Assembly: GCA_038244115.1 (NCBI GenBank)
Contig: JBBRTU010000001.1
Span: forward strand, 150,632-214,631
Length of the DNA stretch: 64,000 nucleotides
Source: Burkholderiales bacterium
GTDB lineage: Bacteria > Pseudomonadota > Gammaproteobacteria > Burkholderiales > JBBRTU01
Direction of reading: 5' to 3'
Positions 1 through 64,000 of the stretch are shown one piece after another. The stretch's first letter is position 1; each line of letters begins with the position of its first letter. The translations under genes were made by a program, and so were the position numbers. The notes under the pieces are model-generated. The model was not told the origin of the DNA. It saw nothing but the letters and a program-made list of their open reading frames with translations, and searched no databases.

Positions 1-550
1 GCACCACCGCTGCCTCCGGCATGCGCCAGGTCAGCACGGCAAGTCCCATCAACATACCTAACACCGCCCACAGTAGGATGCGGATTGGCAAGAAATCAAG
101 CACATAACCCAGGCCAACCACCGAGCAAATAAAGCCCACCGATCCCCACAAGCGGATGCGCCCATATTTATGCGTATGTTCGCCCAAGTGACTGAGCGTC
201 ATCGCCTCCACCAACGGCAGCGAAGCACTCCAGAAAAAACTCATCAGCGACATCACCACGAACAGCCAGGCAAAGGTCGTGCCGAAGAACACCCCAACAA
301 AACACAGCATGCTGCTGATCACCGCGATCTGCACAATCCCCACGCGTTTGCCCGTACGGTCGGCGATCATGCCCCAGATGTTGGGCGCGAACATGCGCAT
401 CACCTGCAACAGCGACATCAAAATACCGATCTGGAAAGCGTTGAAAGCAAGCGACTTGAGATACAGCCCCCAGAAAGGGGCCATGGCGCCAACGAAGGCG
501 AAGTAGAAGAAATAGAAGCCGGACAGACGCCAGTAGGGGAGTTTTTGCAT
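1..550 (-). CDS. MFS transporter, N-terminal part (gene continues beyond window start)
   Basis: Absent from the ORF track because it is open at the window edge. My minus-strand translation from ATG at 550-548 gives MQKLPYWRLSGFYFFYFAFVGAMAPFWGLYLKSLAFNAFQIGILMSLLQVMRMFAPNIWGMIADRTGKR... This shows hydrophobic helices plus the MFS loop motif D-R-x-G-K-R, resembling HcaT/MFS_1-like permeases. Confidence 0.7.
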   Translation of the reverse strand, partial: MQKLPYWRLSGFYFFYFAFVGAMAPFWGLYLKSLAFNAFQIGILMSLLQVMRMFAPNIWGMIADRTGKRVGIVQIAVISSMLCFVGVFFGTTFAWLFVVMSLMSFFWSASLPLVEAMTLSHLGEHTHKYGRIRLWGSVGFICSVVGLGYVLDFLPIRILLWAVLGMLMGLAVLTWRMPEAAVV

Positions 551-651
551 GTTCAATTATTTGAGCGAACTACACGGAGAAGTTTCGCAGACGCCTTTTT
601 GTCATTCCCGCGCAGGTGGGAATAACATTACTGCTTTTAATGCAAAATAAA

Positions 652-1026
652 TTACATCTTCGGCGTATCGGAGGCATTGAGATCAATGCCTTCATTCTTC
701 GCTATTTCAAGCAGATTCTCTTTCAGTTTCGGCAGATGCTGTTCAACGATATTCCAGATCAGCCCCAAATCCACGCCCAAGTATTGATGCGCGAGAAAAT
801 TCCGGGTAGCAGCGATTTGTGGCCAAGGTGTATCGGGGTGGGATGAAATCAGGCTGTCCGTACCCATATCTTTCACAGCTTGACCAATGACTTCAAGATT
901 GCGAATCACCGCGTCCTGTGTTTTCCGGTCATGAAAGAATTCATCTTTGCCTGCTTGCACATATTCATTGATCCAGCCGATGCAATCGTAAATATGCCGG
1001 ATATAAACAGAGCGGTCTTTTGTCAC
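652..1026 (-). CDS. hepT: HepT-like HEPN/DUF86 toxin (type VII TA)
   Basis: 124 aa with the R-x4-H-x-Y motif (RNFLAHQY) typical of DUF86/HepT RNases. It overlaps the upstream nucleotidyltransferase gene by 4 bp. Confidence 0.85.
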   Translation of the reverse strand: MTKDRSVYIRHIYDCIGWINEYVQAGKDEFFHDRKTQDAVIRNLEVIGQAVKDMGTDSLISSHPDTPWPQIAATRNFLAHQYLGVDLGLIWNIVEQHLPKLKENLLEIAKNEGIDLNASDTPKM

Positions 1027-1334
1027 AATGGCACGGATTCGCCAAGGATACGGTCTTTCAGATAGCGGTTAATGCCGTTGGGCGTCAACACATCAACCTT
1101 TTTACCTAGCACTCGCTCGATGTCCTGCTGCAACCCGATCAAGTCGAAAAGGCTTCGTGTTTCCTGCATATCCACCAAAAAGTCGATGTCACTGTCTTCT
1201 CGATCCTCGCCGCGAACGACTGAACCAAACAGGCGAACGTTGCTAGCGCCATGCTGGATTGCAAGCGCCAATATCTCGGCTCTTTTTATTCGCAATAAAT
1301 TCAACGTGCTCATAATTTTTGCATTGTAATCCAT
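1023..1334 (-). CDS. mntA: MntA-like minimal nucleotidyltransferase antitoxin
   Basis: 103 aa with the GSVVRGEDREDSDIDFLVD motif (G-S...D-x-D of Pol-beta-fold NTases). Translationally coupled to the HepT gene. Confidence 0.85.
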   Translation of the reverse strand: MDYNAKIMSTLNLLRIKRAEILALAIQHGASNVRLFGSVVRGEDREDSDIDFLVDMQETRSLFDLIGLQQDIERVLGKKVDVLTPNGINRYLKDRILGESVPL

Positions 1335-1365
1335 ATCAATTTCGCAAACATATCTTAAATCTGCC

Positions 1366-1731
1366 TTACGCCGCCGCTTTCAACGTAAAATCAGCGTGGA
1401 TTTCATCCCAGGGTACAAAAACTCGTCCCTCTTCGTTCTTCTCGATCAACCCCAGCGCCAGCAGTTTCCCCACATCGGAATGCACATTGCTGTAATTGCG
1501 TTCGAGCTGCTTAGCGAGCGCGTAAACCGACATCGCCCCCCCGCGCTTTAGTGCCTCCAGCAACGACCAACGGGCAGGCGTCAGTACAGCAAGCAACTGC
1601 GGCATGCTGGCAAAATACAATGCCTCACGCGGCGCAACCTTACGCCCTGCTTCGGCGTTCTTCCATGCTTCCAGCACATCACCGCCCATCTCTTTCAGGG
1701 AGCGCATGCCGATTTCAAGTTTCTTCATCAT
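1366..1731 (-). CDS. Winged-helix DNA-binding protein, putative TumA-like antitoxin
   Basis: 121 aa with an MarR/ArsR-like wHTH stretch (MSVYALAKQLERNYSNVHSDVGKLLALGLIE). It overlaps the upstream DUF6516-like gene by 17 bp. Confidence 0.6.
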   Translation of the reverse strand: MMKKLEIGMRSLKEMGGDVLEAWKNAEAGRKVAPREALYFASMPQLLAVLTPARWSLLEALKRGGAMSVYALAKQLERNYSNVHSDVGKLLALGLIEKNEEGRVFVPWDEIHADFTLKAAA

Positions 1732-2023
1732 TCACCTCCGCGAGCCTTGCCACATCTTTCAGAAAATCGGCCACCAGCCGCTCTGCGCTGACAAACGTAT
1801 AAACCCGCTCATCATCACCATAATGGATATGGTCGCCTTTCCCCGCTTCGTTGTCGTATCGCACGATGCAACGTCCCGCCTTTCCGCAATAAAACCGGTA
1901 CTTCAAGCCGTGCGACCTGTCCACCGTAACATTCGAAAGCCGCCAAACCACCATTTCAACCACCACCCCGTTGGAATAGGTTTTCTTGAGATTGCGGATC
2001 AGCTTCGCCTTCATATATTGCAT
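1715..2023 (-). CDS. DUF6516/TumE-like putative toxin
   Basis: 102 aa. The pattern GLKYRFYCG...IVRYDNEAGKGDHIHYGDDE matches my recollection of the TumE family that pairs with a wHTH partner. Family assignment is from memory only. Confidence 0.55.
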   Translation of the reverse strand: MQYMKAKLIRNLKKTYSNGVVVEMVVWRLSNVTVDRSHGLKYRFYCGKAGRCIVRYDNEAGKGDHIHYGDDERVYTFVSAERLVADFLKDVARLAEVNDEET

Positions 2024-2145
2024 TATAACAATATATCTATTTCATGCAATGCATGCGCGCTAGTAGGGCAAGGATTACATGAATGGCTAAATTTATTTTG
2101 ACCACGGGGAATATCGAGGGGAGCTCTTAAAAGCCCACCAGTTGG

Positions 2146-2281
2146 CTAGCGGTAATCATCCTCGCGCTGATGTCGCACCGCCAGAATGGTCACAGTCTCA
2201 TTGTCCTCAATTTCGAACAAGCAACATATCCAGCCGCCGCAAGCCCTCCCTGGCCGCCCCAGTGTAGCGAACCTGAATCAC
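2146..2281 (-). pseudogene. ParE/RelE-family toxin remnant (internal deletion plus frameshift)
   Basis: A GTG at 2281 overlaps the antitoxin stop. Frame 1 reads VIQVRYTGAAREGLRRLDMLLVRN*. The +1 frame reads LFEIEDNETVTILAVRHQREDDYR* (stop at 2148-2146). These look like the N- and C-terminal ends of a ~95-aa ParE-like toxin with the middle missing. Confidence 0.5.
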
Positions 2282-2550
2282 ATATGCACCTTGGCTTTGG
2301 CACGAACCAGCATATCATCCAGCTCGCGCAGGACATCATCGGCTGCGAAGTATTCGCCAGCTCGCCGCGCCTCATCACTCGAAGCCAGCCCCCGGGCGAT
2401 AAAAGCCTGTTGCATCTGCCGACGCTCGGTGTTGGCCCGTAGCGATTGCTCCACAAAATTGGACAAGCTCTCGCCGTTCTGCAAAACACTTTCAGCGGCT
2501 TGCCGCAACTCGGGATCAACGCGAAGCGATAGAATCGTAGCGGTCTTCAT
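2278..2550 (-). CDS. Ribbon-helix-helix antitoxin (ParD/CopG-like)
   Basis: I chose the start at MKTATILSLRVDPELRQAAE because AAGGAG lies 7 nt upstream of the ATG at 2550. It has an RHH N-terminus and an acidic C-terminal tail, with a toxin remnant immediately downstream. Confidence 0.7.
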   Translation of the reverse strand: MKTATILSLRVDPELRQAAESVLQNGESLSNFVEQSLRANTERRQMQQAFIARGLASSDEARRAGEYFAADDVLRELDDMLVRAKAKVHM

Positions 2551-2612
2551 GGGAAACTCCTTTGCACTGCAAGCATGGTCGATCCAAGCACTAAGGCAAC
2601 ACATCCTGTGGC

Positions 2613-2637
2613 CTGTAGGAGCGGGCTTGCCCGCGAA
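2613..2637. repeat. REP-type palindromic unit (CTGTAGGAGCGGGCTTGCCCGCGAA)
   Basis: GCGGGC-TT-GCCCGC hairpin preceded by TGTAGGA, which is the classical REP architecture. Intergenic. Confidence 0.7.
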
Positions 2638-2718
2638 ATGGCGGTTATTGCGTGTAAGCCCGCTCAGTTACATGAGCATCGCTTCTATCGCAAATTGAAA
2701 TTAGCCGCCTCACATGCA

Positions 2719-2976
2719 TCAAGCCGCTGCGGGAATAATCTCCCGCTCAATGCGTTTGGCATTCTCGATTTCCGCTACCCGCAAATCATACGCAGCCTGC
2801 AAACTGAGCCATGAGCGCGCATCGCCGCCAAAATAACGCGCCAGCCGCATGGCAGTGTCCGCCGAAATACCCCGCCGTTCGCGCACGATATCGTTGATGC
2901 GCGGTGCCGGAACATTCAGCGCCTTCAGCGGAACAAGGGGTCGCAGCGGAACAAGGGGTCGCGTCTTGACATGGCA
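2719..2976 (-). pseudogene. higA: HigA-family (XRE HTH) antitoxin remnant lacking its N-terminus and start codon
   Basis: The minus frame reads ...RPLVPLRPLVPLKALNVPAPRINDIVRERRGISADTAMRLARYFGGDARSWLSLQAAYDLRVAEIENAKRIEREIIPAAA*. There is no ATG/GTG/TTG between the upstream in-frame TGA (2988-2986) and the HTH. The ~25 N-terminal residues usual for HigA are absent. Confidence 0.65.
2926..2961. repeat. Perfect 18-bp tandem duplication (CAGCGGAACAAGGGGTCG x2)
   Basis: Read directly at 2926-2943 and 2944-2961. It encodes the duplicated RPLVPL at the truncated 5' end of the higA remnant. Confidence 0.9.
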
Positions 2977-3053
2977 TATTCCGTATCAGAAAAATCGTGA
3001 TGGAGAAGAGGCGAGTTGCATGTCAAGATGTGACCCCTTTGTGGTACGGCTTG

Positions 3054-3179
3054 TTATACGATCTCGATGGTCTCCTGAATCGTGCGTCCTTGGGCAACCA
3101 AGCCCTGCACCTCATCGCTGGTTGCCAGATAAACGCCTTCCGGCAGTTTCTCGATATGCAGATTTACGATGCGTTCCAT
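3054..3179 (-). pseudogene. HicB-like antitoxin N-terminal fragment (41 aa ORF, strong RBS)
   Basis: AAGGAGG lies 5 nt upstream of the ATG at 3179. It encodes MERIVNLHIEKLPEGVYLATSDEVQGLVAQGRTIQETIEIV*, matching the N-terminal domain of HicB-family antitoxins. The ORF stops where these proteins normally continue for about 25-30 more residues. Confidence 0.5.
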
Positions 3180-3205
3180 ATTACCTCCTTTCTTTTAGTC
3201 GTTTG

Positions 3206-3317
3206 TCGGTTCCGACCCGATGGGGCTTGAACCGACCTACAGCTCGCGTAGGGCGCAATCGTTATTGCGCCGAATGAAAACATCCGGTGCAATGCGCTGC
3301 GCTTATTGACACCCTAC
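3206..3317. repeat. Cluster of palindromic REP-like units
   Basis: GTCGGTTC...GAACCGAC hairpin at 3206-3236. GTAGGGCGCAAT-CGTT-ATTGCGCC at 3248-3271. An inverted, related unit (revcomp GTAGGGTGTCAATAAGCGCAGCGCATTGCACC) ends at 3317. The arrangement is BIME-like. Confidence 0.65.
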
Positions 3318-3417
3318 AGCAAACCACAACAAATCAATCGAGTACGACCCCATTGATTCGCTTTTCAACTGATAGATGGTGTCTTTGCTCGGCATGGCAG
3401 CCCGCTTCTTCACTAGA

Positions 3418-3984
3418 TCAAAATTCCACGTCCTGATAGGCTGATTCAATCTGGAAAGTCAGGTTCAGGCTATGCAGGGTAACAGCCTCTCCCTCGCCAT
3501 AGGGGTGCAAAATCCATTCGCCACTGTCGCCACGACGATAACATTCGATACGTACCTGTTCCGCGTCCACCAGCACGTATTCCTGCAAACTCTGCAACTG
3601 GCGGTAGCTGGCAAACTTTTTATCGCGGTCGTAAAGCGCGGTGGAGGGGGACAGTATTTCCACCACCAGCACCGGTTCGCTTTTGATGTACTTGTTTTGA
3701 CGATCGGCTTCGGAGCAGGTAACCATCAGGTCGGGATAGAAATAGGCGTTGGCCGTTTCCACCCGCAGCTTGAGATCAGTGAAGAATGCCTGGCAGGGGC
3801 CGCCGCGCAAGTGGTTTTTAAACAACGAAGCCATGTTGAATACGATTTCATTGTGCGCCGAACTGGTGCCCACCATGGCGAACACCTCACCGTTGAGGTA
3901 TTCGCTGCGCGTGTCGGATTGCATTTCCATCTCCAGATATGCTTCCGGGGCGATGTAGCCGGGGGGTTCCTGCGACAAGCCCAT
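3418..3984 (-). CDS. Uma2-family (DUF820) putative endonuclease
   Basis: Start moved to MGLSQEPPGY because AGGAGG lies upstream of the ATG at 3984. The pattern EYLNGEV...PDL...EPVLVVEILSPST...D...K...Y is typical of the Uma2/PD-(D/E)xK family. Confidence 0.8.
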   Translation of the reverse strand: MGLSQEPPGYIAPEAYLEMEMQSDTRSEYLNGEVFAMVGTSSAHNEIVFNMASLFKNHLRGGPCQAFFTDLKLRVETANAYFYPDLMVTCSEADRQNKYIKSEPVLVVEILSPSTALYDRDKKFASYRQLQSLQEYVLVDAEQVRIECYRRGDSGEWILHPYGEGEAVTLHSLNLTFQIESAYQDVEF

Positions 3985-4000
3985 GTCAACCTCCTGATCG

Positions 4001-5101
4001 TTACCTGATTTTACCCGGAATCTTCGGCGTAGCGCACACCACATCCGCATTCTGCGCGCGGTGGCGTAACGCATGATCCATTAGCACGATAGCCATCATG
4101 GATTCGGCAATCGGCGTGGCGCGAATGCCGACGCAGGGGTCGTGGCGACCATGGGTTTCCACGGTTACCGGATTGCCGGCCAAGTCGATGGTGCGGCGCG
4201 GCAGGCGGATACTGGAAGTCGGTTTGATGGCAATGTGCGCGACGATATCCTGGCCGGTGGAAATACCACCCAGGATGCCGCCGGCATGATTGGAGAGGAA
4301 GCCATCTGGCGTCAACTCGTCGCCGTGCTCGGTGCCTTTTTGCGTCACTGAAGTGAAACCTGCGCCGATCTCCACGCCTTTCACCGCGTTAATGCTCATC
4401 AGCGCAAAGGCCAGATCGGCATCAAGGCGGTCGTATACCGGCTCGCCCCAGCCTACCGGCGCGCCTTCCGCCACCACGCTGATTTTTGCGCCGATGGAAT
4501 CGCCCGCTTTGCGCAGGCTGTCCATGTAGTCTTCTAGCTGCTGCACATAGCTGTCGTCAGCGACGAAGAACGGGTTGCTGTTGACTACGTCCCAGGTTTT
4601 GAACGGCACTTCGATGGGGCCGAGCTGGGACAAATATCCGCGAATGACAATCCCATAACGTTCGTGCATCCACTTTTTGGCAATTGCCCCAGCTGCCACG
4701 CGCACTGCGGTTTCCCGCGCGGAGGAACGTCCGCCGCCGCGATAATCGCGGAAACCATATTTGTGCGTGTAGGTGTAGTCGGCGTGGCCGGGGCGGAAAG
4801 TTTCGGCGATGTTGCCGTAATCCTTGCTGCGCTGGTCTTCGTTACGAATCAGCAATGCAATCGGCGTACCCGTGGTTTTACCTTCGAACACGCCAGACAG
4901 AATTTCCACCGTATCCGACTCACGCCGCTGGGTGACGTGGCGCGAGGTGCCGGGCTTGCGCCGGTCGAGTTCCAACTGGATATCAGCTGCCGTGAGTGCC
5001 ATACCGGGCGGGCATCCATCCACCACACAGCCGATAGCGGGGCCGTGGGATTCGCCGAAAGAAGTTACGCAAAAAAGCTTGCCGAGAGAGTTACCAGACA
5101 T
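4001..5101 (-). CDS. aroC: Chorismate synthase
   Basis: 366 aa. Begins [33 protein letters not shown] and contains [11 protein letters not shown] motifs; full length. Confidence 0.97.
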
Positions 5102-5162
5102 TTTGATTCACATAGAGAAAACAATGAGCTAAGTTTAACATAAGCGCATTCTTGTTAATGCC

Positions 5163-7853
5163 ATGAAAATCCACCATCTCAGCGTCGAAGCAGCACTCGC
5201 CAGTCTCAACACCGGCAGGGATGGCTTGAGCCACGCCGAAGCTGTGCGTCGCCTACAGGAATTTGGTCCGAACCAGGTGGAGCGCATCGCTGGCACCCCG
5301 CTGTGGCTGCGCTTCCTCAAGGAGTTCACACATTTTTTCGCACTGATTCTGTGGGTAGCGGCAGGACTTGCCTTTGCTGCCGAAGTGTTCGGGCCAGGCC
5401 AGGGCATGCTTACGCTCGGTCTGGCGATTCTTGGCGTCATTCTGATTAACGGCCTGTTTTCTTTCTTGCAGGAATACCGTGCGGAAAAGGCGTTGGCCGC
5501 GCTGGAAAAATTGCTGCCGCACCAGGTCGAAGTCATGCGCGAAGGTAAAGCTCTCCAATTACGCGTTGCGGAACTGGTGCCGGGCGATTTCCTGATTCTG
5601 GAGGAAGGCGGCGATGTCCCCGCCGACTGCCGCTTGATCGAAGCCTTCGGCGTGCGTGTCAACAATGCGACGGTAACCGGCGAATCGCTGCCAAAAGCGC
5701 GCGACGCCAATCCTTCGGCAGAAGAAAATTTTCTGCACAGCAAGAACGTGCTGCTGGCTGGCACCTCGCTGGTTTCTGGCCAAGCCAAGGCCGTCGTGTT
5801 CGCCACCGGCGCGCATACTGAGTTCGGCAAAATCGCCAGCCTGACCCAGTCAGCACACGAACCTGTCTCTCCTCTGCAACGCGAGATTGCCCACCTTTCG
5901 CGCCTGGTTGCCATCCTGGCCACGTCGATTGGCGTGGTGTTCTTTCTCATCGGCCAATTTATCGGCCTGTCATTCTGGGCAAATCTGATCTTTGCCATCG
6001 GCATCATCGTTGCCAACGTACCGGAAGGACTGCTCCCCACCGTCACCCTCTCCCTTGCCATGGCGACGCAGCGCATGGCCAAGCGCAACGCCCTGGTGCG
6101 GCACCTGTCTTCGGTGGAAACACTCGGTTCGGCCTCGGTCATTCTCACCGACAAAACCGGCACGCTCACGCAAAACCGCATGGAGGTGAAGCAACTCTTT
6201 CTGGGTGAAAAAACACTGAGCCGGAGCGACGCCCTGTCCGAAGCAAGCCTGCTGGAAAAATGGCGGCCGCTGTTTCTGGGCATGGGCCTGTGCCACAACC
6301 TGAAACGCGCGGACAATAACCAGTGGCTGGGTGACCCGATGGAAGTCGCGCTGGCGAACATGGCGCTGGATACTCACATCGATCCGGCAGCATTTGTCAT
6401 TGTGGACGAAGTCCCCTTCGACACGGATCGCAAACGACTCTCCACCTTGCACCAAGTCTCTGGCGGACTAGAACTTTACACCAAGGGCGCACCCGAAACC
6501 GTGCTGCCGTTGTGCCATCAACTGCTACTCGAAACGGGGCTTACGCCGCTCACACCCGCACTGTACAAGGCATTTACCGATGCGCAGGCACGCATGGCCG
6601 ACCAAGGCCTGCGCGTTCTTGCCTTCGCGCAACGTACAGTGCAACCCGGCTATACGCATGACGCGCTGGAAACGGACATGACGCTGGTCGGCCTGGTTGG
6701 ACTGGAGGACCCGCCCCGACCCGAGGTAAGCGCGGCCATCCAGAAATGCTTCGATGCGGGCATTCGCGTCATCATGGTGACGGGCGACCACCCGCATACT
6801 GCCCTGGCCATCGGACGCGAGATCGGTTTGATCCGCTCCGCCAAACCCGCCATCGTCACTGGCGACGAATTGCTGCACCTGTCCGACACTCAGTTGCAAC
6901 TTGCCCTGGACGCACCGGAAATTATTTTTGCCCGCGTCACGGCGGACCAGAAACTGCACATCGTCAACGCGCTACAACAGAAGAAGCATACAGTTGCCGT
7001 CACCGGCGACGGCGTGAACGACGCCCCAGCGCTAAAGCAAGCCGACATCGGCATCGCCATGGGTATCAGTGGAACTGATGTGGCCAAGGAAGCCGCCGAC
7101 ATGATTCTGCTCGACGACAACTTTGCCAGCATCGTTGCCGCTATCGAAGAAGGCCGCGGCGTGTACGACAACATCCGCAAGTTCCTCACCTACATCCTCA
7201 CTTCCAACATTCCGGAGCTGATCCCTTATCTTGCTTTTGTTCTATTCAAAATCCCCTTGCCGCTAACCATCATCCAGATCCTGGCCGTAGACCTGGGAAC
7301 CGACATGCTGCCAGCGCTAGGGCTAGGCGCGGAACCCCCTCATCCAGGCGTCATGCAACGCCCGCCGCGTCCGCGCCAGGAACGTCTCCTCAATCTGGAA
7401 CTGCTGCTGCGTGCCTATCTGTTTCTGGGCATCATGGAAGCAGGCGCAGCCATGGCAGCCTTTTTCTTCGTGCTACACGGTGGCGGCTGGCACTATGGTG
7501 AGACACTTGACCATCTCGATCCGCTTTACCTGCAAGCCACCACGGCCACCTTGAGCGCCATCATCGTGATGCAAGTCGTCAACGTGTTTCTCTGCCGCAG
7601 CCAGCGCGATTCGGCATTTTCCTTCGGCCTGTTCAGCAATCGCCTGATCCTGGGCGGCATTGCTTTCGAGATTGCGCTGATCTGTCTAATTGATTACACC
7701 CCATGGGGCAACGCGCTATTCGGCACCGCGCCTATCGGCATGGACGTGTGGCTATTCGTCGTGCCTTTCGCGCTGGGAATGCTGGTTATGGAAGAATTGC
7801 GGAAGTGGCTGGCACATAAACTTTTTCAGCGTCACAACGGCGTCTACCTATAA
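5163..7853 (+). CDS. Cation-translocating P-type ATPase (type II, PEGL class)
   Basis: 896 aa with phosphorylation motif DKTGTLT, TM4 VPEGLLPTVT, hinge TGDGVNDAPALKQADIGIAMG and an N-terminal Cation_ATPase_N-like segment. Confidence 0.95.
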   Translation: MKIHHLSVEAALASLNTGRDGLSHAEAVRRLQEFGPNQVERIAGTPLWLRFLKEFTHFFALILWVAAGLAFAAEVFGPGQGMLTLGLAILGVILINGLFSFLQEYRAEKALAALEKLLPHQVEVMREGKALQLRVAELVPGDFLILEEGGDVPADCRLIEAFGVRVNNATVTGESLPKARDANPSAEENFLHSKNVLLAGTSLVSGQAKAVVFATGAHTEFGKIASLTQSAHEPVSPLQREIAHLSRLVAILATSIGVVFFLIGQFIGLSFWANLIFAIGIIVANVPEGLLPTVTLSLAMATQRMAKRNALVRHLSSVETLGSASVILTDKTGTLTQNRMEVKQLFLGEKTLSRSDALSEASLLEKWRPLFLGMGLCHNLKRADNNQWLGDPMEVALANMALDTHIDPAAFVIVDEVPFDTDRKRLSTLHQVSGGLELYTKGAPETVLPLCHQLLLETGLTPLTPALYKAFTDAQARMADQGLRVLAFAQRTVQPGYTHDALETDMTLVGLVGLEDPPRPEVSAAIQKCFDAGIRVIMVTGDHPHTALAIGREIGLIRSAKPAIVTGDELLHLSDTQLQLALDAPEIIFARVTADQKLHIVNALQQKKHTVAVTGDGVNDAPALKQADIGIAMGISGTDVAKEAADMILLDDNFASIVAAIEEGRGVYDNIRKFLTYILTSNIPELIPYLAFVLFKIPLPLTIIQILAVDLGTDMLPALGLGAEPPHPGVMQRPPRPRQERLLNLELLLRAYLFLGIMEAGAAMAAFFFVLHGGGWHYGETLDHLDPLYLQATTATLSAIIVMQVVNVFLCRSQRDSAFSFGLFSNRLILGGIAFEIALICLIDYTPWGNALFGTAPIGMDVWLFVVPFALGMLVMEELRKWLAHKLFQRHNGVYL

Positions 7854-7861
7854 TGACACGT

Positions 7862-8023
7862 ATGAAGAAAACAGCGAATCCCAATAACCCGCTGGCCGAA
7901 TTGCTCGCCGCAAAACAGCGTAGCTTGCAAATGCGCCAGGCAGAGAAGACCGCTAACCCACTCACTGACAAACTTGCACGCTGGCAGCGCTTCAATCGTT
8001 TTGCATGGGATAAAAATAAATGA
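7862..8023 (+). CDS. Small hypothetical protein (53 aa)
   Basis: ATG lies 9 nt after the ATPase stop. Encodes MKKTANPNNPLAELLAAKQRSLQMRQAEKTANPLTDKLARWQRFNRFAWDKNK*. No recognisable family and below the ORF-track cutoff. Confidence 0.25.
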   Translation: MKKTANPNNPLAELLAAKQRSLQMRQAEKTANPLTDKLARWQRFNRFAWDKNK

Positions 8024-8090
8024 TCATGGATGGCAAGGCCGTGAAAATTCTGCTGGGCTATAACTCACGAAAGCTTTAGCCGAAGGACTG

Positions 8091-9377
8091 CTAAGTAATC
8101 ATGCCCAACATTCTTGGCAACCAGAGCGACAACGCCGGCCAGTAGGTAACGAGCACCAGAAACACCAGCATGGTGAGTAGCCACGGCCATACTGCGATAG
8201 TGAGTTCGGTGATGCCCATTTTGGCGATGCTGCTGGCGACGTAAAGGTTCAGTCCAACTGGCGGGTGACACATGCCGACTTCCATGTTCACCGTCATCAG
8301 AATGCCGAAATGCACCGGGTTAATACCCAGCTTCATGGCCACAGGGAACAGGATCGGCGCCATGATCAGCACAATGGAACTGGGTTCCATCACGTTGCCC
8401 GCCAACAGTAACAGTGCATTGACCACCAGCAGGAATGCAACTGGCCCTAGCCCTTTGTCGATCAGCCAGCCGGCCATCATCTGCGGAATTTGCTCGGAGG
8501 TCATGAGGAAAGAAAACAGCATGGCATTGGTGATAATGTAGAGCAGCATCGCGCTCATATTGGCGGAATCACGCAGCACCTTGGGCACTTGCTTCATTCC
8601 CATATCCTTGTAGACGAATACCGCGACGAAGAAGGCGTACACGGCAGCCATGGCAGCAGCCTCGGTAGGCGTAAAGATACCGGCGTAGATCCCGCCCATC
8701 ACCACCACGATCAGGAATAAACCCCACATCGATTCGCGGAAGGTTCTGAAACGCACACTCCATGAGGCTTTCGGCTGACGCGGGTAATCGAACTTGCGCG
8801 CGCGCCACCAGGTGGTCATGCCAAGCATGGTGGCCAGCACCAGACCTGGCATGACGCCAGCCAGGAATAAAGCGCCGAGCGAAGTGCTGGTCGATACGGA
8901 ATACATCACCATCACGATCGACGGCGGAATCAGAATACCGAGTGCACCCGAGGTGGTAATGACGCCCGCGCCGAAGCGTTTAGGGAAGCCGGACTTGATC
9001 ATTGCCGGCAGCAGGATCGAGCCGATTGCCACCACGGTTGCCGGGCTGGAACCGGAGATGGCGGCAAACAGGGCGCAGGCCAGCACCCCCGCCAATCCTA
9101 GCCCGCCGTACCAGTGGCCGACCATCGCTGTGGCGAAATTGATCATGCGCTTTGCTACCCCGCCGTGGGTGAGGAAGTTACCGGCGAGAATAAAAAACGG
9201 GATGGCCATGATCTCGAATTTCTCTATGCCGGTGAACAGTTTCAAGGCCACCGATTCGATCGGCACCGTGGTCATGGTAAAAAGGAAGGTCAGCACCGTG
9301 AGGCCGAGCGAAATGGAAATCGGCATGCCAGTGAGCATCAGCGCGAACAGCAACACGAAAATGATGGCGGCGTTCAT
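8091..9377 (-). CDS. dctM: TRAP transporter large permease
   Basis: 428 aa polytopic membrane protein typical of DctM. Overlaps dctQ by 4 bp. Confidence 0.93.
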   Translation of the reverse strand: MNAAIIFVLLFALMLTGMPISISLGLTVLTFLFTMTTVPIESVALKLFTGIEKFEIMAIPFFILAGNFLTHGGVAKRMINFATAMVGHWYGGLGLAGVLACALFAAISGSSPATVVAIGSILLPAMIKSGFPKRFGAGVITTSGALGILIPPSIVMVMYSVSTSTSLGALFLAGVMPGLVLATMLGMTTWWRARKFDYPRQPKASWSVRFRTFRESMWGLFLIVVVMGGIYAGIFTPTEAAAMAAVYAFFVAVFVYKDMGMKQVPKVLRDSANMSAMLLYIITNAMLFSFLMTSEQIPQMMAGWLIDKGLGPVAFLLVVNALLLLAGNVMEPSSIVLIMAPILFPVAMKLGINPVHFGILMTVNMEVGMCHPPVGLNLYVASSIAKMGITELTIAVWPWLLTMLVFLVLVTYWPALSLWLPRMLGMIT

Positions 9378-10015
9378 GGATGTTTCTCGCCGTTGGTAAT
9401 CCCGCGAGGATGCAGATTATCATCGAGACTGAAGGCGATAATATCTTCGTCCTTGATATCGTCCAGGCCTGCGACATGACCATGATCGTGGTGCGGCAAC
9501 TGGCCGGTTTTAATGAAGCTCCACGCCACCTGCACGAAGCGGAAACACATCAGGTAGGAGCCGAGCGGAATAGCCAGATAGACGATCCACATTGGAATTT
9601 CCAGGTCGGCAGAAACCTGCTCGGTGTGCGCTATGCGCCATACAAAGTGGGCACCCAGCGTGCCGACGATGCCGGTGAACAATGCGCCTGCCCCCAGGCC
9701 GAACAGAATGAATTTGACGCGAACTTTGTCAGACAACCGATTGACCAGCACATCCACGCCGACATGAATGCCGGTGCGCACGCCGTAGGCCGCGCCGAAT
9801 TTGGCCATCCACACAAACATGTAGATGCACAGTTCCTGCGCCCAGCTCATGTTGATGCGAAGCAGCACATCCTGCACCACGGGAATGGGTAAACCTGAAG
9901 CGTAACGATGCAGCACGGCAGCGAAGATCAGCAGTGTCGCCGCGCCGATAAGAAAGGCGATCAGCCATTCTTCAAGATGGTCGAGAAATTTCATCCAGAT
10001 AGTGACCGGTCGCAC
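9374..10015 (-). CDS. dctQ: TRAP transporter small permease (with extended acidic/His-rich C-terminal tail)
   Basis: 213 aa with four TM helices like DctQ. Sits between dctP and dctM. Confidence 0.85.
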   Translation of the reverse strand: MRPVTIWMKFLDHLEEWLIAFLIGAATLLIFAAVLHRYASGLPIPVVQDVLLRINMSWAQELCIYMFVWMAKFGAAYGVRTGIHVGVDVLVNRLSDKVRVKFILFGLGAGALFTGIVGTLGAHFVWRIAHTEQVSADLEIPMWIVYLAIPLGSYLMCFRFVQVAWSFIKTGQLPHHDHGHVAGLDDIKDEDIIAFSLDDNLHPRGITNGEKHP

Positions 10016-10073
10016 TCGGCCGGAAAAACACGGCGAATGCGAGGTATTCGCCGTGTTGTCATAATCCTTGCCC

Positions 10074-11081
10074 CTACAGTTTATTCGGGTCGAAGTCGGT
10101 CGCTTTATATATCGCCTGAATCAGATCCTTGCCGATCTTGGCTTCGTGCTCCTGGTGTACTTTCAGCATGGCTTTTTTCCACGCCCTCTTCTCCTCGTTG
10201 GACAGCGAAGTGATCTGGGTCTTGCCGGACTTGATTACCGCTTGCAATGCGTCGTCATTTTCTTTCTTGGCGATGTCATTCTCAAATTTGGTGGCGTCTT
10301 TCATCGCCCCTTCGAGGACAGTGCGAATGCCGGGCGGCAATCCTTCCCAGAAGGCTTTGTTAACAACCACCGCATAGCCCAGGTAGCCATGATTGGAAAG
10401 CGTGACGTGTTTCTGCACCTCATGCATTTTTTGCGTGTAAAAATTCGACATGGGATTTTCAGTACCATCCACCACGCCAGTCTGCAGTGACTGGTATACC
10501 TCGGAAAAAACCATCACCTGGGGGATAGCGCCAAGCGCCCGCATCTCCGAATCCAGCACCTTGGAAGACTGGATACGCATTTTCATGCCTTTGAAATCGT
10601 CAGGTTTTTTGAGTAACTTATTGGCGCTCATCTGCTTGAAGCCGTTGTCCCAAAACGTCAGACCGATCAAGCCTTTGCTATCGAGTTTTTTCAGCAGCAT
10701 TTGGCCGATAGGCCCCTGCGTTACCTTGTGCAACTCTTCGTAATTGTCGAACAGGTAGGGCAAATCGAACACTTCAAATTCGCGCACACCCAGCGGCCCG
10801 AATTTAGCCATAGAAGGCGCCAGCATTTGTACTGAACCAAGTTGCAACGCCTCCAGCTCTTCCTTGTCTTTGTAGAGTTGGCTGTTGGGATAAACCTCGA
10901 CCTTGACTCTGCCCTTGGTGCGTTCTTCCGCAAGTTTTTTGAAATACTCCGCCGCTTTTCCCTTAGGGGTATCGACGGCGACGACATGACTGAACTTGAT
11001 CACGATTGGTTGCTCGGCAGTCGCCGTAAGAGAAAAGGCTGCCACTACGATGCCAAAAATCAGACCGTAGAATCTACCCAT
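10074..11081 (-). CDS. dctP: TRAP transporter substrate-binding protein (C4-dicarboxylate type)
   Basis: 335 aa with a signal peptide and the DctP-family pattern IKFSHVVAVDTPKGKAAEYFKKLAEERTKGRVKVEVYPNSQLY. Confidence 0.93.
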   Translation of the reverse strand: MGRFYGLIFGIVVAAFSLTATAEQPIVIKFSHVVAVDTPKGKAAEYFKKLAEERTKGRVKVEVYPNSQLYKDKEELEALQLGSVQMLAPSMAKFGPLGVREFEVFDLPYLFDNYEELHKVTQGPIGQMLLKKLDSKGLIGLTFWDNGFKQMSANKLLKKPDDFKGMKMRIQSSKVLDSEMRALGAIPQVMVFSEVYQSLQTGVVDGTENPMSNFYTQKMHEVQKHVTLSNHGYLGYAVVVNKAFWEGLPPGIRTVLEGAMKDATKFENDIAKKENDDALQAVIKSGKTQITSLSNEEKRAWKKAMLKVHQEHEAKIGKDLIQAIYKATDFDPNKL

Positions 11082-11186
11082 TACCCACCTCCAAGTTGTT
11101 CGCTCACAACACGATTACGGGATGAAAATCTGCCAGACGAAATGCACAAATAGAACAATTTGAATTATACCTTGCAGATCGAGCAC

Positions 11187-11447
11187 CTAGTGCCCTTGCA
11201 CTGCCGACAATAACTTGAGCAATTGTGCCACATCGCCACTTTCCTCACTGGCAGTGCTTTTATGCCCGCCGATCCCATCGCTGACAAAGTCAACCGCTAG
11301 CGGCACACAGACCGACACGACACTCGCCAGCAGGAATACCAACAGGCTACGGGACATGCCCTTGTCCATGCCCTGCTCATCGAAGTAGCGGTTCAAAAAG
11401 AACACAGCCACAAAAAAGGCAAGCGTCGAAATTATCAGATCCAGCAT
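11187..11447 (-). CDS. Small membrane protein, hypothetical
   Basis: 86 aa with two predicted TM helices; no family recognised. Confidence 0.4.
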   Translation of the reverse strand: MLDLIISTLAFFVAVFFLNRYFDEQGMDKGMSRSLLVFLLASVVSVCVPLAVDFVSDGIGGHKSTASEESGDVAQLLKLLSAVQGH

Positions 11448-11539
11448 GTTCTCAAGCGCTCCATAAAAGCCGGCCCATCGCGTAATCGTTTTGCAATCCA
11501 GCTGATCATCTACTCAAAAATATCCGGCAGCATCGCTAC

Positions 11540-11586
11540 GCACCATATCTAAGCACATGATAATGAATCGCGCACCACATTGATGC
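11540..11586 (+). promoter_or_regulatory. Candidate enhancer (NtrC-type) sites upstream of nirB
   Basis: GCACCATATCTAAGCAC at 11540-11556 matches 16/17 positions of a motif upstream of nrtA (31388-31404 on the opposite strand). GCACCACATTGATGC at 11572-11586 matches 11 of the 12 specified positions of the NtrC core GCACCA-N3-TGGTGC. Confidence 0.45.
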
Positions 11587-11646
11587 GCACCGTCGTCCTC
11601 TGTTCATTTCTCAAAGCCACTTCCTTGTTCTGAATAAACAAATTTC

Positions 11647-11664
11647 CTGGCACGCAAATTGCTA
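11647..11664 (+). promoter_or_regulatory. Sigma-54 promoter of the nirB operon
   Basis: CTGGCACGCAAATTGCTA equals TGGCAC-N5-TTGC with the correct -24/-12 spacing. It lies about 50 nt upstream of the nirB ATG. Confidence 0.7.
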
Positions 11665-11711
11665 AACATATTTGTAATTATCACATCAAAAAAGATCCGA
11701 GGAGAGCAGTA

Positions 11712-14138
11712 ATGAAAAGAATGAAGCTGGTGATGATCGGCAACGGTATGGCCGGGGTGCGCACGCTGGAGGAAGTGTTGAAACTTTCCCCCGAGCTTTA
11801 CGACATCACCGTGTTCGGCGCCGAACCCTACGCCAACTACAACCGCATCATGTTGAGTCCGGTGCTGTGCGGCGAGCAGAGCATTAAGGACATCATGTTG
11901 AACGACGTGGATTGGTATGCGGAGAACGGCATTCAACTGCACCTCAACAAAAAAATTATCAAGATCGATCGTCGTGCGCGCAAGGTTTTCGCCGAGGATG
12001 GCACGCAAGCAGCGTATGACCGGCTGATTATGGCTACCGGCTCCAACCCGGTCATCTTGCCTATTCCCGGTGCGAATCTAAAAGGCGTGGTGAGCTTCCG
12101 TGACATTCACGATGTGGATGCCATGGTCGAAGCTTCCGGTAAATTCAAACACGCTGTCGTGATCGGTGGTGGGCTGCTAGGGCTTGAAGCAGCAAACGGT
12201 CTCAAAGCGCGCGGTATGGAAGTAAGCGTGGTGCACCTTTCCCCGTGGTTGATGGAGCGGCAATTGGATGAAACTGCCGCGCGCATGTTGCAGAAAAATC
12301 TGGAAGCGCGCGGACTAAATTTCCTGTTGCAAAAACAGACGGCGGAATTGGTCGGCAATGATAATCGTGTTGTTGCAGTGAAGTTTGCCGATGGCGAGGA
12401 AATCAAGGCTGACCTGGTGGTGATGGCAGTCGGAATTCGCCCTAATACCGCACTGGCCGAATCAGCCGGCATTCATTGTAGCCGCGGCATTGTGGTGAAC
12501 GACACCATGCAGACTTACGATCCGCGCATCTACGCGGTGGGTGAATGCGTCAATCATCGCGGCATGGCATATGGATTGGTTGCACCCTTGTTCGAGATGG
12601 CCAAAGTATGCGCCAATCATCTGGCAGAAATGGGCATCGGTCGCTACGTCGGCTCGGCAGTTTCCACCAAGCTGAAAGTAACCGGTATCGACTTGTTCTC
12701 TGCCGGCGATTTCCAGGGCGGCGAAGGCACCGAGGAAATTGTGCTGCACGACGCGGCAGGCGGCATCTACAAAAAATTACTCGTGAAAGGCGACCGCCTG
12801 TCCGGGGCGGTGCTCTATGGCGATACCACCAACGGTTCCTGGTATTTCCAGTTACTGCGCGAAGGACGCAGCATCACAGAAATCCGCGACCAGCTTCTGT
12901 TCGGTCAGAACAACCTGGGCAATACCGGTCATCAAGGACAAATTCGCGCCGCAGATATGCCAGACGATATGGAAGTGTGCGGCTGCAACGGTGTATGCAA
13001 GGGTGCCATCGTCAAGGGCATAAAAGAAAAGGGTCTGTTCACCTTGGACGACGTGCGCAAGCACACCAAGGCATCATCCTCCTGCGGCTCCTGCACAGGT
13101 CTGGTGGAGCAGATACTTGCCTCCACCTTGGGTGGCGATTACTCCGCCTCGCCTGCCGTGAAGCCGATGTGCAGCTGCACCGAGTACACGCACGAGGAAG
13201 TGCGTAAGACCATACGCGAACAAAAACTTTTGTCCATTCCGGCAGTGATGAAATTTATGGAATGGCGCACGGCAGATGGTTGCCCAACCTGCCGCCCGGC
13301 GCTTAACTACTACCTGATTTCTACTTGGCCAACAGAGGCCATCGACGACCCACAGTCGCGCTTCATCAACGAGCGCGCCCACGGCAACATCCAGAAGGAT
13401 GGCACCTTCTCTGTGATACCCCGCATGTGGGGCGGCACTACTACGGCTGCCGATCTGCGCCGCATCGCCGATGTAGCAGACAAATACCAGGTGCCGATGA
13501 TTCGCGTCACCGGTGGACAGCGCATCGACCTGTTCGGCATAAAAAAAGAAGACCTGCCGAAAGTATGGGCCGACCTTGATATGCCGTCTGGCCACGCCTA
13601 CGGCAAGGCATTGCGCACGGTAAAAACCTGCATCGGCACCGAGTTCTGCCGCTTCGGCACACAGGATTCTACCGGGATGGGCATCGCCCTGGAGAAGGCG
13701 CTGTGGAAAATGTGGTCGCCGCACAAGGTCAAGCTGGCTGTATCCGGCTGCCCGCGCAACTGCGCCGAAGCAGCAATCAAGGACGTGGGCATCATCGGCG
13801 TCGATTCCGGCTGGGAAATTTATGTTGGCGGCAATGGCGGCATCAAAACCGAAGTGGCGCAATTCCTGATCAAGGTAAAAACAGCAGAAGAGGTGCTCGA
13901 ATATAGTGGCGCATTTCTCCAGCTATACCGTGAAGAAGCACGCTATCTGGACCGCACCGTGCACTGGCTGCAACGCGTCGGACTCGATTATGTGAAGCAG
14001 AAAATGGTGGAGGATGCAGACAACCGCAAAGCCCTGTACGCACGACTGCGCCTGGCGCTGGATGCCCAGAAAGACCCGTGGAAAGAGCGTGCCCAGGAAG
14101 GCGTCGCTAAACATGAGTTCGAAACCGTCAACATTTAG
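11712..14138 (+). CDS. nirB: Assimilatory nitrite reductase [NAD(P)H] large subunit
   Basis: 808 aa with an N-terminal FAD/NAD fold (VMIGNGMAG), BFD-like 2Fe-2S cysteines and a sirohaem/4Fe-4S domain (CxxxxxC...C...C). Confidence 0.95.
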   Translation: MKRMKLVMIGNGMAGVRTLEEVLKLSPELYDITVFGAEPYANYNRIMLSPVLCGEQSIKDIMLNDVDWYAENGIQLHLNKKIIKIDRRARKVFAEDGTQAAYDRLIMATGSNPVILPIPGANLKGVVSFRDIHDVDAMVEASGKFKHAVVIGGGLLGLEAANGLKARGMEVSVVHLSPWLMERQLDETAARMLQKNLEARGLNFLLQKQTAELVGNDNRVVAVKFADGEEIKADLVVMAVGIRPNTALAESAGIHCSRGIVVNDTMQTYDPRIYAVGECVNHRGMAYGLVAPLFEMAKVCANHLAEMGIGRYVGSAVSTKLKVTGIDLFSAGDFQGGEGTEEIVLHDAAGGIYKKLLVKGDRLSGAVLYGDTTNGSWYFQLLREGRSITEIRDQLLFGQNNLGNTGHQGQIRAADMPDDMEVCGCNGVCKGAIVKGIKEKGLFTLDDVRKHTKASSSCGSCTGLVEQILASTLGGDYSASPAVKPMCSCTEYTHEEVRKTIREQKLLSIPAVMKFMEWRTADGCPTCRPALNYYLISTWPTEAIDDPQSRFINERAHGNIQKDGTFSVIPRMWGGTTTAADLRRIADVADKYQVPMIRVTGGQRIDLFGIKKEDLPKVWADLDMPSGHAYGKALRTVKTCIGTEFCRFGTQDSTGMGIALEKALWKMWSPHKVKLAVSGCPRNCAEAAIKDVGIIGVDSGWEIYVGGNGGIKTEVAQFLIKVKTAEEVLEYSGAFLQLYREEARYLDRTVHWLQRVGLDYVKQKMVEDADNRKALYARLRLALDAQKDPWKERAQEGVAKHEFETVNI

Positions 14139-14147
14139 GAAATCACC

Positions 14148-16328
14148 ATGCTGTTCGGACGAAGCAAAAAAAACCCGATCAAGATTGCCGACAAGGGTGT
14201 GGTCGAGTGGAAATACACCACCTGCGGTTATTGCTCCACGGGCTGTTCCATCGAAGTCGGCCTGGATGCAAGCGGCCGTGGGGTGGCCGCGCGCGGCGTG
14301 GCAGATGCGCCAGTTAATCAGGGCAAGTTGTGCATTAAAGGCATCTTCGAATACGAGCTGTTCAACTCCGCCAACCGAGGTAAAACACCCTTGCTGCGCG
14401 ACAAAACCTATCGACCATTTCGTGAAGTAAGCTGGGACAAGGCACTGGATTTCAGCGCCAGTGAAATCCAGCGTATCCAGCAACAATATGGACGCGACAG
14501 CTTCGCCATCGTTTCCACCGGACAGATATTGACCGAGGAATTCTATACCTTGGGCAAACTTGCGCGCGGCGTGATCGGCACCAACAACTACGACGGCAAC
14601 ACCACGCTGTGCATGTCCTCGGCGGTGTCCGGCTACAAGCGCTCTTTCGGCAGCGACGGCCCGCCCGGATGCTACGATGATTTCGACCACACCGAATGCC
14701 TGATGGCGTTCGGCTCCAACCTGCCGGAGCAGCACCCGATTATTTACTGGCGCCTCAAGATGGCGTTGGAAAAGCGCAGCTTCCCGGTGATCGTGGTGGA
14801 CCCGCGCGTAACCATGCTCGCGCAGATGGCGGATATCCATCTGCCGATTACGCCCGGCACAGACCTGGTGCTGTTGAATGCAATGGCGCACGTCATCCTC
14901 AAGGAAGGCCTGGCCAAGCAAGACTATATCGGCGCCCACACGACAGGCTTCGATGCGTTCAGTGAACTGGTAGCGCAGTACGACCCGGTGATGGCCGCGA
15001 AAATTTGCGGTATCGACGAGGACACGATCCGCCACGTTGCGCGCGTCTATGCGAACGCCGGCGCTGCCATGAGCATCTGGACCATGGGCATCAACCAAAG
15101 CACGCACGGCTCCGATGGCGTAGCGGCCATCAACAATCTGAACCTGATCACCGGTAATATCGGCAAACCAGGCGGCACCTCGCTTTCCATCACCGGCCAG
15201 TGCAATGCCATGGGCACACGCGAATGGTCGTCCTGTTCGGGCCTGCCGGGTTACCGCTCGCTGGAAAAAGAAAAAGACCGGCAGGAAATCGCCGACTATT
15301 GGGGTATCGACCCGGAATTTTTTCCCAAACAGCGCGGCATGTTCATGACCGACATTCTGCCCGCCATTGAAACCGGGCAGATCAAAGGGCTGTGGCTGGT
15401 TGCCACCAACCCGATGACGTCCATGCCCAATACCCCGCGCATTCGCAGAACGTTGGAGAAGCTGGAGTTCCTCGTGGTGCAGGATGCTTACTCCGACGTA
15501 GAGACTAATCAATATGCCCACGTCTATCTTCCCGCCGCACTGTGGGGCGAGAAAGAAGGCGTATTCACCAACACCGAGCGTCGCGTCAATCTGGTGCGCA
15601 AGGTCATGGAACCGCACGGCGACGCCAAGGCCGATTTGTGGATTTTCAACCAGCTTGCAAAAAGGTTTGAGCAGGGGCGCAAGATCCACTTTCCGGAACA
15701 GCCTGCTGAAGTGTTCGACGAAATGCGCGAACTGTCGCGTGGCCGCATGCTGGACTACTCCGGCATGACGCATGACAAGATCGAAGCGCAGCGTGGATTG
15801 CAATGGCCGTGCAGCGATGGTGCGGAAACCGGTTCTCCCCGCCTGTATACCGATGGCGTATTTCAGCACGCGGATGGAAAAGCGAAATTGCTTCCGCTGC
15901 CGTTCATCGACAACAACGAGCGACCTGATGAGGACTATCCGTTCTGGCTCAACTCTGGTCGCGTGGTCGAGCATTTCCACACGCGCACGCGCACCGGCAA
16001 GATCGGCAACATGAACAAGTTCAGCCCGACGCCGTACATGGAGATGAATCCGGACGCCGCGAAAAAATTGGGCATCACGCACATGGGCTACGCGCGCCTG
16101 ATCTCGCGCCGTGGCGATGGCGTGGTAATGGTGCAATTGACCCAGCGCGTGCCGCCCAACATGGTGTTTATCCCGTTTCATTTTCATGAATGCGTCAATC
16201 GCCTGACGCTTGGCCTGCTTGACCCGCATTCACGTCAACCGGCTTTCAAGCAGTGTGCAGTCAAGATCGAGCCAGCAGCGTGTCAGCAATCGGCAGCCGT
16301 GGTGAATGCCGATTCACGGAGTTATTAA
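14148..16328 (+). CDS. nasA: Nas-type molybdopterin oxidoreductase (assimilatory nitrate reductase catalytic subunit), no Tat signal
   Basis: 726 aa with an N-terminal 4Fe-4S motif C-G-Y-C-S-T-G-C and MopB nitrate-reductase-like core motifs. The N-terminus MLFGRSKKNPIK has no twin-arginine motif. Confidence 0.88.
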   Translation: MLFGRSKKNPIKIADKGVVEWKYTTCGYCSTGCSIEVGLDASGRGVAARGVADAPVNQGKLCIKGIFEYELFNSANRGKTPLLRDKTYRPFREVSWDKALDFSASEIQRIQQQYGRDSFAIVSTGQILTEEFYTLGKLARGVIGTNNYDGNTTLCMSSAVSGYKRSFGSDGPPGCYDDFDHTECLMAFGSNLPEQHPIIYWRLKMALEKRSFPVIVVDPRVTMLAQMADIHLPITPGTDLVLLNAMAHVILKEGLAKQDYIGAHTTGFDAFSELVAQYDPVMAAKICGIDEDTIRHVARVYANAGAAMSIWTMGINQSTHGSDGVAAINNLNLITGNIGKPGGTSLSITGQCNAMGTREWSSCSGLPGYRSLEKEKDRQEIADYWGIDPEFFPKQRGMFMTDILPAIETGQIKGLWLVATNPMTSMPNTPRIRRTLEKLEFLVVQDAYSDVETNQYAHVYLPAALWGEKEGVFTNTERRVNLVRKVMEPHGDAKADLWIFNQLAKRFEQGRKIHFPEQPAEVFDEMRELSRGRMLDYSGMTHDKIEAQRGLQWPCSDGAETGSPRLYTDGVFQHADGKAKLLPLPFIDNNERPDEDYPFWLNSGRVVEHFHTRTRTGKIGNMNKFSPTPYMEMNPDAAKKLGITHMGYARLISRRGDGVVMVQLTQRVPPNMVFIPFHFHECVNRLTLGLLDPHSRQPAFKQCAVKIEPAACQQSAAVVNADSRSY

Positions 16329-16354
16329 AAAACATGGGGTCGGACAAGCACTAG

Positions 16355-16387
16355 ACCCGAAACGCTAAACCCGAAACTCGAAACCGG
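16355..16387. repeat. CCCGAAAC-type short repeat cluster
   Basis: ACCCGAAACGCTAAACCCGAAACTCGAAACCGG in the nasA-downstream gap. Same family as 19927-20019. Confidence 0.6.
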
Positions 16388-16399
16388 ATTTCATACGCT

Positions 16400-18241
16400 A
16401 TGTTTAAAGTACGCAACAACGAACCTCAGTACGCGCTCCTCGCACCATCTGGTGCCTTGGAAACCAATCAGCACGGCAAGCAGATCAGGCTGGTGGATGC
16501 TAACCACCCGCTCGCCGGGCAGAGCCTGAACATCAACAATGATGCGGGTATCAGCACGAACCCTGACCGCTACAAGCAGCATGGCTTTCACTTCACCGCC
16601 GACAACTGTATCGGCTGCCATGCCTGCGAAGCAGCGTGCAGCGAGAAAAACAATTTGCCCGCACATATCAGCTTCCGCTCGGTGGGTTACGTAGAAGGCG
16701 GCACTTACCCTGATTTCAAGCGCGTCAATATTTCCATGGCGTGCAACCACTGCGACGACCCGGTTTGCCTGAAAGGCTGCCCGACCCGCGCCTATACGAA
16801 ATTTGCCGAATACGGCGCGGTGTTACAGGATCCGGATATTTGCTTCGGCTGCGGCTACTGCACCTGGGTATGCCCGTATAATGCGCCGCAACTCGACCCG
16901 GTCAAGGGCGAGGTGTCCAAATGCAACATGTGCGTCGATAGACTTGAAGTAGGTTTGAAACCAGCTTGCGTAGCGGCATGCCTGGCTGGCGCGCTGGACT
17001 TTGGCGTAGTCGAAACCACACCCGAAAATCGTGAGCAGACGAAGCTCAGCATTCCAGGCTTTCCCACGCCAGAAATCACCCACCCTAATATCCGCTTCCA
17101 GCAAGTGAAAAGCTTGCCGCGCGAAATGCACCGCACCGACAGCATGCCGCTGGTCTACGTCAGGAAAGACCAGCAGACGAAAACGGAATACCAGTCGCAA
17201 GTCGCCGTCAGTCAGGGAAAGGTAGAGTGGAACCTCAACAAACTGCGTTCACGCGAAGATCCGCTGGTGATTTTCACCCTGATTTCACAAGCAGTGATTG
17301 GCGCATTTCTGGCCTTGTTCCTTGGGCCGCTGCTGGGCCTGTCAGCGCTTGCGCCGGATGCGCATCCAACCACGTATGCAATATTGCTGTTGAGTTTGCT
17401 GGGCGCAGAGACCTTTGCGCTGGGCTTGTCCACCTCGCACCTGGGCAAACCGCATCGTTTCTATCGCGCCTTCAACAACCTGCGCTATTCGCCGGTAAGC
17501 CGCGAAGTGGCGGCGCTGGCGCTGTTCTACAACGCGCTGGGCGGTTATGCATTGCTTACGATTTTCCCGCAGTGGTTTAGCTGGTTACCACAGGGATGGG
17601 TGCCAGGCCTGCACATGCTGTGCGGCTGGGCGGGAGTGATTTTCGGGCCGTTGGCTTTGTACGCCATGCAACGCATTTACCGCATTCCAGCACGGCCATT
17701 CTGGAATCACTGGCAAGTGTTGACGTCCTTTTTCGGCAGCATGTTGACCTTGGGAGCACTGGTGGTTGCCATAGTGTATGCGGCTGTCTTGCATGCGCAA
17801 GGGCAGCCGTTCGCCGGATTGCTGTCGGCGCTGACCTTGCCCATTGAACTTGGGTTGATTGTGGAAGGCTTGGGGCTGGTCGCACATGCGCGTTATCTCC
17901 GCGAAAGTGGCAGCGAAGCAGCAGCTGCGCACCAGGCACAACGCACCACCTTCGGTAAAACCTATATTGCGCGGATCGGCGGAATGGTTGTCGCCATCGC
18001 AATGGTCGTCTATCTCGGCACATCGCTGCTTGATGGCACTGCCGGTCTGTGGGTCTGGTCGATCGTGGCGGCGTTGATTGTGGCGACTGCTCTGGTTGGG
18101 CGCGCGCTGTTCTACGTGCTGGTTATTCCCACCACCATGCCCGGCGCATTCTTCTGGCGCAATCGCGGCTTTGAGGAACACGCCCGCGAAACGGGGCTGG
18201 CCAATATGCCGCAGGTTGGGGTGCTGCCGCATGTTCATTGA
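16400..18241 (+). CDS. Fusion of a 4x[4Fe-4S] ferredoxin (DmsB-like) and a DmsC/NrfD-like polytopic membrane anchor
   Basis: 613 aa. Four Cys clusters are present (CIGCHACEAAC, CNHCDDPVCLKGC, CFGCGYCTWVC, CNMCVDRL...CVAAC), followed by about 8 predicted TM helices. Start codon is uncertain because no clear RBS is visible. Confidence 0.85.
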   Translation: MFKVRNNEPQYALLAPSGALETNQHGKQIRLVDANHPLAGQSLNINNDAGISTNPDRYKQHGFHFTADNCIGCHACEAACSEKNNLPAHISFRSVGYVEGGTYPDFKRVNISMACNHCDDPVCLKGCPTRAYTKFAEYGAVLQDPDICFGCGYCTWVCPYNAPQLDPVKGEVSKCNMCVDRLEVGLKPACVAACLAGALDFGVVETTPENREQTKLSIPGFPTPEITHPNIRFQQVKSLPREMHRTDSMPLVYVRKDQQTKTEYQSQVAVSQGKVEWNLNKLRSREDPLVIFTLISQAVIGAFLALFLGPLLGLSALAPDAHPTTYAILLLSLLGAETFALGLSTSHLGKPHRFYRAFNNLRYSPVSREVAALALFYNALGGYALLTIFPQWFSWLPQGWVPGLHMLCGWAGVIFGPLALYAMQRIYRIPARPFWNHWQVLTSFFGSMLTLGALVVAIVYAAVLHAQGQPFAGLLSALTLPIELGLIVEGLGLVAHARYLRESGSEAAAAHQAQRTTFGKTYIARIGGMVVAIAMVVYLGTSLLDGTAGLWVWSIVAALIVATALVGRALFYVLVIPTTMPGAFFWRNRGFEEHARETGLANMPQVGVLPHVH

Positions 18242-18258
18242 TTTTATGAAACATAACT

Positions 18259-18350
18259 GGACGCAGATGAACGCAGATATGCGCAGATAAAAACAAGAAG
18301 TCGATTGATGGAATTTAAGTATCTGCGTTAATCGGCTTTTATCTGCGTCC
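18259..18350. repeat. GCAGATAAAA-type palindromic repeat element
   Basis: Left arm GGACGCAGATGAACGCAGATATGCGCAGATAAAAAC and right arm GTATCTGCGTTAATCGGCTTTTATCTGCGTCC. A related copy sits at 38980-39103 in opposite orientation. Confidence 0.7.
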
Positions 18351-18397
18351 AATAGCCATTCTTATGAATGCGATAACAATTTTTCTGGAGTACAAAA

Positions 18398-18715
18398 ATG
18401 GGTAAATGGCTAAAGACTTGCATCGTTGAAGACATCCCGCGTCTTGGCGCACGCGTGGTGCGTCATGGTGACGAAGACATTGCGCTGTTCCGCACCGCGC
18501 AGGATAAGGTGTTCGCCCTGCGCGACAAGTGCCCGCACAAAGGCGGACAACTTTCTCAGGGCATCGTGTTTGATGAAAAGGTTTCATGCCCAATGCATGG
18601 CTGGCAGCTTTATCTGGAGTCGGGCGAAGCGGTAGCGCCTGACGAAGGCTGCGCACGCCGCTTTCCAGTTAAGGTAGAAGGCGGCATGGTATTTCTCCAA
18701 GTGGAGTCCATATGA
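18398..18715 (+). CDS. nirD: Nitrite reductase small subunit (Rieske-like)
   Basis: 105 aa with CPHKGGQLSQG...CPMHGW motifs. Overlaps narK by 4 bp. Confidence 0.92.
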   Translation: MGKWLKTCIVEDIPRLGARVVRHGDEDIALFRTAQDKVFALRDKCPHKGGQLSQGIVFDEKVSCPMHGWQLYLESGEAVAPDEGCARRFPVKVEGGMVFLQVESI

Positions 18716-19923
18716 ATAAAAGTTTTTGGCAAGCAGGTCATACCCCTACCTTGTTTGCAGCGTTTTTTTATTTCGATCTGAGTTTCATGGTGTGGGTGCT
18801 GCTTGGACCATTGGGGCCGCAGATTGCTGGCGATCTGCATCTGACCGCAGCGCAGAAGGGTTTAATGGTCGCCACGCCCATGCTGGCGGGTGCCGTTTTC
18901 CGCTTGATCATGGGCATACTGGTTGACCACTTGAAGCCGAAGAAAGCCGGCGCCATCGGCCAGCTGGTAGTGATGGCTGCATTGGCCTGGGCCTGGCTCA
19001 GCGGCATCGACAGTTATCAGCAAATTTTGGTGCTGGCTATATTTCTCGGCGTCGCGGGTTCTGCCTTTGCCGTGGCGCTGCCTTTAGCTTCGCGCTGGTA
19101 TCCGCCGGAGCATCAGGGTAAAGCCTTGGGCATTGCCGGTGCTGGCAATTCCGGCACGGTGTTGGCGGCCCTGTTTGCGCCGGGTTTAGCCATTGCCTAT
19201 GGATGGAATAACGTGTTCGGTTTGGCGCTGATTCCGCTGGCGATTGCCTTCCTGGTGTACGCCTTCATGGCCAAGGACAGTCCGGAGTGTCCACCTGCCA
19301 AATCGTTGGGACAATATCTGGCGGTACTGAAAGACAAGGATGCCTGGTGGTTCATGTTTTTCTACAGCGTCACCTTCGGCGGCTTCTCGGGCCTCGCATC
19401 CTCGCTCACCATTTATTTTCACGATCAGTATGGACTCACCCCGGTCGTCGCCGGTTACTTCACCGCAGCCTGCGTGTTCGCCGGTTCGCTGGTGCGTCCA
19501 CTGGGCGGTGCGCTGGCAGACAGGGTAGGCGGCATTCGCACGCTGTTGACCATGTACACCTGTGCTGCACTATTCCTGGTTGGCGTAAGTTTCAGCTTTT
19601 CATCGGTTTGGGTCACTCTGGCGATATTCGTGGGTGCCATGCTATCGCTGGGCCTGGGCAACGGCGCCGTATTCCAGTTGGTGCCACAACGCTTCCGCAA
19701 GGAAATTGGCGTGATGACCGGGCTAGTGGGTATGGCTGGCGGCATCGGCGGTTTCTATCTGGCATCCAGCCTGGGCTATTCCAAACAAATAAGCGGTAGC
19801 TACCAGAGCGGCTTCCTGATCTTCGCCGCCCTGGCCGTGCTGGCCATGATCGGACTGTCCAGTGTCAAGACACGCTGGCGCACTACCTGGGGCGCGGCTC
19901 ACTTGAGCGCTGCAAAGGTTTGA
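18712..19923 (+). CDS. narK: MFS nitrate/nitrite transporter
   Basis: 403 aa with 12 TM helices and NNP-family glycine-rich signatures (GIAGAGNSG, GMAGGIGGF). Confidence 0.92.
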   Translation: MNKSFWQAGHTPTLFAAFFYFDLSFMVWVLLGPLGPQIAGDLHLTAAQKGLMVATPMLAGAVFRLIMGILVDHLKPKKAGAIGQLVVMAALAWAWLSGIDSYQQILVLAIFLGVAGSAFAVALPLASRWYPPEHQGKALGIAGAGNSGTVLAALFAPGLAIAYGWNNVFGLALIPLAIAFLVYAFMAKDSPECPPAKSLGQYLAVLKDKDAWWFMFFYSVTFGGFSGLASSLTIYFHDQYGLTPVVAGYFTAACVFAGSLVRPLGGALADRVGGIRTLLTMYTCAALFLVGVSFSFSSVWVTLAIFVGAMLSLGLGNGAVFQLVPQRFRKEIGVMTGLVGMAGGIGGFYLASSLGYSKQISGSYQSGFLIFAALAVLAMIGLSSVKTRWRTTWGAAHLSAAKV

Positions 19924-19926
19924 TGC

Positions 19927-20019
19927 TCGGTTTCGAGTTGCGGGTTACGCGTTTCGAGTTCAATGTATCGGGCTATGAAGCATCCGAAACGCGTAACCCG
20001 AAACCCGTAACTCGAAACT
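19927..20019. repeat. CGAAAC-type long imperfect palindrome (possible terminator/REP)
   Basis: GGGTTACGCGTTTCG and CGAAACGCGTAACCC form perfect 15-nt inverted arms, flanked by further GTTTCGAG/CTCGAAAC units. It lies directly after the narK stop. Confidence 0.65.
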
Positions 20020-20029
20020 AGAATTTTCA

Positions 20030-21718
20030 ATGCCTCTCCAAATAAATATCGGTACTGCCACCGCACTCGGTTCGCGTGAGCGCAACGAGGATTTCTGTGG
20101 TGCTGTCACGCCCGAAGGCAGCGAGCTTGCCAGCAAGGGGGCGCTGCTAGCCATCTCCGATGGCGTGGGCGGCAGCGGGGGCGGACGTGAGGCGGCAGAA
20201 GCGGCGGTACGCGGCGTTCTGGCCGACTACTATGCCACGCCGGAAACGTGGGAAATTCCTCACGCGCTGGAAAAAATAATTTCCTCCATCAATAGCTGGT
20301 TACATGCACAGTCAGGCATGCAACGTGTGTACGCTGGTATGGCAGCGACGTTATCCGTGCTGGTGTTGCGCGGTCAGCGCTATGTGTTGGCGCATGTGGG
20401 GGATAGCCGCATCTATCGGCTGCGCGGGGAAAGTTTTACGCAACTGACCGCCGACCATGTTTGGGACAGGCCGGAAATGTCTCATGTGTTGAAGCGCGCG
20501 GTGGGGTTGGATGCGCACCTGGCGGTGGATTATTCGGATGGCCAATTAGCCGTCGGCGACGTGTTTTTGCTGGCGACAGATGGCGTGTGGGAACCGCTCG
20601 GACAACGCACCCTGCACGAAACACTGGTACTGCATCAAGACCCGCAATGTGCCGCAGATGCCCTGGTGAAACAAGCCATCACGCAGGGCGGGCAGGATAA
20701 CGCGACCGCTGTTGTGGTGTGCGTCGAGCAATTAGCAGACGAGGCGATGCAGGATCTGCTGGTTGAGGGACGCGATCTGCCGGTGCCGCCGCGCCTCAAA
20801 ATCGGCCAGCAATTGGATGGCTTCGAAGTGCTCGCGCAGATACATGAATCCCGCGCCACCCTACTATACAAAGTGCGCGATCCAGCCAACAGCCAGACGC
20901 TGGTATTGAAAACCCTGCCGCCCGCGCTCAAGGATGACGCGGAGGCCATGTCTGCCCTGCTGGCTGAAGAGTGGCTCGCCAAGCGGGTGGTGTCGCATTA
21001 CTTTCCGCAGGTTGTGCCGTTTGCGCCAGGCCAGCGTAGTTGTCTGTACTACGCCATGACTTGGCATGAGGGTGAAACACTGCAACAGAAACTCGATACC
21101 GCATATCGCTTTCCGGTTACGGAAACTGCCCAGCTCGGCATTCGTCTCATCAAGGGACTCTCCGCGCTGCATCAGCTGAACGTAGTACACCGCGACATCA
21201 AGCCCGCCAACCTGCATCTGGGTAGCGATAGCAAACTGCGCATACTCGACTTGGGTGTTGCCCTCAATCCGCTCGCCGATCAAGCCAGCGGCAACCCTGG
21301 TACGCCAAGCTACATGGCGCCTGAATTGTTTCTGAATGAGCAAGCCTCCACGCAGAGCGACCTGTATGCCGCTGGCGTAACCTTGTACCACTTGCTGACG
21401 CGTAAGTATCCCTACGGCGAAATCGAACCGTTCCAGCATCCACGTTTTGGTGAACCTGTCCCACCCACGCGCTACCGCCCCGACGTGCCTCAATGGCTGG
21501 AAAATATTCTGTTCAAGGCAATCGCACGTGACAAAAATATCCGCTTCGAAACTGCTGAAGAATTTTTGCTGGCACTGGAACGCGGTGAACAACATTCGCT
21601 CCTGCCACCCCGCCCCACGCCGCTGGCTGAACGCGACCCCTTGACGCAGTGGCAAAGTGTCGCTGTCATTTCATTATTGGTAAACCTTCTTCTGTTGTAT
21701 CTATTTTTCGTCAGCTAG
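20030..21718 (+). CDS. Bifunctional PP2C phosphatase / Ser-Thr protein kinase with C-terminal TM anchor
   Basis: 562 aa. The N-terminal PP2C motifs are RERNEDF and DGVGG...DNATAVVV. The C-terminal Hanks kinase motifs are HRDIKPANL and GTPSYMAPE. The last ~25 aa are hydrophobic. Confidence 0.9.
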   Translation: MPLQINIGTATALGSRERNEDFCGAVTPEGSELASKGALLAISDGVGGSGGGREAAEAAVRGVLADYYATPETWEIPHALEKIISSINSWLHAQSGMQRVYAGMAATLSVLVLRGQRYVLAHVGDSRIYRLRGESFTQLTADHVWDRPEMSHVLKRAVGLDAHLAVDYSDGQLAVGDVFLLATDGVWEPLGQRTLHETLVLHQDPQCAADALVKQAITQGGQDNATAVVVCVEQLADEAMQDLLVEGRDLPVPPRLKIGQQLDGFEVLAQIHESRATLLYKVRDPANSQTLVLKTLPPALKDDAEAMSALLAEEWLAKRVVSHYFPQVVPFAPGQRSCLYYAMTWHEGETLQQKLDTAYRFPVTETAQLGIRLIKGLSALHQLNVVHRDIKPANLHLGSDSKLRILDLGVALNPLADQASGNPGTPSYMAPELFLNEQASTQSDLYAAGVTLYHLLTRKYPYGEIEPFQHPRFGEPVPPTRYRPDVPQWLENILFKAIARDKNIRFETAEEFLLALERGEQHSLLPPRPTPLAERDPLTQWQSVAVISLLVNLLLLYLFFVS

Positions 21719-21841
21719 TGCGGGTAACCGTCGTCCTTACCGCGACTCGCAGTTATCAACGAGCTGGCCGCTTGGTTTGAGGGGTTGCCTTTCCACACGC
21801 TTCATGTAAACTAAGCTCTGTTAGTTCACTATAAGGCAGCC

Positions 21842-22090
21842 ATGCTTACCATCAACATCCACGATGCCAAAACCCAGCTTTCCAAGCTGGTTGAACAAGC
21901 CGCTAACGGTGAGTCCTTCATCATCGCCAAAGCAGGCAAGCCAATGGTCAAGGTTATCGCGCTGGAACCCGCAGAAGCAGGCACGGCCAACCGCTTGGGC
22001 TTCATGGCCGGGGAATTTTCCGTGCCGGACGATTTCGACCAGATGGGTAGCGGAGAGATTGAAAGCCTGTTTGCAGGGCGCAAGGCTTGA
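21842..22090 (+). CDS. Phd/YefM-family antitoxin
   Basis: 82 aa. The opening MLTINIHDAKTQLSKLVEQAANGESFIIAKAGKP is typical of the family. Overlaps the PIN toxin gene by 4 bp. Confidence 0.85.
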   Translation: MLTINIHDAKTQLSKLVEQAANGESFIIAKAGKPMVKVIALEPAEAGTANRLGFMAGEFSVPDDFDQMGSGEIESLFAGRKA

Positions 22091-22473
22091 ACCTCCTGCT
22101 CGACACCCACCTGCTGCTGTGGGCGGCGAGCGAGCCGAAGCGCCTGTCGGCCAAGGCGCGCACCATGTTGCTCGATCCCGCCAATCACCTCATATTCAGC
22201 ACCGCCAGTCTGTGGGAAGTCAGCATCAAAAACGGACTTGATCGTTCGGACTTCAATGTTGATCCGCGCCGACTGTGGCGCATGCTGCTGGTCAATGGCT
22301 ATCGCGAACTACCCATCACCAGCGAGCACACCGTCGCGGTGAACGAGCTGCCTAACTTGCACAAAGACCCATTCGACCGCATCCTCGTGGCGCAAGCACG
22401 CGTGGAAGGATTGACGCTGCTGACGGTAGACAAGGCTGTGGCGAAATACGGCGATGGCGTGAAGAAGGTATGA
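22087..22473 (+). CDS. vapC: VapC-family PIN-domain toxin
   Basis: 128 aa with the acidic PIN residues (LLDTH..., SLWEV, DPFDR). Confidence 0.88.
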   Translation: MNLLLDTHLLLWAASEPKRLSAKARTMLLDPANHLIFSTASLWEVSIKNGLDRSDFNVDPRRLWRMLLVNGYRELPITSEHTVAVNELPNLHKDPFDRILVAQARVEGLTLLTVDKAVAKYGDGVKKV

Positions 22474-22502
22474 GTATGGATGGCGCGGGACATGAGTTAA
22501 TG

Positions 22503-22546
22503 CAAGACCTGACCCCGTGGACACAAGACCTGTGACCCCGTGGACA
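22503..22546. repeat. Two tandem ~21-nt units (minus-strand reading TGTCCACGGGGTCA(C)AGGTCTTG) forming the 3' exon of the intron
   Basis: Read directly. A third copy of the unit forms the 5' exon at 24393-24411. Confidence 0.85.
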
Positions 22547-22586
22547 GGTGAGTAGGCCCAAGGAATCTCACCTTGAGCCGCTCGCA

Positions 22587-22620
22587 GAACCGTACGTGAC
22601 ACTCTCGCGTCATACGGCTC
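22587..22620 (-). ncRNA. Group II intron domain V
   Basis: GAGCCGTATGACGCGAGAGTGTCACGTACGGTTC is a 34-nt hairpin with the AGC triad and a GAGA tetraloop, matching the domain V consensus. Confidence 0.85.
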
Positions 22621-22623
22621 CCG

Positions 22624-23877
22624 TCATCCAACCTTATGTCCTCCAGCCTGCCAATGGATAAACAACCGAGGGTAAACATCCTTCATCTTGGCTAGCCATT
22701 CCGCGCTGCGCTGATGACGCTGCGACAGCGTTTTATATTTCCGCCTGGCCCATTTCTCAAGCTTTCGATCGATATATTGACCGAGCTCGTCCATCGCCTT
22801 TTTGTAGAATGCCCCATAGTAGTTCCACCATCCGCGTACCGTCGGATTGCATTGCTGTGCCAGTTCGGCAAGCTTCGCCGATGTCCGATGCTGTAGCTTC
22901 CACCCCCACACTGTCTGCCGCATCCGCTTCAGCGCATCCTTGCTCACGCCGGGCAGGAAGTTGGTAAACACCCTGCCATGTTTGCTCAGTGCCCGCCTTG
23001 GCCGAAACGTAAAACCAAGGAAGGTAAATTGCACTTGCGGGTAGGCTTGTCGGCGGCTGCCGTCTTTGCAATATACGATCTTCGATTTCTCCGGATGCAT
23101 CGTCAATCCGCATTCCTCCAGCCGTGCTGCGATGGATTGCATCACGTCTTGCGCTTGCTTCAAACTGCGGCAGTGAACCACCGCATCATCGGCATAACGG
23201 GCAAAGGGACACTGCGGGTAGGTGCGCTGCATCCAGCAGTCGAACGCATAATGCATGAACAGGTTCATCAAGATCGGACTGACCACTCCCCCTTGCGGGG
23301 TGCCGCGTTCCCGCAGCAATCGAGTGCCGTCTTTTGCCTCGAACGGCGCAGTCAGCCACCGTTCGATATACAGCAAAATCCAGTCTTCGCTGATGTGGCT
23401 GCGTACCGCTTTCATCAGGAGCGCGTGATCGATGTTGTCGAAAGCGCCCTTGATGTCAAATTCAACCACCCAGTCGTATCGCCAGCACCGTTCTCTGGTG
23501 ACGGCGACCGCCTGTTTCGCCGATTTCCCCGGCCGATATCCGTATGAGTCCGGATGAAACATCGGGTCGAGTTTCGGTTCGATGAGAAGTTTGACTACGG
23601 TCTGCGCAATCCGATCCGAAACAGTGGGTATCCCCAGCTTTCTGAAGCCGCCCGTGGCCTTCGGAATTTCCACTTGCTTGACCGGCGGCGGGATGTACGA
23701 TCCCGAAGACAGCCGGTTCCATAGCTTGTACAAATTCTTCGACAGGTTCTGCTCAAACATGATGATGGTTTCATCATCAATACCGGCAGCACCGCGGTTG
23801 GCTTTGACTTGCTGGTAGGCTTCCCACACTGCGCGTTTGGCAATGCTATAAGGTTTTGCTGGTTTCACGCCGCTCAT
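22624..23877 (-). CDS. Group II intron reverse transcriptase/maturase (no endonuclease domain)
   Basis: 417 aa with RT blocks including the YADD box (ARYADDAVVHC) and a maturase X domain (WWNYYG...). Confidence 0.95.
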   Translation of the reverse strand: MSGVKPAKPYSIAKRAVWEAYQQVKANRGAAGIDDETIIMFEQNLSKNLYKLWNRLSSGSYIPPPVKQVEIPKATGGFRKLGIPTVSDRIAQTVVKLLIEPKLDPMFHPDSYGYRPGKSAKQAVAVTRERCWRYDWVVEFDIKGAFDNIDHALLMKAVRSHISEDWILLYIERWLTAPFEAKDGTRLLRERGTPQGGVVSPILMNLFMHYAFDCWMQRTYPQCPFARYADDAVVHCRSLKQAQDVMQSIAARLEECGLTMHPEKSKIVYCKDGSRRQAYPQVQFTFLGFTFRPRRALSKHGRVFTNFLPGVSKDALKRMRQTVWGWKLQHRTSAKLAELAQQCNPTVRGWWNYYGAFYKKAMDELGQYIDRKLEKWARRKYKTLSQRHQRSAEWLAKMKDVYPRLFIHWQAGGHKVG

Positions 23878-24392
23878 CCCCGCAGGTTGGCGACCTTCGT
23901 CAGCCGGTTAACGCTGCCCCTTCGCTCCACCGTCATTACAACGGCTTCATCACTACTACGGGCAGCTCCGCCCCTCATTCCGGCATCGGTATTCTTCCTT
24001 ATGGTGTCTGCCATTTGTCATTTCCCTTACCATCCGAAACGAGGTTCTCACGTTCCGTACCAAAGCCTGTACTGAGCTCATGCCGCCTAAACACCGACTG
24101 CCGACGGGTCCGTAAACAGGTGTCGTCCCGACTGATCCCGGCGTTGTCTAGCTACCCCGGTTTTGGCAGTGCTTTAGGTCTAACGATGCGTCATCGGTCG
24201 GTTTGCTTTCGCTCATCTTCTCAGTACGTACCTGACATCTTGACGATGCCTTTTCCTCAGTCGCTCACGACCGCGCCTTTTGGACGCAGCCGCACTGGGC
24301 GGTTTGAAACCTGCTCCTGCAAGCCGGTTTCGGGAGGCCATCTCCCATCTTTGATACAGCTACGCAGGCTTGCGCCTACTTTCGTGACACAC

Positions 24393-24411
24393 CAAGACCT
24401 GACCCCGTGGA
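24393..24411. repeat. 5'-exon copy of the 21-nt unit (minus strand ATCCACGGGGTCAGGTCTTG)
   Basis: Read directly; it abuts the intron 5' GTGTG. Confidence 0.85.
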
Positions 24412-24721
24412 TTTTGTAAAAATATCGCGATGGAGTCGGTTCAGTATCGGAAACTGCGTGATAGCTGATTTCGGCCGTCGAGTGCCAAGAGCGGACCGAT
24501 AGGAGCATTGCCGATAACGGCCACTCAAAATGCCATGAGAATTGCTGCCAAAGAAAATCGGAGGCACAATCAACTCTTGCGAGCAGTGACGGGCAAGCTA
24601 TCCGGATAAAGACTTCAACTGACATGGGGAGCAATTTTATGGACATTTATCGGGTTTATGCCGACATCGGGAAATTGAACCGACATCAGTGTCGACTAAT
24701 TCAAAGGTGCCCTACGAACCC

Positions 24722-24844
24722 ATGAGTAACGATCCGCTCACCGAAAAGCAAGAGTACGAAGCTCGGCTCCAGCGCCGCTTGAAGATACTTAAGCAACAGT
24801 TTGACGCTGGCAAGGTGCGCATCGCCGAAGGGCTTCAGCATTGA
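24722..24844 (+). CDS. 40-aa ORF, or the frameshifted N-terminus of the following gene
   Basis: Encodes MSNDPLTEKQEYEARLQRRLKILKQQFDAGKVRIAEGLQH*. It overlaps the TTG-initiated 534-aa ORF in another frame. Confidence 0.3.
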   Translation: MSNDPLTEKQEYEARLQRRLKILKQQFDAGKVRIAEGLQH

Positions 24845-26405
24845 TAGTCTAAAGCGAGTTCGATGCGCACATGACGGAAGCATCGACCTTGACACCGTCG
24901 ACGGATTGGTGAGATCAATGGCATTGGCGGTCGAGGCCATGCATGATCGTGAGGAGATGAAAAAGTCCGCTTCCCTTGCGGAGATACAAACAATCTATTT
25001 CGAGTTTTTAGAGAAAAATTTCGGCCAATTCCACGAAATCATGGTTGATCGTAGATTGTCGCCACATGATGCCGGAGTTGCGCTTTCACGGACTCCGACT
25101 ACTATCGCTGAACTGATCGGGAACTTGCCAGGCTTTCTCTCGACAATCGATGAATTCTGGTCTTCAACTGGTCCTATCGCCATTGCTCATGTTGAGGATA
25201 TGCAAGACTCTCTCAAGGGTATATTTGGCGGTGACTTATTCCCGTCAGCCAACGAGAACATCGCTTCGAAGTGCGGCCTGTATACTGACACGCTCGTTCT
25301 GCCCGATCCCTATCTGCGATCAAAGCACATCTTCGAACGCGCTACTGATGAGAAAAAAGCTTACTATCTGATTAAGCACGCTCTGAATCTGCTTCAGTAC
25401 AAGGAGCTTGCTTGCGCCGACGTCACCCCTCCAATTGTCGTTGTGCTCCCAGATACCTCCGTCATCGAGGAAGGAGAACGAGATTTCTTCTATCGCCTTA
25501 GCCAGAACGATGCCCTGATTCACACATCACGAGTCTTTGGTCGCAAATTCGAATCCTTCGACGAGTTAATGGAATTCTGTGAACAACTAGACACCATCGA
25601 ACGCGCAGCTGCGGAGATCAAAGACCATGATCGCGTCCTTTTCGATACCGAATGGAAGGGAACAGTATCTGAACAGCTTGAGCGTGCCACAAAAGACTCG
25701 GTCTATTCAAATCTTCTAGGGACTACGAATCCTGGGCTAATTTTGGCATCCCAAGCAATTGGCCGAATGAGCACCAGCAATGAGCTTCTGGTTAAGGCTC
25801 GACGCCTGCGCGGCACTCCAATCATTGACGCCCCCACATCTTGGCAGTATTTGGTGTGGAAGCTTGAATACGACGCAGGGCATACTGAGGAGATCGAGGG
25901 GTTGAAGGATTTACACGTCGTACGGGGCCTGCAAACACTCGCGGAGAATGACATGCAATGGCTCGGCAGAATCCCATCCGAGGCACTTCTTGAAGTTCGA
26001 AAGACTGGGGCGCTTGGCGAGGTTCGAGCTATTCTCACCAAAGGGGTCGAAGAGTTAGCAATGGTCAATCCAACCAATTTCCATCGCACGAGCGACATTG
26101 TATTTGACAATATCCATGCGGCGTTCTCAGAGCATAGAAAGAACATTGATGCTCTCGTGGCGAAGAAATGGAAATTCGCCGGTAGCGATCTTGGGTCATG
26201 GTTAGTTGTTGGCTCGCTGGCGGTGACAGCTGCATCGACCGGTACGCCCGTATGGGGTCTTGCTGCAATAGCAGCAGACCAAGCTCTTCGCGCTCCCAAG
26301 TTACGAGATATCCCACAATCAATTAAGGACCTGGCAACTGAAACAAGCAAACTTAAGCGTTCTCCAGTGGGAATGCTCTTCAGGATGAGCAAAGGTGCGG
26401 CATAA
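24801..26405 (+). CDS. Large hypothetical protein with C-terminal hydrophobic segment(s); no family recognised
   Basis: 534 aa from the TTG start in the ORF track. ATG 24919 (preceded by GGTGAG) is an alternative start. The C-terminus has TM-like LGSWLVVGSLAVTAASTGTPVWGLAAIAA. No P-loop or nuclease motif was seen. AT-richer than neighbouring core genes in hand counts. Confidence 0.6.
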   Translation: MTLARCASPKGFSIDSLKRVRCAHDGSIDLDTVDGLVRSMALAVEAMHDREEMKKSASLAEIQTIYFEFLEKNFGQFHEIMVDRRLSPHDAGVALSRTPTTIAELIGNLPGFLSTIDEFWSSTGPIAIAHVEDMQDSLKGIFGGDLFPSANENIASKCGLYTDTLVLPDPYLRSKHIFERATDEKKAYYLIKHALNLLQYKELACADVTPPIVVVLPDTSVIEEGERDFFYRLSQNDALIHTSRVFGRKFESFDELMEFCEQLDTIERAAAEIKDHDRVLFDTEWKGTVSEQLERATKDSVYSNLLGTTNPGLILASQAIGRMSTSNELLVKARRLRGTPIIDAPTSWQYLVWKLEYDAGHTEEIEGLKDLHVVRGLQTLAENDMQWLGRIPSEALLEVRKTGALGEVRAILTKGVEELAMVNPTNFHRTSDIVFDNIHAAFSEHRKNIDALVAKKWKFAGSDLGSWLVVGSLAVTAASTGTPVWGLAAIAADQALRAPKLRDIPQSIKDLATETSKLKRSPVGMLFRMSKGAA

Positions 26406-26411
26406 CCTCTC

Positions 26412-27191
26412 ATGGACAAGGAAATACTGATCAACGATTTTGCAACTCGCTCTTTCCGCGAAGTTGCCGACTATGACTACATTGCTGCACGAATGGCATA
26501 TCGTGCGAAATTGGTCCCGCAGTTCCTTTGGTCCAGCCTTCAGTCAATCGAGAAGTATCTCAAATGTATTCTTCTGCTCAATCGCATCAAGGCGCGTTCG
26601 GTCGGTCATGACCTCAGCACTGCTCTCGATCTATTGAAGAAGCATGCCCCTTTCGAGTTGCGTTTGCAGAAGCCAAGTCTCGACTTAATAGCGCACCTTG
26701 ATACCTACGGACGCTTTCGATATCTAGAAACTCCATTCCACGTCATGGGATTGGAAATCATGCAACTTGACATGGCTGTCTGGGACATAAGGCGATACTG
26801 CCAAGTGCTTGACTATGAAATCAGTCTGCCTAACGGTGAGAAGAAACAGATGCTTGATATTGAAATTCGAACTATTGTGCATAGTGAAACCAAGCCGCCG
26901 CAGTCGTATTCGCTCATCGGCGGCGCTCTTGAAAAAATCATTGCTGACAAGACGCACCCTGCAAGGGAGCCTTTACTTTGGCAGAACTTGTTTTTTGGTC
27001 AGCGCGCTCGAAAGCGCGTTCGTCTTCGGCGCTACATGCACACTACGAACTCTCCGCTTTCCTTGCATCCAGAAATTCTGGAAGACGTTCTACAGTTTGT
27101 CTTCCTACCTAAGGATGTAATCAATGCATACCGCAGAGAACTAACCCTGCGCTCAACTAGTTCTGTGCGAAAAGCCGCGCCAGCCGGTTAA
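26412..27191 (+). CDS. HEPN-like helical protein with unknown C-terminal half
   Basis: 259 aa starting 7 nt after the upstream stop. The N-terminal pattern ADYDYIAARMAYRAKL...SLQSIEKYLKCILLLNRIKARSVGHDLSTALDLL resembles HEPN (EK-x-LK ... HDL). Assigned by eye only. Confidence 0.5.
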   Translation: MDKEILINDFATRSFREVADYDYIAARMAYRAKLVPQFLWSSLQSIEKYLKCILLLNRIKARSVGHDLSTALDLLKKHAPFELRLQKPSLDLIAHLDTYGRFRYLETPFHVMGLEIMQLDMAVWDIRRYCQVLDYEISLPNGEKKQMLDIEIRTIVHSETKPPQSYSLIGGALEKIIADKTHPAREPLLWQNLFFGQRARKRVRLRRYMHTTNSPLSLHPEILEDVLQFVFLPKDVINAYRRELTLRSTSSVRKAAPAG

Positions 27192-27567
27192 TTCTCACGT
27201 TGAACGGCTCTTTTCGGAAGCCTTAAGGTCGGTTCAGTGTCCAGACTGTGTAAAAACGCCAATTTGGATCTATGCCGATTAAATATCTTTTCTTATAAAA
27301 CGCGCTACATTTAATTTTCTTGGTATCGGGAATGGTCAAGGCAACCCTGAAATCGAATGGATTTTGAGTTTTTACACAACCTGTGTCGATAGCGAAAATT
27401 CCTGTTTCCCCAAAGCTGCCGTTCCTAAGAGGCGGCAAGTCACCGAACTCGCAATCGATTTTTGATGATTATAATTTGCTGGAATTCGAGCGGGACGCAG
27501 GACATTTGTTACAGGTTTTATTTCCTCTATCACCACGGCAAAAAAATTTTGTGAATTCAATGAAATC

Positions 27568-27921
27568 TCACTCTAACAAGTGGTAGCCCGCGCTCGCTGG
27601 TGAGACAACCGAGACAAACAAAAACGGTACAAGGCTATGGTTGATGGCGCCGTGTACTTGTCCCGCGCGAGCCACGACGATGTGTCCCTGCAAAATGGGG
27701 TAGGTTGATTCCGCGTCATCCAGAATATAGTCGGCTTGGCCGGACAGGACGATCCAGGTGTCCTGCCCGGCCGGATGCACATGCGGGCGAATGCGTTGGC
27801 CCGGTAGCACATACCACATGACCACGACCGAATCATCGGACTCGGTCACCACGGATCGAATCGGCTCATCAGTCGATGGTTGAATGAACTTGATGCTTTC
27901 GAAAATTCGAGGTGAGATCAT
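27568..27921 (-). CDS. Cupin-domain protein
   Basis: 117 aa with cupin motifs G-x5-H-x-H (PGQRIRPHVHPAGQD) and G-x5-P-x-G-x2-H-like (ARAGQVHGAIN). Confidence 0.8.
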   Translation of the reverse strand: MISPRIFESIKFIQPSTDEPIRSVVTESDDSVVVMWYVLPGQRIRPHVHPAGQDTWIVLSGQADYILDDAESTYPILQGHIVVARAGQVHGAINHSLVPFLFVSVVSPASAGYHLLE

Positions 27922-28065
27922 GTTATTGATGCTTCCCTATTCCAAGACACATGGATTTGTTCCCCCCGTGCTGCCGTACACCCTAGGCGATTTAGCACTA
28001 TAAATCCCCCCTAGCCCCCCTTTGCAAAGTGGGGAACTGTCAGTTAGGAGTATTTATGACAGCTT

Positions 28066-28854
28066 CTAAGCCGCCCGCAACTGACGCCGGTACAGGAAAT
28101 CCAGCACCGCGCTGCGATATTCGTGATACTTCGAATCATTAGCCAGCGCCAAGCGGTCGCGCGGGCGTTCCAGCTTTACTTCCAGCACTTCGCCGATGGT
28201 TGCCGCTGGGCCGTTGGTCATCATCACGATCTTGTCGGACAGCAACACTGCCTCGTCTACGTCGTGCGTAACCATGATCACGGTGCTGTGCGTATCCTGC
28301 GCGATCTTCATCAGCTCGTCCTGCAGGTGGGCGCGAGTCAGCGCATCGAGCGCACCGAATGGTTCGTCCAGCAACAACACTTTTGGTTGCATGCATAGCG
28401 CGCGGGCGATGCCAACACGCTGCTTCATGCCGCCGGAAATTTCATGCGGATATTTGGCTTCTGCATGCGTCAGCCCAACCAGGCTAAGCGCGTCATGCGT
28501 GCGTTTTACCATACTGGATTTGGTTTCCTTGGCAGCGAATACACGCTCGACGGCCAGGTAAACATTATCAAAACAGGTGAGCCAGGGCAGCAGTGAATGG
28601 TTCTGGAATACCACCGCACGGTCTGGGCCAGGGCCGGCAATTTCCTTGTCTGCGCAGAGCATAATGCCCGAGCTAGGTGTAGTGAGCCCCGCCACCAGAT
28701 TGAGCAGCGTGGACTTGCCGCAACCTGAGTGACCGATCAACGAAACGAACTCGCCCTGGCGGATGTTGAGGTTGATATCACGCAACGCGACGAACGGGCC
28801 TTTCTTGGTTTGAAAGGTCATTTGCACGTTTTCGATTTGCACATATTTTTCCAT
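28066..28854 (-). CDS. nrtD: ABC transporter ATP-binding protein (nitrate/sulfonate/bicarbonate family)
   Basis: 262 aa with Walker A GHSGCGKST, signature ISGGMKQR and Walker B VLLLDEP. Confidence 0.92.
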   Translation of the reverse strand: MEKYVQIENVQMTFQTKKGPFVALRDINLNIRQGEFVSLIGHSGCGKSTLLNLVAGLTTPSSGIMLCADKEIAGPGPDRAVVFQNHSLLPWLTCFDNVYLAVERVFAAKETKSSMVKRTHDALSLVGLTHAEAKYPHEISGGMKQRVGIARALCMQPKVLLLDEPFGALDALTRAHLQDELMKIAQDTHSTVIMVTHDVDEAVLLSDKIVMMTNGPAATIGEVLEVKLERPRDRLALANDSKYHEYRSAVLDFLYRRQLRAA

Positions 28855-28871
28855 GAGAACACTCCTTTTCT

Positions 28872-28940
28872 ACCACGGGGATCACGGGGGACACGGGGTA
28901 AAGAATCTGCATTTCCCCGTGCTCCCCGTGTGCCCCGTGG
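28872..28940. repeat. CCACGGGG-type compound palindrome inside the nrtB-nrtD gap
   Basis: CCACGGGG-ATCACGGGG-GACACGGGG, then a 20-nt loop, then CCCCGTG-CTCCCCGTG-TGCCCCGTGG. A second copy lies at 57112-57229. Confidence 0.85.
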
Positions 28941-28948
28941 TTAATCAA

Positions 28949-29851
28949 TCATTCGTAACTAAACCGTTTAGCCAGCGACACCAGCGCCATTTCCAGCAAC
29001 AGTCCGACAATGCCGACGATAAAAATCGCGATGATGATGTGTTCGACATTCAGGTTGTTCCACTCGTCCCATACCCAGAAGCCGATGCCGACGCCGCCGG
29101 TGAGCATTTCAGCCGCGACGATCACCAGCCAGGCCACGCCAATGGACAGGCGCACACCGGTGAGCATGTAGGGCAGCACGGCGGGGAATAAAATTTTGGT
29201 GAAGATTTTCCACTCGGACAGGTTCAACACTTTAGCCACGTTCATGTAATCCTGCGGCACGCGACTGACACCCACGGAAGTGTTAATGATCATCGGCCAG
29301 ATACTGGAAATGAAGATTACCCAGATTGCCGCCGGGTTCGCCGCCTTGAACACCAACAGACCAATCGGCAACCAGGCCAATGGCGACACCGGGCGCAGCA
29401 GGCTGATGATGGGCGATGTCATGGCGTTGAGAAATTTGAACCGGCCGATCATGAAGCCAAGCGGAATGCCGATCGCCGCTGCCATGCCGAAGCCGATGCT
29501 GACACGTTGCAGCGAGTTGAGAATGTTCCAGCCGATGCCCTGATCATTGGGGCTTTTAACATAGAACGGGTCGCTGAACAGTTGCACGGCAGAGTGCCAG
29601 GTCTTGACCGGGCCGGGCAGGTTGGGGCTGGTTTGCGACACAATCGCCCATATGCTGATAAACAGCGCCAGACCAAGAACCGGCGGTAACAGCCAGAGCA
29701 AAATATCCTTGCCCATGCCGCCCACAGAACGTCCTGGAACGATAGGCTGTTCAGCCGTTTTCAAGACGGGCTTAACAGCAAGCGGTGCAGGAGGAACGAC
29801 GCTTTTCGCTTCCATGATGTCATCTTCATTTATGAGAATAGCTGTAGTCAT
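28949..29851 (-). CDS. nrtB: ABC transporter permease (NrtB/CmpB family)
   Basis: 300 aa with BPD-transporter TM pattern, located between nrtA and nrtD. Confidence 0.92.
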   Translation of the reverse strand: MTTAILINEDDIMEAKSVVPPAPLAVKPVLKTAEQPIVPGRSVGGMGKDILLWLLPPVLGLALFISIWAIVSQTSPNLPGPVKTWHSAVQLFSDPFYVKSPNDQGIGWNILNSLQRVSIGFGMAAAIGIPLGFMIGRFKFLNAMTSPIISLLRPVSPLAWLPIGLLVFKAANPAAIWVIFISSIWPMIINTSVGVSRVPQDYMNVAKVLNLSEWKIFTKILFPAVLPYMLTGVRLSIGVAWLVIVAAEMLTGGVGIGFWVWDEWNNLNVEHIIIAIFIVGIVGLLLEMALVSLAKRFSYE

Positions 29852-29862
29852 GCAATGCTCCT

Positions 29863-31149
29863 TTACACTCTAACCTTGAAACTGGCGGCATAGGCCTTCG
29901 GATTTTTCCCATCCCATACCGTGCCGTCGATCAGCTTGCTACTGCGCATCACATCCTTCGGCACAGGCGTTTTGGTCATGCTGGCCGCCTGTTTGTAGAG
30001 ATCAATCTGATTTACCTTCTTGGCCACGGCCAGATAATCCGGATCTTCCTTGAGCAAGCCCCAGCGCTTGTGCTGGGTGAGGAACCACATGCCGTCGGAT
30101 AGATAAGGGAAGTTCACCGCGCCATCGCTATAAAATTTCATGTAGTTTTGATCCTGCCATTTCTTGCCGATGCCGTTGTCGTACTTACCAAGCATGCGGT
30201 CTTCGATGGAATCGAAATCGGTGTTGATGTAGGACTTGTCCTTGATGATGTCGGCCACCTTGGAACGGTTGCTCATGGTGTCGATAAACTTGGATGCGTC
30301 CAGTAAGGCGGCAATCATGGCGCGTGCAGTATTCGGGTACTTTTGCACGAATTCAGCGGTGGTGCCGAGCACTTTTTCCGGGTGATCCTGCCAAACCTCC
30401 TGCGTGGTGGCCGCAGTGAAACCGACCTTATCGCGTATGGCGCGTGCGTTCCATGGCTCACCCACACAAAAGCCGTCCATGTTACCGATGCGCATGTTGG
30501 CAATCATCTGCGGCGGCGGCACAGTAATGTTCTTTACATCAGTGAAAGGATTCACGCCATAGCTGGCCAGCCAGTAATACAGCCACATGGCATGCGTACC
30601 TGTCGGGAAGGTCTGGGCAAAAGTGTATTCGCGTGGTTCTTTCTTGATCTGCGCGGCAAGACTGACGCCATCCTTCACGCCTTTGGCATATAGCTGATTG
30701 GATAGACTGATGGCTTGGCCGTTGTGGTTGATAGCCATGAGTACCGACATATCTTTCTTCGGTCCGCCGATACCGAGTTGCACGCCATAAATCAGGCCAT
30801 ACAGTACGTGAGAGGCATCCAGTTCACCATTCACCAGTTTGTCGCGTACGCCAGCCCAGGAAGCTTCCTTGGAAGGCGTGATTTTGATGCCGTATTTTTT
30901 GTCGAAGCCCATCACCGAAGCAATTACTACCGAGGCGCAATCGGTCAGCGGAATAAAGCCGATTTTCACCTCGGTTTTTTCTGGGGCATCCGAGCCGGCT
31001 GCCCATGCGCCACTCCTTACGCCCGGCGGAACCATCGCCATCAGTGCAGCGCCACCGAGCAGTGCCGTGCTTTTCTTCAGAAAATCGCGGCGCTCGCTGT
31101 TTTCTACCAATTGATGTGTCGATTTCTTTTGATCGTGCTGCTTGTTCAT
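29863..31149 (-). CDS. nrtA: Nitrate ABC transporter substrate-binding protein with Tat signal
   Basis: 428 aa with the twin-arginine leader SERRDFLKKSTALLGGAALMA and an NrtA/CmpA-like body. Confidence 0.92.
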   Translation of the reverse strand: MNKQHDQKKSTHQLVENSERRDFLKKSTALLGGAALMAMVPPGVRSGAWAAGSDAPEKTEVKIGFIPLTDCASVVIASVMGFDKKYGIKITPSKEASWAGVRDKLVNGELDASHVLYGLIYGVQLGIGGPKKDMSVLMAINHNGQAISLSNQLYAKGVKDGVSLAAQIKKEPREYTFAQTFPTGTHAMWLYYWLASYGVNPFTDVKNITVPPPQMIANMRIGNMDGFCVGEPWNARAIRDKVGFTAATTQEVWQDHPEKVLGTTAEFVQKYPNTARAMIAALLDASKFIDTMSNRSKVADIIKDKSYINTDFDSIEDRMLGKYDNGIGKKWQDQNYMKFYSDGAVNFPYLSDGMWFLTQHKRWGLLKEDPDYLAVAKKVNQIDLYKQAASMTKTPVPKDVMRSSKLIDGTVWDGKNPKAYAASFKVRV

Positions 31150-31166
31150 CGTGTGCTCCTTATGCC

Positions 31167-31214
31167 AAAAAAAATGCGTCCATTCCTGCGAAAGTGTTTC
31201 GCCTGAATGGACGC
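31167..31214 (-). terminator. Intrinsic terminator in the nrtA leader (target of antitermination)
   Basis: Minus strand reads GCGTCCATTC-(19 nt)-GAATGGACGC followed by A-T8. It lies 17 nt upstream of the nrtA ATG. Confidence 0.8.
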
Positions 31215-31244
31215 CGTTGTCCGTGCAGAGCCGTCGTTGGCTCT
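31209..31244 (-). promoter_or_regulatory. ANTAR-type dual hexaloop RNA motif (NasT target)
   Basis: Minus strand reads AGAGCC-AACGAC-GGCTCT GCAC GGAC-AACGGC-GTCC. Both loops are 6 nt with A at position 1 and G at position 4. The 3' arm of hairpin 2 is the 5' arm of the terminator. Confidence 0.72.
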
Positions 31245-31280
31245 TGATGCAGCGCTTGTGCAGCGTTGCCTTGATGTCTA

Positions 31281-31300
31281 CTTAGCAAGTGCTATGCCAG
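31281..31300 (-). promoter_or_regulatory. Sigma-54 promoter of the nrtABD operon
   Basis: Minus strand CTGGCATAGCACTTGCTAAG equals TGGCAT-N5-TTGCT. Confidence 0.65.
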
Positions 31301-31387
31301 GTGCCAGATAATCTAGTCAACCTGCTGATAACAATTGGAGATATCGGTTTTCTGCAGTGCGCGTGCGGATAGCGCAGACACCATGAA

Positions 31388-31404
31388 GTGCTTCGATATG
31401 GTGC
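31388..31404 (-). promoter_or_regulatory. Candidate enhancer site shared with the nirB promoter
   Basis: Minus strand GCACCATATCGAAGCAC lies about 90 nt upstream of the -24 element. The nirB copy at 11540-11556 has the same spacing and orientation. Confidence 0.45.
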
Positions 31405-31437
31405 ATGTTGCTGCAAAACGGTGCCAAATTGAATCCA

Positions 31438-32013
31438 TCAAATCAGCAGATCAGCCGCCGCAATAATGTTGCTGGCCACTTCGCCGATACGCTGGCCGCG
31501 GTCCATCGCCATTTTGCGCAATGCCTGGTACGCCTGTTCCTCATTCCAGTTGCGCTGTTTCATCAATATGCCCTTGGCACGATCGATGATTTTCCGCTCC
31601 CCAAGCCGGGCTTCTGCGTCCTCCAGGTTGTGGCGCATGGTCTGGAATTCTTTGAATCGGGCCAGTGCCACTTCCATCAGCGGCTTGACACGTTCGCTAT
31701 CCAAGCCATCCACTACATAGGCGCTCACCCCGGCGCGAATGGCGGCGCGAATCTTTCCGCGGTCGTCGTCGTGGGTGAACATCACGATGGGACACGGCTG
31801 TTCACGGCTGATCACGCAGATGTGCTCCAGCGTGTCACGGCTGGGAGAATCGGTATCGATAATGATCACGTCCGGATTAAGGCTGTCCACCTGCTTGAGC
31901 AGATCGCTGGTGGTCGAAGATTCGGCGATCACCTGATAGCCAGCGTGCTGCAAGGCTTCGCGCAGGAGCGCGGTGCGTTCGGTGGACTCATCAACGATCA
32001 TGACGCGTAACAT
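31438..32013 (-). CDS. nasT: ANTAR-domain response regulator (nitrate antiterminator)
   Basis: 191 aa with a receiver domain (VMIVDES...IIIDTD) plus a C-terminal ANTAR helix pattern (KIIDRAKGILMKQRNWNEEQAYQALRKMAMDR). Confidence 0.92.
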   Translation of the reverse strand: MLRVMIVDESTERTALLREALQHAGYQVIAESSTTSDLLKQVDSLNPDVIIIDTDSPSRDTLEHICVISREQPCPIVMFTHDDDRGKIRAAIRAGVSAYVVDGLDSERVKPLMEVALARFKEFQTMRHNLEDAEARLGERKIIDRAKGILMKQRNWNEEQAYQALRKMAMDRGQRIGEVASNIIAAADLLI

Positions 32014-32199
32014 GTTTGCCTGCTGTAATTACCAAGATACTCTACTACCCAGCAATTATTGTTCCAGCAGCGTAGCACCGCGAGTAATGATGGAAAGTAA
32101 TGAAAAGCGGAGGGTATTGCAGTTCAGGAACGTGCAGTCAGTGACGGTGGCGCACTTACTTAGTGCGGCCCGAGTCGATGGGTTGGGTACTGCGATTTC

Positions 32200-34515
32200 C
32201 TATTCCGCGCCGATGGTTGCCATCTGCGCAGAACAAACTGCCTTGACCTGATCTTTGTATTGCGCTCCCTGAGTTCCGATATCTTCTTTTAAAAGTCCCG
32301 GCGGGAACATGTAGGATTTTAATTCCACCATGCTACCTTCGTCCCATAAGCCCGATAAATCAGGTGCTACGGCAGGCGTTCCACTCAGCTGCCAAGCGGG
32401 TGTCCAGAACTCATGCATGCCTTGGGAGAGCGAAATAGCATCGGATTTCCGCATCGCATAAAGTTTCTTCAGTTTCTCCATAACATGCTCCACCATCTGC
32501 GCGTAGAACTGCACCGTATAAGGGTCAGGCGGGGCGGGATCGGCTTGGAAGCGATACGCATGGAATACTGCACGCTGATAGCTATCAGCAGCATGCTCCA
32601 TATCGTTCAAGGATAGAAAAATATCACCCCGGACGCGGTAGGCATGTGCGATAACTTCGGGATCTTTTTCCGCTACGCCCAATTGCAGCGACTGGTGCAA
32701 TTGATCCAAAGCGATATCGGCCTTGCCGCGCTCGAAGTTCATTTCGGCAAAGTGGTACAGGACCCAAGCCATATCCCAGTGATCGCCGTTTTTGCCGAAA
32801 AGATCCAAAGCCTCTTGGTAGCATATTGCAGCCGTTTCCGGTTGGTTGCACCCGAATCGGTAAACTTCGGCCCGAAAAATATCCGCAAGCCCGCGCACAT
32901 GCCGGCGCGCCTCATCCGGCCACTGGGACGGGTCGCCATCCAGTCCCGCCAATTGCAGCAACTGCACCAGCGCCGTCTCGACCTCGGACCAGGTTGCTGC
33001 ATGACGATCCTCGGTTTCTTTAGGATATGCATCCTGGAATTTACGCACCAGCGTCAGAATTTGCTTGTCGCGCTCCGAGGATTCTTTTTGCTGCCATTCT
33101 TTGATTAGTTGGTCGCAATATGCGAAATCCAAGTAACAACCCCACCACCAAAAAGCGTCGAAGTAAGCAGTGAGAAAAGCCAGGGCCGTGGTCGATTCAT
33201 CGCCGGATTGGCTTAGATAATAGAGCCAATTATTTTTTGCGGCTTGCCACTCCTTGCTCTCGTAGCGGTACCATCCCGCGTAGTCGCCGTCGGCTTTCAG
33301 GCTTTCTTCGATGTCCATCATTTGTTTGCGAAAATATTCGACGGCACGGTGGTAACGGGCCTTCAGCGCCTCCGCCGATAGTTTGCCGCGTATGTATTCG
33401 GCTATCGTCCGCTGCATCGTATAGCGGTTCTCGGGAACGCATTCGATTAATCCCACATCGTTGAGCTTGTACAGCATTTCCCTGTCGACGCCGGCAACCT
33501 CCAGGGCGAGATCCTTGGAGAACGCATGCGGTTTGGGACGCAAAATAGATAGGGCTTGCAAGGCCTGGCGCCCCTCCTCGCCCAACGATTCATGCGAGAA
33601 GCTTAGCTCGATGGCAGCGGCGAGCGCGATGGGTGGGTTGTCGATTCCCTCCGGGTTCTCATAAGCTTCTTGCCGCTTCTTCTCGTCGTGCAACGCTTCG
33701 AGCGCATCTTTTATGCGTTCCGCGTCGCCGGCATACGACGCCAATTTCAGCCGGCTTCCAAGCAGGGTAAGCGCCAAAGGCAACCCCCCGGATGCCTCGA
33801 CCAGTTCCAGTGTCGCCTGGGGTTCCGCTTTGACGACCTCGGGTATGAACTGGCTCAGCAAACTCATCCCTTCTTCGTTGGTCAGCTCACGCACTTTGGT
33901 TGGTTTGCCGGCAAATCTAATCGCGATTTCCGGCATGCGCGAAATGGTCAGATGCCCGCAATGACTGCCCAAGTCCTTAAAGATTTTTGCCGCATCGTAT
34001 TGCCATACATCGTCCACTACCAGCAGCATGCGGCGCTGCCCGATTGCGGACGCGACGATGTCACGCCCCTGCTCTACACTTTGCACCTGCGCCAACTTTT
34101 CTTTGTCCACGTCAAGCGCCCAGGCCCACCTTTTCAATTCTCCCAGAATATCCGGATGGCGCCCCAAGCTTGCCCATAGCACCCCACCCGGAAAATGCGC
34201 CAATACTTCTTTGTCATTTGCCGCTTCGATGGCAAGCGTCGTCTTGCCGACGCCGGGGAGCACCACCAGTGCCTGGCTTTTACCGGTGAACAGCGCGGCT
34301 TTGAGTTCGTTTAGCATTTGCTCATGGCCGACGATGGAGTAGTCCGAGGGGAGGCATGGCGCAAGGAAAGGCACGCTGCGTTCATTTCCGTCGACATGGA
34401 GGACAATAGTACGATTGTCGAAGTAATTATCGACTTTATTGTTATCGCCTATCGTGGGCCCCTGGACAGGCCCTTCGAACGCGATCGGTTTGCTCTGAGC
34501 GGTATCCAAGGTCAT
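32200..34515 (-). CDS. STAND NTPase: N-terminal short signalling motif + NB-ARC + TPR-like repeats (NLR-like)
   Basis: Start moved to MTLDTAQSKPIAFEGPVQGPTIGDNNKVDNYF (ATG at 34515), 10 nt after the upstream stop. Walker A is LPGVGKTTLA and Walker B is RMLLVVDDVW. The long C-terminal helical repeat region has a TPR-like A/Y/L periodicity. Confidence 0.85.
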   Translation of the reverse strand: MTLDTAQSKPIAFEGPVQGPTIGDNNKVDNYFDNRTIVLHVDGNERSVPFLAPCLPSDYSIVGHEQMLNELKAALFTGKSQALVVLPGVGKTTLAIEAANDKEVLAHFPGGVLWASLGRHPDILGELKRWAWALDVDKEKLAQVQSVEQGRDIVASAIGQRRMLLVVDDVWQYDAAKIFKDLGSHCGHLTISRMPEIAIRFAGKPTKVRELTNEEGMSLLSQFIPEVVKAEPQATLELVEASGGLPLALTLLGSRLKLASYAGDAERIKDALEALHDEKKRQEAYENPEGIDNPPIALAAAIELSFSHESLGEEGRQALQALSILRPKPHAFSKDLALEVAGVDREMLYKLNDVGLIECVPENRYTMQRTIAEYIRGKLSAEALKARYHRAVEYFRKQMMDIEESLKADGDYAGWYRYESKEWQAAKNNWLYYLSQSGDESTTALAFLTAYFDAFWWWGCYLDFAYCDQLIKEWQQKESSERDKQILTLVRKFQDAYPKETEDRHAATWSEVETALVQLLQLAGLDGDPSQWPDEARRHVRGLADIFRAEVYRFGCNQPETAAICYQEALDLFGKNGDHWDMAWVLYHFAEMNFERGKADIALDQLHQSLQLGVAEKDPEVIAHAYRVRGDIFLSLNDMEHAADSYQRAVFHAYRFQADPAPPDPYTVQFYAQMVEHVMEKLKKLYAMRKSDAISLSQGMHEFWTPAWQLSGTPAVAPDLSGLWDEGSMVELKSYMFPPGLLKEDIGTQGAQYKDQVKAVCSAQMATIGAE

Positions 34516-34525
34516 GGCAGCAACT

Positions 34526-34927
34526 TTATGGATGCTTTGAGATGTCACCGAAAGTATTGGTGACTGTGTTTTTGTCACCAATAGTCGCGCCATAGACAGG
34601 ACCAGAAAATTGCACGTTGTACTTACCCTGAGAATGACCTTGCGGATCCGCTTGCGCCAATAACACCTGTGCGGCTTTGATGATCTCCTCGTCCTTATCG
34701 GCGGCAATTTTCGTCAACGCACCTCTGACCGGATCTTTCCATACCTCCGGCTCTTTCTCATATTCGCCGAGTGCCATTTCTGCAGCTGGCTCGCTGGAAA
34801 ACTTGCGCTGAATCAGCGCCTTTAGCCCGTGATAGGCATCCTTAACTGCTTCCGTGGCAGTTTCTTTTGCTGCTGCGGTCGCACCGGCCACCAGCGCGGA
34901 AAGAATAAGCGTAATTGGATCCATCAT
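34526..34927 (-). CDS. Small Bell-like/HeLo-analogous protein with C-terminal motif matching the NLR N-terminus
   Basis: 133 aa with a hydrophobic Ala/Gly-rich N-terminal helix MMDPITLILSALVAGATAAAKETATEAVKDAYHGLKALI. The C-terminus NVQFSGPVYGATIGDKNTVTNTFGD aligns with PIAFEGPVQGPTIGDNNKVDNYFDN of the next gene. Confidence 0.6.
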   Translation of the reverse strand: MMDPITLILSALVAGATAAAKETATEAVKDAYHGLKALIQRKFSSEPAAEMALGEYEKEPEVWKDPVRGALTKIAADKDEEIIKAAQVLLAQADPQGHSQGKYNVQFSGPVYGATIGDKNTVTNTFGDISKHP

Positions 34928-35068
34928 TCCTGCTCCTATTGAGGTTGAGAAACTTCAACATTCAATATAGATCATATGCATGAATATACACAGAGCGCAT
35001 AGGAACAAGCCTGGGATTAGCTGCGCGCCAAAATTCACCGAACCCGGACTACCCGGCGAAATTTGCGT

Positions 35069-35790
35069 TTATCCTGTATGACAGTTGACCTGAATCTGCA
35101 GCACAATAAATTCGGCGGGCTTGAGGGGCGCAAAACCAAGCATGATGATCAGCCGGCCATTGTCGATGTCATTTTGAGTCATGGTGCTGCGGTCGGCGCG
35201 CACGAAATAGGCGGCGTCAACCGTTGCGCCGGCCAGTGCGCCCTGGCTGAATAGTTGCAGCATGAAGTCATCAACCACACGTCGCACCTTCTGCCACAGA
35301 TGTTCGTTGTTGGGCTCGAAGACCGCCCATGCCAAACTACGTTCTAGGCTGGCCTCGATACATAAAGCGAGGCGCCGCACGGCACATACTTCCATTCCGC
35401 ATCATTGTTCAGCAGCGTGCGCACCCCAATAGACCAGTTCGCCGGTTTCTTCGACACAAACAGCGGGATTCAGGTAGGTCGGCAAGGGCGCTGTCTCCGC
35501 ATGAGTGGTTGATGTGTATTCTACTCAAGCCCGCCACCCACCATAAGCACCCAAAGTTAGCCACCAAACCCACCGTCTTTCCACCACGTTCGACAGGCAG
35601 TTCGCGACACGCATACGACACTGGCATCAGGCAAAAATCGACACACACCGGCCTGATGACTTTTGCATCATCAATGGCTGGTTGCTTTATAAAGCTGCCG
35701 CTTGGATAGTTTTCTCTGCTAGCTGAAACTTTCGCCATTGCAGCCATTCGATGGCGTAAGCTGAAAATCATCGTGACCGTCCGCTTCTTC
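35069..35790 (-). pseudogene. Contractile-tail sheath protein remnant (C-terminal domain intact, upstream part frameshifted and truncated)
   Basis: The 108-aa ORF reads VRRLALCIEASLERSLAWAVFEPNNEHLWQKVRRVVDDFMLQLFSQGALAGATVDAAYFVRADRSTMTQNDIDNGRLIIMLGFAPLKPAEFIVLQIQ, which is a Phage_sheath_1C-type sequence. Upstream pieces (GELVYWGA / VRTLLNNDAEWKYV) lie in two other frames. The N-terminal ~2/3 of a normal sheath is missing. Confidence 0.6.
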
Positions 35791-35955
35791 AAATTTCGAA
35801 TGCGTACTCCCGTGCCATTGAGACATTCACGAATCGTAAGCTAAGGTCTGGTTATGCGCGTAAAGCAGCCAATCATCATCTGAATAAAGTGCATGCACTA
35901 GCTTTTCTGGTTTTTCCATCCCAACACCTTATCATCTCCAAGGTGTTGCGGTTGG

Positions 35956-38346
35956 CTATTGAGCGCGCCCCGATTCTTGCAGAAGTGCAGTTAGTGCTTT
36001 CGCAGATATCGGCCGGCTAATGAAGAACCCTTGAATCTCGTCGCAGTTCTCATTCCTTAGGAAATCCAGTTGCTCTTGGGTCTCAACCCCCTCAGCAATC
36101 ACCCTGAGGCGAAGACTACGAGCAATGGCAATAATTGCTTTAACCAGGGATGCATCGTCCACATCAGACATCACATCCCGAACAAATGACTGATCGATTT
36201 TAAGCTTGTCGATTGGGAAACGTTTCAGATAACTCAGAGATGAATAACCGGTTCCAAAATCATCAAGTGAAATCGAAATGCCAGCCATCTTGAGATCCGC
36301 AAGCGCAGACCTTACCGGATCAGGATTGTCTATGAGGATGCTTTCGGTAATTTCCAATTCAAGATGCTGAGGATCAAGTCCCGTTTCTTCGAGCACGCTC
36401 ATCACTTGTTGAGCAATCTGACCGTGTTTGAACTGCCGGGAAGAAAGATTCACCGCAACTTTTAATGAAAATTCCAGCTGATCTTGCCAAGTTTTTGCCT
36501 GCGTGCAAGCAGTTCGCAGAACCCACGCGCTGATGGGAATAATGAGTCCGGATTCTTCGGCAACGGGGATAAATTCTGCCGGGGATATCAGACCATGTTC
36601 AGGATGTTGCCAGCGTACCAAGGCTTCCACCCCGGTTACCCGATTGCTTGCCAGATCAAACTGCGGCTGGTAATGCAGAATGAACTCATCACGTTCCAAT
36701 GCTTTTCGCAAGCCAGTTTCCATAGACAAGCGTTTTTCAACTTGGGTGGTCATTTCTGCGGAATAGAATTGAAAATTGTCGCGCCCCTGCGCCTTCGCCT
36801 GATACATAGCGGAATCCGCATCCCGCAGCAGGCTTTCGATATCATTGTCGTCAAATGGATAGCAAGTGATGCCGACGCTAAGCGTCACAAATAACTCATT
36901 GCCTGAAATCATGAAGGGCGGATTGAAACTGGCCAAGAGTTTTTCCGCCACATTGACTGCATGTTCGATATTGGCCATGTCTGCCAATATAACCGCGAAC
37001 TCGTCACCCCCGAATCGAGCAATCGTATCGCTTTCCCGAAAATGGCTTTTCAGCCTTGCAGCCACCGCTTGCAGCAGCCAGTCTCCGGCCTGATGCCCCA
37101 AGGTGTCGTTGACAATTTTGAAGTGATCCAGATCAATGAACATGACGCCAACAAGCAGCTCATTTCGATGCGCCTCAGTGATGGCCAGTGAGAGACGATC
37201 TTTAAACAGCGTGCGGTTGGGTAAACCAGTCAACTCGTCAAAATAGGCCAGATAGTTCAGCCTCTGCTCGGCCCGCTTCTGCTCGGTGATGTCTTGCGCA
37301 AGCGAAGCAACACCAATCACTGCGCCGCTATCGTCAACAAGCGGCGTGTTATACCATTCACACCAAATCAGTTTGCCGTCTTGGGTGACGTTCTCATTAG
37401 TGCTGCGAAATCCCCCTTGTACAGCCAGCAAATCCTGCCAAACTTTATCGATAAGGGGCCGTACACTTTCAGGAAGAATAAGTTCCATAGCGTGCCGCCC
37501 CATGGCTTCGGCTTTCTGATACCCGAAGATGCCTTTTGCGGCGGGGTTCCAGTCTACAACCCTGAAATCGGCATCCCAATCGATTACCGCAAGCGGTGTC
37601 TGTTCAAAATGTAGGGTGAACCTTCGTGTCGATTTTTTAATCAACTCTTCGGCTCGCTTACGATCCGTAATGTCGCGATCAACTCCGCGGTAACCGCGCA
37701 ATGTGCCATCCGCATTGAAAATTGGCACCCCGCTGCTTTCAAGCACCACGACTCGTCCATCTTTATGTTGATTTATATTCTCCAATGCAAAGAATGGCAT
37801 TCGCTCTGCGGCAATGCCTGCAAACCATTGTGAGATTCGTTCGGCTTCCTCGTGTGGCATCAAGTCAAAAGGTTTTTTGCCGACGATTTCTTCAGGATCG
37901 TATCCCAGCAGTTCGCGAATCTTGGGGCTGGCGTAAACATAACGTGTGTCGGCATCGACCTCCCAGATCCAGTCGCTTGAACTTTCAACCAAGGAACGAA
38001 AACGTTCCTCGCTTTCAACGACGGCCGCCCTGGAAGCCCTAAGCCGCCTTTCCTCTCGAACAGTGACTACGTAGAGACCCACCCATAAAAATCCACCAAC
38101 AAGCAACCCGATTCCACCAACAGTTTCAACCTCGTACTGAGCATGTGCATTTCGGCTAGAGTCATCTCGTATTGTCGCCGCCATGCCGATTACTCCATGG
38201 GTGTCGGCAATCTGCTTGGCCATTTCTGCGGTGAACTCTTCTTTCTGATGGAAAAGAGCGTAAGTAAAACCGGAAATAAGTACAATCAGAGATAGTGCCA
38301 GAGGAACCAGAATAGCTGTTTTTAGGCTGACTTTTAGGGAATTCAC
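35956..38346 (-). CDS. Membrane sensor with PAS/PAC domains, GGDEF and EAL domains
   Basis: 796 aa with N-terminal TM helices, repeated PAS-PAC units (DITDRKRAEE, DITEQKRAEQ), GGDEF (RFGGDEF) and EAL (EALVRW ... DDFGTGYSS). Confidence 0.93.
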   Translation of the reverse strand: MNSLKVSLKTAILVPLALSLIVLISGFTYALFHQKEEFTAEMAKQIADTHGVIGMAATIRDDSSRNAHAQYEVETVGGIGLLVGGFLWVGLYVVTVREERRLRASRAAVVESEERFRSLVESSSDWIWEVDADTRYVYASPKIRELLGYDPEEIVGKKPFDLMPHEEAERISQWFAGIAAERMPFFALENINQHKDGRVVVLESSGVPIFNADGTLRGYRGVDRDITDRKRAEELIKKSTRRFTLHFEQTPLAVIDWDADFRVVDWNPAAKGIFGYQKAEAMGRHAMELILPESVRPLIDKVWQDLLAVQGGFRSTNENVTQDGKLIWCEWYNTPLVDDSGAVIGVASLAQDITEQKRAEQRLNYLAYFDELTGLPNRTLFKDRLSLAITEAHRNELLVGVMFIDLDHFKIVNDTLGHQAGDWLLQAVAARLKSHFRESDTIARFGGDEFAVILADMANIEHAVNVAEKLLASFNPPFMISGNELFVTLSVGITCYPFDDNDIESLLRDADSAMYQAKAQGRDNFQFYSAEMTTQVEKRLSMETGLRKALERDEFILHYQPQFDLASNRVTGVEALVRWQHPEHGLISPAEFIPVAEESGLIIPISAWVLRTACTQAKTWQDQLEFSLKVAVNLSSRQFKHGQIAQQVMSVLEETGLDPQHLELEITESILIDNPDPVRSALADLKMAGISISLDDFGTGYSSLSYLKRFPIDKLKIDQSFVRDVMSDVDDASLVKAIIAIARSLRLRVIAEGVETQEQLDFLRNENCDEIQGFFISRPISAKALTALLQESGRAQ

Positions 38347-38979
38347 TTTAATAATCTATTTTGTTTATGCGCTTGGTTTCGCCGAAATTCAGGAAGTGCG
38401 CTGACCCTGATCGTACAATTCTTTTCCCCTTGAGAGCCAGTGCTTATCCAACTGCCACTTATCCGCACTGTAGCTCACTGATTGACAAAATTTTGTGCAG
38501 ATTGTGTAACTGTAGCAACTTTACTCTTTCGATGACAAGAAAAGAAAATCTGATTGGTTAAATAGGCCGCGTAGCTGGAACCAAACTTATGGCCCCGCCC
38601 AATGTCTACACAAATTGCATGCCGTTTGTCCGAAAATGCGCATAGCATATATTGGCCTTGTATCTTTGAGCGGCAGAAGGTGTCGGGAGTACGCATTCAA
38701 GGTTTTGAAGTGCAGATACTCACGTTGATTTTCTGGTTGCCATCCGCGAACGGCTGCTATGGGGAAATTCGCTACCCGAACACCAACGGCGACGAATGCC
38801 TGCTTTTCTAGGATTTAGCTGCCATTCAATTTTGTAAGTTATTGCGCCCATGGATGGCTCCTTATGGCACTAACTGCTCGTCCACCGTGGCGGAACATCA
38901 GCAGAATTTGTGGCCGACTTTGGATGATGATTGGTGGCAGGCTTGGGATTCATTTTGCAGTTGAATCTAGAAATCTATT

Positions 38980-39103
38980 GGTCGCAGATAAAACCGATTA
39001 CCGTTGATAGTTCAATTTATTGAAGAGATGCGCCCCTTCACCCGTTGGGTGCGTACAGATATGCCAGCGACTTCCCGTCCTATCTGCACTTATCTGCGTC
39101 GCC
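38980..39103. repeat. GCAGATAAAA-type palindromic repeat element (second copy)
   Basis: GGTCGCAGATAAAACCGATTACC at the left and CTATCTGCACTTATCTGCGTCGCC at the right. Related to 18259-18350. Confidence 0.7.
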
Positions 39104-39150
39104 TAGAGGCGCCTGCTTTTGGTCCTCTGCGCCCTACTGCTTTTTATTCG

Positions 39151-40371
39151 CTATTGATAACGCAGCGCCTCGATCGGTTCGAGGCGCGCAGCCTTGTTGG
39201 CTGGGTAAAAACCGAAGAAAATTCCCACACCGGCGGCCACCATGAAAGCCATCACTATCGAACTCACGGTGATAACCACGACCGTACCCGATAGCTTATT
39301 GACCAGGATAGCCCCGCCTACGCCAAACACCACACCGACCAGGCAGCCAATGATGGAAATCATGATAGCTTCCAACAAGAACTGCATGAGAATATCCCGT
39401 TGCCGCGCGCCGATGGCCACGCGGATGCCGATCTCACGGGTGCGTTCGGTGACGGAAACCAGCATGATGTTCATGATGCCGATACCACCCACCACCAGCG
39501 ATATCGACGCAATGGCGCCCAGCATCAGCGACATGACGCGGGTAGTTTCCGCCGCCGTGTTGGCCAGTGCGGTCAGATTTCTTACTGTGAAATCGCTGTC
39601 CGCACCTTCCTGTATACGGTGGCGCTGACGCAGCAGTTGGTTGATGGCGCGTTCCGCAGAGACCATCGCCTGGGCGGATACCGCCTGCGCCGAGATGAAG
39701 CGCACGGTTCCCTGGAACTGCGAGCCAAAAAGTTTCCGCTGCGCCGTCGTCACCGGGATGATGACAGTATCATCCTGATCGCGGCCATCGAGGCTCTGCC
39801 CTTTCATGCCAAGCACGCCAATCACCAGGTAAGGGCTTTGCTTTATGCGGATAGTTTTCCCCACTGCATCTTCGTCACCAAAAAGATTCTTGACGACAGT
39901 CTGCCCTAACAATGCAACGCGGGTGGCGGCACGCACATCCGATTCCGTGAAGGGATATCCGGCTGACAGTTTCCAGTCGCGCACTTCGAGATAGCTAGGC
40001 GTCGTGCCGAGCACCTGCGTGCCCCAGTTATTGGGGCCGTATACCAATTGGGCTGAGCCGGGCGCACTCGGCGCTACCGCCGCAATGTTGGGCAGCTCCG
40101 AGATGGCTTGTGAGTCACCGACCGTCAGCGTCGGCACCGCACCCGATCCCATACGCACGCCGCCGGCAGTGGTGGAGCCAGAAAGAATAATGAACAGATT
40201 GCTGCCCATCGAAGCAATGGATTGATCCACCAGATATTGCGCGCCCTGCCCGATCGCCAGCATCAGGATGACCGCACCGACGCCGATCACCATGCCCAGC
40301 ATGGTCAGGAAAGTGCGCAGCCGATTCGCACCCATGGCGCGCCAGGCTTCGCTAAGCATCGGCGCAATCAC
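39151..40371 (-). CDS. MacB-type ABC transporter permease (MacB periplasmic core + FtsX)
   Basis: 406 aa with TM1, a large periplasmic domain, and three C-terminal TM helices (FtsX pattern). Overlaps the ATPase gene by 4 bp. Confidence 0.9.
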   Translation of the reverse strand: MIAPMLSEAWRAMGANRLRTFLTMLGMVIGVGAVILMLAIGQGAQYLVDQSIASMGSNLFIILSGSTTAGGVRMGSGAVPTLTVGDSQAISELPNIAAVAPSAPGSAQLVYGPNNWGTQVLGTTPSYLEVRDWKLSAGYPFTESDVRAATRVALLGQTVVKNLFGDEDAVGKTIRIKQSPYLVIGVLGMKGQSLDGRDQDDTVIIPVTTAQRKLFGSQFQGTVRFISAQAVSAQAMVSAERAINQLLRQRHRIQEGADSDFTVRNLTALANTAAETTRVMSLMLGAIASISLVVGGIGIMNIMLVSVTERTREIGIRVAIGARQRDILMQFLLEAIMISIIGCLVGVVFGVGGAILVNKLSGTVVVITVSSIVMAFMVAAGVGIFFGFYPANKAARLEPIEALRYQ

Positions 40372-41084
40372 AGATGCGCTTCCTCAATATTCTCAACTGG
40401 CCCATCGTGGGCCAGATGGCCGTCCACAAAACGCACCAGGCGATTTGCATACTTGGCGATGTCCGGTTCGTGCGTCACCAGTACCACGGTAATCCCTTCC
40501 TCGCGATTCAGCTTAGTGAACAGGTCCATAATTTCCTGACTGGTTTTGGTGTCCAGGTTGCCGGTTGGCTCATCGGCCAGAATCAAGCGTGGATGGTTGA
40601 TCAGCGCGCGCGCAATGGCTACTCGCTGCTGCTGCCCGCCGGATATTTTGCTTGGCAGGGAAGTGCCATATTTCCCCAGTCCGACCTTGTCCAAAATTTC
40701 CTGAGCACGCTTTTCGCGCTCAGGCCGCTTGATGCCGGCGTATACCAGCGGCAGCCCAACGTTATCCAGCAAATTTGCCCGAGGCAGCAGATTGAAGCCT
40801 TGAAAAACGAAACCGATCACCTGATTGCGCAGCCGTGAGAGCTGATCCTTGCTGAGTTCTCGCACGTCTGTTCCGTTGAGGAAATACGCGCCGCCCGTAG
40901 GCACATCCAAACAACCGAGAACATTCATAAAGGTGGATTTCCCCGAACCGGAAGGCCCCATGATGGCGACAAATTCACCCGGATTTATTTCCAGATTGAT
41001 ATGCTCCAGTGCCGGTACAGGGCCGGCGGCAGTCACATAGTGCTTGCTCAGATCACTGATGCGAATGATTGGCTCGGTACTCAT
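40368..41084 (-). CDS. MacB/LolD-type ABC transporter ATP-binding protein
   Basis: 238 aa with Walker [10 protein letters not shown], signature ISGGQQQR and Walker [13 protein letters not shown]. Confidence 0.93.
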
Positions 41085-41087
41085 CAG

Positions 41088-41227
41088 GGCACTTCAAGAA
41101 ATTCATTTTGCGGGATGAAGCGCAAGGAGCCGCACAGCGAGCGACGAGACATATCATCAAGATAGGCGAGGAACGAGCGAGCACGCGACGCCGCGATTCG
41201 CCCGCAAAATGAATTTATTGAAGTGCC
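41088..41227. mobile_element. MITE-like 140-bp palindromic insertion with 6-bp direct repeat CATCAG
   Basis: Terminal inverted repeats GGCACTTCAAGAAATTCATTTTGCGGG and CCCGCAAAATGAATTTATTGAAGTGCC match at 26 of 27 positions. They are flanked by CATCAG at 41082-41087 and 41228-41233. Confidence 0.7.
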
Positions 41228-41229
41228 CA

Positions 41230-42408
41230 TCAGAACATTCTCATCCTGACCGTACTCTGCGATTGCCCGGCGGCATCTGCTGCAACAGCTTCTTCAATCA
41301 CCACCTGATCACCCGCTTTCAGATTCCCTGACACAATCTCTGTCGCTTTGTTGTCAGTGATCCCGACGCCGATACTGATCGGTTTAAGCTTGCCGTTTTC
41401 CAGTACGTAAACCGTCCCTACAAGGCCTTTCTTCCGCTCCTCCTTGCTCCTGTTTTTCCCGTTCTTTTGCGCGGAATCTGCAGGCTTGAAGCGCAGCGCC
41501 GCGTTTGGCACCAACAGCACATTCTTGCGTTGCGCGACTATGATATTGACGTAGGCTGTCATGCCCGGCTTTAGCGTCTTCTCGGGATTATCTACCGCTA
41601 CCACCACATCGTAGGTCACCACGTTCTGCTGAGTGATGGGATTAATCCGAACCTGCCTGACGCTGCCTTTGAAGGTCTGGTTGGGATAGGCATCCACGGT
41701 GAACCGAACCGGCTGCCCGACTGCGATATTGCCGATATCGGCTTCGGCAAAGTTGGAGTCGATTTGCATCTTGCTCAAATCCTGCGCGATCTTGAACAAG
41801 GTCGGTGTCTGAAAGCTAGCCGCCACGGTCTGCCCCACATCCACTTCCCGTGACACCACCACCCCGGAAACAGGCGAGCGGATTACCGAGTATTCAAGAT
41901 TAGTGCGATCTTTCTGCAACTGGGCGCGCGCCAGCGCAAGCTGCGCACGCGCGGATTTCAGCGCCTGCACCGACTGATCCAACTCCTGTTTGGAGATATA
42001 TTCCAGCTTGAATAAACCGCGCGCCCTGGCCTCGTTGGCTTGCGCGAGATCCAACATTGCCTGTGCGTTGCTGACGTTGGCCTCGCTCTGCCCCGCTACT
42101 GCCTGGAACAGCGAAGGGTCCAGTTCCATCAGCACCTGGCCCTCTTTAACACTGTCGTTAAAATCAACGTGCAACTTCTTCACCGTACCCGATACCTGCG
42201 TGCCCACGCTCACCAGCACGACAGGGTTGAGCGTGCCATTTGCCGACACCGTCTGGGTGACATCTCCTGTTTCCAGCGCCTGGGTCTTATAGCGTTCTTC
42301 CAATGCGGGGCCATGGATTTTTTGCCAGTAGAAATAGCCGCCCACGCCGAGACCAATGAGAGCCACGATCAGGGTCACTTTATTCCAAAGTAATGCGCGT
42401 ATATTCAT
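41230..42408 (-). CDS. macA: Efflux periplasmic adaptor (HlyD/MacA family)
   Basis: 392 aa with an N-terminal TM anchor, coiled-coil hairpin and barrel-sandwich pattern, upstream of the MacB-type genes. Confidence 0.9.
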   Translation of the reverse strand: MNIRALLWNKVTLIVALIGLGVGGYFYWQKIHGPALEERYKTQALETGDVTQTVSANGTLNPVVLVSVGTQVSGTVKKLHVDFNDSVKEGQVLMELDPSLFQAVAGQSEANVSNAQAMLDLAQANEARARGLFKLEYISKQELDQSVQALKSARAQLALARAQLQKDRTNLEYSVIRSPVSGVVVSREVDVGQTVAASFQTPTLFKIAQDLSKMQIDSNFAEADIGNIAVGQPVRFTVDAYPNQTFKGSVRQVRINPITQQNVVTYDVVVAVDNPEKTLKPGMTAYVNIIVAQRKNVLLVPNAALRFKPADSAQKNGKNRSKEERKKGLVGTVYVLENGKLKPISIGVGITDNKATEIVSGNLKAGDQVVIEEAVAADAAGQSQSTVRMRMF

Positions 42409-42429
42409 AAGAGCCAGTGGAGAAAATAG

Positions 42430-43854
42430 TTAAGGAGAGGTGCTTGCCAAGCTTGCAGAAGCAATTGTAGAAAAATCCAGCTTGCCCATCGCCTGTGCAA
42501 GAGAAACCTTGGCAAGGAACCAATTGAATACGGCCTGAATGTTCTGCAAACGGGCGCTGGCCAGCGCAGTCTGCGCGGTCAACACTTCCAGAAAATTGCC
42601 CACGCCTGCCTTGTAGCGGCCCAATGCGATGCGTTCTGACTCGCTCGCGCTGGCCAGCAAATCGGCGCTGCTTTTAACCGCCTGGGTTTCCGTCATCACG
42701 GCCTGGTAGGCCTTCCATACATCCAGCGCCACCTGCTGACTCAGGCGCGCTTGCTGCGCAAGACGCACTTCCATTTGCTCCTGCGCCGCTTGAATCCGAT
42801 AGGTGGTGTTGTAACCCGTGAATAGCGGGAAATTGATCGAAACACCCAGCACAGAACCGTTAGTCGTATCAGACAGCGTGGAATTGACGCGATTAACGCT
42901 AGTGGCCAGCGAAATAGTCGGCATGCCCGATGCCCTGGCTGCGTCCACAGCCGCCTTGGCGGCATTGACCTGTGCCGCTGCTGCGGCCAGCTCCGGGCGT
43001 TGCTTGCGCGCTTCTTCGATTAGCTTGCCGACATCCTGCTCGAAGCGCGCATCCGGCATTTGCGTCGCGGGCGGCGTAATACGCAAGGACAGATTGGCAT
43101 CCAGACCCATGCTGTTTGCCAGGCTGCCTTCGGCGTTGCGCAGGTTGCCCTCGGCCTGGATGGTATTTAATACGGCCTGCGAATAAGCGGTTTGCGCCTG
43201 TAACTTGTCAGCCGGCGTGCCGGTGCCAATGGAATAACGCGCAGTCGCAGAGTGCAAACTTTCCAGCGCGGATTTTTCCGCCGTTTTCGCAGAGGTCACG
43301 GCGGCTTGCGCGGCAAACAATTGATAGTAAGCCTGCACCGCCGCAAGAAATACCGATTGGATGGTCGCATCCTGAGTCGCGTTTGCGGCAGCAAGAATCT
43401 GCTTTGCATTTTCCAGCGCAGCATCACGTTCACCAAAATCATAAAGCAAATAACTCAGCGAGGCAGTGACGCTTTGCTGGTTATAGCTCGCGCCATCTGA
43501 CCGGTTATGTGTCGCGCTTCCTCCGAGATTGATCGACGGCAGATAAGCCGCTTTGCTGATCCCCACCTGCGCCGCCTGATATCGCGCATTCGCCCATGCC
43601 TCGCGCGTTTGCGGGTTGTTGCACAGAGCGCGCTCCACGATATCAGGCAGTGATAGTGCAGATTCGATATTGATGGCATCGAGCTTGCAAGGGGAAGCCA
43701 ACAGCGATTGATGCACGCTAGCCGACTGAGTGGGGGCCACCAGACCCAGTGTCGAAAAAGGATCGCCTGATTCCGCCAGGGCGGAAGAGCAGACAAACAT
43801 CAACCCGGCCAATGAGCACGTTGAAAGGACGATTCGCTGCTTAATTTTTTTCAT
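42430..43854 (-). CDS. TolC-family outer membrane efflux protein
   Basis: 474 aa with a signal peptide and a duplicated alpha-helical/beta-barrel OEP repeat pattern. Confidence 0.9.
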   Translation of the reverse strand: MKKIKQRIVLSTCSLAGLMFVCSSALAESGDPFSTLGLVAPTQSASVHQSLLASPCKLDAINIESALSLPDIVERALCNNPQTREAWANARYQAAQVGISKAAYLPSINLGGSATHNRSDGASYNQQSVTASLSYLLYDFGERDAALENAKQILAAANATQDATIQSVFLAAVQAYYQLFAAQAAVTSAKTAEKSALESLHSATARYSIGTGTPADKLQAQTAYSQAVLNTIQAEGNLRNAEGSLANSMGLDANLSLRITPPATQMPDARFEQDVGKLIEEARKQRPELAAAAAQVNAAKAAVDAARASGMPTISLATSVNRVNSTLSDTTNGSVLGVSINFPLFTGYNTTYRIQAAQEQMEVRLAQQARLSQQVALDVWKAYQAVMTETQAVKSSADLLASASESERIALGRYKAGVGNFLEVLTAQTALASARLQNIQAVFNWFLAKVSLAQAMGKLDFSTIASASLASTSP

Positions 43855-43999
43855 CGGTGCAAATAAGGTGTGATGCTAATCAAGATAAGCAAGGTCAAGG
43901 CGACCGCACCGTACTCGCCAATAGCTGCTTAATCCGGCGGTGCCTGAATTCTCCTTCTGATGCTCCCTAGAAATGTCTACATTTTGCGATCAACCATTG

Positions 44000-45199
44000 C
44001 TAATAAGCGGTCAGATTTGCGCCGACCGAGCCTACGCTGGCATAACCATGATTGCCATGTGCAATAGCATACAAATTATTAGCATTGCTCGGTGTTACCG
44101 AGGTAGGCGCGATCCAGGTAATTCCATCGGTGCTGGTGAAAATACCACCCGTGTCGCCGACAGCCACAAATTGCGTGCCATACGTAACCGCGTTGATAGC
44201 CGGATTCGATTGAATAGCGGCTTGTTGCGTCCAGGTAATTCCATCTGCGCTGGTTAGCAGCGTGCCATTACCCCCTGTTGCCACAAAAACACCAACGCTG
44301 GGCGTAACGGAAGTGTTCAGACCGTAGGTCACGCCTTTCAGCGCGTAGGTTATAACGGGTGAGGTCGCCGCCTGCCACGTAACGGCGTCCGCACTAGTTA
44401 AAATAGTGCCGCTAGCGCCGACCGCCACATACCTGCTATTTCCGTATGTGACGGCATACAAGGCATTCGACGTGCCGGAAGTTGGCACTGTCCAACTGGC
44501 TCCGCCACTGCTAGTCAAGATCGTCCCATTATCGCCCACTGCCAGATAAAAAGCGCCATTAGAACCAAGGCCATTCAGGTTGTTCGCAGTACCACTGGTT
44601 TCACTGGTCCAGGTGATTGCATCAGCACTCAGAAGTATGACGCCACCCGCGCCAGCAGCAAGGTAGCTACCACCATACACGGCGGCATTTAGATTGGCAC
44701 TGACGCCGCTGGTTTGGGATGTCCATGTTTTCCCGTCAGGACTCGTCTGGATTACGCCACTGTCACCGACTGCGGCAAAGAGCGTCCCGTAAGTCGCGCC
44801 GCGCAAAGTTGCGCCTAACGCAGTCCCCGAATTCCAAGTTGCGCCGGCCAGGCGCGGCGTTGCCGAAATCGATGGACTGGCAGATCCTGCCGGCCCGCCG
44901 TTAGTTCTCCCGTCCATGGTGAAGGTGTATGTTGTGTCATTGGTCAGACCGGTCAACACGTAAGGTGATGAAACAGAAATGACGGAGGATGTGCCAGTCG
45001 TCCATCTGGAGACACTGTTCCCAACCACGTAGTACAAAAAATAATCCACACTGGGCGCCGTCGTCCATGAAACTGTGACAACGCCATCGCCGGGAACCAC
45101 GGTGACATCAGTAGGAGGCGGCGCGGAGGAGCCCTCGTTGCAGCTTGCCAATATTAGTGCCGTGCTGATTGCCAGCATGTTCGCAAAGAGGGGTTTCAT
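44000..45199 (-). CDS. Lipoprotein with FN3-like domain and Ycf48/BNR-like beta-propeller repeats
   Basis: 399 aa with lipobox LILASC, an FN3-like stretch (VTVSWTTAP...TGLTNDTTYTF) and six or more repeats of G-x-I-L-T-S-x-D-G-x-T-W. Confidence 0.7.
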   Translation of the reverse strand: MKPLFANMLAISTALILASCNEGSSAPPPTDVTVVPGDGVVTVSWTTAPSVDYFLYYVVGNSVSRWTTGTSSVISVSSPYVLTGLTNDTTYTFTMDGRTNGGPAGSASPSISATPRLAGATWNSGTALGATLRGATYGTLFAAVGDSGVIQTSPDGKTWTSQTSGVSANLNAAVYGGSYLAAGAGGVILLSADAITWTSETSGTANNLNGLGSNGAFYLAVGDNGTILTSSGGASWTVPTSGTSNALYAVTYGNSRYVAVGASGTILTSADAVTWQAATSPVITYALKGVTYGLNTSVTPSVGVFVATGGNGTLLTSADGITWTQQAAIQSNPAINAVTYGTQFVAVGDTGGIFTSTDGITWIAPTSVTPSNANNLYAIAHGNHGYASVGSVGANLTAY

Positions 45200-45370
45200 T
45201 TTGGTCCCGTTACAATTAATTTCGTTCAGTGGTTATGTGAGCCTGCCGACTGCGGCAAAGATGTTTAGCGTCCGCGCAAGACAACAATAATACTACGATG
45301 CTGGATTGTCATGTGCCCAACGCGAATGGCAACTTGCCACACTGGACACATGACGGTGTTATCACGGTGG

Positions 45371-46063
45371 TCAAGCCTGTGACTGGACTATATTCCCCGA
45401 GGGCTGTGGTGCCGAACCGCCAAGATCATTCACCAGTGATTGCACGAAAGATTGCAGGGTAGGCGGGGTAGAACCGCTAGCGGAGGAGTTTCCCACGGCC
45501 TGCAACAGATTCTGAAAACTGGCGTCAAGCGAGGAAGCCGCGGAATTGCCGGCAGTGTTGCCTGAGGCGAGGGATTGCAAAAGCTGTTGCGCGTCGGCAG
45601 CGAATTGCTGAGACCCGTCATGATGGCGGTGGTGAACCGCGCCTGTCGATCCTGCTTTGCTAGCATCATTGTCGCCGTCACTATCACCTCCACCGGACTG
45701 GCTTTGGTTTGTGTTCTGGGCTGCACCAGATTGGTTCAGCGCCTGGAACAGGGAATGCATAAACGCATGCAGCGCATCTTGTACGGGATTGCCAGCGCCT
45801 GGTTGCGTGCTGTTGTTGCTATCCTGACCGGGCGTTGTATTACCGCCCGCGGCAGCACCGCTTGTACCAGGCAAGTTAATGCCGGCCTGGCTCAATGCCT
45901 GAAAAATGGCACTGGCAAATTGCCCACGCCCGCTGCCGCGCACACCCGAACTGCCGTCGTTGTCGCCGTCCGCATCCTGGCCAGATGACACGCCCGAACT
46001 TGAACTTTGCCCAGAAACCTGGGGGATAGATGGCAACGAGTTAAGCGAAGAAATACTACTCAT
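45371..46063 (-). CDS. Low-complexity S/G/Q/N-rich protein with duplicated D-x-DGDND and FQAL motifs
   Basis: 230 aa with no signal peptide. QDADGDNDGS and GDSDGDNDAS are each followed by amphipathic F-x-x-x-FQAL-x-Q-x-G segments. No family recognised. Confidence 0.5.
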   Translation of the reverse strand: MSSISSLNSLPSIPQVSGQSSSSGVSSGQDADGDNDGSSGVRGSGRGQFASAIFQALSQAGINLPGTSGAAAGGNTTPGQDSNNSTQPGAGNPVQDALHAFMHSLFQALNQSGAAQNTNQSQSGGGDSDGDNDASKAGSTGAVHHRHHDGSQQFAADAQQLLQSLASGNTAGNSAASSLDASFQNLLQAVGNSSASGSTPPTLQSFVQSLVNDLGGSAPQPSGNIVQSQA

Positions 46064-46166
46064 GGCGTTTACTCCTTCTTAAATAATTGAAGATTTTTGA
46101 GGTGTGGTTCTGTGCTGACTATCGGCACATGCTAGCGCAAAGTTGATACGATTCCCGTACAAAAAT

Positions 46167-46177
46167 TGTTACTAAAT
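46167..46177 (+). promoter_or_regulatory. TGTTACTAAAT motif copy 1
   Basis: Exact 11-mer in the gap between the histidine kinase stop and the start of the 230-aa gene. Confidence 0.45.
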
Positions 46178-46187
46178 ATGACTACGA

Positions 46188-47486
46188 TTAAAGCGTGGTC
46201 TTGTCTGGAAGCGCCGGAACCGGCAACCGGATCGTGGCGCTAAACCCGCCACCCTCACGGTTTTGCAGTTCTAGTGAACCCCGATGTGCTTCCACAATTT
46301 TGGCAACAATACCCAGACCCAAACCACAATGCCCCTTGCCACCACGTGCGCCATCCAGGCGGGAAAATGGGCGCAGGGCACGCGAAATCTGATCTTGTGG
46401 AATCCCGGCACCGGCGTCTTCAACCGCAAGCACGACCCATCCATCGCTTTTTGAGAGACGGATAATCACCGGAGGCGCACCGTATTCCAGGGCATTTTCG
46501 ATCAGGTTGACCAGAGCACGCCGCAAAGAATTGGCGCGCAGTGGAATGACTAAATCCGGCTGTTCACTGATGATGGAAACGCCCTGGCTGATATAAGGGG
46601 CGGCCACCTCTTCGACAAACAGGGGCAGATCGCGCTGTTCGATGGCCTCATCATCATTGCCGCGGGCATACACCAGAAACTGCTCGGTGATACGCTCGAT
46701 GTCGTCGAGATTTTTTTGCATATCCTCGCTGCGTGAATTTTGTGCCAGTTCCATCAGCAGGCGTAATCGCGTGATCGGTGTGCGCAGGTCGTGCGCCACC
46801 CCTGCCAGCATAGTGGTGCGATCTTCCTCATAACGCTGCAGGCGTTCCACCATGTCGTTGTAGCGATGTGAAAGGAGACGGATTTCACCGGTACCGCTGA
46901 CCGGCAGCAAGGTCAGTTCACGAGATTCGCCAACCGATTCCAGCGCCTTGCCCAGTCGCTTCAGCGGGCGCTGAATTTGCCACAACAGCAGCATGCCGCC
47001 GCCCAGAAATATCGCGAACCCAACCATCAAGGCGGGCAGCAAGGGGCCACCTGCGTGAGACTCGGGTTTGCGTATGGAGAAAAACATCCATTGAGGTTGA
47101 TCTGGAGGCGCATCTAAATCGACCCACATTCCTGGTGTCTCGCCGCCAGACGGAATCACCTCGACTGTGCGGCTGAATTCCTTATTCAACTGCGCATGCA
47201 GAAATACCATGCGGTGAGCGATTTCCGGGTCGGGTGCTGGCAGTCCTGTAGGGGGCACTTTGGCTAGTTTAATCCCCTTCAAATTTGGTAGTGAAGTGGC
47301 AGAGCCGCTGTGCAGCAACTCTTCGACCAGGCGCACCTGGGTGGCGATGGAGCGCGCAAAATTACTGTTTCTCGATTCTTCCAAATGCTTGAGAAATATA
47401 AAATACATAGTGGCATAACTTGCCCCCAAGGCGATAAGGAAGACCAGAACAAGTCGAATATACAGAGAACTGAAGAATTGCTTCAT
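46188..47486 (-). CDS. EnvZ/CpxA-like sensor histidine kinase
   Basis: 432 aa with two TM helices, HAMP, an H-box (LAGVAHDLRTPITR) and HATPase N/G boxes. Confidence 0.92.
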   Translation of the reverse strand: MKQFFSSLYIRLVLVFLIALGASYATMYFIFLKHLEESRNSNFARSIATQVRLVEELLHSGSATSLPNLKGIKLAKVPPTGLPAPDPEIAHRMVFLHAQLNKEFSRTVEVIPSGGETPGMWVDLDAPPDQPQWMFFSIRKPESHAGGPLLPALMVGFAIFLGGGMLLLWQIQRPLKRLGKALESVGESRELTLLPVSGTGEIRLLSHRYNDMVERLQRYEEDRTTMLAGVAHDLRTPITRLRLLMELAQNSRSEDMQKNLDDIERITEQFLVYARGNDDEAIEQRDLPLFVEEVAAPYISQGVSIISEQPDLVIPLRANSLRRALVNLIENALEYGAPPVIIRLSKSDGWVVLAVEDAGAGIPQDQISRALRPFSRLDGARGGKGHCGLGLGIVAKIVEAHRGSLELQNREGGGFSATIRLPVPALPDKTTL

Positions 47487-48208
47487 GCCGTATCCCCACT
47501 ATCTTCTGGGACAAACACATAGCCAAACCCCCACACCGTTTGAATATGACGGGGTTTGGCGGGGTCTTGTTCGATCAGTTTGCGTAGCCGGGATATCTGT
47601 ACGTCGACGCTGCGCTCGATAGTGTCCGAACCGGGTCCACGAGCGAGTTCGATCAGTCGTTCGCGCGACAACGGTTGGTGCGGATGCTTGGAAAACGCGG
47701 CCAGCAAGGCAAATTCTCCGCCGGTAATTTCAGCTTTACTCTCCCCTTTGAAAAGGGTGCGGGTTGAGAGATCAAGTTTGCACTGGCCAAATACAATGGT
47801 ATTGCCAGCGGCAATGGGTGTGCCCGGCGGCAGCGGGGTGCGGCGGCGCAGCACGGCCTGTATCCGGGCGGTAAGTTCGCGCGGCAGGAACGGTTTACCC
47901 AGATAATCATCTGCCCCCAATTCGATGCCAATAACGCGATCGACCGGATCGGTCTTGGCGGTGAGCATGATGATGGGAATATCGTCGCCGCTTGCGCGCA
48001 GGCGGCGACAGATGTCGAGACCATTCTCGTCCGGCATCATCAGGTCGAGGACTAGAAGATCTGGTCGCTCGCGCGCCAGCAGGCGCTCTAGATCACGCCC
48101 ACCCGACAGCGTGCGTACGGAAAACTCATGCAGGGTCAAGTATTCCTCCAGCAGTTTTCGCATTTCGGGGTCATCGTCGATGACCCAAATCAGGGGTTGT
48201 CTACTCAT
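47483..48208 (-). CDS. OmpR-family response regulator
   Basis: 241 aa with a receiver domain (VIDDD...DLLVLDLMMP) plus a winged-helix trans_reg_C (IQTVWGFGYVF). Confidence 0.95.
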   Translation of the reverse strand: MSRQPLIWVIDDDPEMRKLLEEYLTLHEFSVRTLSGGRDLERLLARERPDLLVLDLMMPDENGLDICRRLRASGDDIPIIMLTAKTDPVDRVIGIELGADDYLGKPFLPRELTARIQAVLRRRTPLPPGTPIAAGNTIVFGQCKLDLSTRTLFKGESKAEITGGEFALLAAFSKHPHQPLSRERLIELARGPGSDTIERSVDVQISRLRKLIEQDPAKPRHIQTVWGFGYVFVPEDSGDTA

Positions 48209-48252
48209 GGCGAGAGTGTAATTCGATGTCCGGCAGAAAAAATATTGTCAAG

Positions 48253-48263
48253 TGTTACTAAAT
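48253..48263 (+). promoter_or_regulatory. TGTTACTAAAT motif copy 2
   Basis: Exact 11-mer, 45 nt upstream of the response regulator start, in the divergent gap with bepA. Confidence 0.45.
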
Positions 48264-48506
48264 GTTTCAGGAAGCAGGTTCAGTCACATTTTGTCGGAAT
48301 TCTGTTCACCTCATTAATCCCTGGTTAACAGCTTATGCCTATGATGGTCTCAAGCCTGCGCGCTTTGACGTGCAGCACACAAATTAAACCTGCTGGAGAC
48401 TATTTTGAAGATTTACTTATTTGCTGTCGCGCTATTGTTGCTAAACCAGGCACGCTGGAAATTCGTGAAGGTGCATAAAATTGTCACCGTCGAATAAGAC
48501 ACCACA

Positions 48507-49991
48507 ATGATGTCTCTCCGCAAAATTTTCACGTTGCTTGCAGTCATGGTGCATGCCGTGAGCGCCATAGCTGCACCGCTTGCATTGCCGGAGCTGGGCG
48601 ACGCGTCCCAAGCTGTGCTGTCGCCTCAGGCAGAACAGGCGATGGGCGAAATAGCAATGCATAATTTACGCGCTTCCGGCGCTTATTTTAATGATCCGGA
48701 AGTGAATGCTTATCTGAATAACTTGGGCTATCGGCTGGTTTCCTCAGATTCTACCATCAGCAGCCATTTCGAATTCTTTGCGGTGGATGATCCAGCAATC
48801 AATGCCTTCGCAATGCCCGGCGGCTATATCGGCGTCAACACGGGACTTGTTCTGGCGACGCAGAACGAAAGCCAGCTGGCCTCGGTGCTGGCCCATGAAA
48901 TTTCTCACGTCACCCAGCACCATATCGCGCGCGCTATCGCTGCACAATCAGGTTCGCAACTCGCAACAATCGCCACTGTTGCGGCCGCTATCCTGGCCGC
49001 CAAGAGCGGCAATTCGCAAGCATTGCCAGCAGCCATGACGAGCATTACCGCAGCGCAAATACAGGGACAGATTAATTTCACGCGCGAGAATGAACTGGAA
49101 GCCGACCGGATGGGTTTCCAGTTGCTCGACAAAGCTGGCTTTGATACCCGCGCCATGGCGGAGTTTTTTGAGCAGATGGGGAAACTCACGCACACTAGCG
49201 AGACCAATACGCCAGCCTACTTGCGCTCGCATCCGCTTACCCCGCAACGTATTGCCGAGGCGCAGGATCGCGCTTATGGCAAGCCTTACCGGCAGATTGC
49301 AACGTCACTCGACTACAGTCTTGTACATGCCTTGTTGCGCAGCTACGAAGGCACGGCGGAGGAAGCGATTGCAGCGGCCGGCGCCAATTTGAAGGAGGGG
49401 CGTTTCAACAACCATAGCGCTGCCGTGTACGGTTATGCTGCCGCCCTGTTGCGCGGCAAGGAATACACGCAAGCGATGACAGAGATCACTATGCTCGACC
49501 GTGAAGGTGCGCGCCATCCCATGATTGAGGCGCTTGCCGGGCAGGCATTACAGCAGTCCGGGCAACTGCAAGCAGCACGGCAGCGCTACGAATCGGCGCT
49601 ATCCCGCTATCCCGGACATATGCAATTGGTCTACGACTACCCGCGCACGTTGATGCTGGACGGACAAAATGCGCTGGCGGCGCATTTCGCCGAAACTCAA
49701 CTCGAAACGCATCATGGCAACGCCACGCTACACCAGCTCGCAGCTGAGGCCTACGGCGTACTCGGCAAGAATACTAAACTACATTTTCATCAAGGCGAGT
49801 ATTACACCTCCCTGGGAAATTTACACGGTGCAAGCGAGCAGTTCGATTTGGCGGTGCGCGTCAACGATGGCAGCTATCAGGATTTACTGGTAGCAGAAAA
49901 TCGTTTGCGCGAATTGCGCAGCCAGTTGCACGAACCTGCTCAAGCAGGCAATGCGCAAAGAAAAAAACCGCAGCCGCCGCTTGGGACGTAA
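48507..49991 (+). CDS. bepA: M48 metalloprotease with TPR domain (BepA/YfgC-like)
   Basis: 494 aa with a signal peptide, HEISHV zinc motif and C-terminal TPR-like repeats. Confidence 0.88.
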   Translation: MMSLRKIFTLLAVMVHAVSAIAAPLALPELGDASQAVLSPQAEQAMGEIAMHNLRASGAYFNDPEVNAYLNNLGYRLVSSDSTISSHFEFFAVDDPAINAFAMPGGYIGVNTGLVLATQNESQLASVLAHEISHVTQHHIARAIAAQSGSQLATIATVAAAILAAKSGNSQALPAAMTSITAAQIQGQINFTRENELEADRMGFQLLDKAGFDTRAMAEFFEQMGKLTHTSETNTPAYLRSHPLTPQRIAEAQDRAYGKPYRQIATSLDYSLVHALLRSYEGTAEEAIAAAGANLKEGRFNNHSAAVYGYAAALLRGKEYTQAMTEITMLDREGARHPMIEALAGQALQQSGQLQAARQRYESALSRYPGHMQLVYDYPRTLMLDGQNALAAHFAETQLETHHGNATLHQLAAEAYGVLGKNTKLHFHQGEYYTSLGNLHGASEQFDLAVRVNDGSYQDLLVAENRLRELRSQLHEPAQAGNAQRKKPQPPLGT

Positions 49992-50009
49992 TGGCATCGA
50001 TAAGGAAAA

Positions 50010-50044
50010 TGTAACTAAATATTACCCCAAGTAATTTAGTAACA
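50010..50044. promoter_or_regulatory. Inverted pair of the TGT(T/A)ACTAAAT motif
   Basis: TGTAACTAAAT-N13-ATTTAGTAACA, about 120 nt upstream of the CpxP/Spy-like gene. Confidence 0.45.
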
Positions 50045-50165
50045 AATGGTAGGAATTTTATCGGATTAATGAACATTCTAGTAATAGCTTAGTCCTATCA
50101 TTTGCATGCACCACCAATGTTTTTTTCCTACAACTGCAACACCCATTTATTTAGAGGTAGTCACC

Positions 50166-50720
50166 ATGAAAACGTTTACCCGAACTCTCATCGCAGCTTT
50201 ATTTATGTCCGCATCTTGCGCGCTGTTGAGCGCAACACCTGTGTATGCCAATGAGCATGGAGAACACGAAGGTTACTCCAAAGAATTCTGTGCCCAGGAT
50301 CATCAGGCATGGGAAAAGAAACGTATCGACAAGGAGGCAGCGATGCTTGAAATCAAGGCTTCGCAGGAGACTGCATGGGAAGCCTATGCTGCAGCCAAGC
50401 TAGATCTTGCCGCTTCTTTTGGCACCATGATGAAGCCAGCGGCAGCAGAGGAGCTTGATGCCGCCGCGACCGCACGTAAGCGCGCCGAGCATGCCGCAGA
50501 AATTGCCCAGAAACTTGCCAAGGTTGCCGATGCCACCGACAAGCTACAGGCAGTCCTATCGGAGGATCAACGCAAGGTGCTTAACCGGATATCCCAACAC
50601 CATGAATTTCATCACCACGGCTTTGGTCACCATGAAGAACATGGCGGCGCGCAGCATCAGCCAAAGAAAACTGCAAAGCCCGTAGCCAAAGCGGTGTCGG
50701 AGAAAGCTAAACAACAGTAA
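50166..50720 (+). CDS. Periplasmic CpxP/Spy-like His-rich helical protein
   Basis: Start moved to MKTFTRTLIAALFMSASCALLSATPVYA (signal peptide; GAGG upstream). It has an LSEDQRKVL (LTxxQ-like) motif and an HHEFHHHGFGHHEEHG tail. Confidence 0.6.
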   Translation: MKTFTRTLIAALFMSASCALLSATPVYANEHGEHEGYSKEFCAQDHQAWEKKRIDKEAAMLEIKASQETAWEAYAAAKLDLAASFGTMMKPAAAEELDAAATARKRAEHAAEIAQKLAKVADATDKLQAVLSEDQRKVLNRISQHHEFHHHGFGHHEEHGGAQHQPKKTAKPVAKAVSEKAKQQ

Positions 50721-50778
50721 TAATCTGGAAAGCCAGCTACTGAAAATTTTAATTATTCTGCCCGCGTTAACTGGCCTG

Positions 50779-51279
50779 ATGCTGATCAGTGGATGTGTCA
50801 GCGCACCGATTGGCCCGAGCGTCATGGCGCTGCCCGGCACGGGAAAGAATTTTGATCAGTTCCGTATGGATGATGCCGAATGCAGGCAATACGCCCTCAG
50901 CCAGGTGGGCGGCGCCACAGCGGATCAGGCCGCAACCGCTGCCGGCATTCGCAGTGCCGCAGTGGGTACCGTGGTCGGTGCGGTCGCGGGCGCGGCGATA
51001 GGTGGGCATGAAGGGGCGGGTGCAGGTGCTGGCACCGGGCTGCTAGTCGGCAGCATGGCCGGAGCAGGTGCCGCACAAAGTTCCGCCTACGGAAACCAGC
51101 GACACTATGACAACGCCTATGTCCAGTGCATGTACGCGAAAGGCGAACAAGTTCCGGTTTCCGGCATAAGGTCACGGTCTTGGCAGCAGGCGCCGAATGT
51201 TGTCCAGCCTGCTCCGTCCGGCACTTACCTGCCGCCACCGCCGCCAGGGAATCCACCCCCACCGCCTCCGGGCTACTAA
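50779..51279 (+). CDS. Glycine-zipper lipoprotein with proline-rich tail (start codon unresolved)
   Basis: Lipobox LISGC and a glycine zipper GAVAGAAIGGHEGAGAGAGTGLLVGSMAGAGAA. The only ATG leaves a 5-residue leader, but the in-frame upstream sequence encodes a proper signal peptide (see findings). Confidence 0.7.
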   Translation: MLISGCVSAPIGPSVMALPGTGKNFDQFRMDDAECRQYALSQVGGATADQAATAAGIRSAAVGTVVGAVAGAAIGGHEGAGAGAGTGLLVGSMAGAGAAQSSAYGNQRHYDNAYVQCMYAKGEQVPVSGIRSRSWQQAPNVVQPAPSGTYLPPPPPGNPPPPPPGY

Positions 51280-51294
51280 CGAGGAATCGCGAAA

Positions 51295-51750
51295 ATGAAT
51301 GCTATAAAACGAGCAGTCGCTGTCCTGATGCTGATACCGTGCCTGACCGGCCCGAGTATGGCCGACGAACACGAGCATCACCGGAGCCGCGAGCATGATC
51401 ACAGGTCGGAGTGGCACGGCGAAATCGGACGTTTCCACGAACATGATCTGCAATACTGGCGCGGCGGACGCTGGCATCATGGCCGACACGACGGGCGTGT
51501 GGGATGGTGGTGGATCGTCGGCAGTGTCTGGTATTTCTACCCCGTTCGCATCGAACCCTATCCAGATCCTTACCAGCCGCCGGTGGTTGTCGTGCCCGAA
51601 CTACCAGCCCCGCCGCAATACTGGTATTACTGCACCGATCCAGCCGGCTACTATCCCTATGTCGCGCAATGCAACGTCAATTGGCAGAGGGTGCCTGCAA
51701 CGGCGCAGGCTAACCCGCAACCAGTACCGCCCCCCATGCCACCGCGTTAG
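51295..51750 (+). CDS. Secreted His/Trp-rich protein with C-terminal YYC...GYYPYV...C...W motif
   Basis: 151 aa with a signal peptide, GWWWIVGSVWYFYP and YWYYCTDPAGYYPYVAQCNVNWQRVP. Confidence 0.6.
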   Translation: MNAIKRAVAVLMLIPCLTGPSMADEHEHHRSREHDHRSEWHGEIGRFHEHDLQYWRGGRWHHGRHDGRVGWWWIVGSVWYFYPVRIEPYPDPYQPPVVVVPELPAPPQYWYYCTDPAGYYPYVAQCNVNWQRVPATAQANPQPVPPPMPPR

Positions 51751-53144
51751 CCACTCGTGACGAAAGCTAGGACATCATCATCATGCTCAAGTGCGCTCAC
51801 CACCTCGGCAACGACATCAGTCCAGTCCCCCATTGCCGATTGGCGAAACAGTCGCATCAGTCCCGGATACCATGGAGAATCCTTGCGATCAGTGAGCCAA
51901 CGCCAGTCCGTTTTGTACGCTGGCAACAACACCCAGCATGGCTTGCCGAGCGCACCGGCTAGATGGGCTATAGCTGTATCGACGCAAATTACCAGATCAA
52001 GATTTTCCACCACGGCAGCCGTATCGGCGAAATCCGCTAGCTTCGATCCAAGGTTGATAAGTGGTAATCCACTGGGTGGCTGCGCGGCTTCATCTTCACC
52101 AGCGCCTTTCTGCAGGCTGATAAAACACACACCGGCTACGGCCCACAAAGGCGCTAACACGGCGAGCGATGGCAGAGACCGGTCGGCGTCGTTTTCGAAT
52201 AACGGGTTCCCTTTCCACACCAAGCCAACACGCAGTACGTTGTTTGGGAGAAGCGATGCCCACTTCGCAATCAGATCTTGCGGGGCATTCAGATAAGGAA
52301 TTTTTGCCGGGATGGTATCGATGCGCGTCTTGCAGTGGTAGGGGATACTCAAAAGAGGCGTCCAAAAATCCCAGCCTGATGACGGGATCGGTTCATCGTA
52401 GGCAATGAGGGTGTCTACCCCTTCTAAATCCGCGAACAAACGCTTTAAGGCAGGATGGCATAGCATGGCGATCGACGCGGCACCCTGCGCTTTCAATACA
52501 CTGGCATATCGGCAGAACTGGATCATATCGCCATGACCGGCTTCATAGCCGATCAGTATGGATTTGCCCGCGAGCGGTTCGCCCTGCCAGCGGGGACAGG
52601 TCAGATGAGAGGCCAGTGCCGCATACCAGTTGCGCGCTTCCAGATAGCGCCAACCTTCATCGAATCGGCCCTGGCGCAGCAACAGATAACTTAGATTGAA
52701 GCGCGCCGTTGCGTAAGACTCATCCAGCGCCAGAGCCACACGGTAATGCTGCTCTGCTTCTTTTTCGCGTTTCATGCAGGCGTAGAGCACGCCGAGATTT
52801 GACCAGCATGCCGGCGAGCCATGGTCTAGCGCAATGGCTTGCTTATAGGCTACTTCGGCCTCGTTGAATCGCTTCTGATCCGCAAGGAGTGCACCCAGGT
52901 TAAGATGGGTTTTAGAGCATGCCGGATTAAGCGCTATGGAACGCCGATAGCAGTCTTCCGCGATCTTTGTGGCGCCCTGTCTATCCAGGAGATAGCCCAG
53001 GTTGGCATACGCCTCCGCAAAATCAGGCGCAATTTTTACCGCTTCACAAAAACACGCCTCGGCGCGAGTCAGGTCGCCTGCTTCCATCGAGCGATTACCC
53101 TCGAAAAAAAGCGCTTCGGCATCTGTAAACTCAAGGCTGATCAT
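51747..53144 (-). CDS. TPR-repeat protein fused to a glycosyltransferase family 9-like domain
   Basis: 465 aa with four or more N-terminal TPR units and a C-terminal heptosyltransferase-like pattern (VCVDTAIAHLAGALGKPCWVLLP). Confidence 0.8.
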   Translation of the reverse strand: MISLEFTDAEALFFEGNRSMEAGDLTRAEACFCEAVKIAPDFAEAYANLGYLLDRQGATKIAEDCYRRSIALNPACSKTHLNLGALLADQKRFNEAEVAYKQAIALDHGSPACWSNLGVLYACMKREKEAEQHYRVALALDESYATARFNLSYLLLRQGRFDEGWRYLEARNWYAALASHLTCPRWQGEPLAGKSILIGYEAGHGDMIQFCRYASVLKAQGAASIAMLCHPALKRLFADLEGVDTLIAYDEPIPSSGWDFWTPLLSIPYHCKTRIDTIPAKIPYLNAPQDLIAKWASLLPNNVLRVGLVWKGNPLFENDADRSLPSLAVLAPLWAVAGVCFISLQKGAGEDEAAQPPSGLPLINLGSKLADFADTAAVVENLDLVICVDTAIAHLAGALGKPCWVLLPAYKTDWRWLTDRKDSPWYPGLMRLFRQSAMGDWTDVVAEVVSALEHDDDVLAFVTSG

Positions 53145-53414
53145 GGCAACAATAATTTGATTGAACCCACAATCATCTTAGAGCAGATTTTGAGCCTGAC
53201 CAAATGCAGCAACATCACAAGTATGATGCGGAGCCGCTACTGCCATTGGCGATGGCAAATTGTAACAGCGCGTGCGCTGGTTAAGACGCAGCATTGAATC
53301 AGGGGATATTAAACAGTATGATACATTCAAAGCACGGGGACTATGAATTGAAGCAACCCGAACTTGGTCCAACCAAATACCGGATAGACGGTACTTGCTG
53401 ACGACCTGTCATTC

Positions 53415-55184
53415 TCAGTGCAAGCTTGCCGAGCACCTGGAAATCAAGGCTTCTGGCATGTGAATGCCATAACCCTGCGAGTAATTCACACCAATTGTAT
53501 TGAGCACCTCAAGGATGGCGTCGTTTTCCACGTATTCCGCTATGGTCTCGATCCCCATTTCCTTTGCGATCCGGTGAATCGCATCCACCATGCATAAATC
53601 GATTTTGTTGTGCACAATCTCCTTGACCAAGGCGCCATCTATTTTCAGGAAATCCACCGGCAACGATTTCAGGTAGGTGAACGAAGACATGCCGCTGCCG
53701 AAATCGTCCAACGCAAAACGAAAACCAAGCGCTTTAAGTTCCTGGATAAACTTTGAAATACTCTGCAAGTTATTAACCGCAACAGTTTCGGTGATTTCAA
53801 AACAGACTGCACGGGGCGGGATGTCATATTTGATAATCTGGTCGCGCAGGAAATCCAGGAAGAAATCGTCATTCAGGCTGGCGCCTGATAGATTGATAGA
53901 GCAGAACATTTCACAACTGTTCTCACAGGCTTGGCATTCCGCGTGCATCTCGCGCCAGTAGCTGGATTCCATGGCGAACAAAGTGCGAATAACCCAGCGG
54001 TCAATGGTTGGCATCAAGTTGTATTTTTCTGCGGCTGGAATGAATTCTCCCGGGGAAACCAGTGTGCCATTTTCATCGATCATACGCAGGAGAATCTCCC
54101 TATGCGCCAAGCAATCGTATTGCGCAGGAATAGGATGAATGTTCTGGTAGTACAGGCGAAAGCGATTCTCTTCAAAAGCATGGGTAATGCGCGATATCCA
54201 ATCCATTTCACCGAGTTTGCGCGTGAATTCCTCATCGCGGGAGAACAATTGAATTCGGTTGCGCCCCTTGTCCTTGGCGACATAGCAGGCCGCGTCAGCT
54301 GCACTTAAAATACCTGCGGCGTTTTCGCTGTCGGCAGTTATCGGCGCCACGCCAATGCTGGCACTGGTTTCGAATCGCTTCCCCTGCCAGTGAAAGCGAA
54401 GATTCGAGATATCCTGCCGCAATATCTCCGCAATTTCCATAGCCTGATCCACAGAGCAATCCTCCAGTAACACACCGAATTCATCTCCACCGAGTCTCGC
54501 CAGTATGTCGCCATTGCGTACTTTTGTTTTGATCAGCGCGGCTAGTTGGCGCAGTAACTCGTCTCCGGCAATATGGCCACAGGTATCATTCACCAACCTG
54601 AACTGATCGAGGTCCATATACAGCAGAGAATGGTGCGAGTCGTACCGTTTGGCTTTCTCAAGCAAGGCCACAAGACATCTGCCGAATTCCTGGCGATTGA
54701 AGAATCCTGTCAGATTGTCGTGAATAGCCTGGTGCTCGATTTCCGCCAAAACTGCCTTGCGTTCCGTGTTATCGCGCATCACACCGATGACGAAATCGCC
54801 TCCTTCCAGATCCACTTTGCTCATGCTAATGTCCACCCAGCGTGGCAGCACATTTTCTGGGTGAATTTGGCATTCGAAGCGGACAGGTTGACCGGCAAGA
54901 GCTTGCTTGAATTGCTGCGCAAATAGCGTTCGGCTTTCTTTTGTTCCCATGAAATGGGTGATGGACAAACGCCGTTTATGCATTGTCAGTACGGCTTCAG
55001 TTTCGCCAAGCCAAGATTCAAGCAATTTGTTCGCGACATGAAATTTCATCTGGTCACAAATAACAAATATGCCATCGTTGGCGCTGTTGATATAGGCACG
55101 CAATAGCGTTAGATACGAATCCTTGTCTTCGGCATTTTTGAGTGAAGGAATGGGTACGTTAAGTGATGTTCTATTCTTGAGCAT
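53415..55184 (-). CDS. PAS-GGDEF-EAL signalling protein
   Basis: 589 aa with GGDEF (RLGGDEF) and EAL (EILLRM ... DDFGSGMSS). Confidence 0.93.
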   Translation of the reverse strand: MLKNRTSLNVPIPSLKNAEDKDSYLTLLRAYINSANDGIFVICDQMKFHVANKLLESWLGETEAVLTMHKRRLSITHFMGTKESRTLFAQQFKQALAGQPVRFECQIHPENVLPRWVDISMSKVDLEGGDFVIGVMRDNTERKAVLAEIEHQAIHDNLTGFFNRQEFGRCLVALLEKAKRYDSHHSLLYMDLDQFRLVNDTCGHIAGDELLRQLAALIKTKVRNGDILARLGGDEFGVLLEDCSVDQAMEIAEILRQDISNLRFHWQGKRFETSASIGVAPITADSENAAGILSAADAACYVAKDKGRNRIQLFSRDEEFTRKLGEMDWISRITHAFEENRFRLYYQNIHPIPAQYDCLAHREILLRMIDENGTLVSPGEFIPAAEKYNLMPTIDRWVIRTLFAMESSYWREMHAECQACENSCEMFCSINLSGASLNDDFFLDFLRDQIIKYDIPPRAVCFEITETVAVNNLQSISKFIQELKALGFRFALDDFGSGMSSFTYLKSLPVDFLKIDGALVKEIVHNKIDLCMVDAIHRIAKEMGIETIAEYVENDAILEVLNTIGVNYSQGYGIHMPEALISRCSASLH

Positions 55185-55618
55185 ATATCCGCAACTCTGC
55201 TTTATCCGTCTAAAGGCCGTTTATCGAAAGAAGGCAAGCCAATGACCCAGTGCTTGCAGGCTGCTTGCTGTTGATACCTTTGCCAAAAGATAATCCCAGG
55301 CAGTTCTCCACATTTTGTTTAGTGTATCCGTGGCTATGTGAGCAATATGTATGCCAGAAAATTGGCATGGATTACATTTGCGTTTCTTGTTCAACTTTGA
55401 ACCCAGATTATCCATTAGGGCGTGAAATCACTTGATCGACCGAGGGGACAGACGCTTCACCCTTCCTGCCATTGGGTTATCGCTTGTCCATCTAAAAGAC
55501 AAAATATGTCGAAAATTTTACAACTGCGGGGATTTCTTGACAGTATGACCAAGAAATTCATCCCCGATAATCCGCAATCGTGTACTGTTCATTTTTCGAC
55601 AAAGGCTAAACTCACATC

Positions 55619-56017
55619 ATGCTAGACAATCTCACCCAATTCCTATTGCACTGGGGACTCATGACCCTCTCCTTGTGGGTAGTGAGCAATGTCTTCAAGG
55701 GCATTTCCTTCGAAGACAAGCAGTCGCTTTTTGTCTCGGCATTACTGCTCGGCCTTGGTAATGCCATCGTGCGTCCGCTGCTTATTCTGATCACGCTGCC
55801 GCTAACACTGCTCACCTTCGGATTCTTTCTGCTGGTAGTGAATGCACTGGTGCTGTTGCTGGTTGCTGCCCTGGTAAAGGGATTCAAGATTTCCGGCTTC
55901 TGGACGGCTTTCTTCGCTGCCATCTTCATTTCAATTTTTAGTTTCTTGCTGGATATGCTTTTCACGGGCAACAGCATGAGCAGTTATATGCCATCTGGGG
56001 GCGGGCTTCTGATTTAA
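55619..56017 (+). CDS. Four-TM membrane protein of the phage holin IV / YvlD (DUF360) family
   Basis: 132 aa with the pattern GLGNAIVRPLLILITLPLTLLTFGFFLLVVNALVL. No other phage genes are nearby. Confidence 0.75.
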   Translation: MLDNLTQFLLHWGLMTLSLWVVSNVFKGISFEDKQSLFVSALLLGLGNAIVRPLLILITLPLTLLTFGFFLLVVNALVLLLVAALVKGFKISGFWTAFFAAIFISIFSFLLDMLFTGNSMSSYMPSGGGLLI

Positions 56018-56033
56018 GTGCACCGCTAAAATC

Positions 56034-57092
56034 ATGCATCTACCCACTCCCATACCCGTCACGCTGCTCACTGGTTTTCTCGGCAGCGGCAAAACCACGC
56101 TGCTCAATTATTTGATTCAGCAGTTGCCGCATACCGCGATAATCATGAATGAATTCGGCGAGATTGGTCTCGACCATCAGTTATTGCAACGTTCTGAAGG
56201 GCCGTTGGCGTTGCTTTCCGGCGGATGCATTTGTTGCACCGTACAAGGCGGCCTCTCGCCTACGCTGAAGAATCTTTTCATGGCAGCGAGCAATGGGGAA
56301 ATTCCGTATTTCGAGCGCGTCGTGATCGAAACCACCGGCGTTGCCGATCCTGCGCCGATCATCAACTCGCTGATCAACGACCGCTGGGTGGCTGCACGTT
56401 TTCAGTTGCAAGGCGTGGTCACCACCGTCGATGCCGTGCTGGCGGGACAACAGTTGGAGAGCTACGAAGAAGCGGTGAAGCAGGTGGCCGTCGCCGACCG
56501 CTTGATTCTGACCAAGACCGACCTGACCAGTGCCGCGCAAACTGAAGCGCTACAGCAACAGCTTGCCAGCCTCAATCCGGGTGCCACCATAGTTACAGCA
56601 GTGCGTGGCGAAATCGATCCCACCCAATTGCTGCATGCCAGCCCATACAACCCTGCCACCAAGCCGCCGGAAGTTGCGCAGTGGCTGCGCGAGACGCGCT
56701 TCCGGCCCGCCGCCAACGCGACTTCTCTGGCCATGAAAGTTAATCCGGCGCCGCATTTCGATAATCGCCTGCGTTCAACCAGCCTCTATTTCAATGACCC
56801 GCTGGATCTGGCCGCGCTGTATCAGGCCATCCATACCCTGACCAGCTATCGTCCCAAACATGTATTGCGCATCAAAGGCATCATCCAGCTACGCGGCAGC
56901 GATTCGCCCACCGTCATTCACGGCGTGCAGCACATCCTCTATCCAACTACCACACTATCCGAGTGGCCGGACGAAGACCACCGCAGCCGGCTGGTGATCA
57001 TCACCTACGATCTGGATAAAGCCACGCTGGAAAAGTTACTGAAGGATTTTTCGGAAAGTGTTGTGGGTGGGATTGTTACGCAAACGTCGTAA
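56034..57092 (+). CDS. COG0523 (CobW/YjiA/ZigA-like) metallochaperone GTPase
   Basis: 352 aa with P-loop GFLGSGKTTLLN, the GCICC motif and a CobW C-terminal domain. Confidence 0.92.
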   Translation: MHLPTPIPVTLLTGFLGSGKTTLLNYLIQQLPHTAIIMNEFGEIGLDHQLLQRSEGPLALLSGGCICCTVQGGLSPTLKNLFMAASNGEIPYFERVVIETTGVADPAPIINSLINDRWVAARFQLQGVVTTVDAVLAGQQLESYEEAVKQVAVADRLILTKTDLTSAAQTEALQQQLASLNPGATIVTAVRGEIDPTQLLHASPYNPATKPPEVAQWLRETRFRPAANATSLAMKVNPAPHFDNRLRSTSLYFNDPLDLAALYQAIHTLTSYRPKHVLRIKGIIQLRGSDSPTVIHGVQHILYPTTTLSEWPDEDHRSRLVIITYDLDKATLEKLLKDFSESVVGGIVTQTS

Positions 57093-57111
57093 CCCCCAAA
57101 ACCGTATTTGT

Positions 57112-57229
57112 ACCACGGGGGACACGGGGATCACTGGGAAATCAGGGCTGTGAAGGAAATGAAGGAACTCGACAGGCCATACTTTTGCAACAACTTGAAT
57201 TACCCCGTGTTCCCCGTGCGCCCCGTGGT
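57112..57229. repeat. CCACGGGG-type compound palindrome (second copy, larger loop)
   Basis: CCACGGGG-GACACGGGG-ATCACTGGG ... CCCCGTG-TTCCCCGTG-CGCCCCGTGG, located between convergent genes. Confidence 0.85.
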
Positions 57230-57261
57230 TAAACTGTTTTTTAAAAATAATTCAAAGAGCA

Positions 57262-57894
57262 TTATTTCAACCCCGGCAACAACACCACCAACCCGCTTGC
57301 CAAAATCTCTACCGCCACCGCGGCCAGCAACAAGCCCATCAAGCGTATTGCAATATTTACCCCCGTCTCTCCCAGCCACTTACTGACCGGTGTGGCGAGC
57401 CTGAGCGCCAGCCAGGTGGCCAATGCCACTAGCAGGCAGCACGCGATGATGATGCCAAGATGCATCGGCGATGAACGCTCTGTGGCGTAGACGATAGTAG
57501 TGGAGATTGCGCCGGGGCCAGCTAGCAATGGGATGGCAAGCGGCACCACGGCAATGTTTGCTTTACTCTCGGCTTCTCTGGCTTCTGCCGGCGTTTGCTT
57601 TTCCCGGTTGGGTGCTGCGTGCATCATGGAAATGGCCATCAGTAGAATCAGGATTGCGCCGCCCACTTTGAACGAGGCGATGGTGATGCCGAACATGATT
57701 AGGAGCGGCTGGCCAATCAGTGCAGACAAAATCAGCACCACCGCTACAGAGATACTGGCGGTGCGTGCAATATTTTTCTTTTCGGTCTCGGTGTTGTCGG
57801 CCGTCATGCTCACGAACAGCGGCAGCGCGCTGACCGGATTGACGACAATCACCAGCGCCATGAAGATTTTCAGGTAATCGGCCCAGTGGAGCAT
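57262..57894 (-). CDS. MarC-family (UPF0056) membrane protein
   Basis: 210 aa with 6 TM helices and a family-typical N-terminus (FMALVIVVNPVSALPLF). Confidence 0.88.
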   Translation of the reverse strand: MLHWADYLKIFMALVIVVNPVSALPLFVSMTADNTETEKKNIARTASISVAVVLILSALIGQPLLIMFGITIASFKVGGAILILLMAISMMHAAPNREKQTPAEAREAESKANIAVVPLAIPLLAGPGAISTTIVYATERSSPMHLGIIIACCLLVALATWLALRLATPVSKWLGETGVNIAIRLMGLLLAAVAVEILASGLVVLLPGLK

Positions 57895-58003
57895 GGGGTT
57901 CTTTCTCCCGCATAAAACGTTCTGCTATAGTACCTTGTCAGGCCACTGCTGACGAGAAATGCTGGCCTGGATCTACTCTACCTGGCTTCTTCTGGAGTGC
58001 ACG

Positions 58004-59032
58004 ATGAAATATCACACGCTGGGAAACAGCGATCTGAACGTTTCCGAAATCTGTCTCGGCACGATGACTTTCGGCGAACAGAACAGCGCCGATGATGCGC
58101 GCATACAGCTGGATTATGCGTTGTCGTGCGGCGTCAATTTCATCGACACCGCTGAAATGTATCCCGTGCCGCCACGTGCCGAAACCTGCCGACGCACTGA
58201 GGACTACATCGGACGCTGGCTAAAATCCCAGGCGCGCGACAAGCTGGTGGTGGCCACAAAAGTGACCGGGCCTGCGCGTGGCTTTGATTGGATTCGAGGT
58301 GGGCCGAGCGTGACACGGCGGCACATCGAAGAAGCCATTGACGGCAGTCTGCGCAGGTTGCAAACCGATTACATCGATCTGTATCAGATCCATTGGCCGG
58401 ATCGGAATGTGCCGATGTTTGGCCAATCAACTTTCGATGTCACTGCGGAACGGGATACCACGCCTATCGCGGAACAGTTGGCTGCCTTGGGCAACCTGGT
58501 CAAAGCAGGGAAAATTCGCTACGTGGGGCTGAGCAATGAAACACCGTGGGGCGTGTGCGAGTTTGTCCGCATTGCCGAACAGGCCGGGTTACCGCGCGTG
58601 GTTTCTATCCAGAACGCATACAACCTGATCAACCGGGTATTCGAGTACGGCCTCTCGGAAACCTGTTACCGGGAAAACATCGGATTACTTGCCTACAGTC
58701 CTTTGGCCTTCGGTTCGCTGAGCGGCAAGTACCTTTCCGGCGGTAGCGGGCGCATGACCTTATTTCCCGGATTCGGCCAGCGCTATAACAAGCCCAATGT
58801 CAACGAAGCGGTCGGTGCCTATTGCGCACTCGCCCTTGAAACCGGTGTCACGCCGGCCACGCTGGCGCTGGCATTCGTACGCAGCCGCCAGTTCGTCGCC
58901 AGCACCATTATCGGGGCGACCAGCATGGCGCAGCTCAAAGAAAATATCGACAGTACGACGTTGGAATTGAGTGTGGCCGTGTTACAAGAAATCGCGACGA
59001 TCCATGCGCGTTACGCCGATCCTGCACCTTAG
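58004..59032 (+). CDS. NADP(H)-dependent aldo-keto reductase (Tas-like)
   Basis: Start moved to MKYHTLGNSDLNVSEICLGTMTFG (GGAG upstream). Contains IDTAEMY and LYQIHWPD motifs. Confidence 0.92.
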   Translation: MKYHTLGNSDLNVSEICLGTMTFGEQNSADDARIQLDYALSCGVNFIDTAEMYPVPPRAETCRRTEDYIGRWLKSQARDKLVVATKVTGPARGFDWIRGGPSVTRRHIEEAIDGSLRRLQTDYIDLYQIHWPDRNVPMFGQSTFDVTAERDTTPIAEQLAALGNLVKAGKIRYVGLSNETPWGVCEFVRIAEQAGLPRVVSIQNAYNLINRVFEYGLSETCYRENIGLLAYSPLAFGSLSGKYLSGGSGRMTLFPGFGQRYNKPNVNEAVGAYCALALETGVTPATLALAFVRSRQFVASTIIGATSMAQLKENIDSTTLELSVAVLQEIATIHARYADPAP

Positions 59033-59052
59033 CAGCCTGTCTGCCAAGGCTT

Positions 59053-60568
59053 TTAGCCGCCGGTCACTTCGCTGAGTTCAATCCAGAAGCAGCTACCCTT
59101 GCCCTCAATACTGCTCACCCCGATCTCGCCACCCATGAGTTCTACCAGCCTTTTGGTAATGGCAAGACCGATGCCCGTTCCTACAATGCAGGATGCATCT
59201 GCGCCTGCACGGTTGAATGGCTGAAATAACTGGTCAAGTTTGTCTGCGGAAATTCCTGCGCCGCTGTCGGTAATGCTTATACGCAGCCTGTTGTTTTGGA
59301 GTTGTTTGCACTCCAGAATGACTGTGCCATTTTCCTTGTTGTACTTGATTGCATTAGATAGCAAGTTTAGGAATGCCTGTTTCAGGCGTAGGTTGTCTGC
59401 CCGCACAATATGTGTCAAACAAGGAGATATGTGGTCGATAATTTTGATTTGGTGAGTGCGGGACAGAGGTGAAACCAGCGAGATGCACTGCTGCAACAAT
59501 TCGGAAAGATAGACATCTTCAACGAGTACATGCATCTTGCCGGCTTCAATCTGCGACAAATCCAATGTCTCGTTTATCAGTTCAAGTAGGTGCCGTCCTG
59601 CTTTCAGGATTTGTTCGGTATCTTCTTTCTGCGAACTCGTGAGTTGATCCACCTGATCGGTTTCCAACAGTTGAGCAAACCCAAGGATCGCATTAAGTGG
59701 GGTGCGCAATTCATGAGACATGCGGGTTAAAAATTCGGATTTGGCGCGGTTGCCAGCTTCCGCCGCCTGCCGGGCCTGATCCAGTTCTTCCTCATGCAGT
59801 TTTTGCGGGGTGATATCCGTACGGATCGATACATACTGGTAGGGCAGCCCTGCAGCATCCAGAAAAGGCACAATGGTTGTGCTCATCCAATAGAAACTGC
59901 CATCCTTTTTCCGGTTTTTTATTTCACCATGCCATACCTTGCCCTGCGCGATGGCTTGCCACATTTCCGCAAAGAACTCATCGGAGTGATAGCCTGATTT
60001 CAGAAGGCGATGGTTCTTCCCAAGCAATTCCTCGCGCGGATATTGACTGATTTCAGAGAATTTGTCGTTGGCATAGATAATATTCCCGCTAACATCGGCA
60101 ATGCTAACGATCGAGTGCTGGTCCAGCGCAAATTTTAGACGTTCCAGTTCTGCTAGCATTTTTTCCAGTATCTGCCACTGTTGTTTTTGCTCGCCAATAT
60201 CCGTGAATACGGCGGCGGTGCGGCATTACACCATTTACGTTTACCGCAGGAGCCACCGCAATTTCCAGCGCCATGCGTGTCGTGTTCTTGCCAAGGCCGC
60301 CTATTTGATAATTGCTTTTGACGGATTCACCGGCTAGATGCCGACGGTAAGTTTCGAGGATCTGCTGCCGGTCATATGGATGCACAAGCTCCGCAAATGA
60401 GGAAAATGCCTTGATTTCCTCGCTGGTATATCCAAAAATGTGGCACACTGCTTCATTACTAAAAACAACTCGGCCTTCTTCGAGAATGAGCACAGCTTCG
60501 ACGAAGTCGGGTTGAGCCTTAACTAACGAGTGATATAACTCAGCGTCTATAGCCAACTCATTTTCCAA
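59053..60568 (-). pseudogene. PAS-PAS histidine kinase split by a frameshift (or sequencing error) near 60211-60228
   Basis: ORF 60104-60568 encodes the PAS1 domain. ORF 59053-60159 encodes PAS2, HisKA (SHELRTPLN) and HATPase. The downstream frame already reads RTAAVFTDIGEQKQQWQILEK before its first ATG, so the two ORFs are one gene broken by a 1-nt shift in a GC-rich run (GCGGCGGCGGTGCGG). Confidence 0.75.
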
Positions 60569-60849
60569 CTATTTCCCCGCTCCCAATACAGTTAATTACC
60601 ATTTAATAAGAATGGTCATTCTATAAGCATTGTTGATATATTGGAATAGTTTTAATGTCTGGAAACCATCTTTGGGACAAGCGATAAGCGTGAAGAATTT
60701 GCTACGTCTAGAATAAAGTCCGCCAAATATTTGATCACCGGCAGAACCTTTGATTCAGATCTTTGATAGCGCAAGTTGCGCACACATCATTTTCCCAGAT
60801 GGGTACGCACGGCACACACCCGAGTTCATGACAACGCCCAGATTCTGTC

Positions 60850-62292
60850 CTAGCCCACCTGCTTCTGCAACATCGCAATACCCCACGCCACACCGAACCC
60901 CGTCACATTGCTCGCCACTGCGCCCAAGCCCCCTTCGCAACTGCTGGCAGAAAGATCCATGTGCAGCCATGGCACGTCATTGACGAAACGCTTCAGGAAA
61001 CGCGTCGCAAGAATATGGTCAGCTTCGCCGTCCAGGGTACATTGCTTGATGTCGGCAATCTTGCTGTCGAGAGCCGGCTCGTAGTCGGCATCCAGCGGGA
61101 AGGCACACACCCGTTCGCCGGTTTGCTTGCCTGCTGCAACTGCTTGCTCCAATAATTTTTCTTGATTGGAGAGCACTCCGCTGTAACGCGCACCCAGCGC
61201 CACGGCCATGCTGCCGGTGAGTGTAGCGAAATCGAACATGACATCCGGTTTGGCTTTCGCCGCCAGCGCCAACGTATCGGCCAGTACCATGCGGCCTTCT
61301 GCATCGGTGTGAATGATTTCGATGGTGGTGCCGTTTAGCGCGGTCACTACGTCGTTCTGTTTATAGGCTTTGGGGCTGATATGGTTCTGCGCCATGGCCA
61401 GCCAGCAGTCTATGTTCACCGGTAGTTTAGCTTGTGACGCAGCCAGCAATATTCCCAGCGCCACGGCTGAGCCGTTCATGTCTTCGTGCATGCCATGCAT
61501 ATACTTGGCGGGTTTTAGATTGTGGCCGCCAGTGTCGAAGCAGATGCCCTTGCCAACTAAGGCCACGGTCTTCTTCGCACCCTTGGGGCGATAGCTGAGA
61601 TGCACAATGGCGGCATCCTCTTCGCTGCTGCCCTGCGCCACCGCTACGAACGCCCCAGCACCCATCTTGCGCAACGCCTTCATGTCGAATTCCTCGTGCT
61701 TCCAGCATTGTTCCTTTGCGAGTTTTTTCACACGCTGGCGATAGAAACCCGGTGTAAGTTCGTTGGCCGGCAGCATGGTAAGTTCGCGCGTCAGGCTGTT
61801 GCCCGCAGCCTGTGCGCGCAGCAGCGGAAAATCCTCCTGGCAGCCATACAGCGCAATTTTTTGCAGCGGAGCCTCGGTTTTTTTCTTGCGCGAAGGCAGC
61901 GCCACCCCATTCAGCCAAGCCACATACAGTGCTGCTTCCGCTGCATGCTTGCGCTGCCCTGCGTCACCGAACACGGCAATAGCGATCTCCTTCGGATGTT
62001 CGGCCAGCAACAACTGCATGGCTTTGCGCAACGAGGTATGTTGTTCGAAGCGGCTCTTGACAGCATCCAGCATTACCCAGGCGATCAGCCCACCGGCATA
62101 TTCGGTGCTGATCGGCGATTCTGCCAGTTCGGCAGCCTTCATGCGGCGGCGTTTGAGTACGGCTTGCAGACTATCCAACTGCGGCACGGCGGGAAGGGTT
62201 TTCCCGGCGGGCAGCACAATCAGCGTGTGCGCATGTTTGGAGAGTTCCTGTTCGGAAAGTGGTTTTGCGTTTTGGGTGGTATTGGGAAACAT
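60850..62292 (-). CDS. M17-family leucyl aminopeptidase
   Basis: 480 aa with VGKGICFDTGGHNLKP and HTDAEGRMVLAD motifs. Confidence 0.9.
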   Translation of the reverse strand: MFPNTTQNAKPLSEQELSKHAHTLIVLPAGKTLPAVPQLDSLQAVLKRRRMKAAELAESPISTEYAGGLIAWVMLDAVKSRFEQHTSLRKAMQLLLAEHPKEIAIAVFGDAGQRKHAAEAALYVAWLNGVALPSRKKKTEAPLQKIALYGCQEDFPLLRAQAAGNSLTRELTMLPANELTPGFYRQRVKKLAKEQCWKHEEFDMKALRKMGAGAFVAVAQGSSEEDAAIVHLSYRPKGAKKTVALVGKGICFDTGGHNLKPAKYMHGMHEDMNGSAVALGILLAASQAKLPVNIDCWLAMAQNHISPKAYKQNDVVTALNGTTIEIIHTDAEGRMVLADTLALAAKAKPDVMFDFATLTGSMAVALGARYSGVLSNQEKLLEQAVAAGKQTGERVCAFPLDADYEPALDSKIADIKQCTLDGEADHILATRFLKRFVNDVPWLHMDLSASSCEGGLGAVASNVTGFGVAWGIAMLQKQVG

Positions 62293-62304
62293 ATGAGACC
62301 TTTG

Positions 62305-62631
62305 TTATGTCAGAGGGGTGCCGTCAATCTTATCCTGCAGCTGGCAATCGCCAGCACCCAGCGCCGGTGCCAGCGGCGATTTACCCATATGCGCAGAAGC
62401 GGCAGAAACCGTGCCTTTCACCAGGCGATACGCAGTATACAACAGCACGATACCGACAATCGGTTTGTATATCCAGCCAGGCAAAGCAGTGCGCCCGCCA
62501 ATATAAAGCGAATGGAATCGATGCCAGCGCGAACAGCCAGAATATCCGCCAGAAGAAACAACCGGCTCGACAAAATTCAATGGAATTTTATCGATCGAGA
62601 ACAATCCGCTGGCATCTTGAGCATGGAACAC
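62305..62631 (-). CDS. Doubtful ORF, possibly a decayed small membrane-protein gene
   Basis: The 108-aa ORF has odd composition. An alternative frame reads the membrane-like ADILAVRAGIDSIRFILAGALLCLAGY, while the ORF frame continues KPIVGIVLLYTAYRLVKG. This suggests frameshifts. Confidence 0.25.
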   Translation of the reverse strand: MFHAQDASGLFSIDKIPLNFVEPVVSSGGYSGCSRWHRFHSLYIGGRTALPGWIYKPIVGIVLLYTAYRLVKGTVSAASAHMGKSPLAPALGAGDCQLQDKIDGTPLT

Positions 62632-62710
62632 GGCGTATCGGGCACGGTTTTCGTTCCGGGGCAGTTATCAATACCTTATAATGCGCACTCTATTTTATTT
62701 GAGCTGTATC

Positions 62711-63052
62711 ATGCCTACTATCCCAGCCTGCCCCCAATGTACCATGGAGAACACCTACCCGGATGGCGACAACTATGTTTGCGCCGACTGCGGCCATGAA
62801 TGGCCGTTAAAGTTAACTACAGACGCTGATGACGGTACAGATGCAGTGATAAAAGATGCCAATGGCAATACGTTGGCAGATGGCGACGCAGTGGTGCTAA
62901 TCAAAGACCTGAAAGTTAAAGGCTCGTCCATCACACTTAAAATGGGCACCAAGGTCAAGAGCATCCGTTTGGTCGGCGGTGATCACGAGGTGGACTGCAA
63001 GATGGATACCGGCAATTTTATGCTGAAGGCCTGCTATTTAAGGAAGGTCTGA
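62711..63052 (+). CDS. yjdM: Zinc-ribbon protein YjdM (PhnA family)
   Basis: Start moved to MPTIPACPQCTMENTYPDGDNYVCADCGHEW. The C-terminal SH3-like part contains KDLKVKGSS...KVKSIRLV...IDCK-like sequence. Confidence 0.9.
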   Translation: MPTIPACPQCTMENTYPDGDNYVCADCGHEWPLKLTTDADDGTDAVIKDANGNTLADGDAVVLIKDLKVKGSSITLKMGTKVKSIRLVGGDHEVDCKMDTGNFMLKACYLRKV

Positions 63053-63188
63053 AAGACCGCTGGCACTACCCAGTCGTTTGGGTGATTCGATAGCGCACAA
63101 AGTATCCCAGCGCCCTTAAGCGCGACGCCACCCTCAATGAAAATCCCGAGAGCGGGTCACCAATTACTCAGCAACGGGGTGATATCCC

Positions 63189-63575
63189 TCAGTCAGCCGG
63201 CAATTCAGGAATAGGCAGGAAGGTTAATGCTATGAGCTTGGAGCGTAGATCTTGCAAAGCGGGGTTCTTGTCTGATATTGGAGCTTGCTTGATATCCTCA
63301 AGCATTTTCAGGGTTAATTTCGTTTCTTCAACAATACTAATTTGTGCCGTTAAATTAGGCATTTTTGTTGTAAGTTTCAGGATAGCGAGTGATTCAGCCT
63401 TGTTTACTATAGCCTCTTCTAAATGGATCATGGCCTCCTCAACAAAATAGGCGGCGGAATCGCCAAACTCTTCAACTTTCCTGAGGTGCTTTTCACACGC
63501 GTCAATAAAATCGCTACTCTCAAGGTGAATTTGTCGCGATCTTTCCAGCAACTTTGATACCCTTATGTCATTCAT
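63189..63575 (-). CDS. Hypothetical helical protein (AT-richer gene)
   Basis: 128 aa, acidic and helical; no family recognised. Confidence 0.45.
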   Translation of the reverse strand: MNDIRVSKLLERSRQIHLESSDFIDACEKHLRKVEEFGDSAAYFVEEAMIHLEEAIVNKAESLAILKLTTKMPNLTAQISIVEETKLTLKMLEDIKQAPISDKNPALQDLRSKLIALTFLPIPELPAD

Positions 63576-63619
63576 AAGTCGCAGGTCTGTGCTAATTGAT
63601 TAAGGCAGGGGCTGGGGAC

Positions 63620-63649
63620 AAAAAAAAACCCCGGCATGCCGGGGTTTTT
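63620..63649. terminator. Bidirectional intrinsic terminator
   Basis: A9-CCCCGGCATGCCGGGG-T5. It lies downstream of cspA on the minus strand but upstream of the 128-aa ORF, which follows cspA on that strand. Confidence 0.85.
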
Positions 63650-63666
63650 ATAGTTCGCTGTGAAGC

Positions 63667-63870
63667 TTACCCTGCTTGGATGTTCGAGGCTTGTTTGCCT
63701 TTAGGTCCAGCCGTTACTTCGAAGGTTACGCGCTGATTTTCTTGCAGCGTTTTAAAACCGCCAGCCTGGATTGCCGAGAAGTGCGCGAACAAATCTTCGC
63801 CGCCATCATCAGGGGTAATAAATCCAAAACCTTTAGCGTCGTTAAACCATTTTACAATACCTGTTGCCAT
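63667..63870 (-). CDS. cspA: Cold-shock protein (CspA family)
   Basis: 67 aa beginning [34 protein letters not shown], with RNP1/RNP2 motifs. Confidence 0.96.
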
Positions 63871-64000
63871 TGTGTTTTTCCTAAATTCAAAAAATTATTT
63901 GGGCGAGAATACCCGTGGTCTATCGAATCAAGAAAAAACAGGGACAACTTAAAGTACCGCAATTAGAAGCTTGAATTCTTTAGAACTCCGTGAGTATACC

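Follow-up and report, generated by a model that had tools for sequence, protein, structure and literature searches.

In the DNA studied here, a window of 64 kb (the whole stretch that was analyzed), nirB and nirD are separated by a gene for a molybdoenzyme, moA, and a gene for a DmsB-DmsC fusion protein, BC. This arrangement raises the question of where a nitrate reductase-like enzyme of this kind obtains its electrons. The open reading frames of nirB, moA, BC, nirD and narK were confirmed at the coordinates of the first-pass annotation, which had described them as co-directional and the molybdoenzyme as Tat-less (table 1). The intergenic gaps are 9 nt (nirB/moA), 71 nt (moA/BC) and 156 nt (BC/nirD), and nirD and narK overlap by 4 nt.

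Table 1. Coordinates of the main features of the locus and the basis of their assignment.
Feature	Coordinates	Strand	Basis
nirB (NAD(P)H nitrite reductase large subunit, 808 aa)	11712-14138	+	TIGR02374, Pfam
moA (Tat-less Mo-bisMGD enzyme, three domains, 726 aa)	14148-16328	+	Pfam, motifs, NJ tree
BC (DmsB-DmsC fusion, 613 aa)	16400-18241	+	Pfam, Cys groups, TM helices
nirD (nitrite reductase small, Rieske-like subunit, 105 aa)	18398-18715	+	TIGR02378
narK-family nitrate/nitrite MFS transporter (403 aa)	18712-19923	+	MFS_1, TIGR00886
Bifunctional PP2C phosphatase/Ser-Thr kinase gene	20030-21718	+	Pfam PP2C_2 + Pkinase
Sigma-54 (-24/-12) promoter consensus TGGCACGCAAATTGC	11648-11662	+	Motif match 5' of nirB
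Imperfect long hairpin of CGCAGAT repeats, BC-nirD spacer	18258-18351	+	RNA fold
nrtA/nrtB/nrtD-like nitrate ABC transporter genes (separate transcription unit)	28066-31149	-	TIGR01183, TIGR01184, NMT1_2

The NirB product scored 968 bits against TIGR02374 (cutoff 578) and carries the Pfam domains Pyr_redox_2, Fer2_BFD and NIR_SIR, and NirD scored 95 bits against its model (cutoff 75). The NarK product reached 300.5 bits with TIGR00886, slightly under the cutoff of 311.7, and 155.7 bits with MFS_1. Among the transporter proteins encoded on the other strand, the NrtB-like protein scored 252 (TIGR01183 cutoff 209), the NrtC/D-like protein 347 (TIGR01184 cutoff 292) and the binding protein 346 bits with NMT1_2. 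Homologs of the PP2C/kinase gene adjoin narK in many related loci and in the nas cluster of Comamonadaceae, and the gene is commonly linked to narK in nas clusters.

The five genes from nirB to narK and the PP2C/kinase gene run in the same direction downstream of TGGCACGCAAATTGC, the sole zero-mismatch sigma-54 site in the 64 kb, located 50 nt upstream of the nirB start codon. The sigma-54-driven operon proposed earlier gained support from related loci, in which the 260 nt upstream of nirB contain the perfect consensus in 25 of 87 cases (background 0.6%) and the consensus with at most one mismatch in 61 of 87 (background 3.2%). At the other end, the region of the BC-nirD hairpin (18238-18400) folds with a dG of -49.9 kcal/mol (z = -6.5); the hairpin takes the position that the gene for a small membrane protein, X, has in relatives of like gene order. 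X is found 3' of BC in about half of the loci.

Active site and phylogeny of moA

MoA is composed of the Pfam domains Molybdop_Fe4S4, Molybdopterin and Molydop_binding, and no Fer2_BFD domain was found in it by the Pfam search. Its N-terminus (MLFGRSKKNPIKIADKGVVEWKYTTC26GYC29STGC33), with 25 residues ahead of the first cluster Cys, is kept in all orthologs and has no twin-arginine motif. Three motifs, TTLC155M156SSAVSGYKRSFG, SIT349GQCNAMGTR358E and WTM313GINQ, agree with NasA and NapA, while formate dehydrogenases have C/U-H and R-G-Q-N-N-V-Q-G at the corresponding positions. The catalytic His and Arg of formate dehydrogenases are missing, with the Met and Thr of Nas/Nap in their place (T349 occupies the position of FdhH R333), and the equivalents of Nap Met308 and Arg354 are invariant. 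By these signatures the active site is of the nitrate reductase (Nas/Nap) type, not of the formate dehydrogenase type.

Similarity searches placed moA less sharply. It falls under every NCBIfam equivalog cutoff, the top model being a broad Fdh-alpha (602 bits, missing the cutoff of 666), and among PDB sequences the FdhF of a CO2 reductase matches best, with 473 bits, NapA reaching 439. Identity to all references is 33-40%, and 30-38% to NapA sequences. In a distance-based neighbor-joining (NJ) tree, built without the characterized B. subtilis NasC and cyanobacterial NarB sequences and with moderate deep support, the moA clade (100% bootstrap) lies within the nitrate reductase radiation: moA, Nas and Nap were split from Fdh and DmsA in 73-77% of bootstraps, and moA grouped with Fdh in 3%. 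The canonical NasA/NarB/NasC clade also received 100% bootstrap, with moA outside it. The Nas lineage assigned at first therefore holds in part, since moA shows the signature of Nas/Nap and clusters with nitrate reductases, but as a separate deep lineage outside any characterized Nas subclade in this tree.

Like Klebsiella NasA, Paracoccus NasC, Sinorhizobium NarB and Ralstonia NasA, moA is Tat-less and by prediction cytoplasmic, has a Cys-ligated Mo-bisMGD and an N-terminal [4Fe-4S] cluster, shares the motifs C-M-[AS]-S-A and S-I/L-T-G-Q-x-N-A-M-G-x-R-E, and is encoded together with nirBD, narK or nrt, and a PP2C/kinase gene. It differs from them in sequence (33-39% identity) and in lacking the C-terminal 2Fe-2S BFD domain of NasA. 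That domain is present in the canonical NasA of Ralstonia and Comamonadaceae and in paralogs in related loci, and a Hymenobacter NasA-type enzyme is additionally fused to an NAD(P)H reductase. Having neither, moA would require an external electron donor. No second Nas-like gene was found in the window.

Architecture and predicted orientation of BC

BC joins a DmsB-type domain with four [4Fe-4S] clusters (residues ~60-205; Fer4_11 at 112-203) to a DmsC-type quinol-anchor domain with eight TM helices (~286-578; PF04976 at 286-574, 71 bits against a cutoff of 22). As the first-pass annotation had read from the letters, there are four Cys groups (C70/73/76/80, C115/118/123/127, C148/151/154/158 and C175/178/190/194), all 16 Cys being invariant across the family, and eight hydrophobic helices, seen by hydropathy and again in an AlphaFold2 model in which the FeS domain is unreliable (pLDDT <50). 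The nearest solved relatives of BC are the four-cluster subunits FdnH, PsrB and ArrB. For the FeS part the best NCBIfam match is DMSO_dmsB (160 bits), and tblastn gave 35% identity to DmsB/YnfG-type proteins encoded on plasmids.

E. coli DmsB shares the four Cys groups of the FeS domain, and the anchor resembles E. coli DmsC in its Pfam family, its eight helices and its lack of haem. The DmsC residues H65 and E87, which are needed for menaquinol oxidation, correspond in the alignment to H347 and E369 of BC; the latter two are invariant, even in fusions with just 33-48% identity to BC, and 17 of the 25 positions of the TM2-TM3 loop from H347 to A371 are invariant as well. Unlike in DmsABC, the B and C modules are joined in a single chain, which has a 57-residue N-terminal extension and a linker of about 80 residues, and whose catalytic partner is Nas-like and of the Cys type.

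A further difference is orientation. Neither moA nor BC has a Tat or Sec signal in any ortholog, and the charge bias of BC indicates a membrane orientation opposite to that of DmsC. The cytoplasmic segments of BC hold 19 Lys and Arg and the periplasmic loops none; in BC and all relatives examined, 19-22 lie on the N-flank, loops 2-3, 4-5 and 6-7 and the C-tail, with 0-3 elsewhere. From the positive-inside rule and the lack of such signals, the FeS domain is predicted on the cytoplasmic face, as had been suspected, so that no export route would be necessary.

Recurrence of the gene pair

The pairing is near-obligate and the arrangement widespread. Co-occurrence of a nasA-type gene with a dmsBC fusion, only suggested by a single locus at the outset, proved to be the rule: moA lies directly upstream of BC in 56 of 58 genome loci, and BC directly downstream of moA in 70 of 71 metagenome loci, in many cases with 0-30 nt between the two. 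The pair is nearly always within nirBD clusters (nirB within 8 kb in 38 of 41 loci), and its presence at more than 150 independent loci shows that the arrangement is not due to chance. Its insertion between nirB and nirD, rightly regarded as atypical, is a minority variant (5 of 57 metagenome loci, ~9%); the commonest order is nirB-nirD-moA-BC. The distant fusions likewise pair with enzymes of the moA clade (62.6% identity with 100% bootstrap, and 46.5% with 78%), with P-II, Amt, NarK-like MFS and NirBD genes as neighbors. NasS/NasT-like regulators and NrtABD transporters also occur next to moA-BC.

A canonical NasA is present as well in 3 of 29 genome and 10 of 41 metagenome loci, counting only those with wide flanks on both sides. 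Both enzymes can thus coexist, and with NasA in 10-24% of clusters and possibly elsewhere in the genomes, moA-BC is not necessarily the enzyme of assimilation in every carrier. The named carriers (Thiobacillaceae, Gallionellaceae, Nitrosomonadales, Acidiferrobacterales, Thiohalobacter, Ectothiorhodospiraceae, Thiotrichaceae, Chromatiales, Methylocaldum and Methylococcaceae) belong mostly to families known for sulfur, iron and methane oxidizers.

We found no account of this arrangement in the searchable literature, and a published survey described the Nas/Nap/Aio/Fdh clade as lacking any association with canonical four-cluster or membrane-anchor subunits (PMC7331816). Partners of Nas enzymes are a soluble NAD(P)H reductase, NasG, ferredoxin or flavodoxin, in contrast to the membrane-integral partner of moA.

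Electron source and possible roles

Because a Nas-like reductase is almost always paired with an FeS/anchor fusion predicted to face the cytoplasm, the quinone pool is its probable electron source. The early reading of a membrane-anchored, quinol-linked cytoplasmic nitrate reductase is supported by the sequence features, and we consider it somewhat better than an even chance that moA and BC form a two-polypeptide quinol:nitrate oxidoreductase carrying out the first step of nitrate assimilation. Quinol would be oxidized near the cytoplasmic ends of TM2/TM3, in a DmsC-type site comprising H347 and E369, and electrons would pass through the four clusters of BC to the N-terminal [4Fe-4S] of moA and on to Mo-bisMGD (putative ligand Cys155). 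Nitrate imported by NarK or NrtABD would be reduced there to nitrite, which NirBD would convert to ammonium at the expense of NAD(P)H. Transcription would start from the sigma-54 promoter, and nitrogen control would fit.

Such a complex would resemble NarGHI in being membrane-bound, with a cytoplasm-facing active site and quinone-pool electrons going to nitrate, but there is no family-level homology (narG model 37 bits against a cutoff of 1084, narH 45 against 524) and no dihaem NarI. With a haem-less anchor and the quinol site predicted on the side of the FeS domain, the reaction is probably not electrogenic, so that of the NarGHI-like function originally proposed the electron flow would stand and the proton-motive redox loop is not expected. 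The nar operons are under anaerobic/nitrate control, in contrast to the sigma-54 motif and nitrogen-assimilation neighbors of moA-BC; DmsABC belongs to anaerobic respiration. SoeABC, the sulfite:quinone oxidoreductase of sulfur oxidizers, is likewise a molybdoenzyme of three modules that lacks Tat signals; its catalytic and FeS parts sit on the cytoplasmic side of a polytopic, haem-less anchor that interacts with quinone. It differs in catalytic clade, substrate, electron direction (sulfite to quinone) and anchor, a separate polypeptide of the NrfD/PsrC type. NapA with NapGH similarly wires a catalytic subunit of the Nap/Nas lineage to quinol through FeS proteins, but NapA is Tat-exported and periplasmic, the architecture of NapG and NapH is unrelated to the fusion, and the NapD and NapB/C genes of nap clusters are absent from the locus.

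The DmsC-like domain might instead be a mere tether or scaffold, with moA-BC still a nitrate reductase fed by NADH via NirB/NirD, by ferredoxin or by another membrane complex. The genes do lie among nirB and nirD, whose products feed NasC in Paracoccus-type systems, protein X could serve another electron route, and quinol use is deduced from two residues aligned to E. coli DmsC. We nevertheless regard a tether as unlikely, given the near invariance of the TM2-TM3 loop, the retention of H/E in the distant fusions, the 60-80% identity of the eight-helix domain, which is too much for a plain tether, and the lack in moA of the BFD domain through which NADH electrons enter canonical NasA. To much the same degree we doubt that the main role is dissimilatory or redox-balancing, with nitrate as a quinol sink feeding DNRA-like ammonification by NirBD. 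Carriers include sulfur-oxidizer families (Thiotrichaceae, Chromatiales), NirBD has been proposed for nitrite ammonification in giant sulfur bacteria in a published paper, and a canonical NasA in some clusters would make a second assimilatory enzyme redundant. Against this role stand the sigma-54 consensus conserved upstream of the operon, the P-II, Amt, NasS/NasT-like and NrtABD neighbors and a haem-less anchor with a cytoplasmic-side quinol site, offering no obvious energy conservation; the two roles are, however, not mutually exclusive.

Another substrate (formate, chlorate, selenate or other oxyanion), with moA merely traveling with nitrite reductase genes, seems very improbable. Its best NCBIfam and PDB matches are of formate dehydrogenase type and Nap/Nas-type enzymes are somewhat promiscuous, but the His/Arg replacement by Met/Thr, the invariant Nap-type residues, the rarity of the grouping with Fdh and a nitrate transport and nitrite reduction context that is constant across deep divergence all point to nitrate. 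Hardly credible at all is a periplasm-facing complex exported by an unrecognized route, even though in E. coli DmsC, the closest characterized anchor, the N-terminus and the DmsAB partners are periplasmic: besides the missing signals, an N-out BC would leave the periplasm with 19-22 Lys/Arg and the cytoplasm with none, and periplasmic nitrite would have to be re-imported for NirBD.

If moA-BC is a quinol:nitrate oxidoreductase of assimilation, nitrate reduction for growth in its carriers probably draws on the quinone pool, not on NADH or ferredoxin. The benefit would be the sparing of NAD(P)H or ferredoxin, which may matter for organisms that make NADH via reverse electron flow.

Organization of the operon and its conservation

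We found six co-directional genes on the plus strand of the window (11712-21718, from the ORF listing), in which moA, the molybdoenzyme gene, is directly followed by BC, coding for a DmsB-DmsC fusion protein. Family scans of the window with Pfam and NCBIfam confirmed the identities of NirB, NirD and the NarK-family MFS transporter. A perfect sigma-54 consensus, TGGCACGCAAATTGC, lies 50 nt upstream of nirB and is the only zero-mismatch match in the 64-kb window. Upstream of nirB, the consensus is perfect in 25 of 87 loci (background 0.6%) and has at most one mismatch in 61 of the 87 (background 3.2%). With the ORFs, domains and consensus located, every element described in the first-pass annotation (genes, order, Tat-less moA and BC fusion) proved correct. 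The best matches of the window are betaproteobacterial, nirB being 75-77% identical to loci from Thiobacillaceae and Betaproteobacteria MAGs, and moA 85-86%. A long minus-strand ORF (13923-16229) that overlaps moA was taken as a mechanical artefact of the ORF listing.

Features of the operon and its surroundings in the window
Feature	Position	Strand	Remarks
nirB	11712-14138	+	808 aa
moA, molybdoenzyme	14148-16328	+	726 aa
BC, fusion protein	16400-18241	+	613 aa
Imperfect hairpin in BC-nirD spacer	18258-18351		dG -49.9 kcal/mol, z -6.5
nirD	18398-18715	+	105 aa
narK	18712-19923	+	403 aa
PP2C-phosphatase/Ser-Thr-kinase gene	20030-21718	+	562 aa
Group II intron reverse transcriptase/maturase ORF	22624-23877	-	RVT_1 and GIIM
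Three ORFs flanking the intron and NrtABD genes	24801-27191 and 31405-32010	+	534, 259 and 201 aa
Nitrate ABC transporter genes	28066-31149	-	NrtB 252 bits vs cutoff 209; NrtC/D 347 vs 292; NMT1_2 binding protein
NB-ARC and TPR (STAND-type NTPase) protein	32200-34707	-	835 aa

The NrtABD-type genes beside the narK operon provide this locus with both NarK-type and ABC-type nitrate uptake. The group II intron ORF, situated between the kinase gene and the nitrate ABC genes, points to insertion of a mobile element into the region for nitrate assimilation. The three ORFs that flank it and the transporter genes matched no Pfam or NCBIfam family. The STAND-type protein that adjoins the nitrate genes is possibly a defence or signalling gene.

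The BC family comprises thousands of members. The best 120 matches are at least 67% identical, and those with a source name are called 'DMSO reductase iron-sulfur subunit' or 'DmsC/YnfH family anchor', apart from one labelled aspartate carbamoyltransferase. Among 80 genome loci found via BC, moA is directly upstream of BC in 56 of the 58 with enough sequence, the other two having partial copies, and nirB occurs at most 8 kb upstream in 38 of 41. Among 80 metagenome loci found via moA, BC is directly downstream in 70 of 71. The co-occurrence of a nasA-type gene with a dmsBC fusion, proposed for survey in the first-pass annotation, is borne out by these counts: moA and BC are near-obligate neighbours, found widely and linked to nitrogen-assimilation genes. 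Among plasmids, the search for BC orthologs turned up no cultured example; its matches, at most 35% identical, were all true DmsB/DmsC or YnfGH. In the exceptional metagenome locus L109 (3449-5831), a spacer of ~420 nt separates moA from a multihaem c-type cytochrome (four CxxCH) and a Tat-signal four-cluster FeS protein; either the contig is chimeric or it encodes an alternative partner for electron transfer.

The gene before moA is nirD in 46 of 57 loci and nirB in five. The order nirB-moA-BC-nirD is therefore a minority arrangement, which the window shares with L012, L019, L058 and probably L017 (upstream sequence missing). The separation of nirB from nirD, regarded as atypical in the first-pass annotation, is present in the window but untypical of the class, and we dropped it as a defining trait.

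Directly downstream of BC, 69 of 130 related loci encode a small membrane protein, here protein X, absent from the window (L019:9847-10194, L012:6630-6950, L058:5929-6228, L041:9844-10227 and 65 other loci). It has about 105-127 aa, two hydrophobic segments and the motif QRRRR..LKH.LRG.LFSWP.Y, with no Pfam family, and it may serve the moA-BC enzyme as an accessory subunit or help to assemble it. At the place taken by the protein X gene in relatives of the same gene order, the window has a long imperfect hairpin in which CGCAGAT(A) recurs three times in direct and twice in inverted orientation; the hairpin could have been left by a deletion, be a REP-like element or act in mRNA processing or stability.

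The catalytic subunit

The Pfam domains Molybdop_Fe4S4, Molybdopterin and Molydop_binding were all found above cutoff in moA, with the cluster motif C26-x2-C29-x3-C33...C62. Its N-terminus, MLFGRSKKNPIKIADKGVVEWKYTTCGYCSTGC, has no twin-arginine leader. The start MLFGRxxKNPIK, with 25 residues in all before the first Cys, is common to the window protein and more than 60 orthologs, none of which bears a Tat or Sec signal. Canonical NasA proteins have a C-terminal BFD-type 2Fe-2S domain (Fer2_BFD), to which the Hymenobacter enzyme adds a fused NAD(P)H reductase; both are absent from moA, which is thus left without the usual entry point for NADH-derived electrons. No second Nas-like gene besides moA was found in the 64-kb window.

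Canonical BFD-bearing NasA is also present in three of 29 genome loci and 10 of 41 metagenome loci with wide sequence on both sides. In nine of 52 genome loci with enough downstream sequence, a canonical NasA of 885-937 aa, with the C-terminal BFD 2Fe-2S domain and belonging to the Klebsiella/Ralstonia NasA clade, is found just downstream of BC (L009:10217-12949, L010:9865-12528 and L034:7437-10250 among others); in L009, from Methylocaldum, NasS/NasT-like genes follow. Two different nitrate reductases in one assimilation cluster hint at donor-specific specialisation.

Profile scores opened the question of whether moA is a formate dehydrogenase. The top NCBIfam model was Fdh-alpha TIGR01591 (602 bits, cutoff 666), followed by NasC NF047855 (532, cutoff 1100), NasA_Halo NF041323 (490, cutoff 1000), two NapA models (446, cutoff 904; 429, cutoff 931) and dmsA_ynfE (143, cutoff 778; moA is 24% identical to E. 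coli DmsA). Since moA falls below every curated equivalog cutoff, it was not assigned to NasC, NasA, NapA or Fdh. The PDB sequence ranking likewise placed an FdhF (473 bits) before D. desulfuricans NapA (439). These rankings alone leave the type ambiguous, but the active-site residues do not. Formate dehydrogenases have (Sec/Cys)-His, the Arg at FdhH position 333 and the motif R-G-[QH]-N-N-V-Q-G, whereas moA reads TTLC155-M-S-S-A-V, S-I-T349-G-Q-C-N-A-M-G-T-R358-E and W-T-M313-G-I-N-Q. Its pocket therefore combines C155-M156 and a Thr (T349) at the R333 position with M313 and R358 of the Nap/Nas pocket, all identical in 13 orthologs and in distant relatives; the motifs of NasA and NapA are C-M-[AS]-S-A and S-[IL]-T-G-Q-P-[NS]-A. 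On these residues and the tree position, we rejected the formate dehydrogenase reading.

The trees were distance-based (neighbour-joining, 300 bootstraps), with references taken from annotated plasmid, chromid and E. coli records: Klebsiella and Ralstonia NasA, Sinorhizobium NarB, a Paracoccus NasC ortholog, actinobacterial, Bacteroidota and haloarchaeal nitrate reductases, three NapA, five FdhF/FdsA-type enzymes, and DmsA as outgroup. The moA clade had 100% bootstrap and lay outside both the canonical proteobacterial NasA/NarB/NasC clade (100%) and the Nap clade (99-100%), moA being 33-40% identical to each reference. Nitrate reductases including moA separated from Fdh plus DmsA with 73-77% bootstrap, while moA grouped with Fdh in 3% of replicates. 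The phylogenetic check proposed in the first-pass annotation thus places moA with the nitrate reductases, inside the Nas plus Nap radiation, but outside every Nas subclade of a sample that excludes the characterised B. subtilis NasC and cyanobacterial NarB. From these comparisons moA appears as a distinct lineage within the nitrate-reductase radiation, not to be filed under any of the named types; its probable function is assimilatory nitrate reduction, with electrons supplied in a different way.

The fusion protein and its predicted topology

In BC, a 4Fe-4S dicluster region comes first and a DmsC anchor domain (PF04976, 71 bits, cutoff 22) after it; the protein has eight hydrophobic helices, and its four Cys groups are all complete. 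All 16 cluster Cys are invariant in 21 family members and nine distant fusions. A profile search gave as closest solved relatives of the FeS domain the four-cluster subunits FdnH, PsrB, a type II DMSO-reductase-family iron-sulfur subunit, ArrB and EbdB. The membrane domain can be aligned to E. coli DmsC over TM1-TM5, with H347 and E369 opposite DmsC His65 and Glu87, two residues that DmsC needs to bind and oxidise menaquinol. In the BC family, H347 and E369 are both invariant, as are 17 of the 25 positions of H347-A371. An AlphaFold2 model built from a 21-sequence alignment confirmed the eight helices (membrane domain pLDDT >90), the FeS domain being unusable (pLDDT <50). In Foldseek, the anchor only weakly matched ActC of alternative complex III (E = 1e-3, TM about 0.5).

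In the window BC, the cytoplasmic segments contain 4, 5, 3, 4 and 3 Lys plus Arg residues (total 19), and the four periplasmic loops none. The 21 family members show the same bias, with means of 5.6 in the N-flank, 5.0 in loop 2-3, 3.4 in loop 4-5, 4.0 in loop 6-7 and 3.0 in the C-tail, against 0.0-0.1 in each of the four alternate loops. This one-sided charge, and the absence of an export signal on either moA or BC, predict an N-in/C-in protein, placing moA and the FeS domain on the cytoplasmic side; on the same evidence we rejected a periplasmic orientation. The face of the FeS domain assumed in the first-pass annotation is accordingly the one predicted here. The orientation of DmsC has been established experimentally, and that predicted for BC is the opposite. 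In the predicted topology, the cytoplasmic ends of TM2 and TM3 carry H347 and E369. Because electrons cannot cross the membrane through a haem-less anchor, the quinol site is predicted to sit on the cytoplasmic side, by the last FeS cluster.

Seven BC orthologs (P0005, P0027, P0035, P0050, P0061, P0065 and P0090) have an additional N-terminal extension of ~45 residues, which the window BC lacks. It has a conserved starting motif (ML[NK]VxVDKxGLAFI in six of the seven) and, in all but P0090, a Cys-rich stretch (e.g. GGCGTGCGCD, SCGGGCQ). Only two of these proteins are source-named, from Betaproteobacteria and Rhodospirillaceae MAGs.

A search of 1.84 billion representatives revealed many further DmsB-DmsC fusions at 31-57% identity. 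In nine of them (33-48% identical; P0217 not included) the 16 Cys and the His/Glu pair are retained, and the charge bias is again N-in. Genomic contexts were looked up for seven distant fusions. The Mo-enzyme neighbour is a 739-aa three-domain protein for P0134 (P-II gene beside), has 736 aa for P0164 (NarK-like MFS, NirBD, Amt and P-II genes beside) and 735 aa for P0178 (MFS gene beside); P0142 and P0139 are on short contigs where the neighbouring genes are cut and without recorded domains. Two of the distant Mo-enzymes, for which DNA was available, fall in the moA clade (62.6% identity, 100% bootstrap; 46.5%, 78%) with active-site motifs identical to those of moA. The partner of P0217 is a DmsA-like enzyme without Nas motifs, probably another system. 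In L183 (32-13131), a distant version, BC precedes the Mo-enzyme, and the flanks hold NarK-like MFS, divergent NirBD, Amt, P-II, a phosphate-selective-type porin and GAF-PtsP (nitrogen PTS EI). At L185 (2100-5955; NCBI GCA_964489525.1), a fusion 35% identical to BC accompanies a 757-aa DmsA-like enzyme without Nas motifs, in a context unrelated to nitrogen (ABM, SnoaL), which indicates that anchors fused in this way also occur outside nitrate reductases.

Proposed electron supply and meaning for nitrate assimilation

Textbook assimilatory nitrate reductases (NasA, NasC, NarB) are soluble and fall into two donor classes, NAD(P)H (via BFD, NasB or NasG) and ferredoxin/flavodoxin. With them moA shares the [4Fe-4S] and Mo-bisMGD domains, the active site and, lacking signals, the predicted cytoplasmic location, but its invariable partner is a membrane-integral FeS protein. 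BC shares with DmsABC the four Cys groups, the eight-TM haem-less anchor and the His/Glu pair; DmsABC, however, is Tat-exported with periplasm-facing A and B subunits, its catalytic subunit is of a type to which moA does not belong, and BC is below the DMSO_dmsB equivalog cutoff (160 bits, cutoff 214). There is no family-level homology to NarG or NarH (37 bits, cutoff 1084; 45, cutoff 524), nor a NarI-like dihaem cytochrome b gene in the window operon. NapA, unlike moA, has a Tat signal, and no nap accessory genes (napD, napB/C, napGH) were found with moA.

From the operon anatomy, conserved ligands, active-site type, predicted topology, synteny and promoter motif established by sequence analysis, we infer that moA and BC form a complex, whose substrate, donor, energetics and rationale would be as follows. 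Quinol would be oxidised at the cytoplasmic-side DmsC-type site of BC, and electrons would pass through its four [4Fe-4S] clusters to the N-terminal [4Fe-4S] and then the Mo-bisMGD of moA. There, nitrate brought by NarK or NrtABD would be reduced to nitrite, which NirBD would convert to ammonium. As quinol protons would be released and nitrate-reduction protons used in the same compartment, no proton-motive redox loop is expected; in this the enzyme would be closer to a DmsABC turned round in the membrane, or to SoeABC working reductively, than to NarGHI. The quinol-linked, membrane-anchored nitrate reductase put forward in the first-pass annotation thus finds support in active site, topology and synteny; its likeness to NarGHI was corrected as regards energy conservation, and so was its placement in the Nas lineage. 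A plausible advantage is the sparing of NAD(P)H or ferredoxin, an idea in keeping with the carriers that record titles mention (Thiobacillaceae, Gallionellaceae, Nitrosomonadales, Acidiferrobacterales, Thiohalobacter, Ectothiorhodospiraceae, Thiotrichaceae, Chromatiales and Methylococcaceae). All evidence being computational, we lean modestly towards the mechanism as a whole.

The component families are known, but we did not find the moA-BC combination described: the full-text literature searched (subscription literature lay outside its scope) held no description of a nasA or assimilatory nitrate reductase paired with DmsB, DmsC, an anchor or quinol. A comprehensive phylogeny of the DMSO-reductase family associated no member of the Nas, Nap, Aio or cytoplasmic Fdh clades with canonical four-cluster or membrane-anchor subunits (PMC7331816). 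Our joint reading, tentative and put at a little under even chances, adds to Nas, Nap and Nar a fourth architectural class of prokaryotic nitrate reductase, in which a Nas-lineage subunit is permanently coupled to a cytoplasm-facing DmsB-DmsC fusion and draws quinone-pool electrons for nitrate assimilation. It would be widespread (thousands of sequences in Beta- and Gammaproteobacteria, with distant versions elsewhere) and concentrated in sulfur-, iron- and methane-oxidising lineages, sparing NAD(P)H otherwise made by reverse electron transport. If true, this reading contradicts the generalisation of PMC7331816 on the partners of the Nas/Nap clades, and the four-cluster/anchor module would have been recruited to that lineage.

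Currently, the pair is annotated only as 'molybdopterin oxidoreductase' and 'DmsC/YnfH anchor' or 'DMSO reductase iron-sulfur subunit'. Under such labels, pipelines that count 'dmsB/dmsC' would mis-assign BC to DMSO respiration, and nitrate-assimilation potential may be judged by nasA alone. The hypothesis is directly testable, with membranes and quinol analogues or by a single gene deletion. If it holds, a quinol-linked membrane-bound Nas would be a third donor class for assimilatory nitrate reductases, and the estimated reductant cost of growth on nitrate would change for chemolithoautotrophs and methanotrophs.

Follow-up and report, generated by a model that had tools for sequence, protein, structure and literature searches.

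A class D-like group II intron between REP-like tandem units, probably the product of a single ectopic insertion

Class D (IIB3) group II introns, among them RmInt1 of Sinorhizobium meliloti and E.c.I9, E.c.I2 and E.c.I3 of E. coli, encode an RT/maturase of about 417–440 aa that has no D/En domain. Introns that lack an endonuclease and prime from Okazaki fragments are expected to insert into the lagging-strand template. Some members reside in IS transposase genes, such as E.c.I3 (IS679) and RmInt1 (ISRm2011-2). Exon recognition by RmInt1 involves IBS2 at positions -13 to -9, IBS1, and IBS3 at +1 (PMC4075523), and class D IEPs carry a class-specific C-terminal extension motif (PMC3552965). E.c.I9 is assigned to class D in a published listing (PMC3522654, Table S2). 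Association of mobile elements with REP sequences has been described in Pseudomonas putida KT2440, where two of the nine copies of a group II intron are REP-associated, and the REP-targeting IS elements ISPpu9, ISPpu10, ISPa11 and IS1397 show 60–100% REP association over many copies (PMC1525189).

The window (the whole 64-kb stretch of DNA that was analyzed) contains one group II intron copy. Complete and apparently intact, it occupies minus-strand positions 24392 to 22547 (1846 nt). Its parts are as follows.

22547 to 24392, minus strand: group II intron, 5' GUGUGUCACG ... CCUACUCACC 3', delimited by Rfam, by ends kept in 80 relatives and by exon-junction reconstruction
24230 to 24346, minus strand: domain I segment (Rfam RF01999, group-II-D1D4-2, 106 bits)
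24176 to 24180, minus strand: EBS2, GACCU, covarying with exon positions -9 to -13 in 62 introns
24145 to 24151, minus strand: EBS1, CUAGACA, MI 0.63–1.35 bits, with 84–97% of sequences paired to exon positions -1 to -7
24089, minus strand: EBS3, U, covarying with exon position +1 (MI 0.89, 89% paired; 56 relatives)
22624 to 23877, minus strand: RT/maturase ORF, 417 aa, with Pfam RVT_1 (3.5e-44), GIIM (2.8e-15) and YADD
22587 to 22620, minus strand: domain V, 34 nt, with AGC triad (RF00029 alignment)
22547 to 22586, minus strand: domain VI and 3' tail (RF00029 structure line; 3' end from exon-junction reconstruction)

The intron opens with GUGUG at 24392, which agrees with GUGYG and is shared with E.c.I9. 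The D5/D6 region matches RF00029 at 22622–22547 (minus strand) with 58.6 bits (gathering score 40), and the alignment puts domain V exactly where the earlier note had it. In the RF00029 structure line, an unpaired UA within CCUACUCACC provides a bulged A at 22553, 7 nt from the intron 3' end, as the candidate branch point. The RT scores 427 bits against TIGR04416 (cutoff 300); Pfam and NCBIfam profiles detect no endonuclease domain (D/En or HNH) in its 417 aa, and the protein ends about 25 residues past GIIM. The domain I and D5/D6 matches and the uninterrupted ORF bear out the proposal of a complete group II intron lacking an endonuclease. With its characteristic 5' end, D5, D6, RT/maturase in domain IV and EBS-IBS pairing, this is an ORF-containing bacterial group II intron. 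It is probably still functional.

The 3' splice site was fixed by joining the exons around relatives that interrupt transposase genes (IS5, IS66-TnpB and DDE_5): only with an intron end at ...CUCACC are the reading frame and a continuous Pfam domain regained. The 3' exon then begins TGTCCACGGGG; the previous assignment, after CAC, fell one base short. With the splice site so corrected, the boundaries of the flanking repeat units become exact (GGTCTTG/TGTCC, where the slash marks the boundary).

The intron appears to be of the endonuclease-less IIB type and class D-like, as are RmInt1 and E.c.I9; its RT is 51% identical to that of E.c.I9, and the class label derives from similarity to this one labelled intron, not from a phylogeny. 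The Sinorhizobium intron RTs that were sampled are only 32–35% identical, and the two plasmid loci examined hold introns other than RmInt1. IIC introns do without EBS2 and recognize a 5' hairpin, entering behind terminator stem-loops, attC sites or REP palindromes. Class C or attC-type targeting was rejected here: EBS2 is present and covaries with the exons, and no hairpin was found in the 5' exon unit before the insertion site.

EBS1 and EBS2 were located by covariation with the exons over 62 distinct related introns, and EBS3 over 56 relatives. The resulting layout, with IBS2 at -13 to -9, IBS1 at -7 to -1 and a single-nucleotide IBS3 at +1, is that of RmInt1. At the occupied site, EBS2 pairs with IBS2 (GGGUC, exon -13 to -9) at all five positions (four Watson-Crick pairs and one G.U). 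EBS1 pairs with IBS1 (GGUCUUG) at five of seven, leaving U.U at -2 and G.A at -7. EBS3 is unpaired (0/1), exon +1 also being U (T in DNA). The EBS-IBS complementarity that had been anticipated is thus present, though at other EBS positions. The CAAGAU (24237–24242) put forward as EBS1 belongs to a conserved domain I hairpin, the two strands of which show mutual covariation but none with the exons; the exon-covarying EBS1 lies at 24151–24145. Pairing is far better in the relatives, with EBS1 at 7/7 in 47 of 62 and EBS3 paired in 50 of 56. Some 148 sites in the 64-kb window score at least 10/13, and the chance of such a score at one fixed position is about 0.1%. The match at the site is therefore significant for a single fixed position, yet it is far from unique and is weak in comparison with the relatives.

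The insertion point coincides with the exact boundary of units of 21–23 nt in non-coding DNA.

24393 to 24413, minus strand: unit A, AATCCACGGGGTCAGGTCTTG, the end of the 5' exon, carrying IBS2 and IBS1
22524 to 22546, minus strand: unit B, TGTCCACGGGGTCACAGGTCTTG, 23 nt at the start of the 3' exon, with a CA insertion that shifts the IBS2 register
22503 to 22523, minus strand: unit C, TGTCCACGGGGTCAGGTCTTG, followed by CATTAAC

The 19-nt sequence TCCACGGGGTCAGGTCTTG occurs exactly at 24393–24411 and 22503–22521 and, with CA inserted, at 22524–22546. No 19-nt match is expected in shuffled sequence, and the window has nine occurrences of CCACGGGG, where 1.6 would be expected. The first description, in which copies of a short tandemly repeated unit lie on either side of the intron, is upheld by these 19-nt sequences. 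The suggestion that every unit boundary is a potential homing site is only partly correct. The end of unit C (22503), 44 nt away, is empty and matches the EBSs at 10/13, as well as the occupied site does; unit B is broken, with IBS2 at 2/5.

The unit is not a local, species-specific sequence; a scan of species genome contigs rules this out, with matches in many phyla. Its 14-nt core GGGGTCAGGTCTTG recurs across them at the inverted ends of RAYT-like genes, in inverted pairs and in tandem arrays, all free of introns. Core copies in other genomes come several per locus (2–5 within 8 kb), and the exact 19-mer is present at about 19 loci from diverse phyla among the 185,579 species genomes scanned. 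Inverted copies bracket Y1_Tnp/NF047646 genes at three loci (L009, L013 and L117); at two more (L010 and L012) only the upstream unit is seen, and the contig stops before the 3' flank of the RAYT-like gene. Within the window there are the three units at one locus and one related inverted pair.

2920 to 3045, no strand assigned: related REPIN-like inverted pair; left arm GGAACAAGGGGTCGC twice, then ...GTCTTGACATG; right arm CATGTCAAGATGTGACCCC

The assignment of the unit to a REP-type family made in the earlier note is supported by this pair and by the flanking of RAYT-like genes elsewhere; no RAYT gene was found in the 64-kb window itself. Intron-free arrays of the same unit exist in Pseudoalteromonas (L010, three copies with a 23-nt period, and L013, nested element copies), and in Thiohalocapsa (L119) a variant unit, GGGGTCAGTTCTCG, is repeated about 13 times, again without an intron. 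Partial duplications of the unit are seen at L011, L017 and L022 and at 2920–2968 of the window. Since arrays form elsewhere without the intron, the tandem array here probably predates it.

The surroundings of the intron are those of a variable island.

21842 to 22473, plus strand: toxin-antitoxin genes phd and vapC (PIN), oriented convergently to the intron (Pfam PIN in the window, PhdYeFM and PIN in the Logan contig)
21715 to 27565, no strand assigned: strain-variable segment holding vapBC, the units, the intron and two ORFs (534 and 259 aa); synteny with L120 stops at 21714 and resumes at 27566

In a closely related strain (L120), the place of 21715–27565 is taken by 2.1 kb of other DNA, which includes an AAA-ATPase gene. 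Because the whole 5.85-kb segment is exchanged, no empty orthologous site was found in this sister strain. No repeats were detected at the island edges, and searches of Pfam, NCBIfam and PADLOC gave no match for the ORFs at 24801–26405 and 26412–27191. Both genes that flank the intron are antisense to it. Plus-strand GC skew is negative in 26 of 32 2-kb intervals, indicating that the intron sense strand is leading-strand sequence.

We put the probability at roughly 60% that a class D-like intron landed here once, by partial pairing, in pre-existing REP-like units, and that this was an ectopic insertion of relaxed specificity and not cognate homing. Reverse splicing would have been guided by complete EBS2 pairing, incomplete EBS1 pairing and no EBS3 pair at the junction of two older units. 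Single copies of the unit, its inverted pairs and its tandem arrays would all be the work of a widespread RAYT-like Y1 tyrosine-transposase family, not of the intron. The orientation fits insertion into the lagging-strand template, where Okazaki fragments may have served for priming. The insertion would be neutral and would simply have persisted, because it lies outside coding sequence, in antisense to both neighbours, within a strain-variable island. Such repeat units hold only about 4% of the sites in the window that match equally well, and pairing alone is somewhat unlikely to have brought the intron to one of them; better survival of insertions in neutral DNA would account for the location in spite of this share. 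Furthermore, with EBS2 perfect and EBS1 two substitutions short of a 7-bp match, a recent ancestor could have had this unit as its cognate target. If the ectopic reading is true, this is one more group II intron in harmless DNA, and a clean case in which the EBSs can be read from covariation.

It is unlikely, though the strongest of the alternatives, that the intron is specialized to retrohome into the REP-like family and that the present copy is the product of such cognate homing. In favour of this reading, the point of insertion is precisely a unit end, the conserved core contains the whole of IBS2 and IBS1, and EBS2 and EBS1 come within two changes of perfect pairing. The core is also multi-copy in many genomes, with a related pair in the window, and the KT2440 intron mentioned above sets a precedent for REP association. 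The closest relative (L107/L108, 85% RT identity) likewise follows a short shared intergenic motif and is not within a gene, a setting which hints at a possible preference of the sublineage for short repeats. Were the RAYT-associated repeat its true target, the intron would be a retroelement exploiting the dispersed footprints of a single-strand DNA transposon, and the repeat could be a portable, cross-phylum landing site.

The distribution of the intron and of vacant sites argues against specialization. The exact RT is known at one locus only, on a 330-kb NCBI contig and on a 3.4-kb Logan contig with the same phd-vapC neighbours. The internal U.U at -2 in the EBS1 pairing and the EBS3 mismatch set this copy apart from most relatives. 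The end of unit C is empty, as are the candidate sites at 2968 (11/13) and 3024 (10/13) in the inverted pair, and all of the approximately 19 exact-unit loci are unoccupied. None of the 86 related introns surveyed (80 metagenomic and six closest-relative loci) is in this unit; like E.c.I3 and RmInt1, they are found mostly in IS transposase genes (IS5, IS6, IS66, IS630-like, DDE_5, IS3) or otherwise at other motifs. A search of viral contigs for the exon-intron junction gave no true match, only one chance match in coding DNA, and a search of viral contigs for the unit followed by CATT gave none. The claim of homing into a genome-wide repeat, with which the earlier note had explained the locus, is not supported, given the single copy in the 64-kb window, the poor EBS1 and EBS3 pairing, the equally good sites left empty and the absence of relatives from the unit.

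The copy in the window resembles class C introns, such as that of P. putida KT2440, in its repeated, non-coding and structure-prone site, its antisense orientation to the neighbours and its lack of an endonuclease. It resembles ISPpu9, ISPpu10, ISPa11 and IS1397 as a mobile element on a harmless extragenic repeat; unlike them, it has one copy and gives no sign of preference. It departs from the class D introns in occupying a non-coding REP-like tandem repeat with imperfect EBS1 and EBS3 pairing.

The weak pairing might instead be a mark of age. An intron that first homed to a perfect site and then drifted in EBS1 and EBS3, as a decaying fossil in a non-transcribed location, would fit three observations: no promoter-like site is found upstream on the intron strand, the intron is antisense to both neighbours, and its EBS1-bearing stem is reduced in length and stability compared with relatives (-9.2 versus -14.0 kcal/mol). 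We consider this improbable. The RT ORF keeps its full length, YADD and every domain, the 5' end, D5, D6 and EBS2 are intact, and three changes confined to the EBSs with no other damage are unlikely to result from neutral decay. Slightly less probable still is a shift of the class D-like sublineage from IS transposase genes to the ends of RAYT-type elements as a safe haven, with the present copy, perfect in EBS2 and nearly so in EBS1, as an intermediate; if such retargeting is real, an intron tuned to the core would find neutral landing pads in very different hosts.

That the intron made the tandem array itself, as the earlier note had entertained, for example by carrying 5'-exon sequence along in retrotransposition, is very improbable: an identical 19-nt sequence flanks it on both sides and the linker bases between units vary, but the intron-free arrays (L010, L013, L119) and partial duplications speak against it, unit B, which adjoins the 3' splice site, is the copy that has diverged and no fresh duplicate, and target duplication is not a known outcome of group II retrohoming.

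The repeat family shares with REP/REPIN-RAYT systems and IS200/IS605-type Y1 elements the inverted copies around a Y1_Tnp gene and the pairs, solos and clusters in intergenic DNA. It differs from classical REPs, which are species-specific, in that its 14-nt core is near-identical over distant phyla. A literature search for the core sequence found no paper, and plasmid blastn with the Pseudoalteromonas unit region returned only irrelevant Priestia matches. A core kept over phyla at the ends of RAYT-like genes and prone to form arrays may outrank the intron in general interest. The RAYT-like protein matches Y1_Tnp and NF047646 at 80.2 bits (cutoff 80) and has a C-terminal HTH, and its homologues carry the name REP-associated tyrosine transposase (NCBI, JGI). 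The short contigs, about 1 kb, that carry many of these homologues suggest that they behave as multi-copy, IS-like elements.

The minus strand of 22300-24600 reads as the earlier note had quoted it, and the intron proposed there is complete. An Rfam scan at the gathering threshold gave two group II matches, both on the minus strand, and the intron's open reading frame matches NCBIfam TIGR04416 (group II intron RT/maturase) with 427 bits.

24346-24230, minus: group II motif RF01999 (domain I-IV), Rfam, 106 bits
22622-22547, minus: domains V/VI, RF00029, Rfam, 58.6 bits
22620-22587, minus: domain V, exact, from the RF00029 match
23877-22624, minus: RT/maturase ORF, 417 aa, RVT_1 and GIIM

The 417-aa product has no endonuclease domain, as had been noticed from the sequence, and in its anatomy the intron is ordinary, intact and class D-like. 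Over 407 aa the RT shares 51% identity with that of the Rhs-region intron of E. coli ATCC 8739, E.c.I9, which like E.c.I2 and E.c.I3 belongs to ORF class D (Leclercq and Cordaux, PMC3522654, Table S2). Absence of the endonuclease domain is a feature of class D introns (PMC3552965), and the layout of exon partners in the class D intron RmInt1, with IBS2 (-9 to -13), IBS1 and IBS3 (+1), equals that found here (PMC4075523). The RT identity and this layout make class D the probable assignment; an EBS2 is present, which excludes a IIC type.

The RT, used as a query against metagenomes, retrieved 80 loci at 73-83% identity. In all 80 the intron begins with GTGTGTCACGAA and ends with ...CTAC TC(A/G)(C/A)C, and many of them interrupt transposase genes. 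Splice sites were tested by excising the intron from these genes with the 3' cut behind the last C. Excision rejoined the motifs W|YFGMKAHVGVD, DE|TYIKV, ILYW|DRDGF and QEVG|LGHYEGR and gave single Pfam alignments spanning the junction (DDE_Tnp_1, TnpB_IS66, DDE_5). Because this cut restores the relatives' junctions, the window intron is 24392..22547 (1846 nt) and its 3' exon starts with TGTCCACGGGG, one base later than first placed. The insertion lies exactly at the A/B junction of the pre-insertion array, in keeping with the proposal that the intron separates tandem copies.

Unit A, minus, first in the array: AATCCACGGGGTCAGGTCTTG
Unit B, minus, second: TGTCCACGGGGTCACAGGTCTTG
Unit C, minus, third: TGTCCACGGGGTCAGGTCTTG, then CATTAAC

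The sequence TCCACGGGGTCAGGTCTTG is exact at 24393-24411 and 22503-22521 and is present a third time, with CA inserted, at 22524-22546; shuffling produced no copies.

Exon-binding sites (EBS) were located by calculating, over an alignment of 62 distinct introns (first 520 nt of each), the mutual information (MI) with their own exons.

24151-24145 (intron 242..248): EBS1, CUAGACA; partner IBS1, exon -1..-7; MI 0.63-1.35, 84-97% paired
24180-24176 (loop 213-217): EBS2, GACCU; partner IBS2, exon -9..-13; covariation
24089 (intron 304): EBS3, U; partner IBS3, exon +1; MI 0.89, 89% paired

The EBS1 first suggested, CAAGAU (24237-24242), was incorrect; it sits in a hairpin whose strands covary with each other in relatives, independently of the exons. 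At the window site EBS2 pairs at 5/5 positions and EBS1 at 5/7, with mismatches U.U at -2 and G.A at -7, and EBS3-IBS3 is U.U. Among relatives, EBS1 is paired 7/7 in 47 of 62 and EBS3 is paired in 50 of 56. The match is far above the expectation for one fixed position (~0.1%), yet this is no distinctive cognate site. Under the pairing rules the window holds 148 sites of at least 10/13, against ~200 in shuffles, and three empty sites score as high as the occupied one or higher.

22503: empty site at the end of unit C, 10/13
2968, plus: empty site, 11/13
3024, minus: empty site, 10/13

The view of every unit boundary as a potential homing site stands for the end of C and fails at B/C, a poor site because unit B's CA insertion breaks IBS2.

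The most economical account is a single insertion into an ectopic or relaxed target. The repeat probably predates the intron and is the work of another system, and the intron would have been kept because the site is neutral. This reading follows from the partial pairing, the apparently single copy and the empty equivalent sites nearby. The exact RT is on record at one locus only (one NCBI contig of 330 kb, plus a Logan contig of 3.4 kb on which phd-vapC is again the neighbour), which argues against multiple identical copies.

Alternatively, the lineage may be adapting to the REP-like repeat. EBS2 is perfect here, EBS1 is two changes short of perfect, and the nearest relative likewise sits behind a short shared motif; positive support is, however, limited to the one window copy. 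The nearest RTs that were found, at 85% and 82% identity, occupy other sites with different EBS sequences: behind CTAGCAGCCTGTCGGAC in two intergenic settings that are otherwise unrelated, within an IS3-type orfA, and behind ...GAAGTCAGACTGGC. The 85% relative follows the identical 17-nt CTAGCAGCCTGTCGGAC at L107:1-146 and L108:1-112, where the intergenic surroundings are AT-rich and come from different metagenomes. Targeting of REPs by IS elements is well known. REP-intron association also has a precedent in P. putida KT2440, where 2 of 9 group II intron copies are REP-associated (PMC1525189). Homing into a genome-wide repeat, as the earlier note had it, is not supported: besides the partial pairing, single copy and empty equivalents, none of the 80 related loci has the unit as its 5' exon. 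That the intron generated the array is disfavoured by intron-free arrays in Pseudoalteromonas L010 (three units, 23-nt period) and L013 (nested partial element copies) and Thiohalocapsa L119 (~13 variant units adjoining the Y1_Tnp gene). On one contig, L091, an IS6-type 5' exon is joined to an intron with EBS1, EBS2 and 3' exon of the IS5-targeting type; its EBS1 pairs 2/7, and it is probably an assembly chimera of related introns.

A scan for TCCACGGGGTCA(N0-2)GGTCTTG in 185,579 species, each represented by one genome, gave 25 loci, ~19 of them exact 19-mers, in Pseudoalteromonas, Hylemonella, Rhodoferax, Rubrivivax, Thermoleophilia, Acidobacteria, Elusimicrobiota, Methylomirabilales and others. 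No intron followed the unit in these ~19, and CATT followed it in 11. The 14-nt core GGGGTCAGGTCTTG is found in 2-5 copies inside 8 kb in many unit loci, often as close inverted pairs, and is near-identical across Gammaproteobacteria, Methylomirabilota, Actinomycetota, Acidobacteriota and Elusimicrobiota. Y1_Tnp genes have the unit 40-100 nt upstream in three loci from Pseudoalteromonas and one from Methylomirabilales, and their product matches NF047646 (REP-associated tyrosine transposase, RAYT) with 80.2 bits (cutoff 80). This protein belongs to a very large family, the members of which NCBI and JGI call REP-associated or REP-mobilising transposases. In L009, L013 and L117 the 3' end of the gene carries an inverted copy, CAAGACCTGACCC(C). 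These RAYT-like Y1_Tnp+HTH genes (~280 aa) are flanked by inverted GGGGTCAGGTCTTG cores, with variants GGTCTTT and GTTCTCG.

RAYT-like/core loci:
L009:6182-7120
L013:1630-3130, Pseudoalteromonas
L117:421-1375, Psychromonas
L119:1020-1529, Thiohalocapsa
L010:640-770, Pseudoalteromonas

The presence of many homologues on ~1-kb contigs suggests that the family behaves like a multi-copy IS. The L013 stop codon falls inside the right-hand repeat, and at 1630-2230 of this locus the unit, leader and first 100-170 nt of the gene occur four times head to tail before the intact gene, as though new copies had inserted repeatedly at the left ends of older ones. In Endozoicomonas (L118:1-1770) a RAYT-like gene is bordered on one side by a PIN/FitA-like toxin-antitoxin pair and on the other by hicB, an arrangement that echoes the vapBC beside the window units.

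The host, a betaproteobacterium, falls near Sulfuricellaceae, its NirB being ~80% identical to those of Sulfurirhabdus, Sulfuricella and Sulfurimicrobium. A cspA thermoregulator match lies at 63621-63992, minus (Rfam, 88.4 bits; gathering 78), in this betaproteobacterial genome. Colinearity with a sister strain (L120, DNA identity 90-95%) ends at 21714 and resumes at 27566. The sister strain lacks the intervening 5.85 kb (21715-27565), which hold phd-vapC, the units with the intron, and ORFs of 534 and 259 aa with no match in Pfam, NCBIfam or PADLOC. In their place it carries a 2.1-kb AAA-ATPase gene (L120:20135-22257; 615 aa, SMC_N/AAA_15/AAA_21). This strain-variable slot lies downstream of a PP2C-kinase fusion gene and may represent a hotspot for defence islands. 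Both neighbour genes run antisense to the intron, and no promoter-like site was found upstream on the intron's strand. Plus-strand GC skew is negative in 26 of 32 2-kb windows across the 64 kb, so the intron's sense strand is leading-strand sequence. Its orientation is that expected for lagging-strand-template insertion; RmInt1 prefers to invade the strand templating lagging-strand synthesis (PMC4075523).

An inverted pair related to the unit, its left arm duplicated, lies at 2920-3045. The compound palindromes at 28872-28940 and 57112-57229 carry three CACGGGG heptamers per arm at 9-nt spacing, a pattern with 8 matches against 0.4 expected. The kinship once drawn between them and the unit is plausible through the L119 variant (GGACACGGGGTCAG...), which resembles them and suggests that they may belong with the GGGGTCAG core family, though the likeness is confined to a short motif. 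One intergenic slot, 18243-18386 (L120:16643-16790), holds different compound palindromes in the two strains: three CGCAGAT repeats per arm in the window, and in L120 an element of the CACGGGG type that shares 77% identity with window 57098-57243. This difference suggests that such REPIN-like elements are mobile or replaceable.
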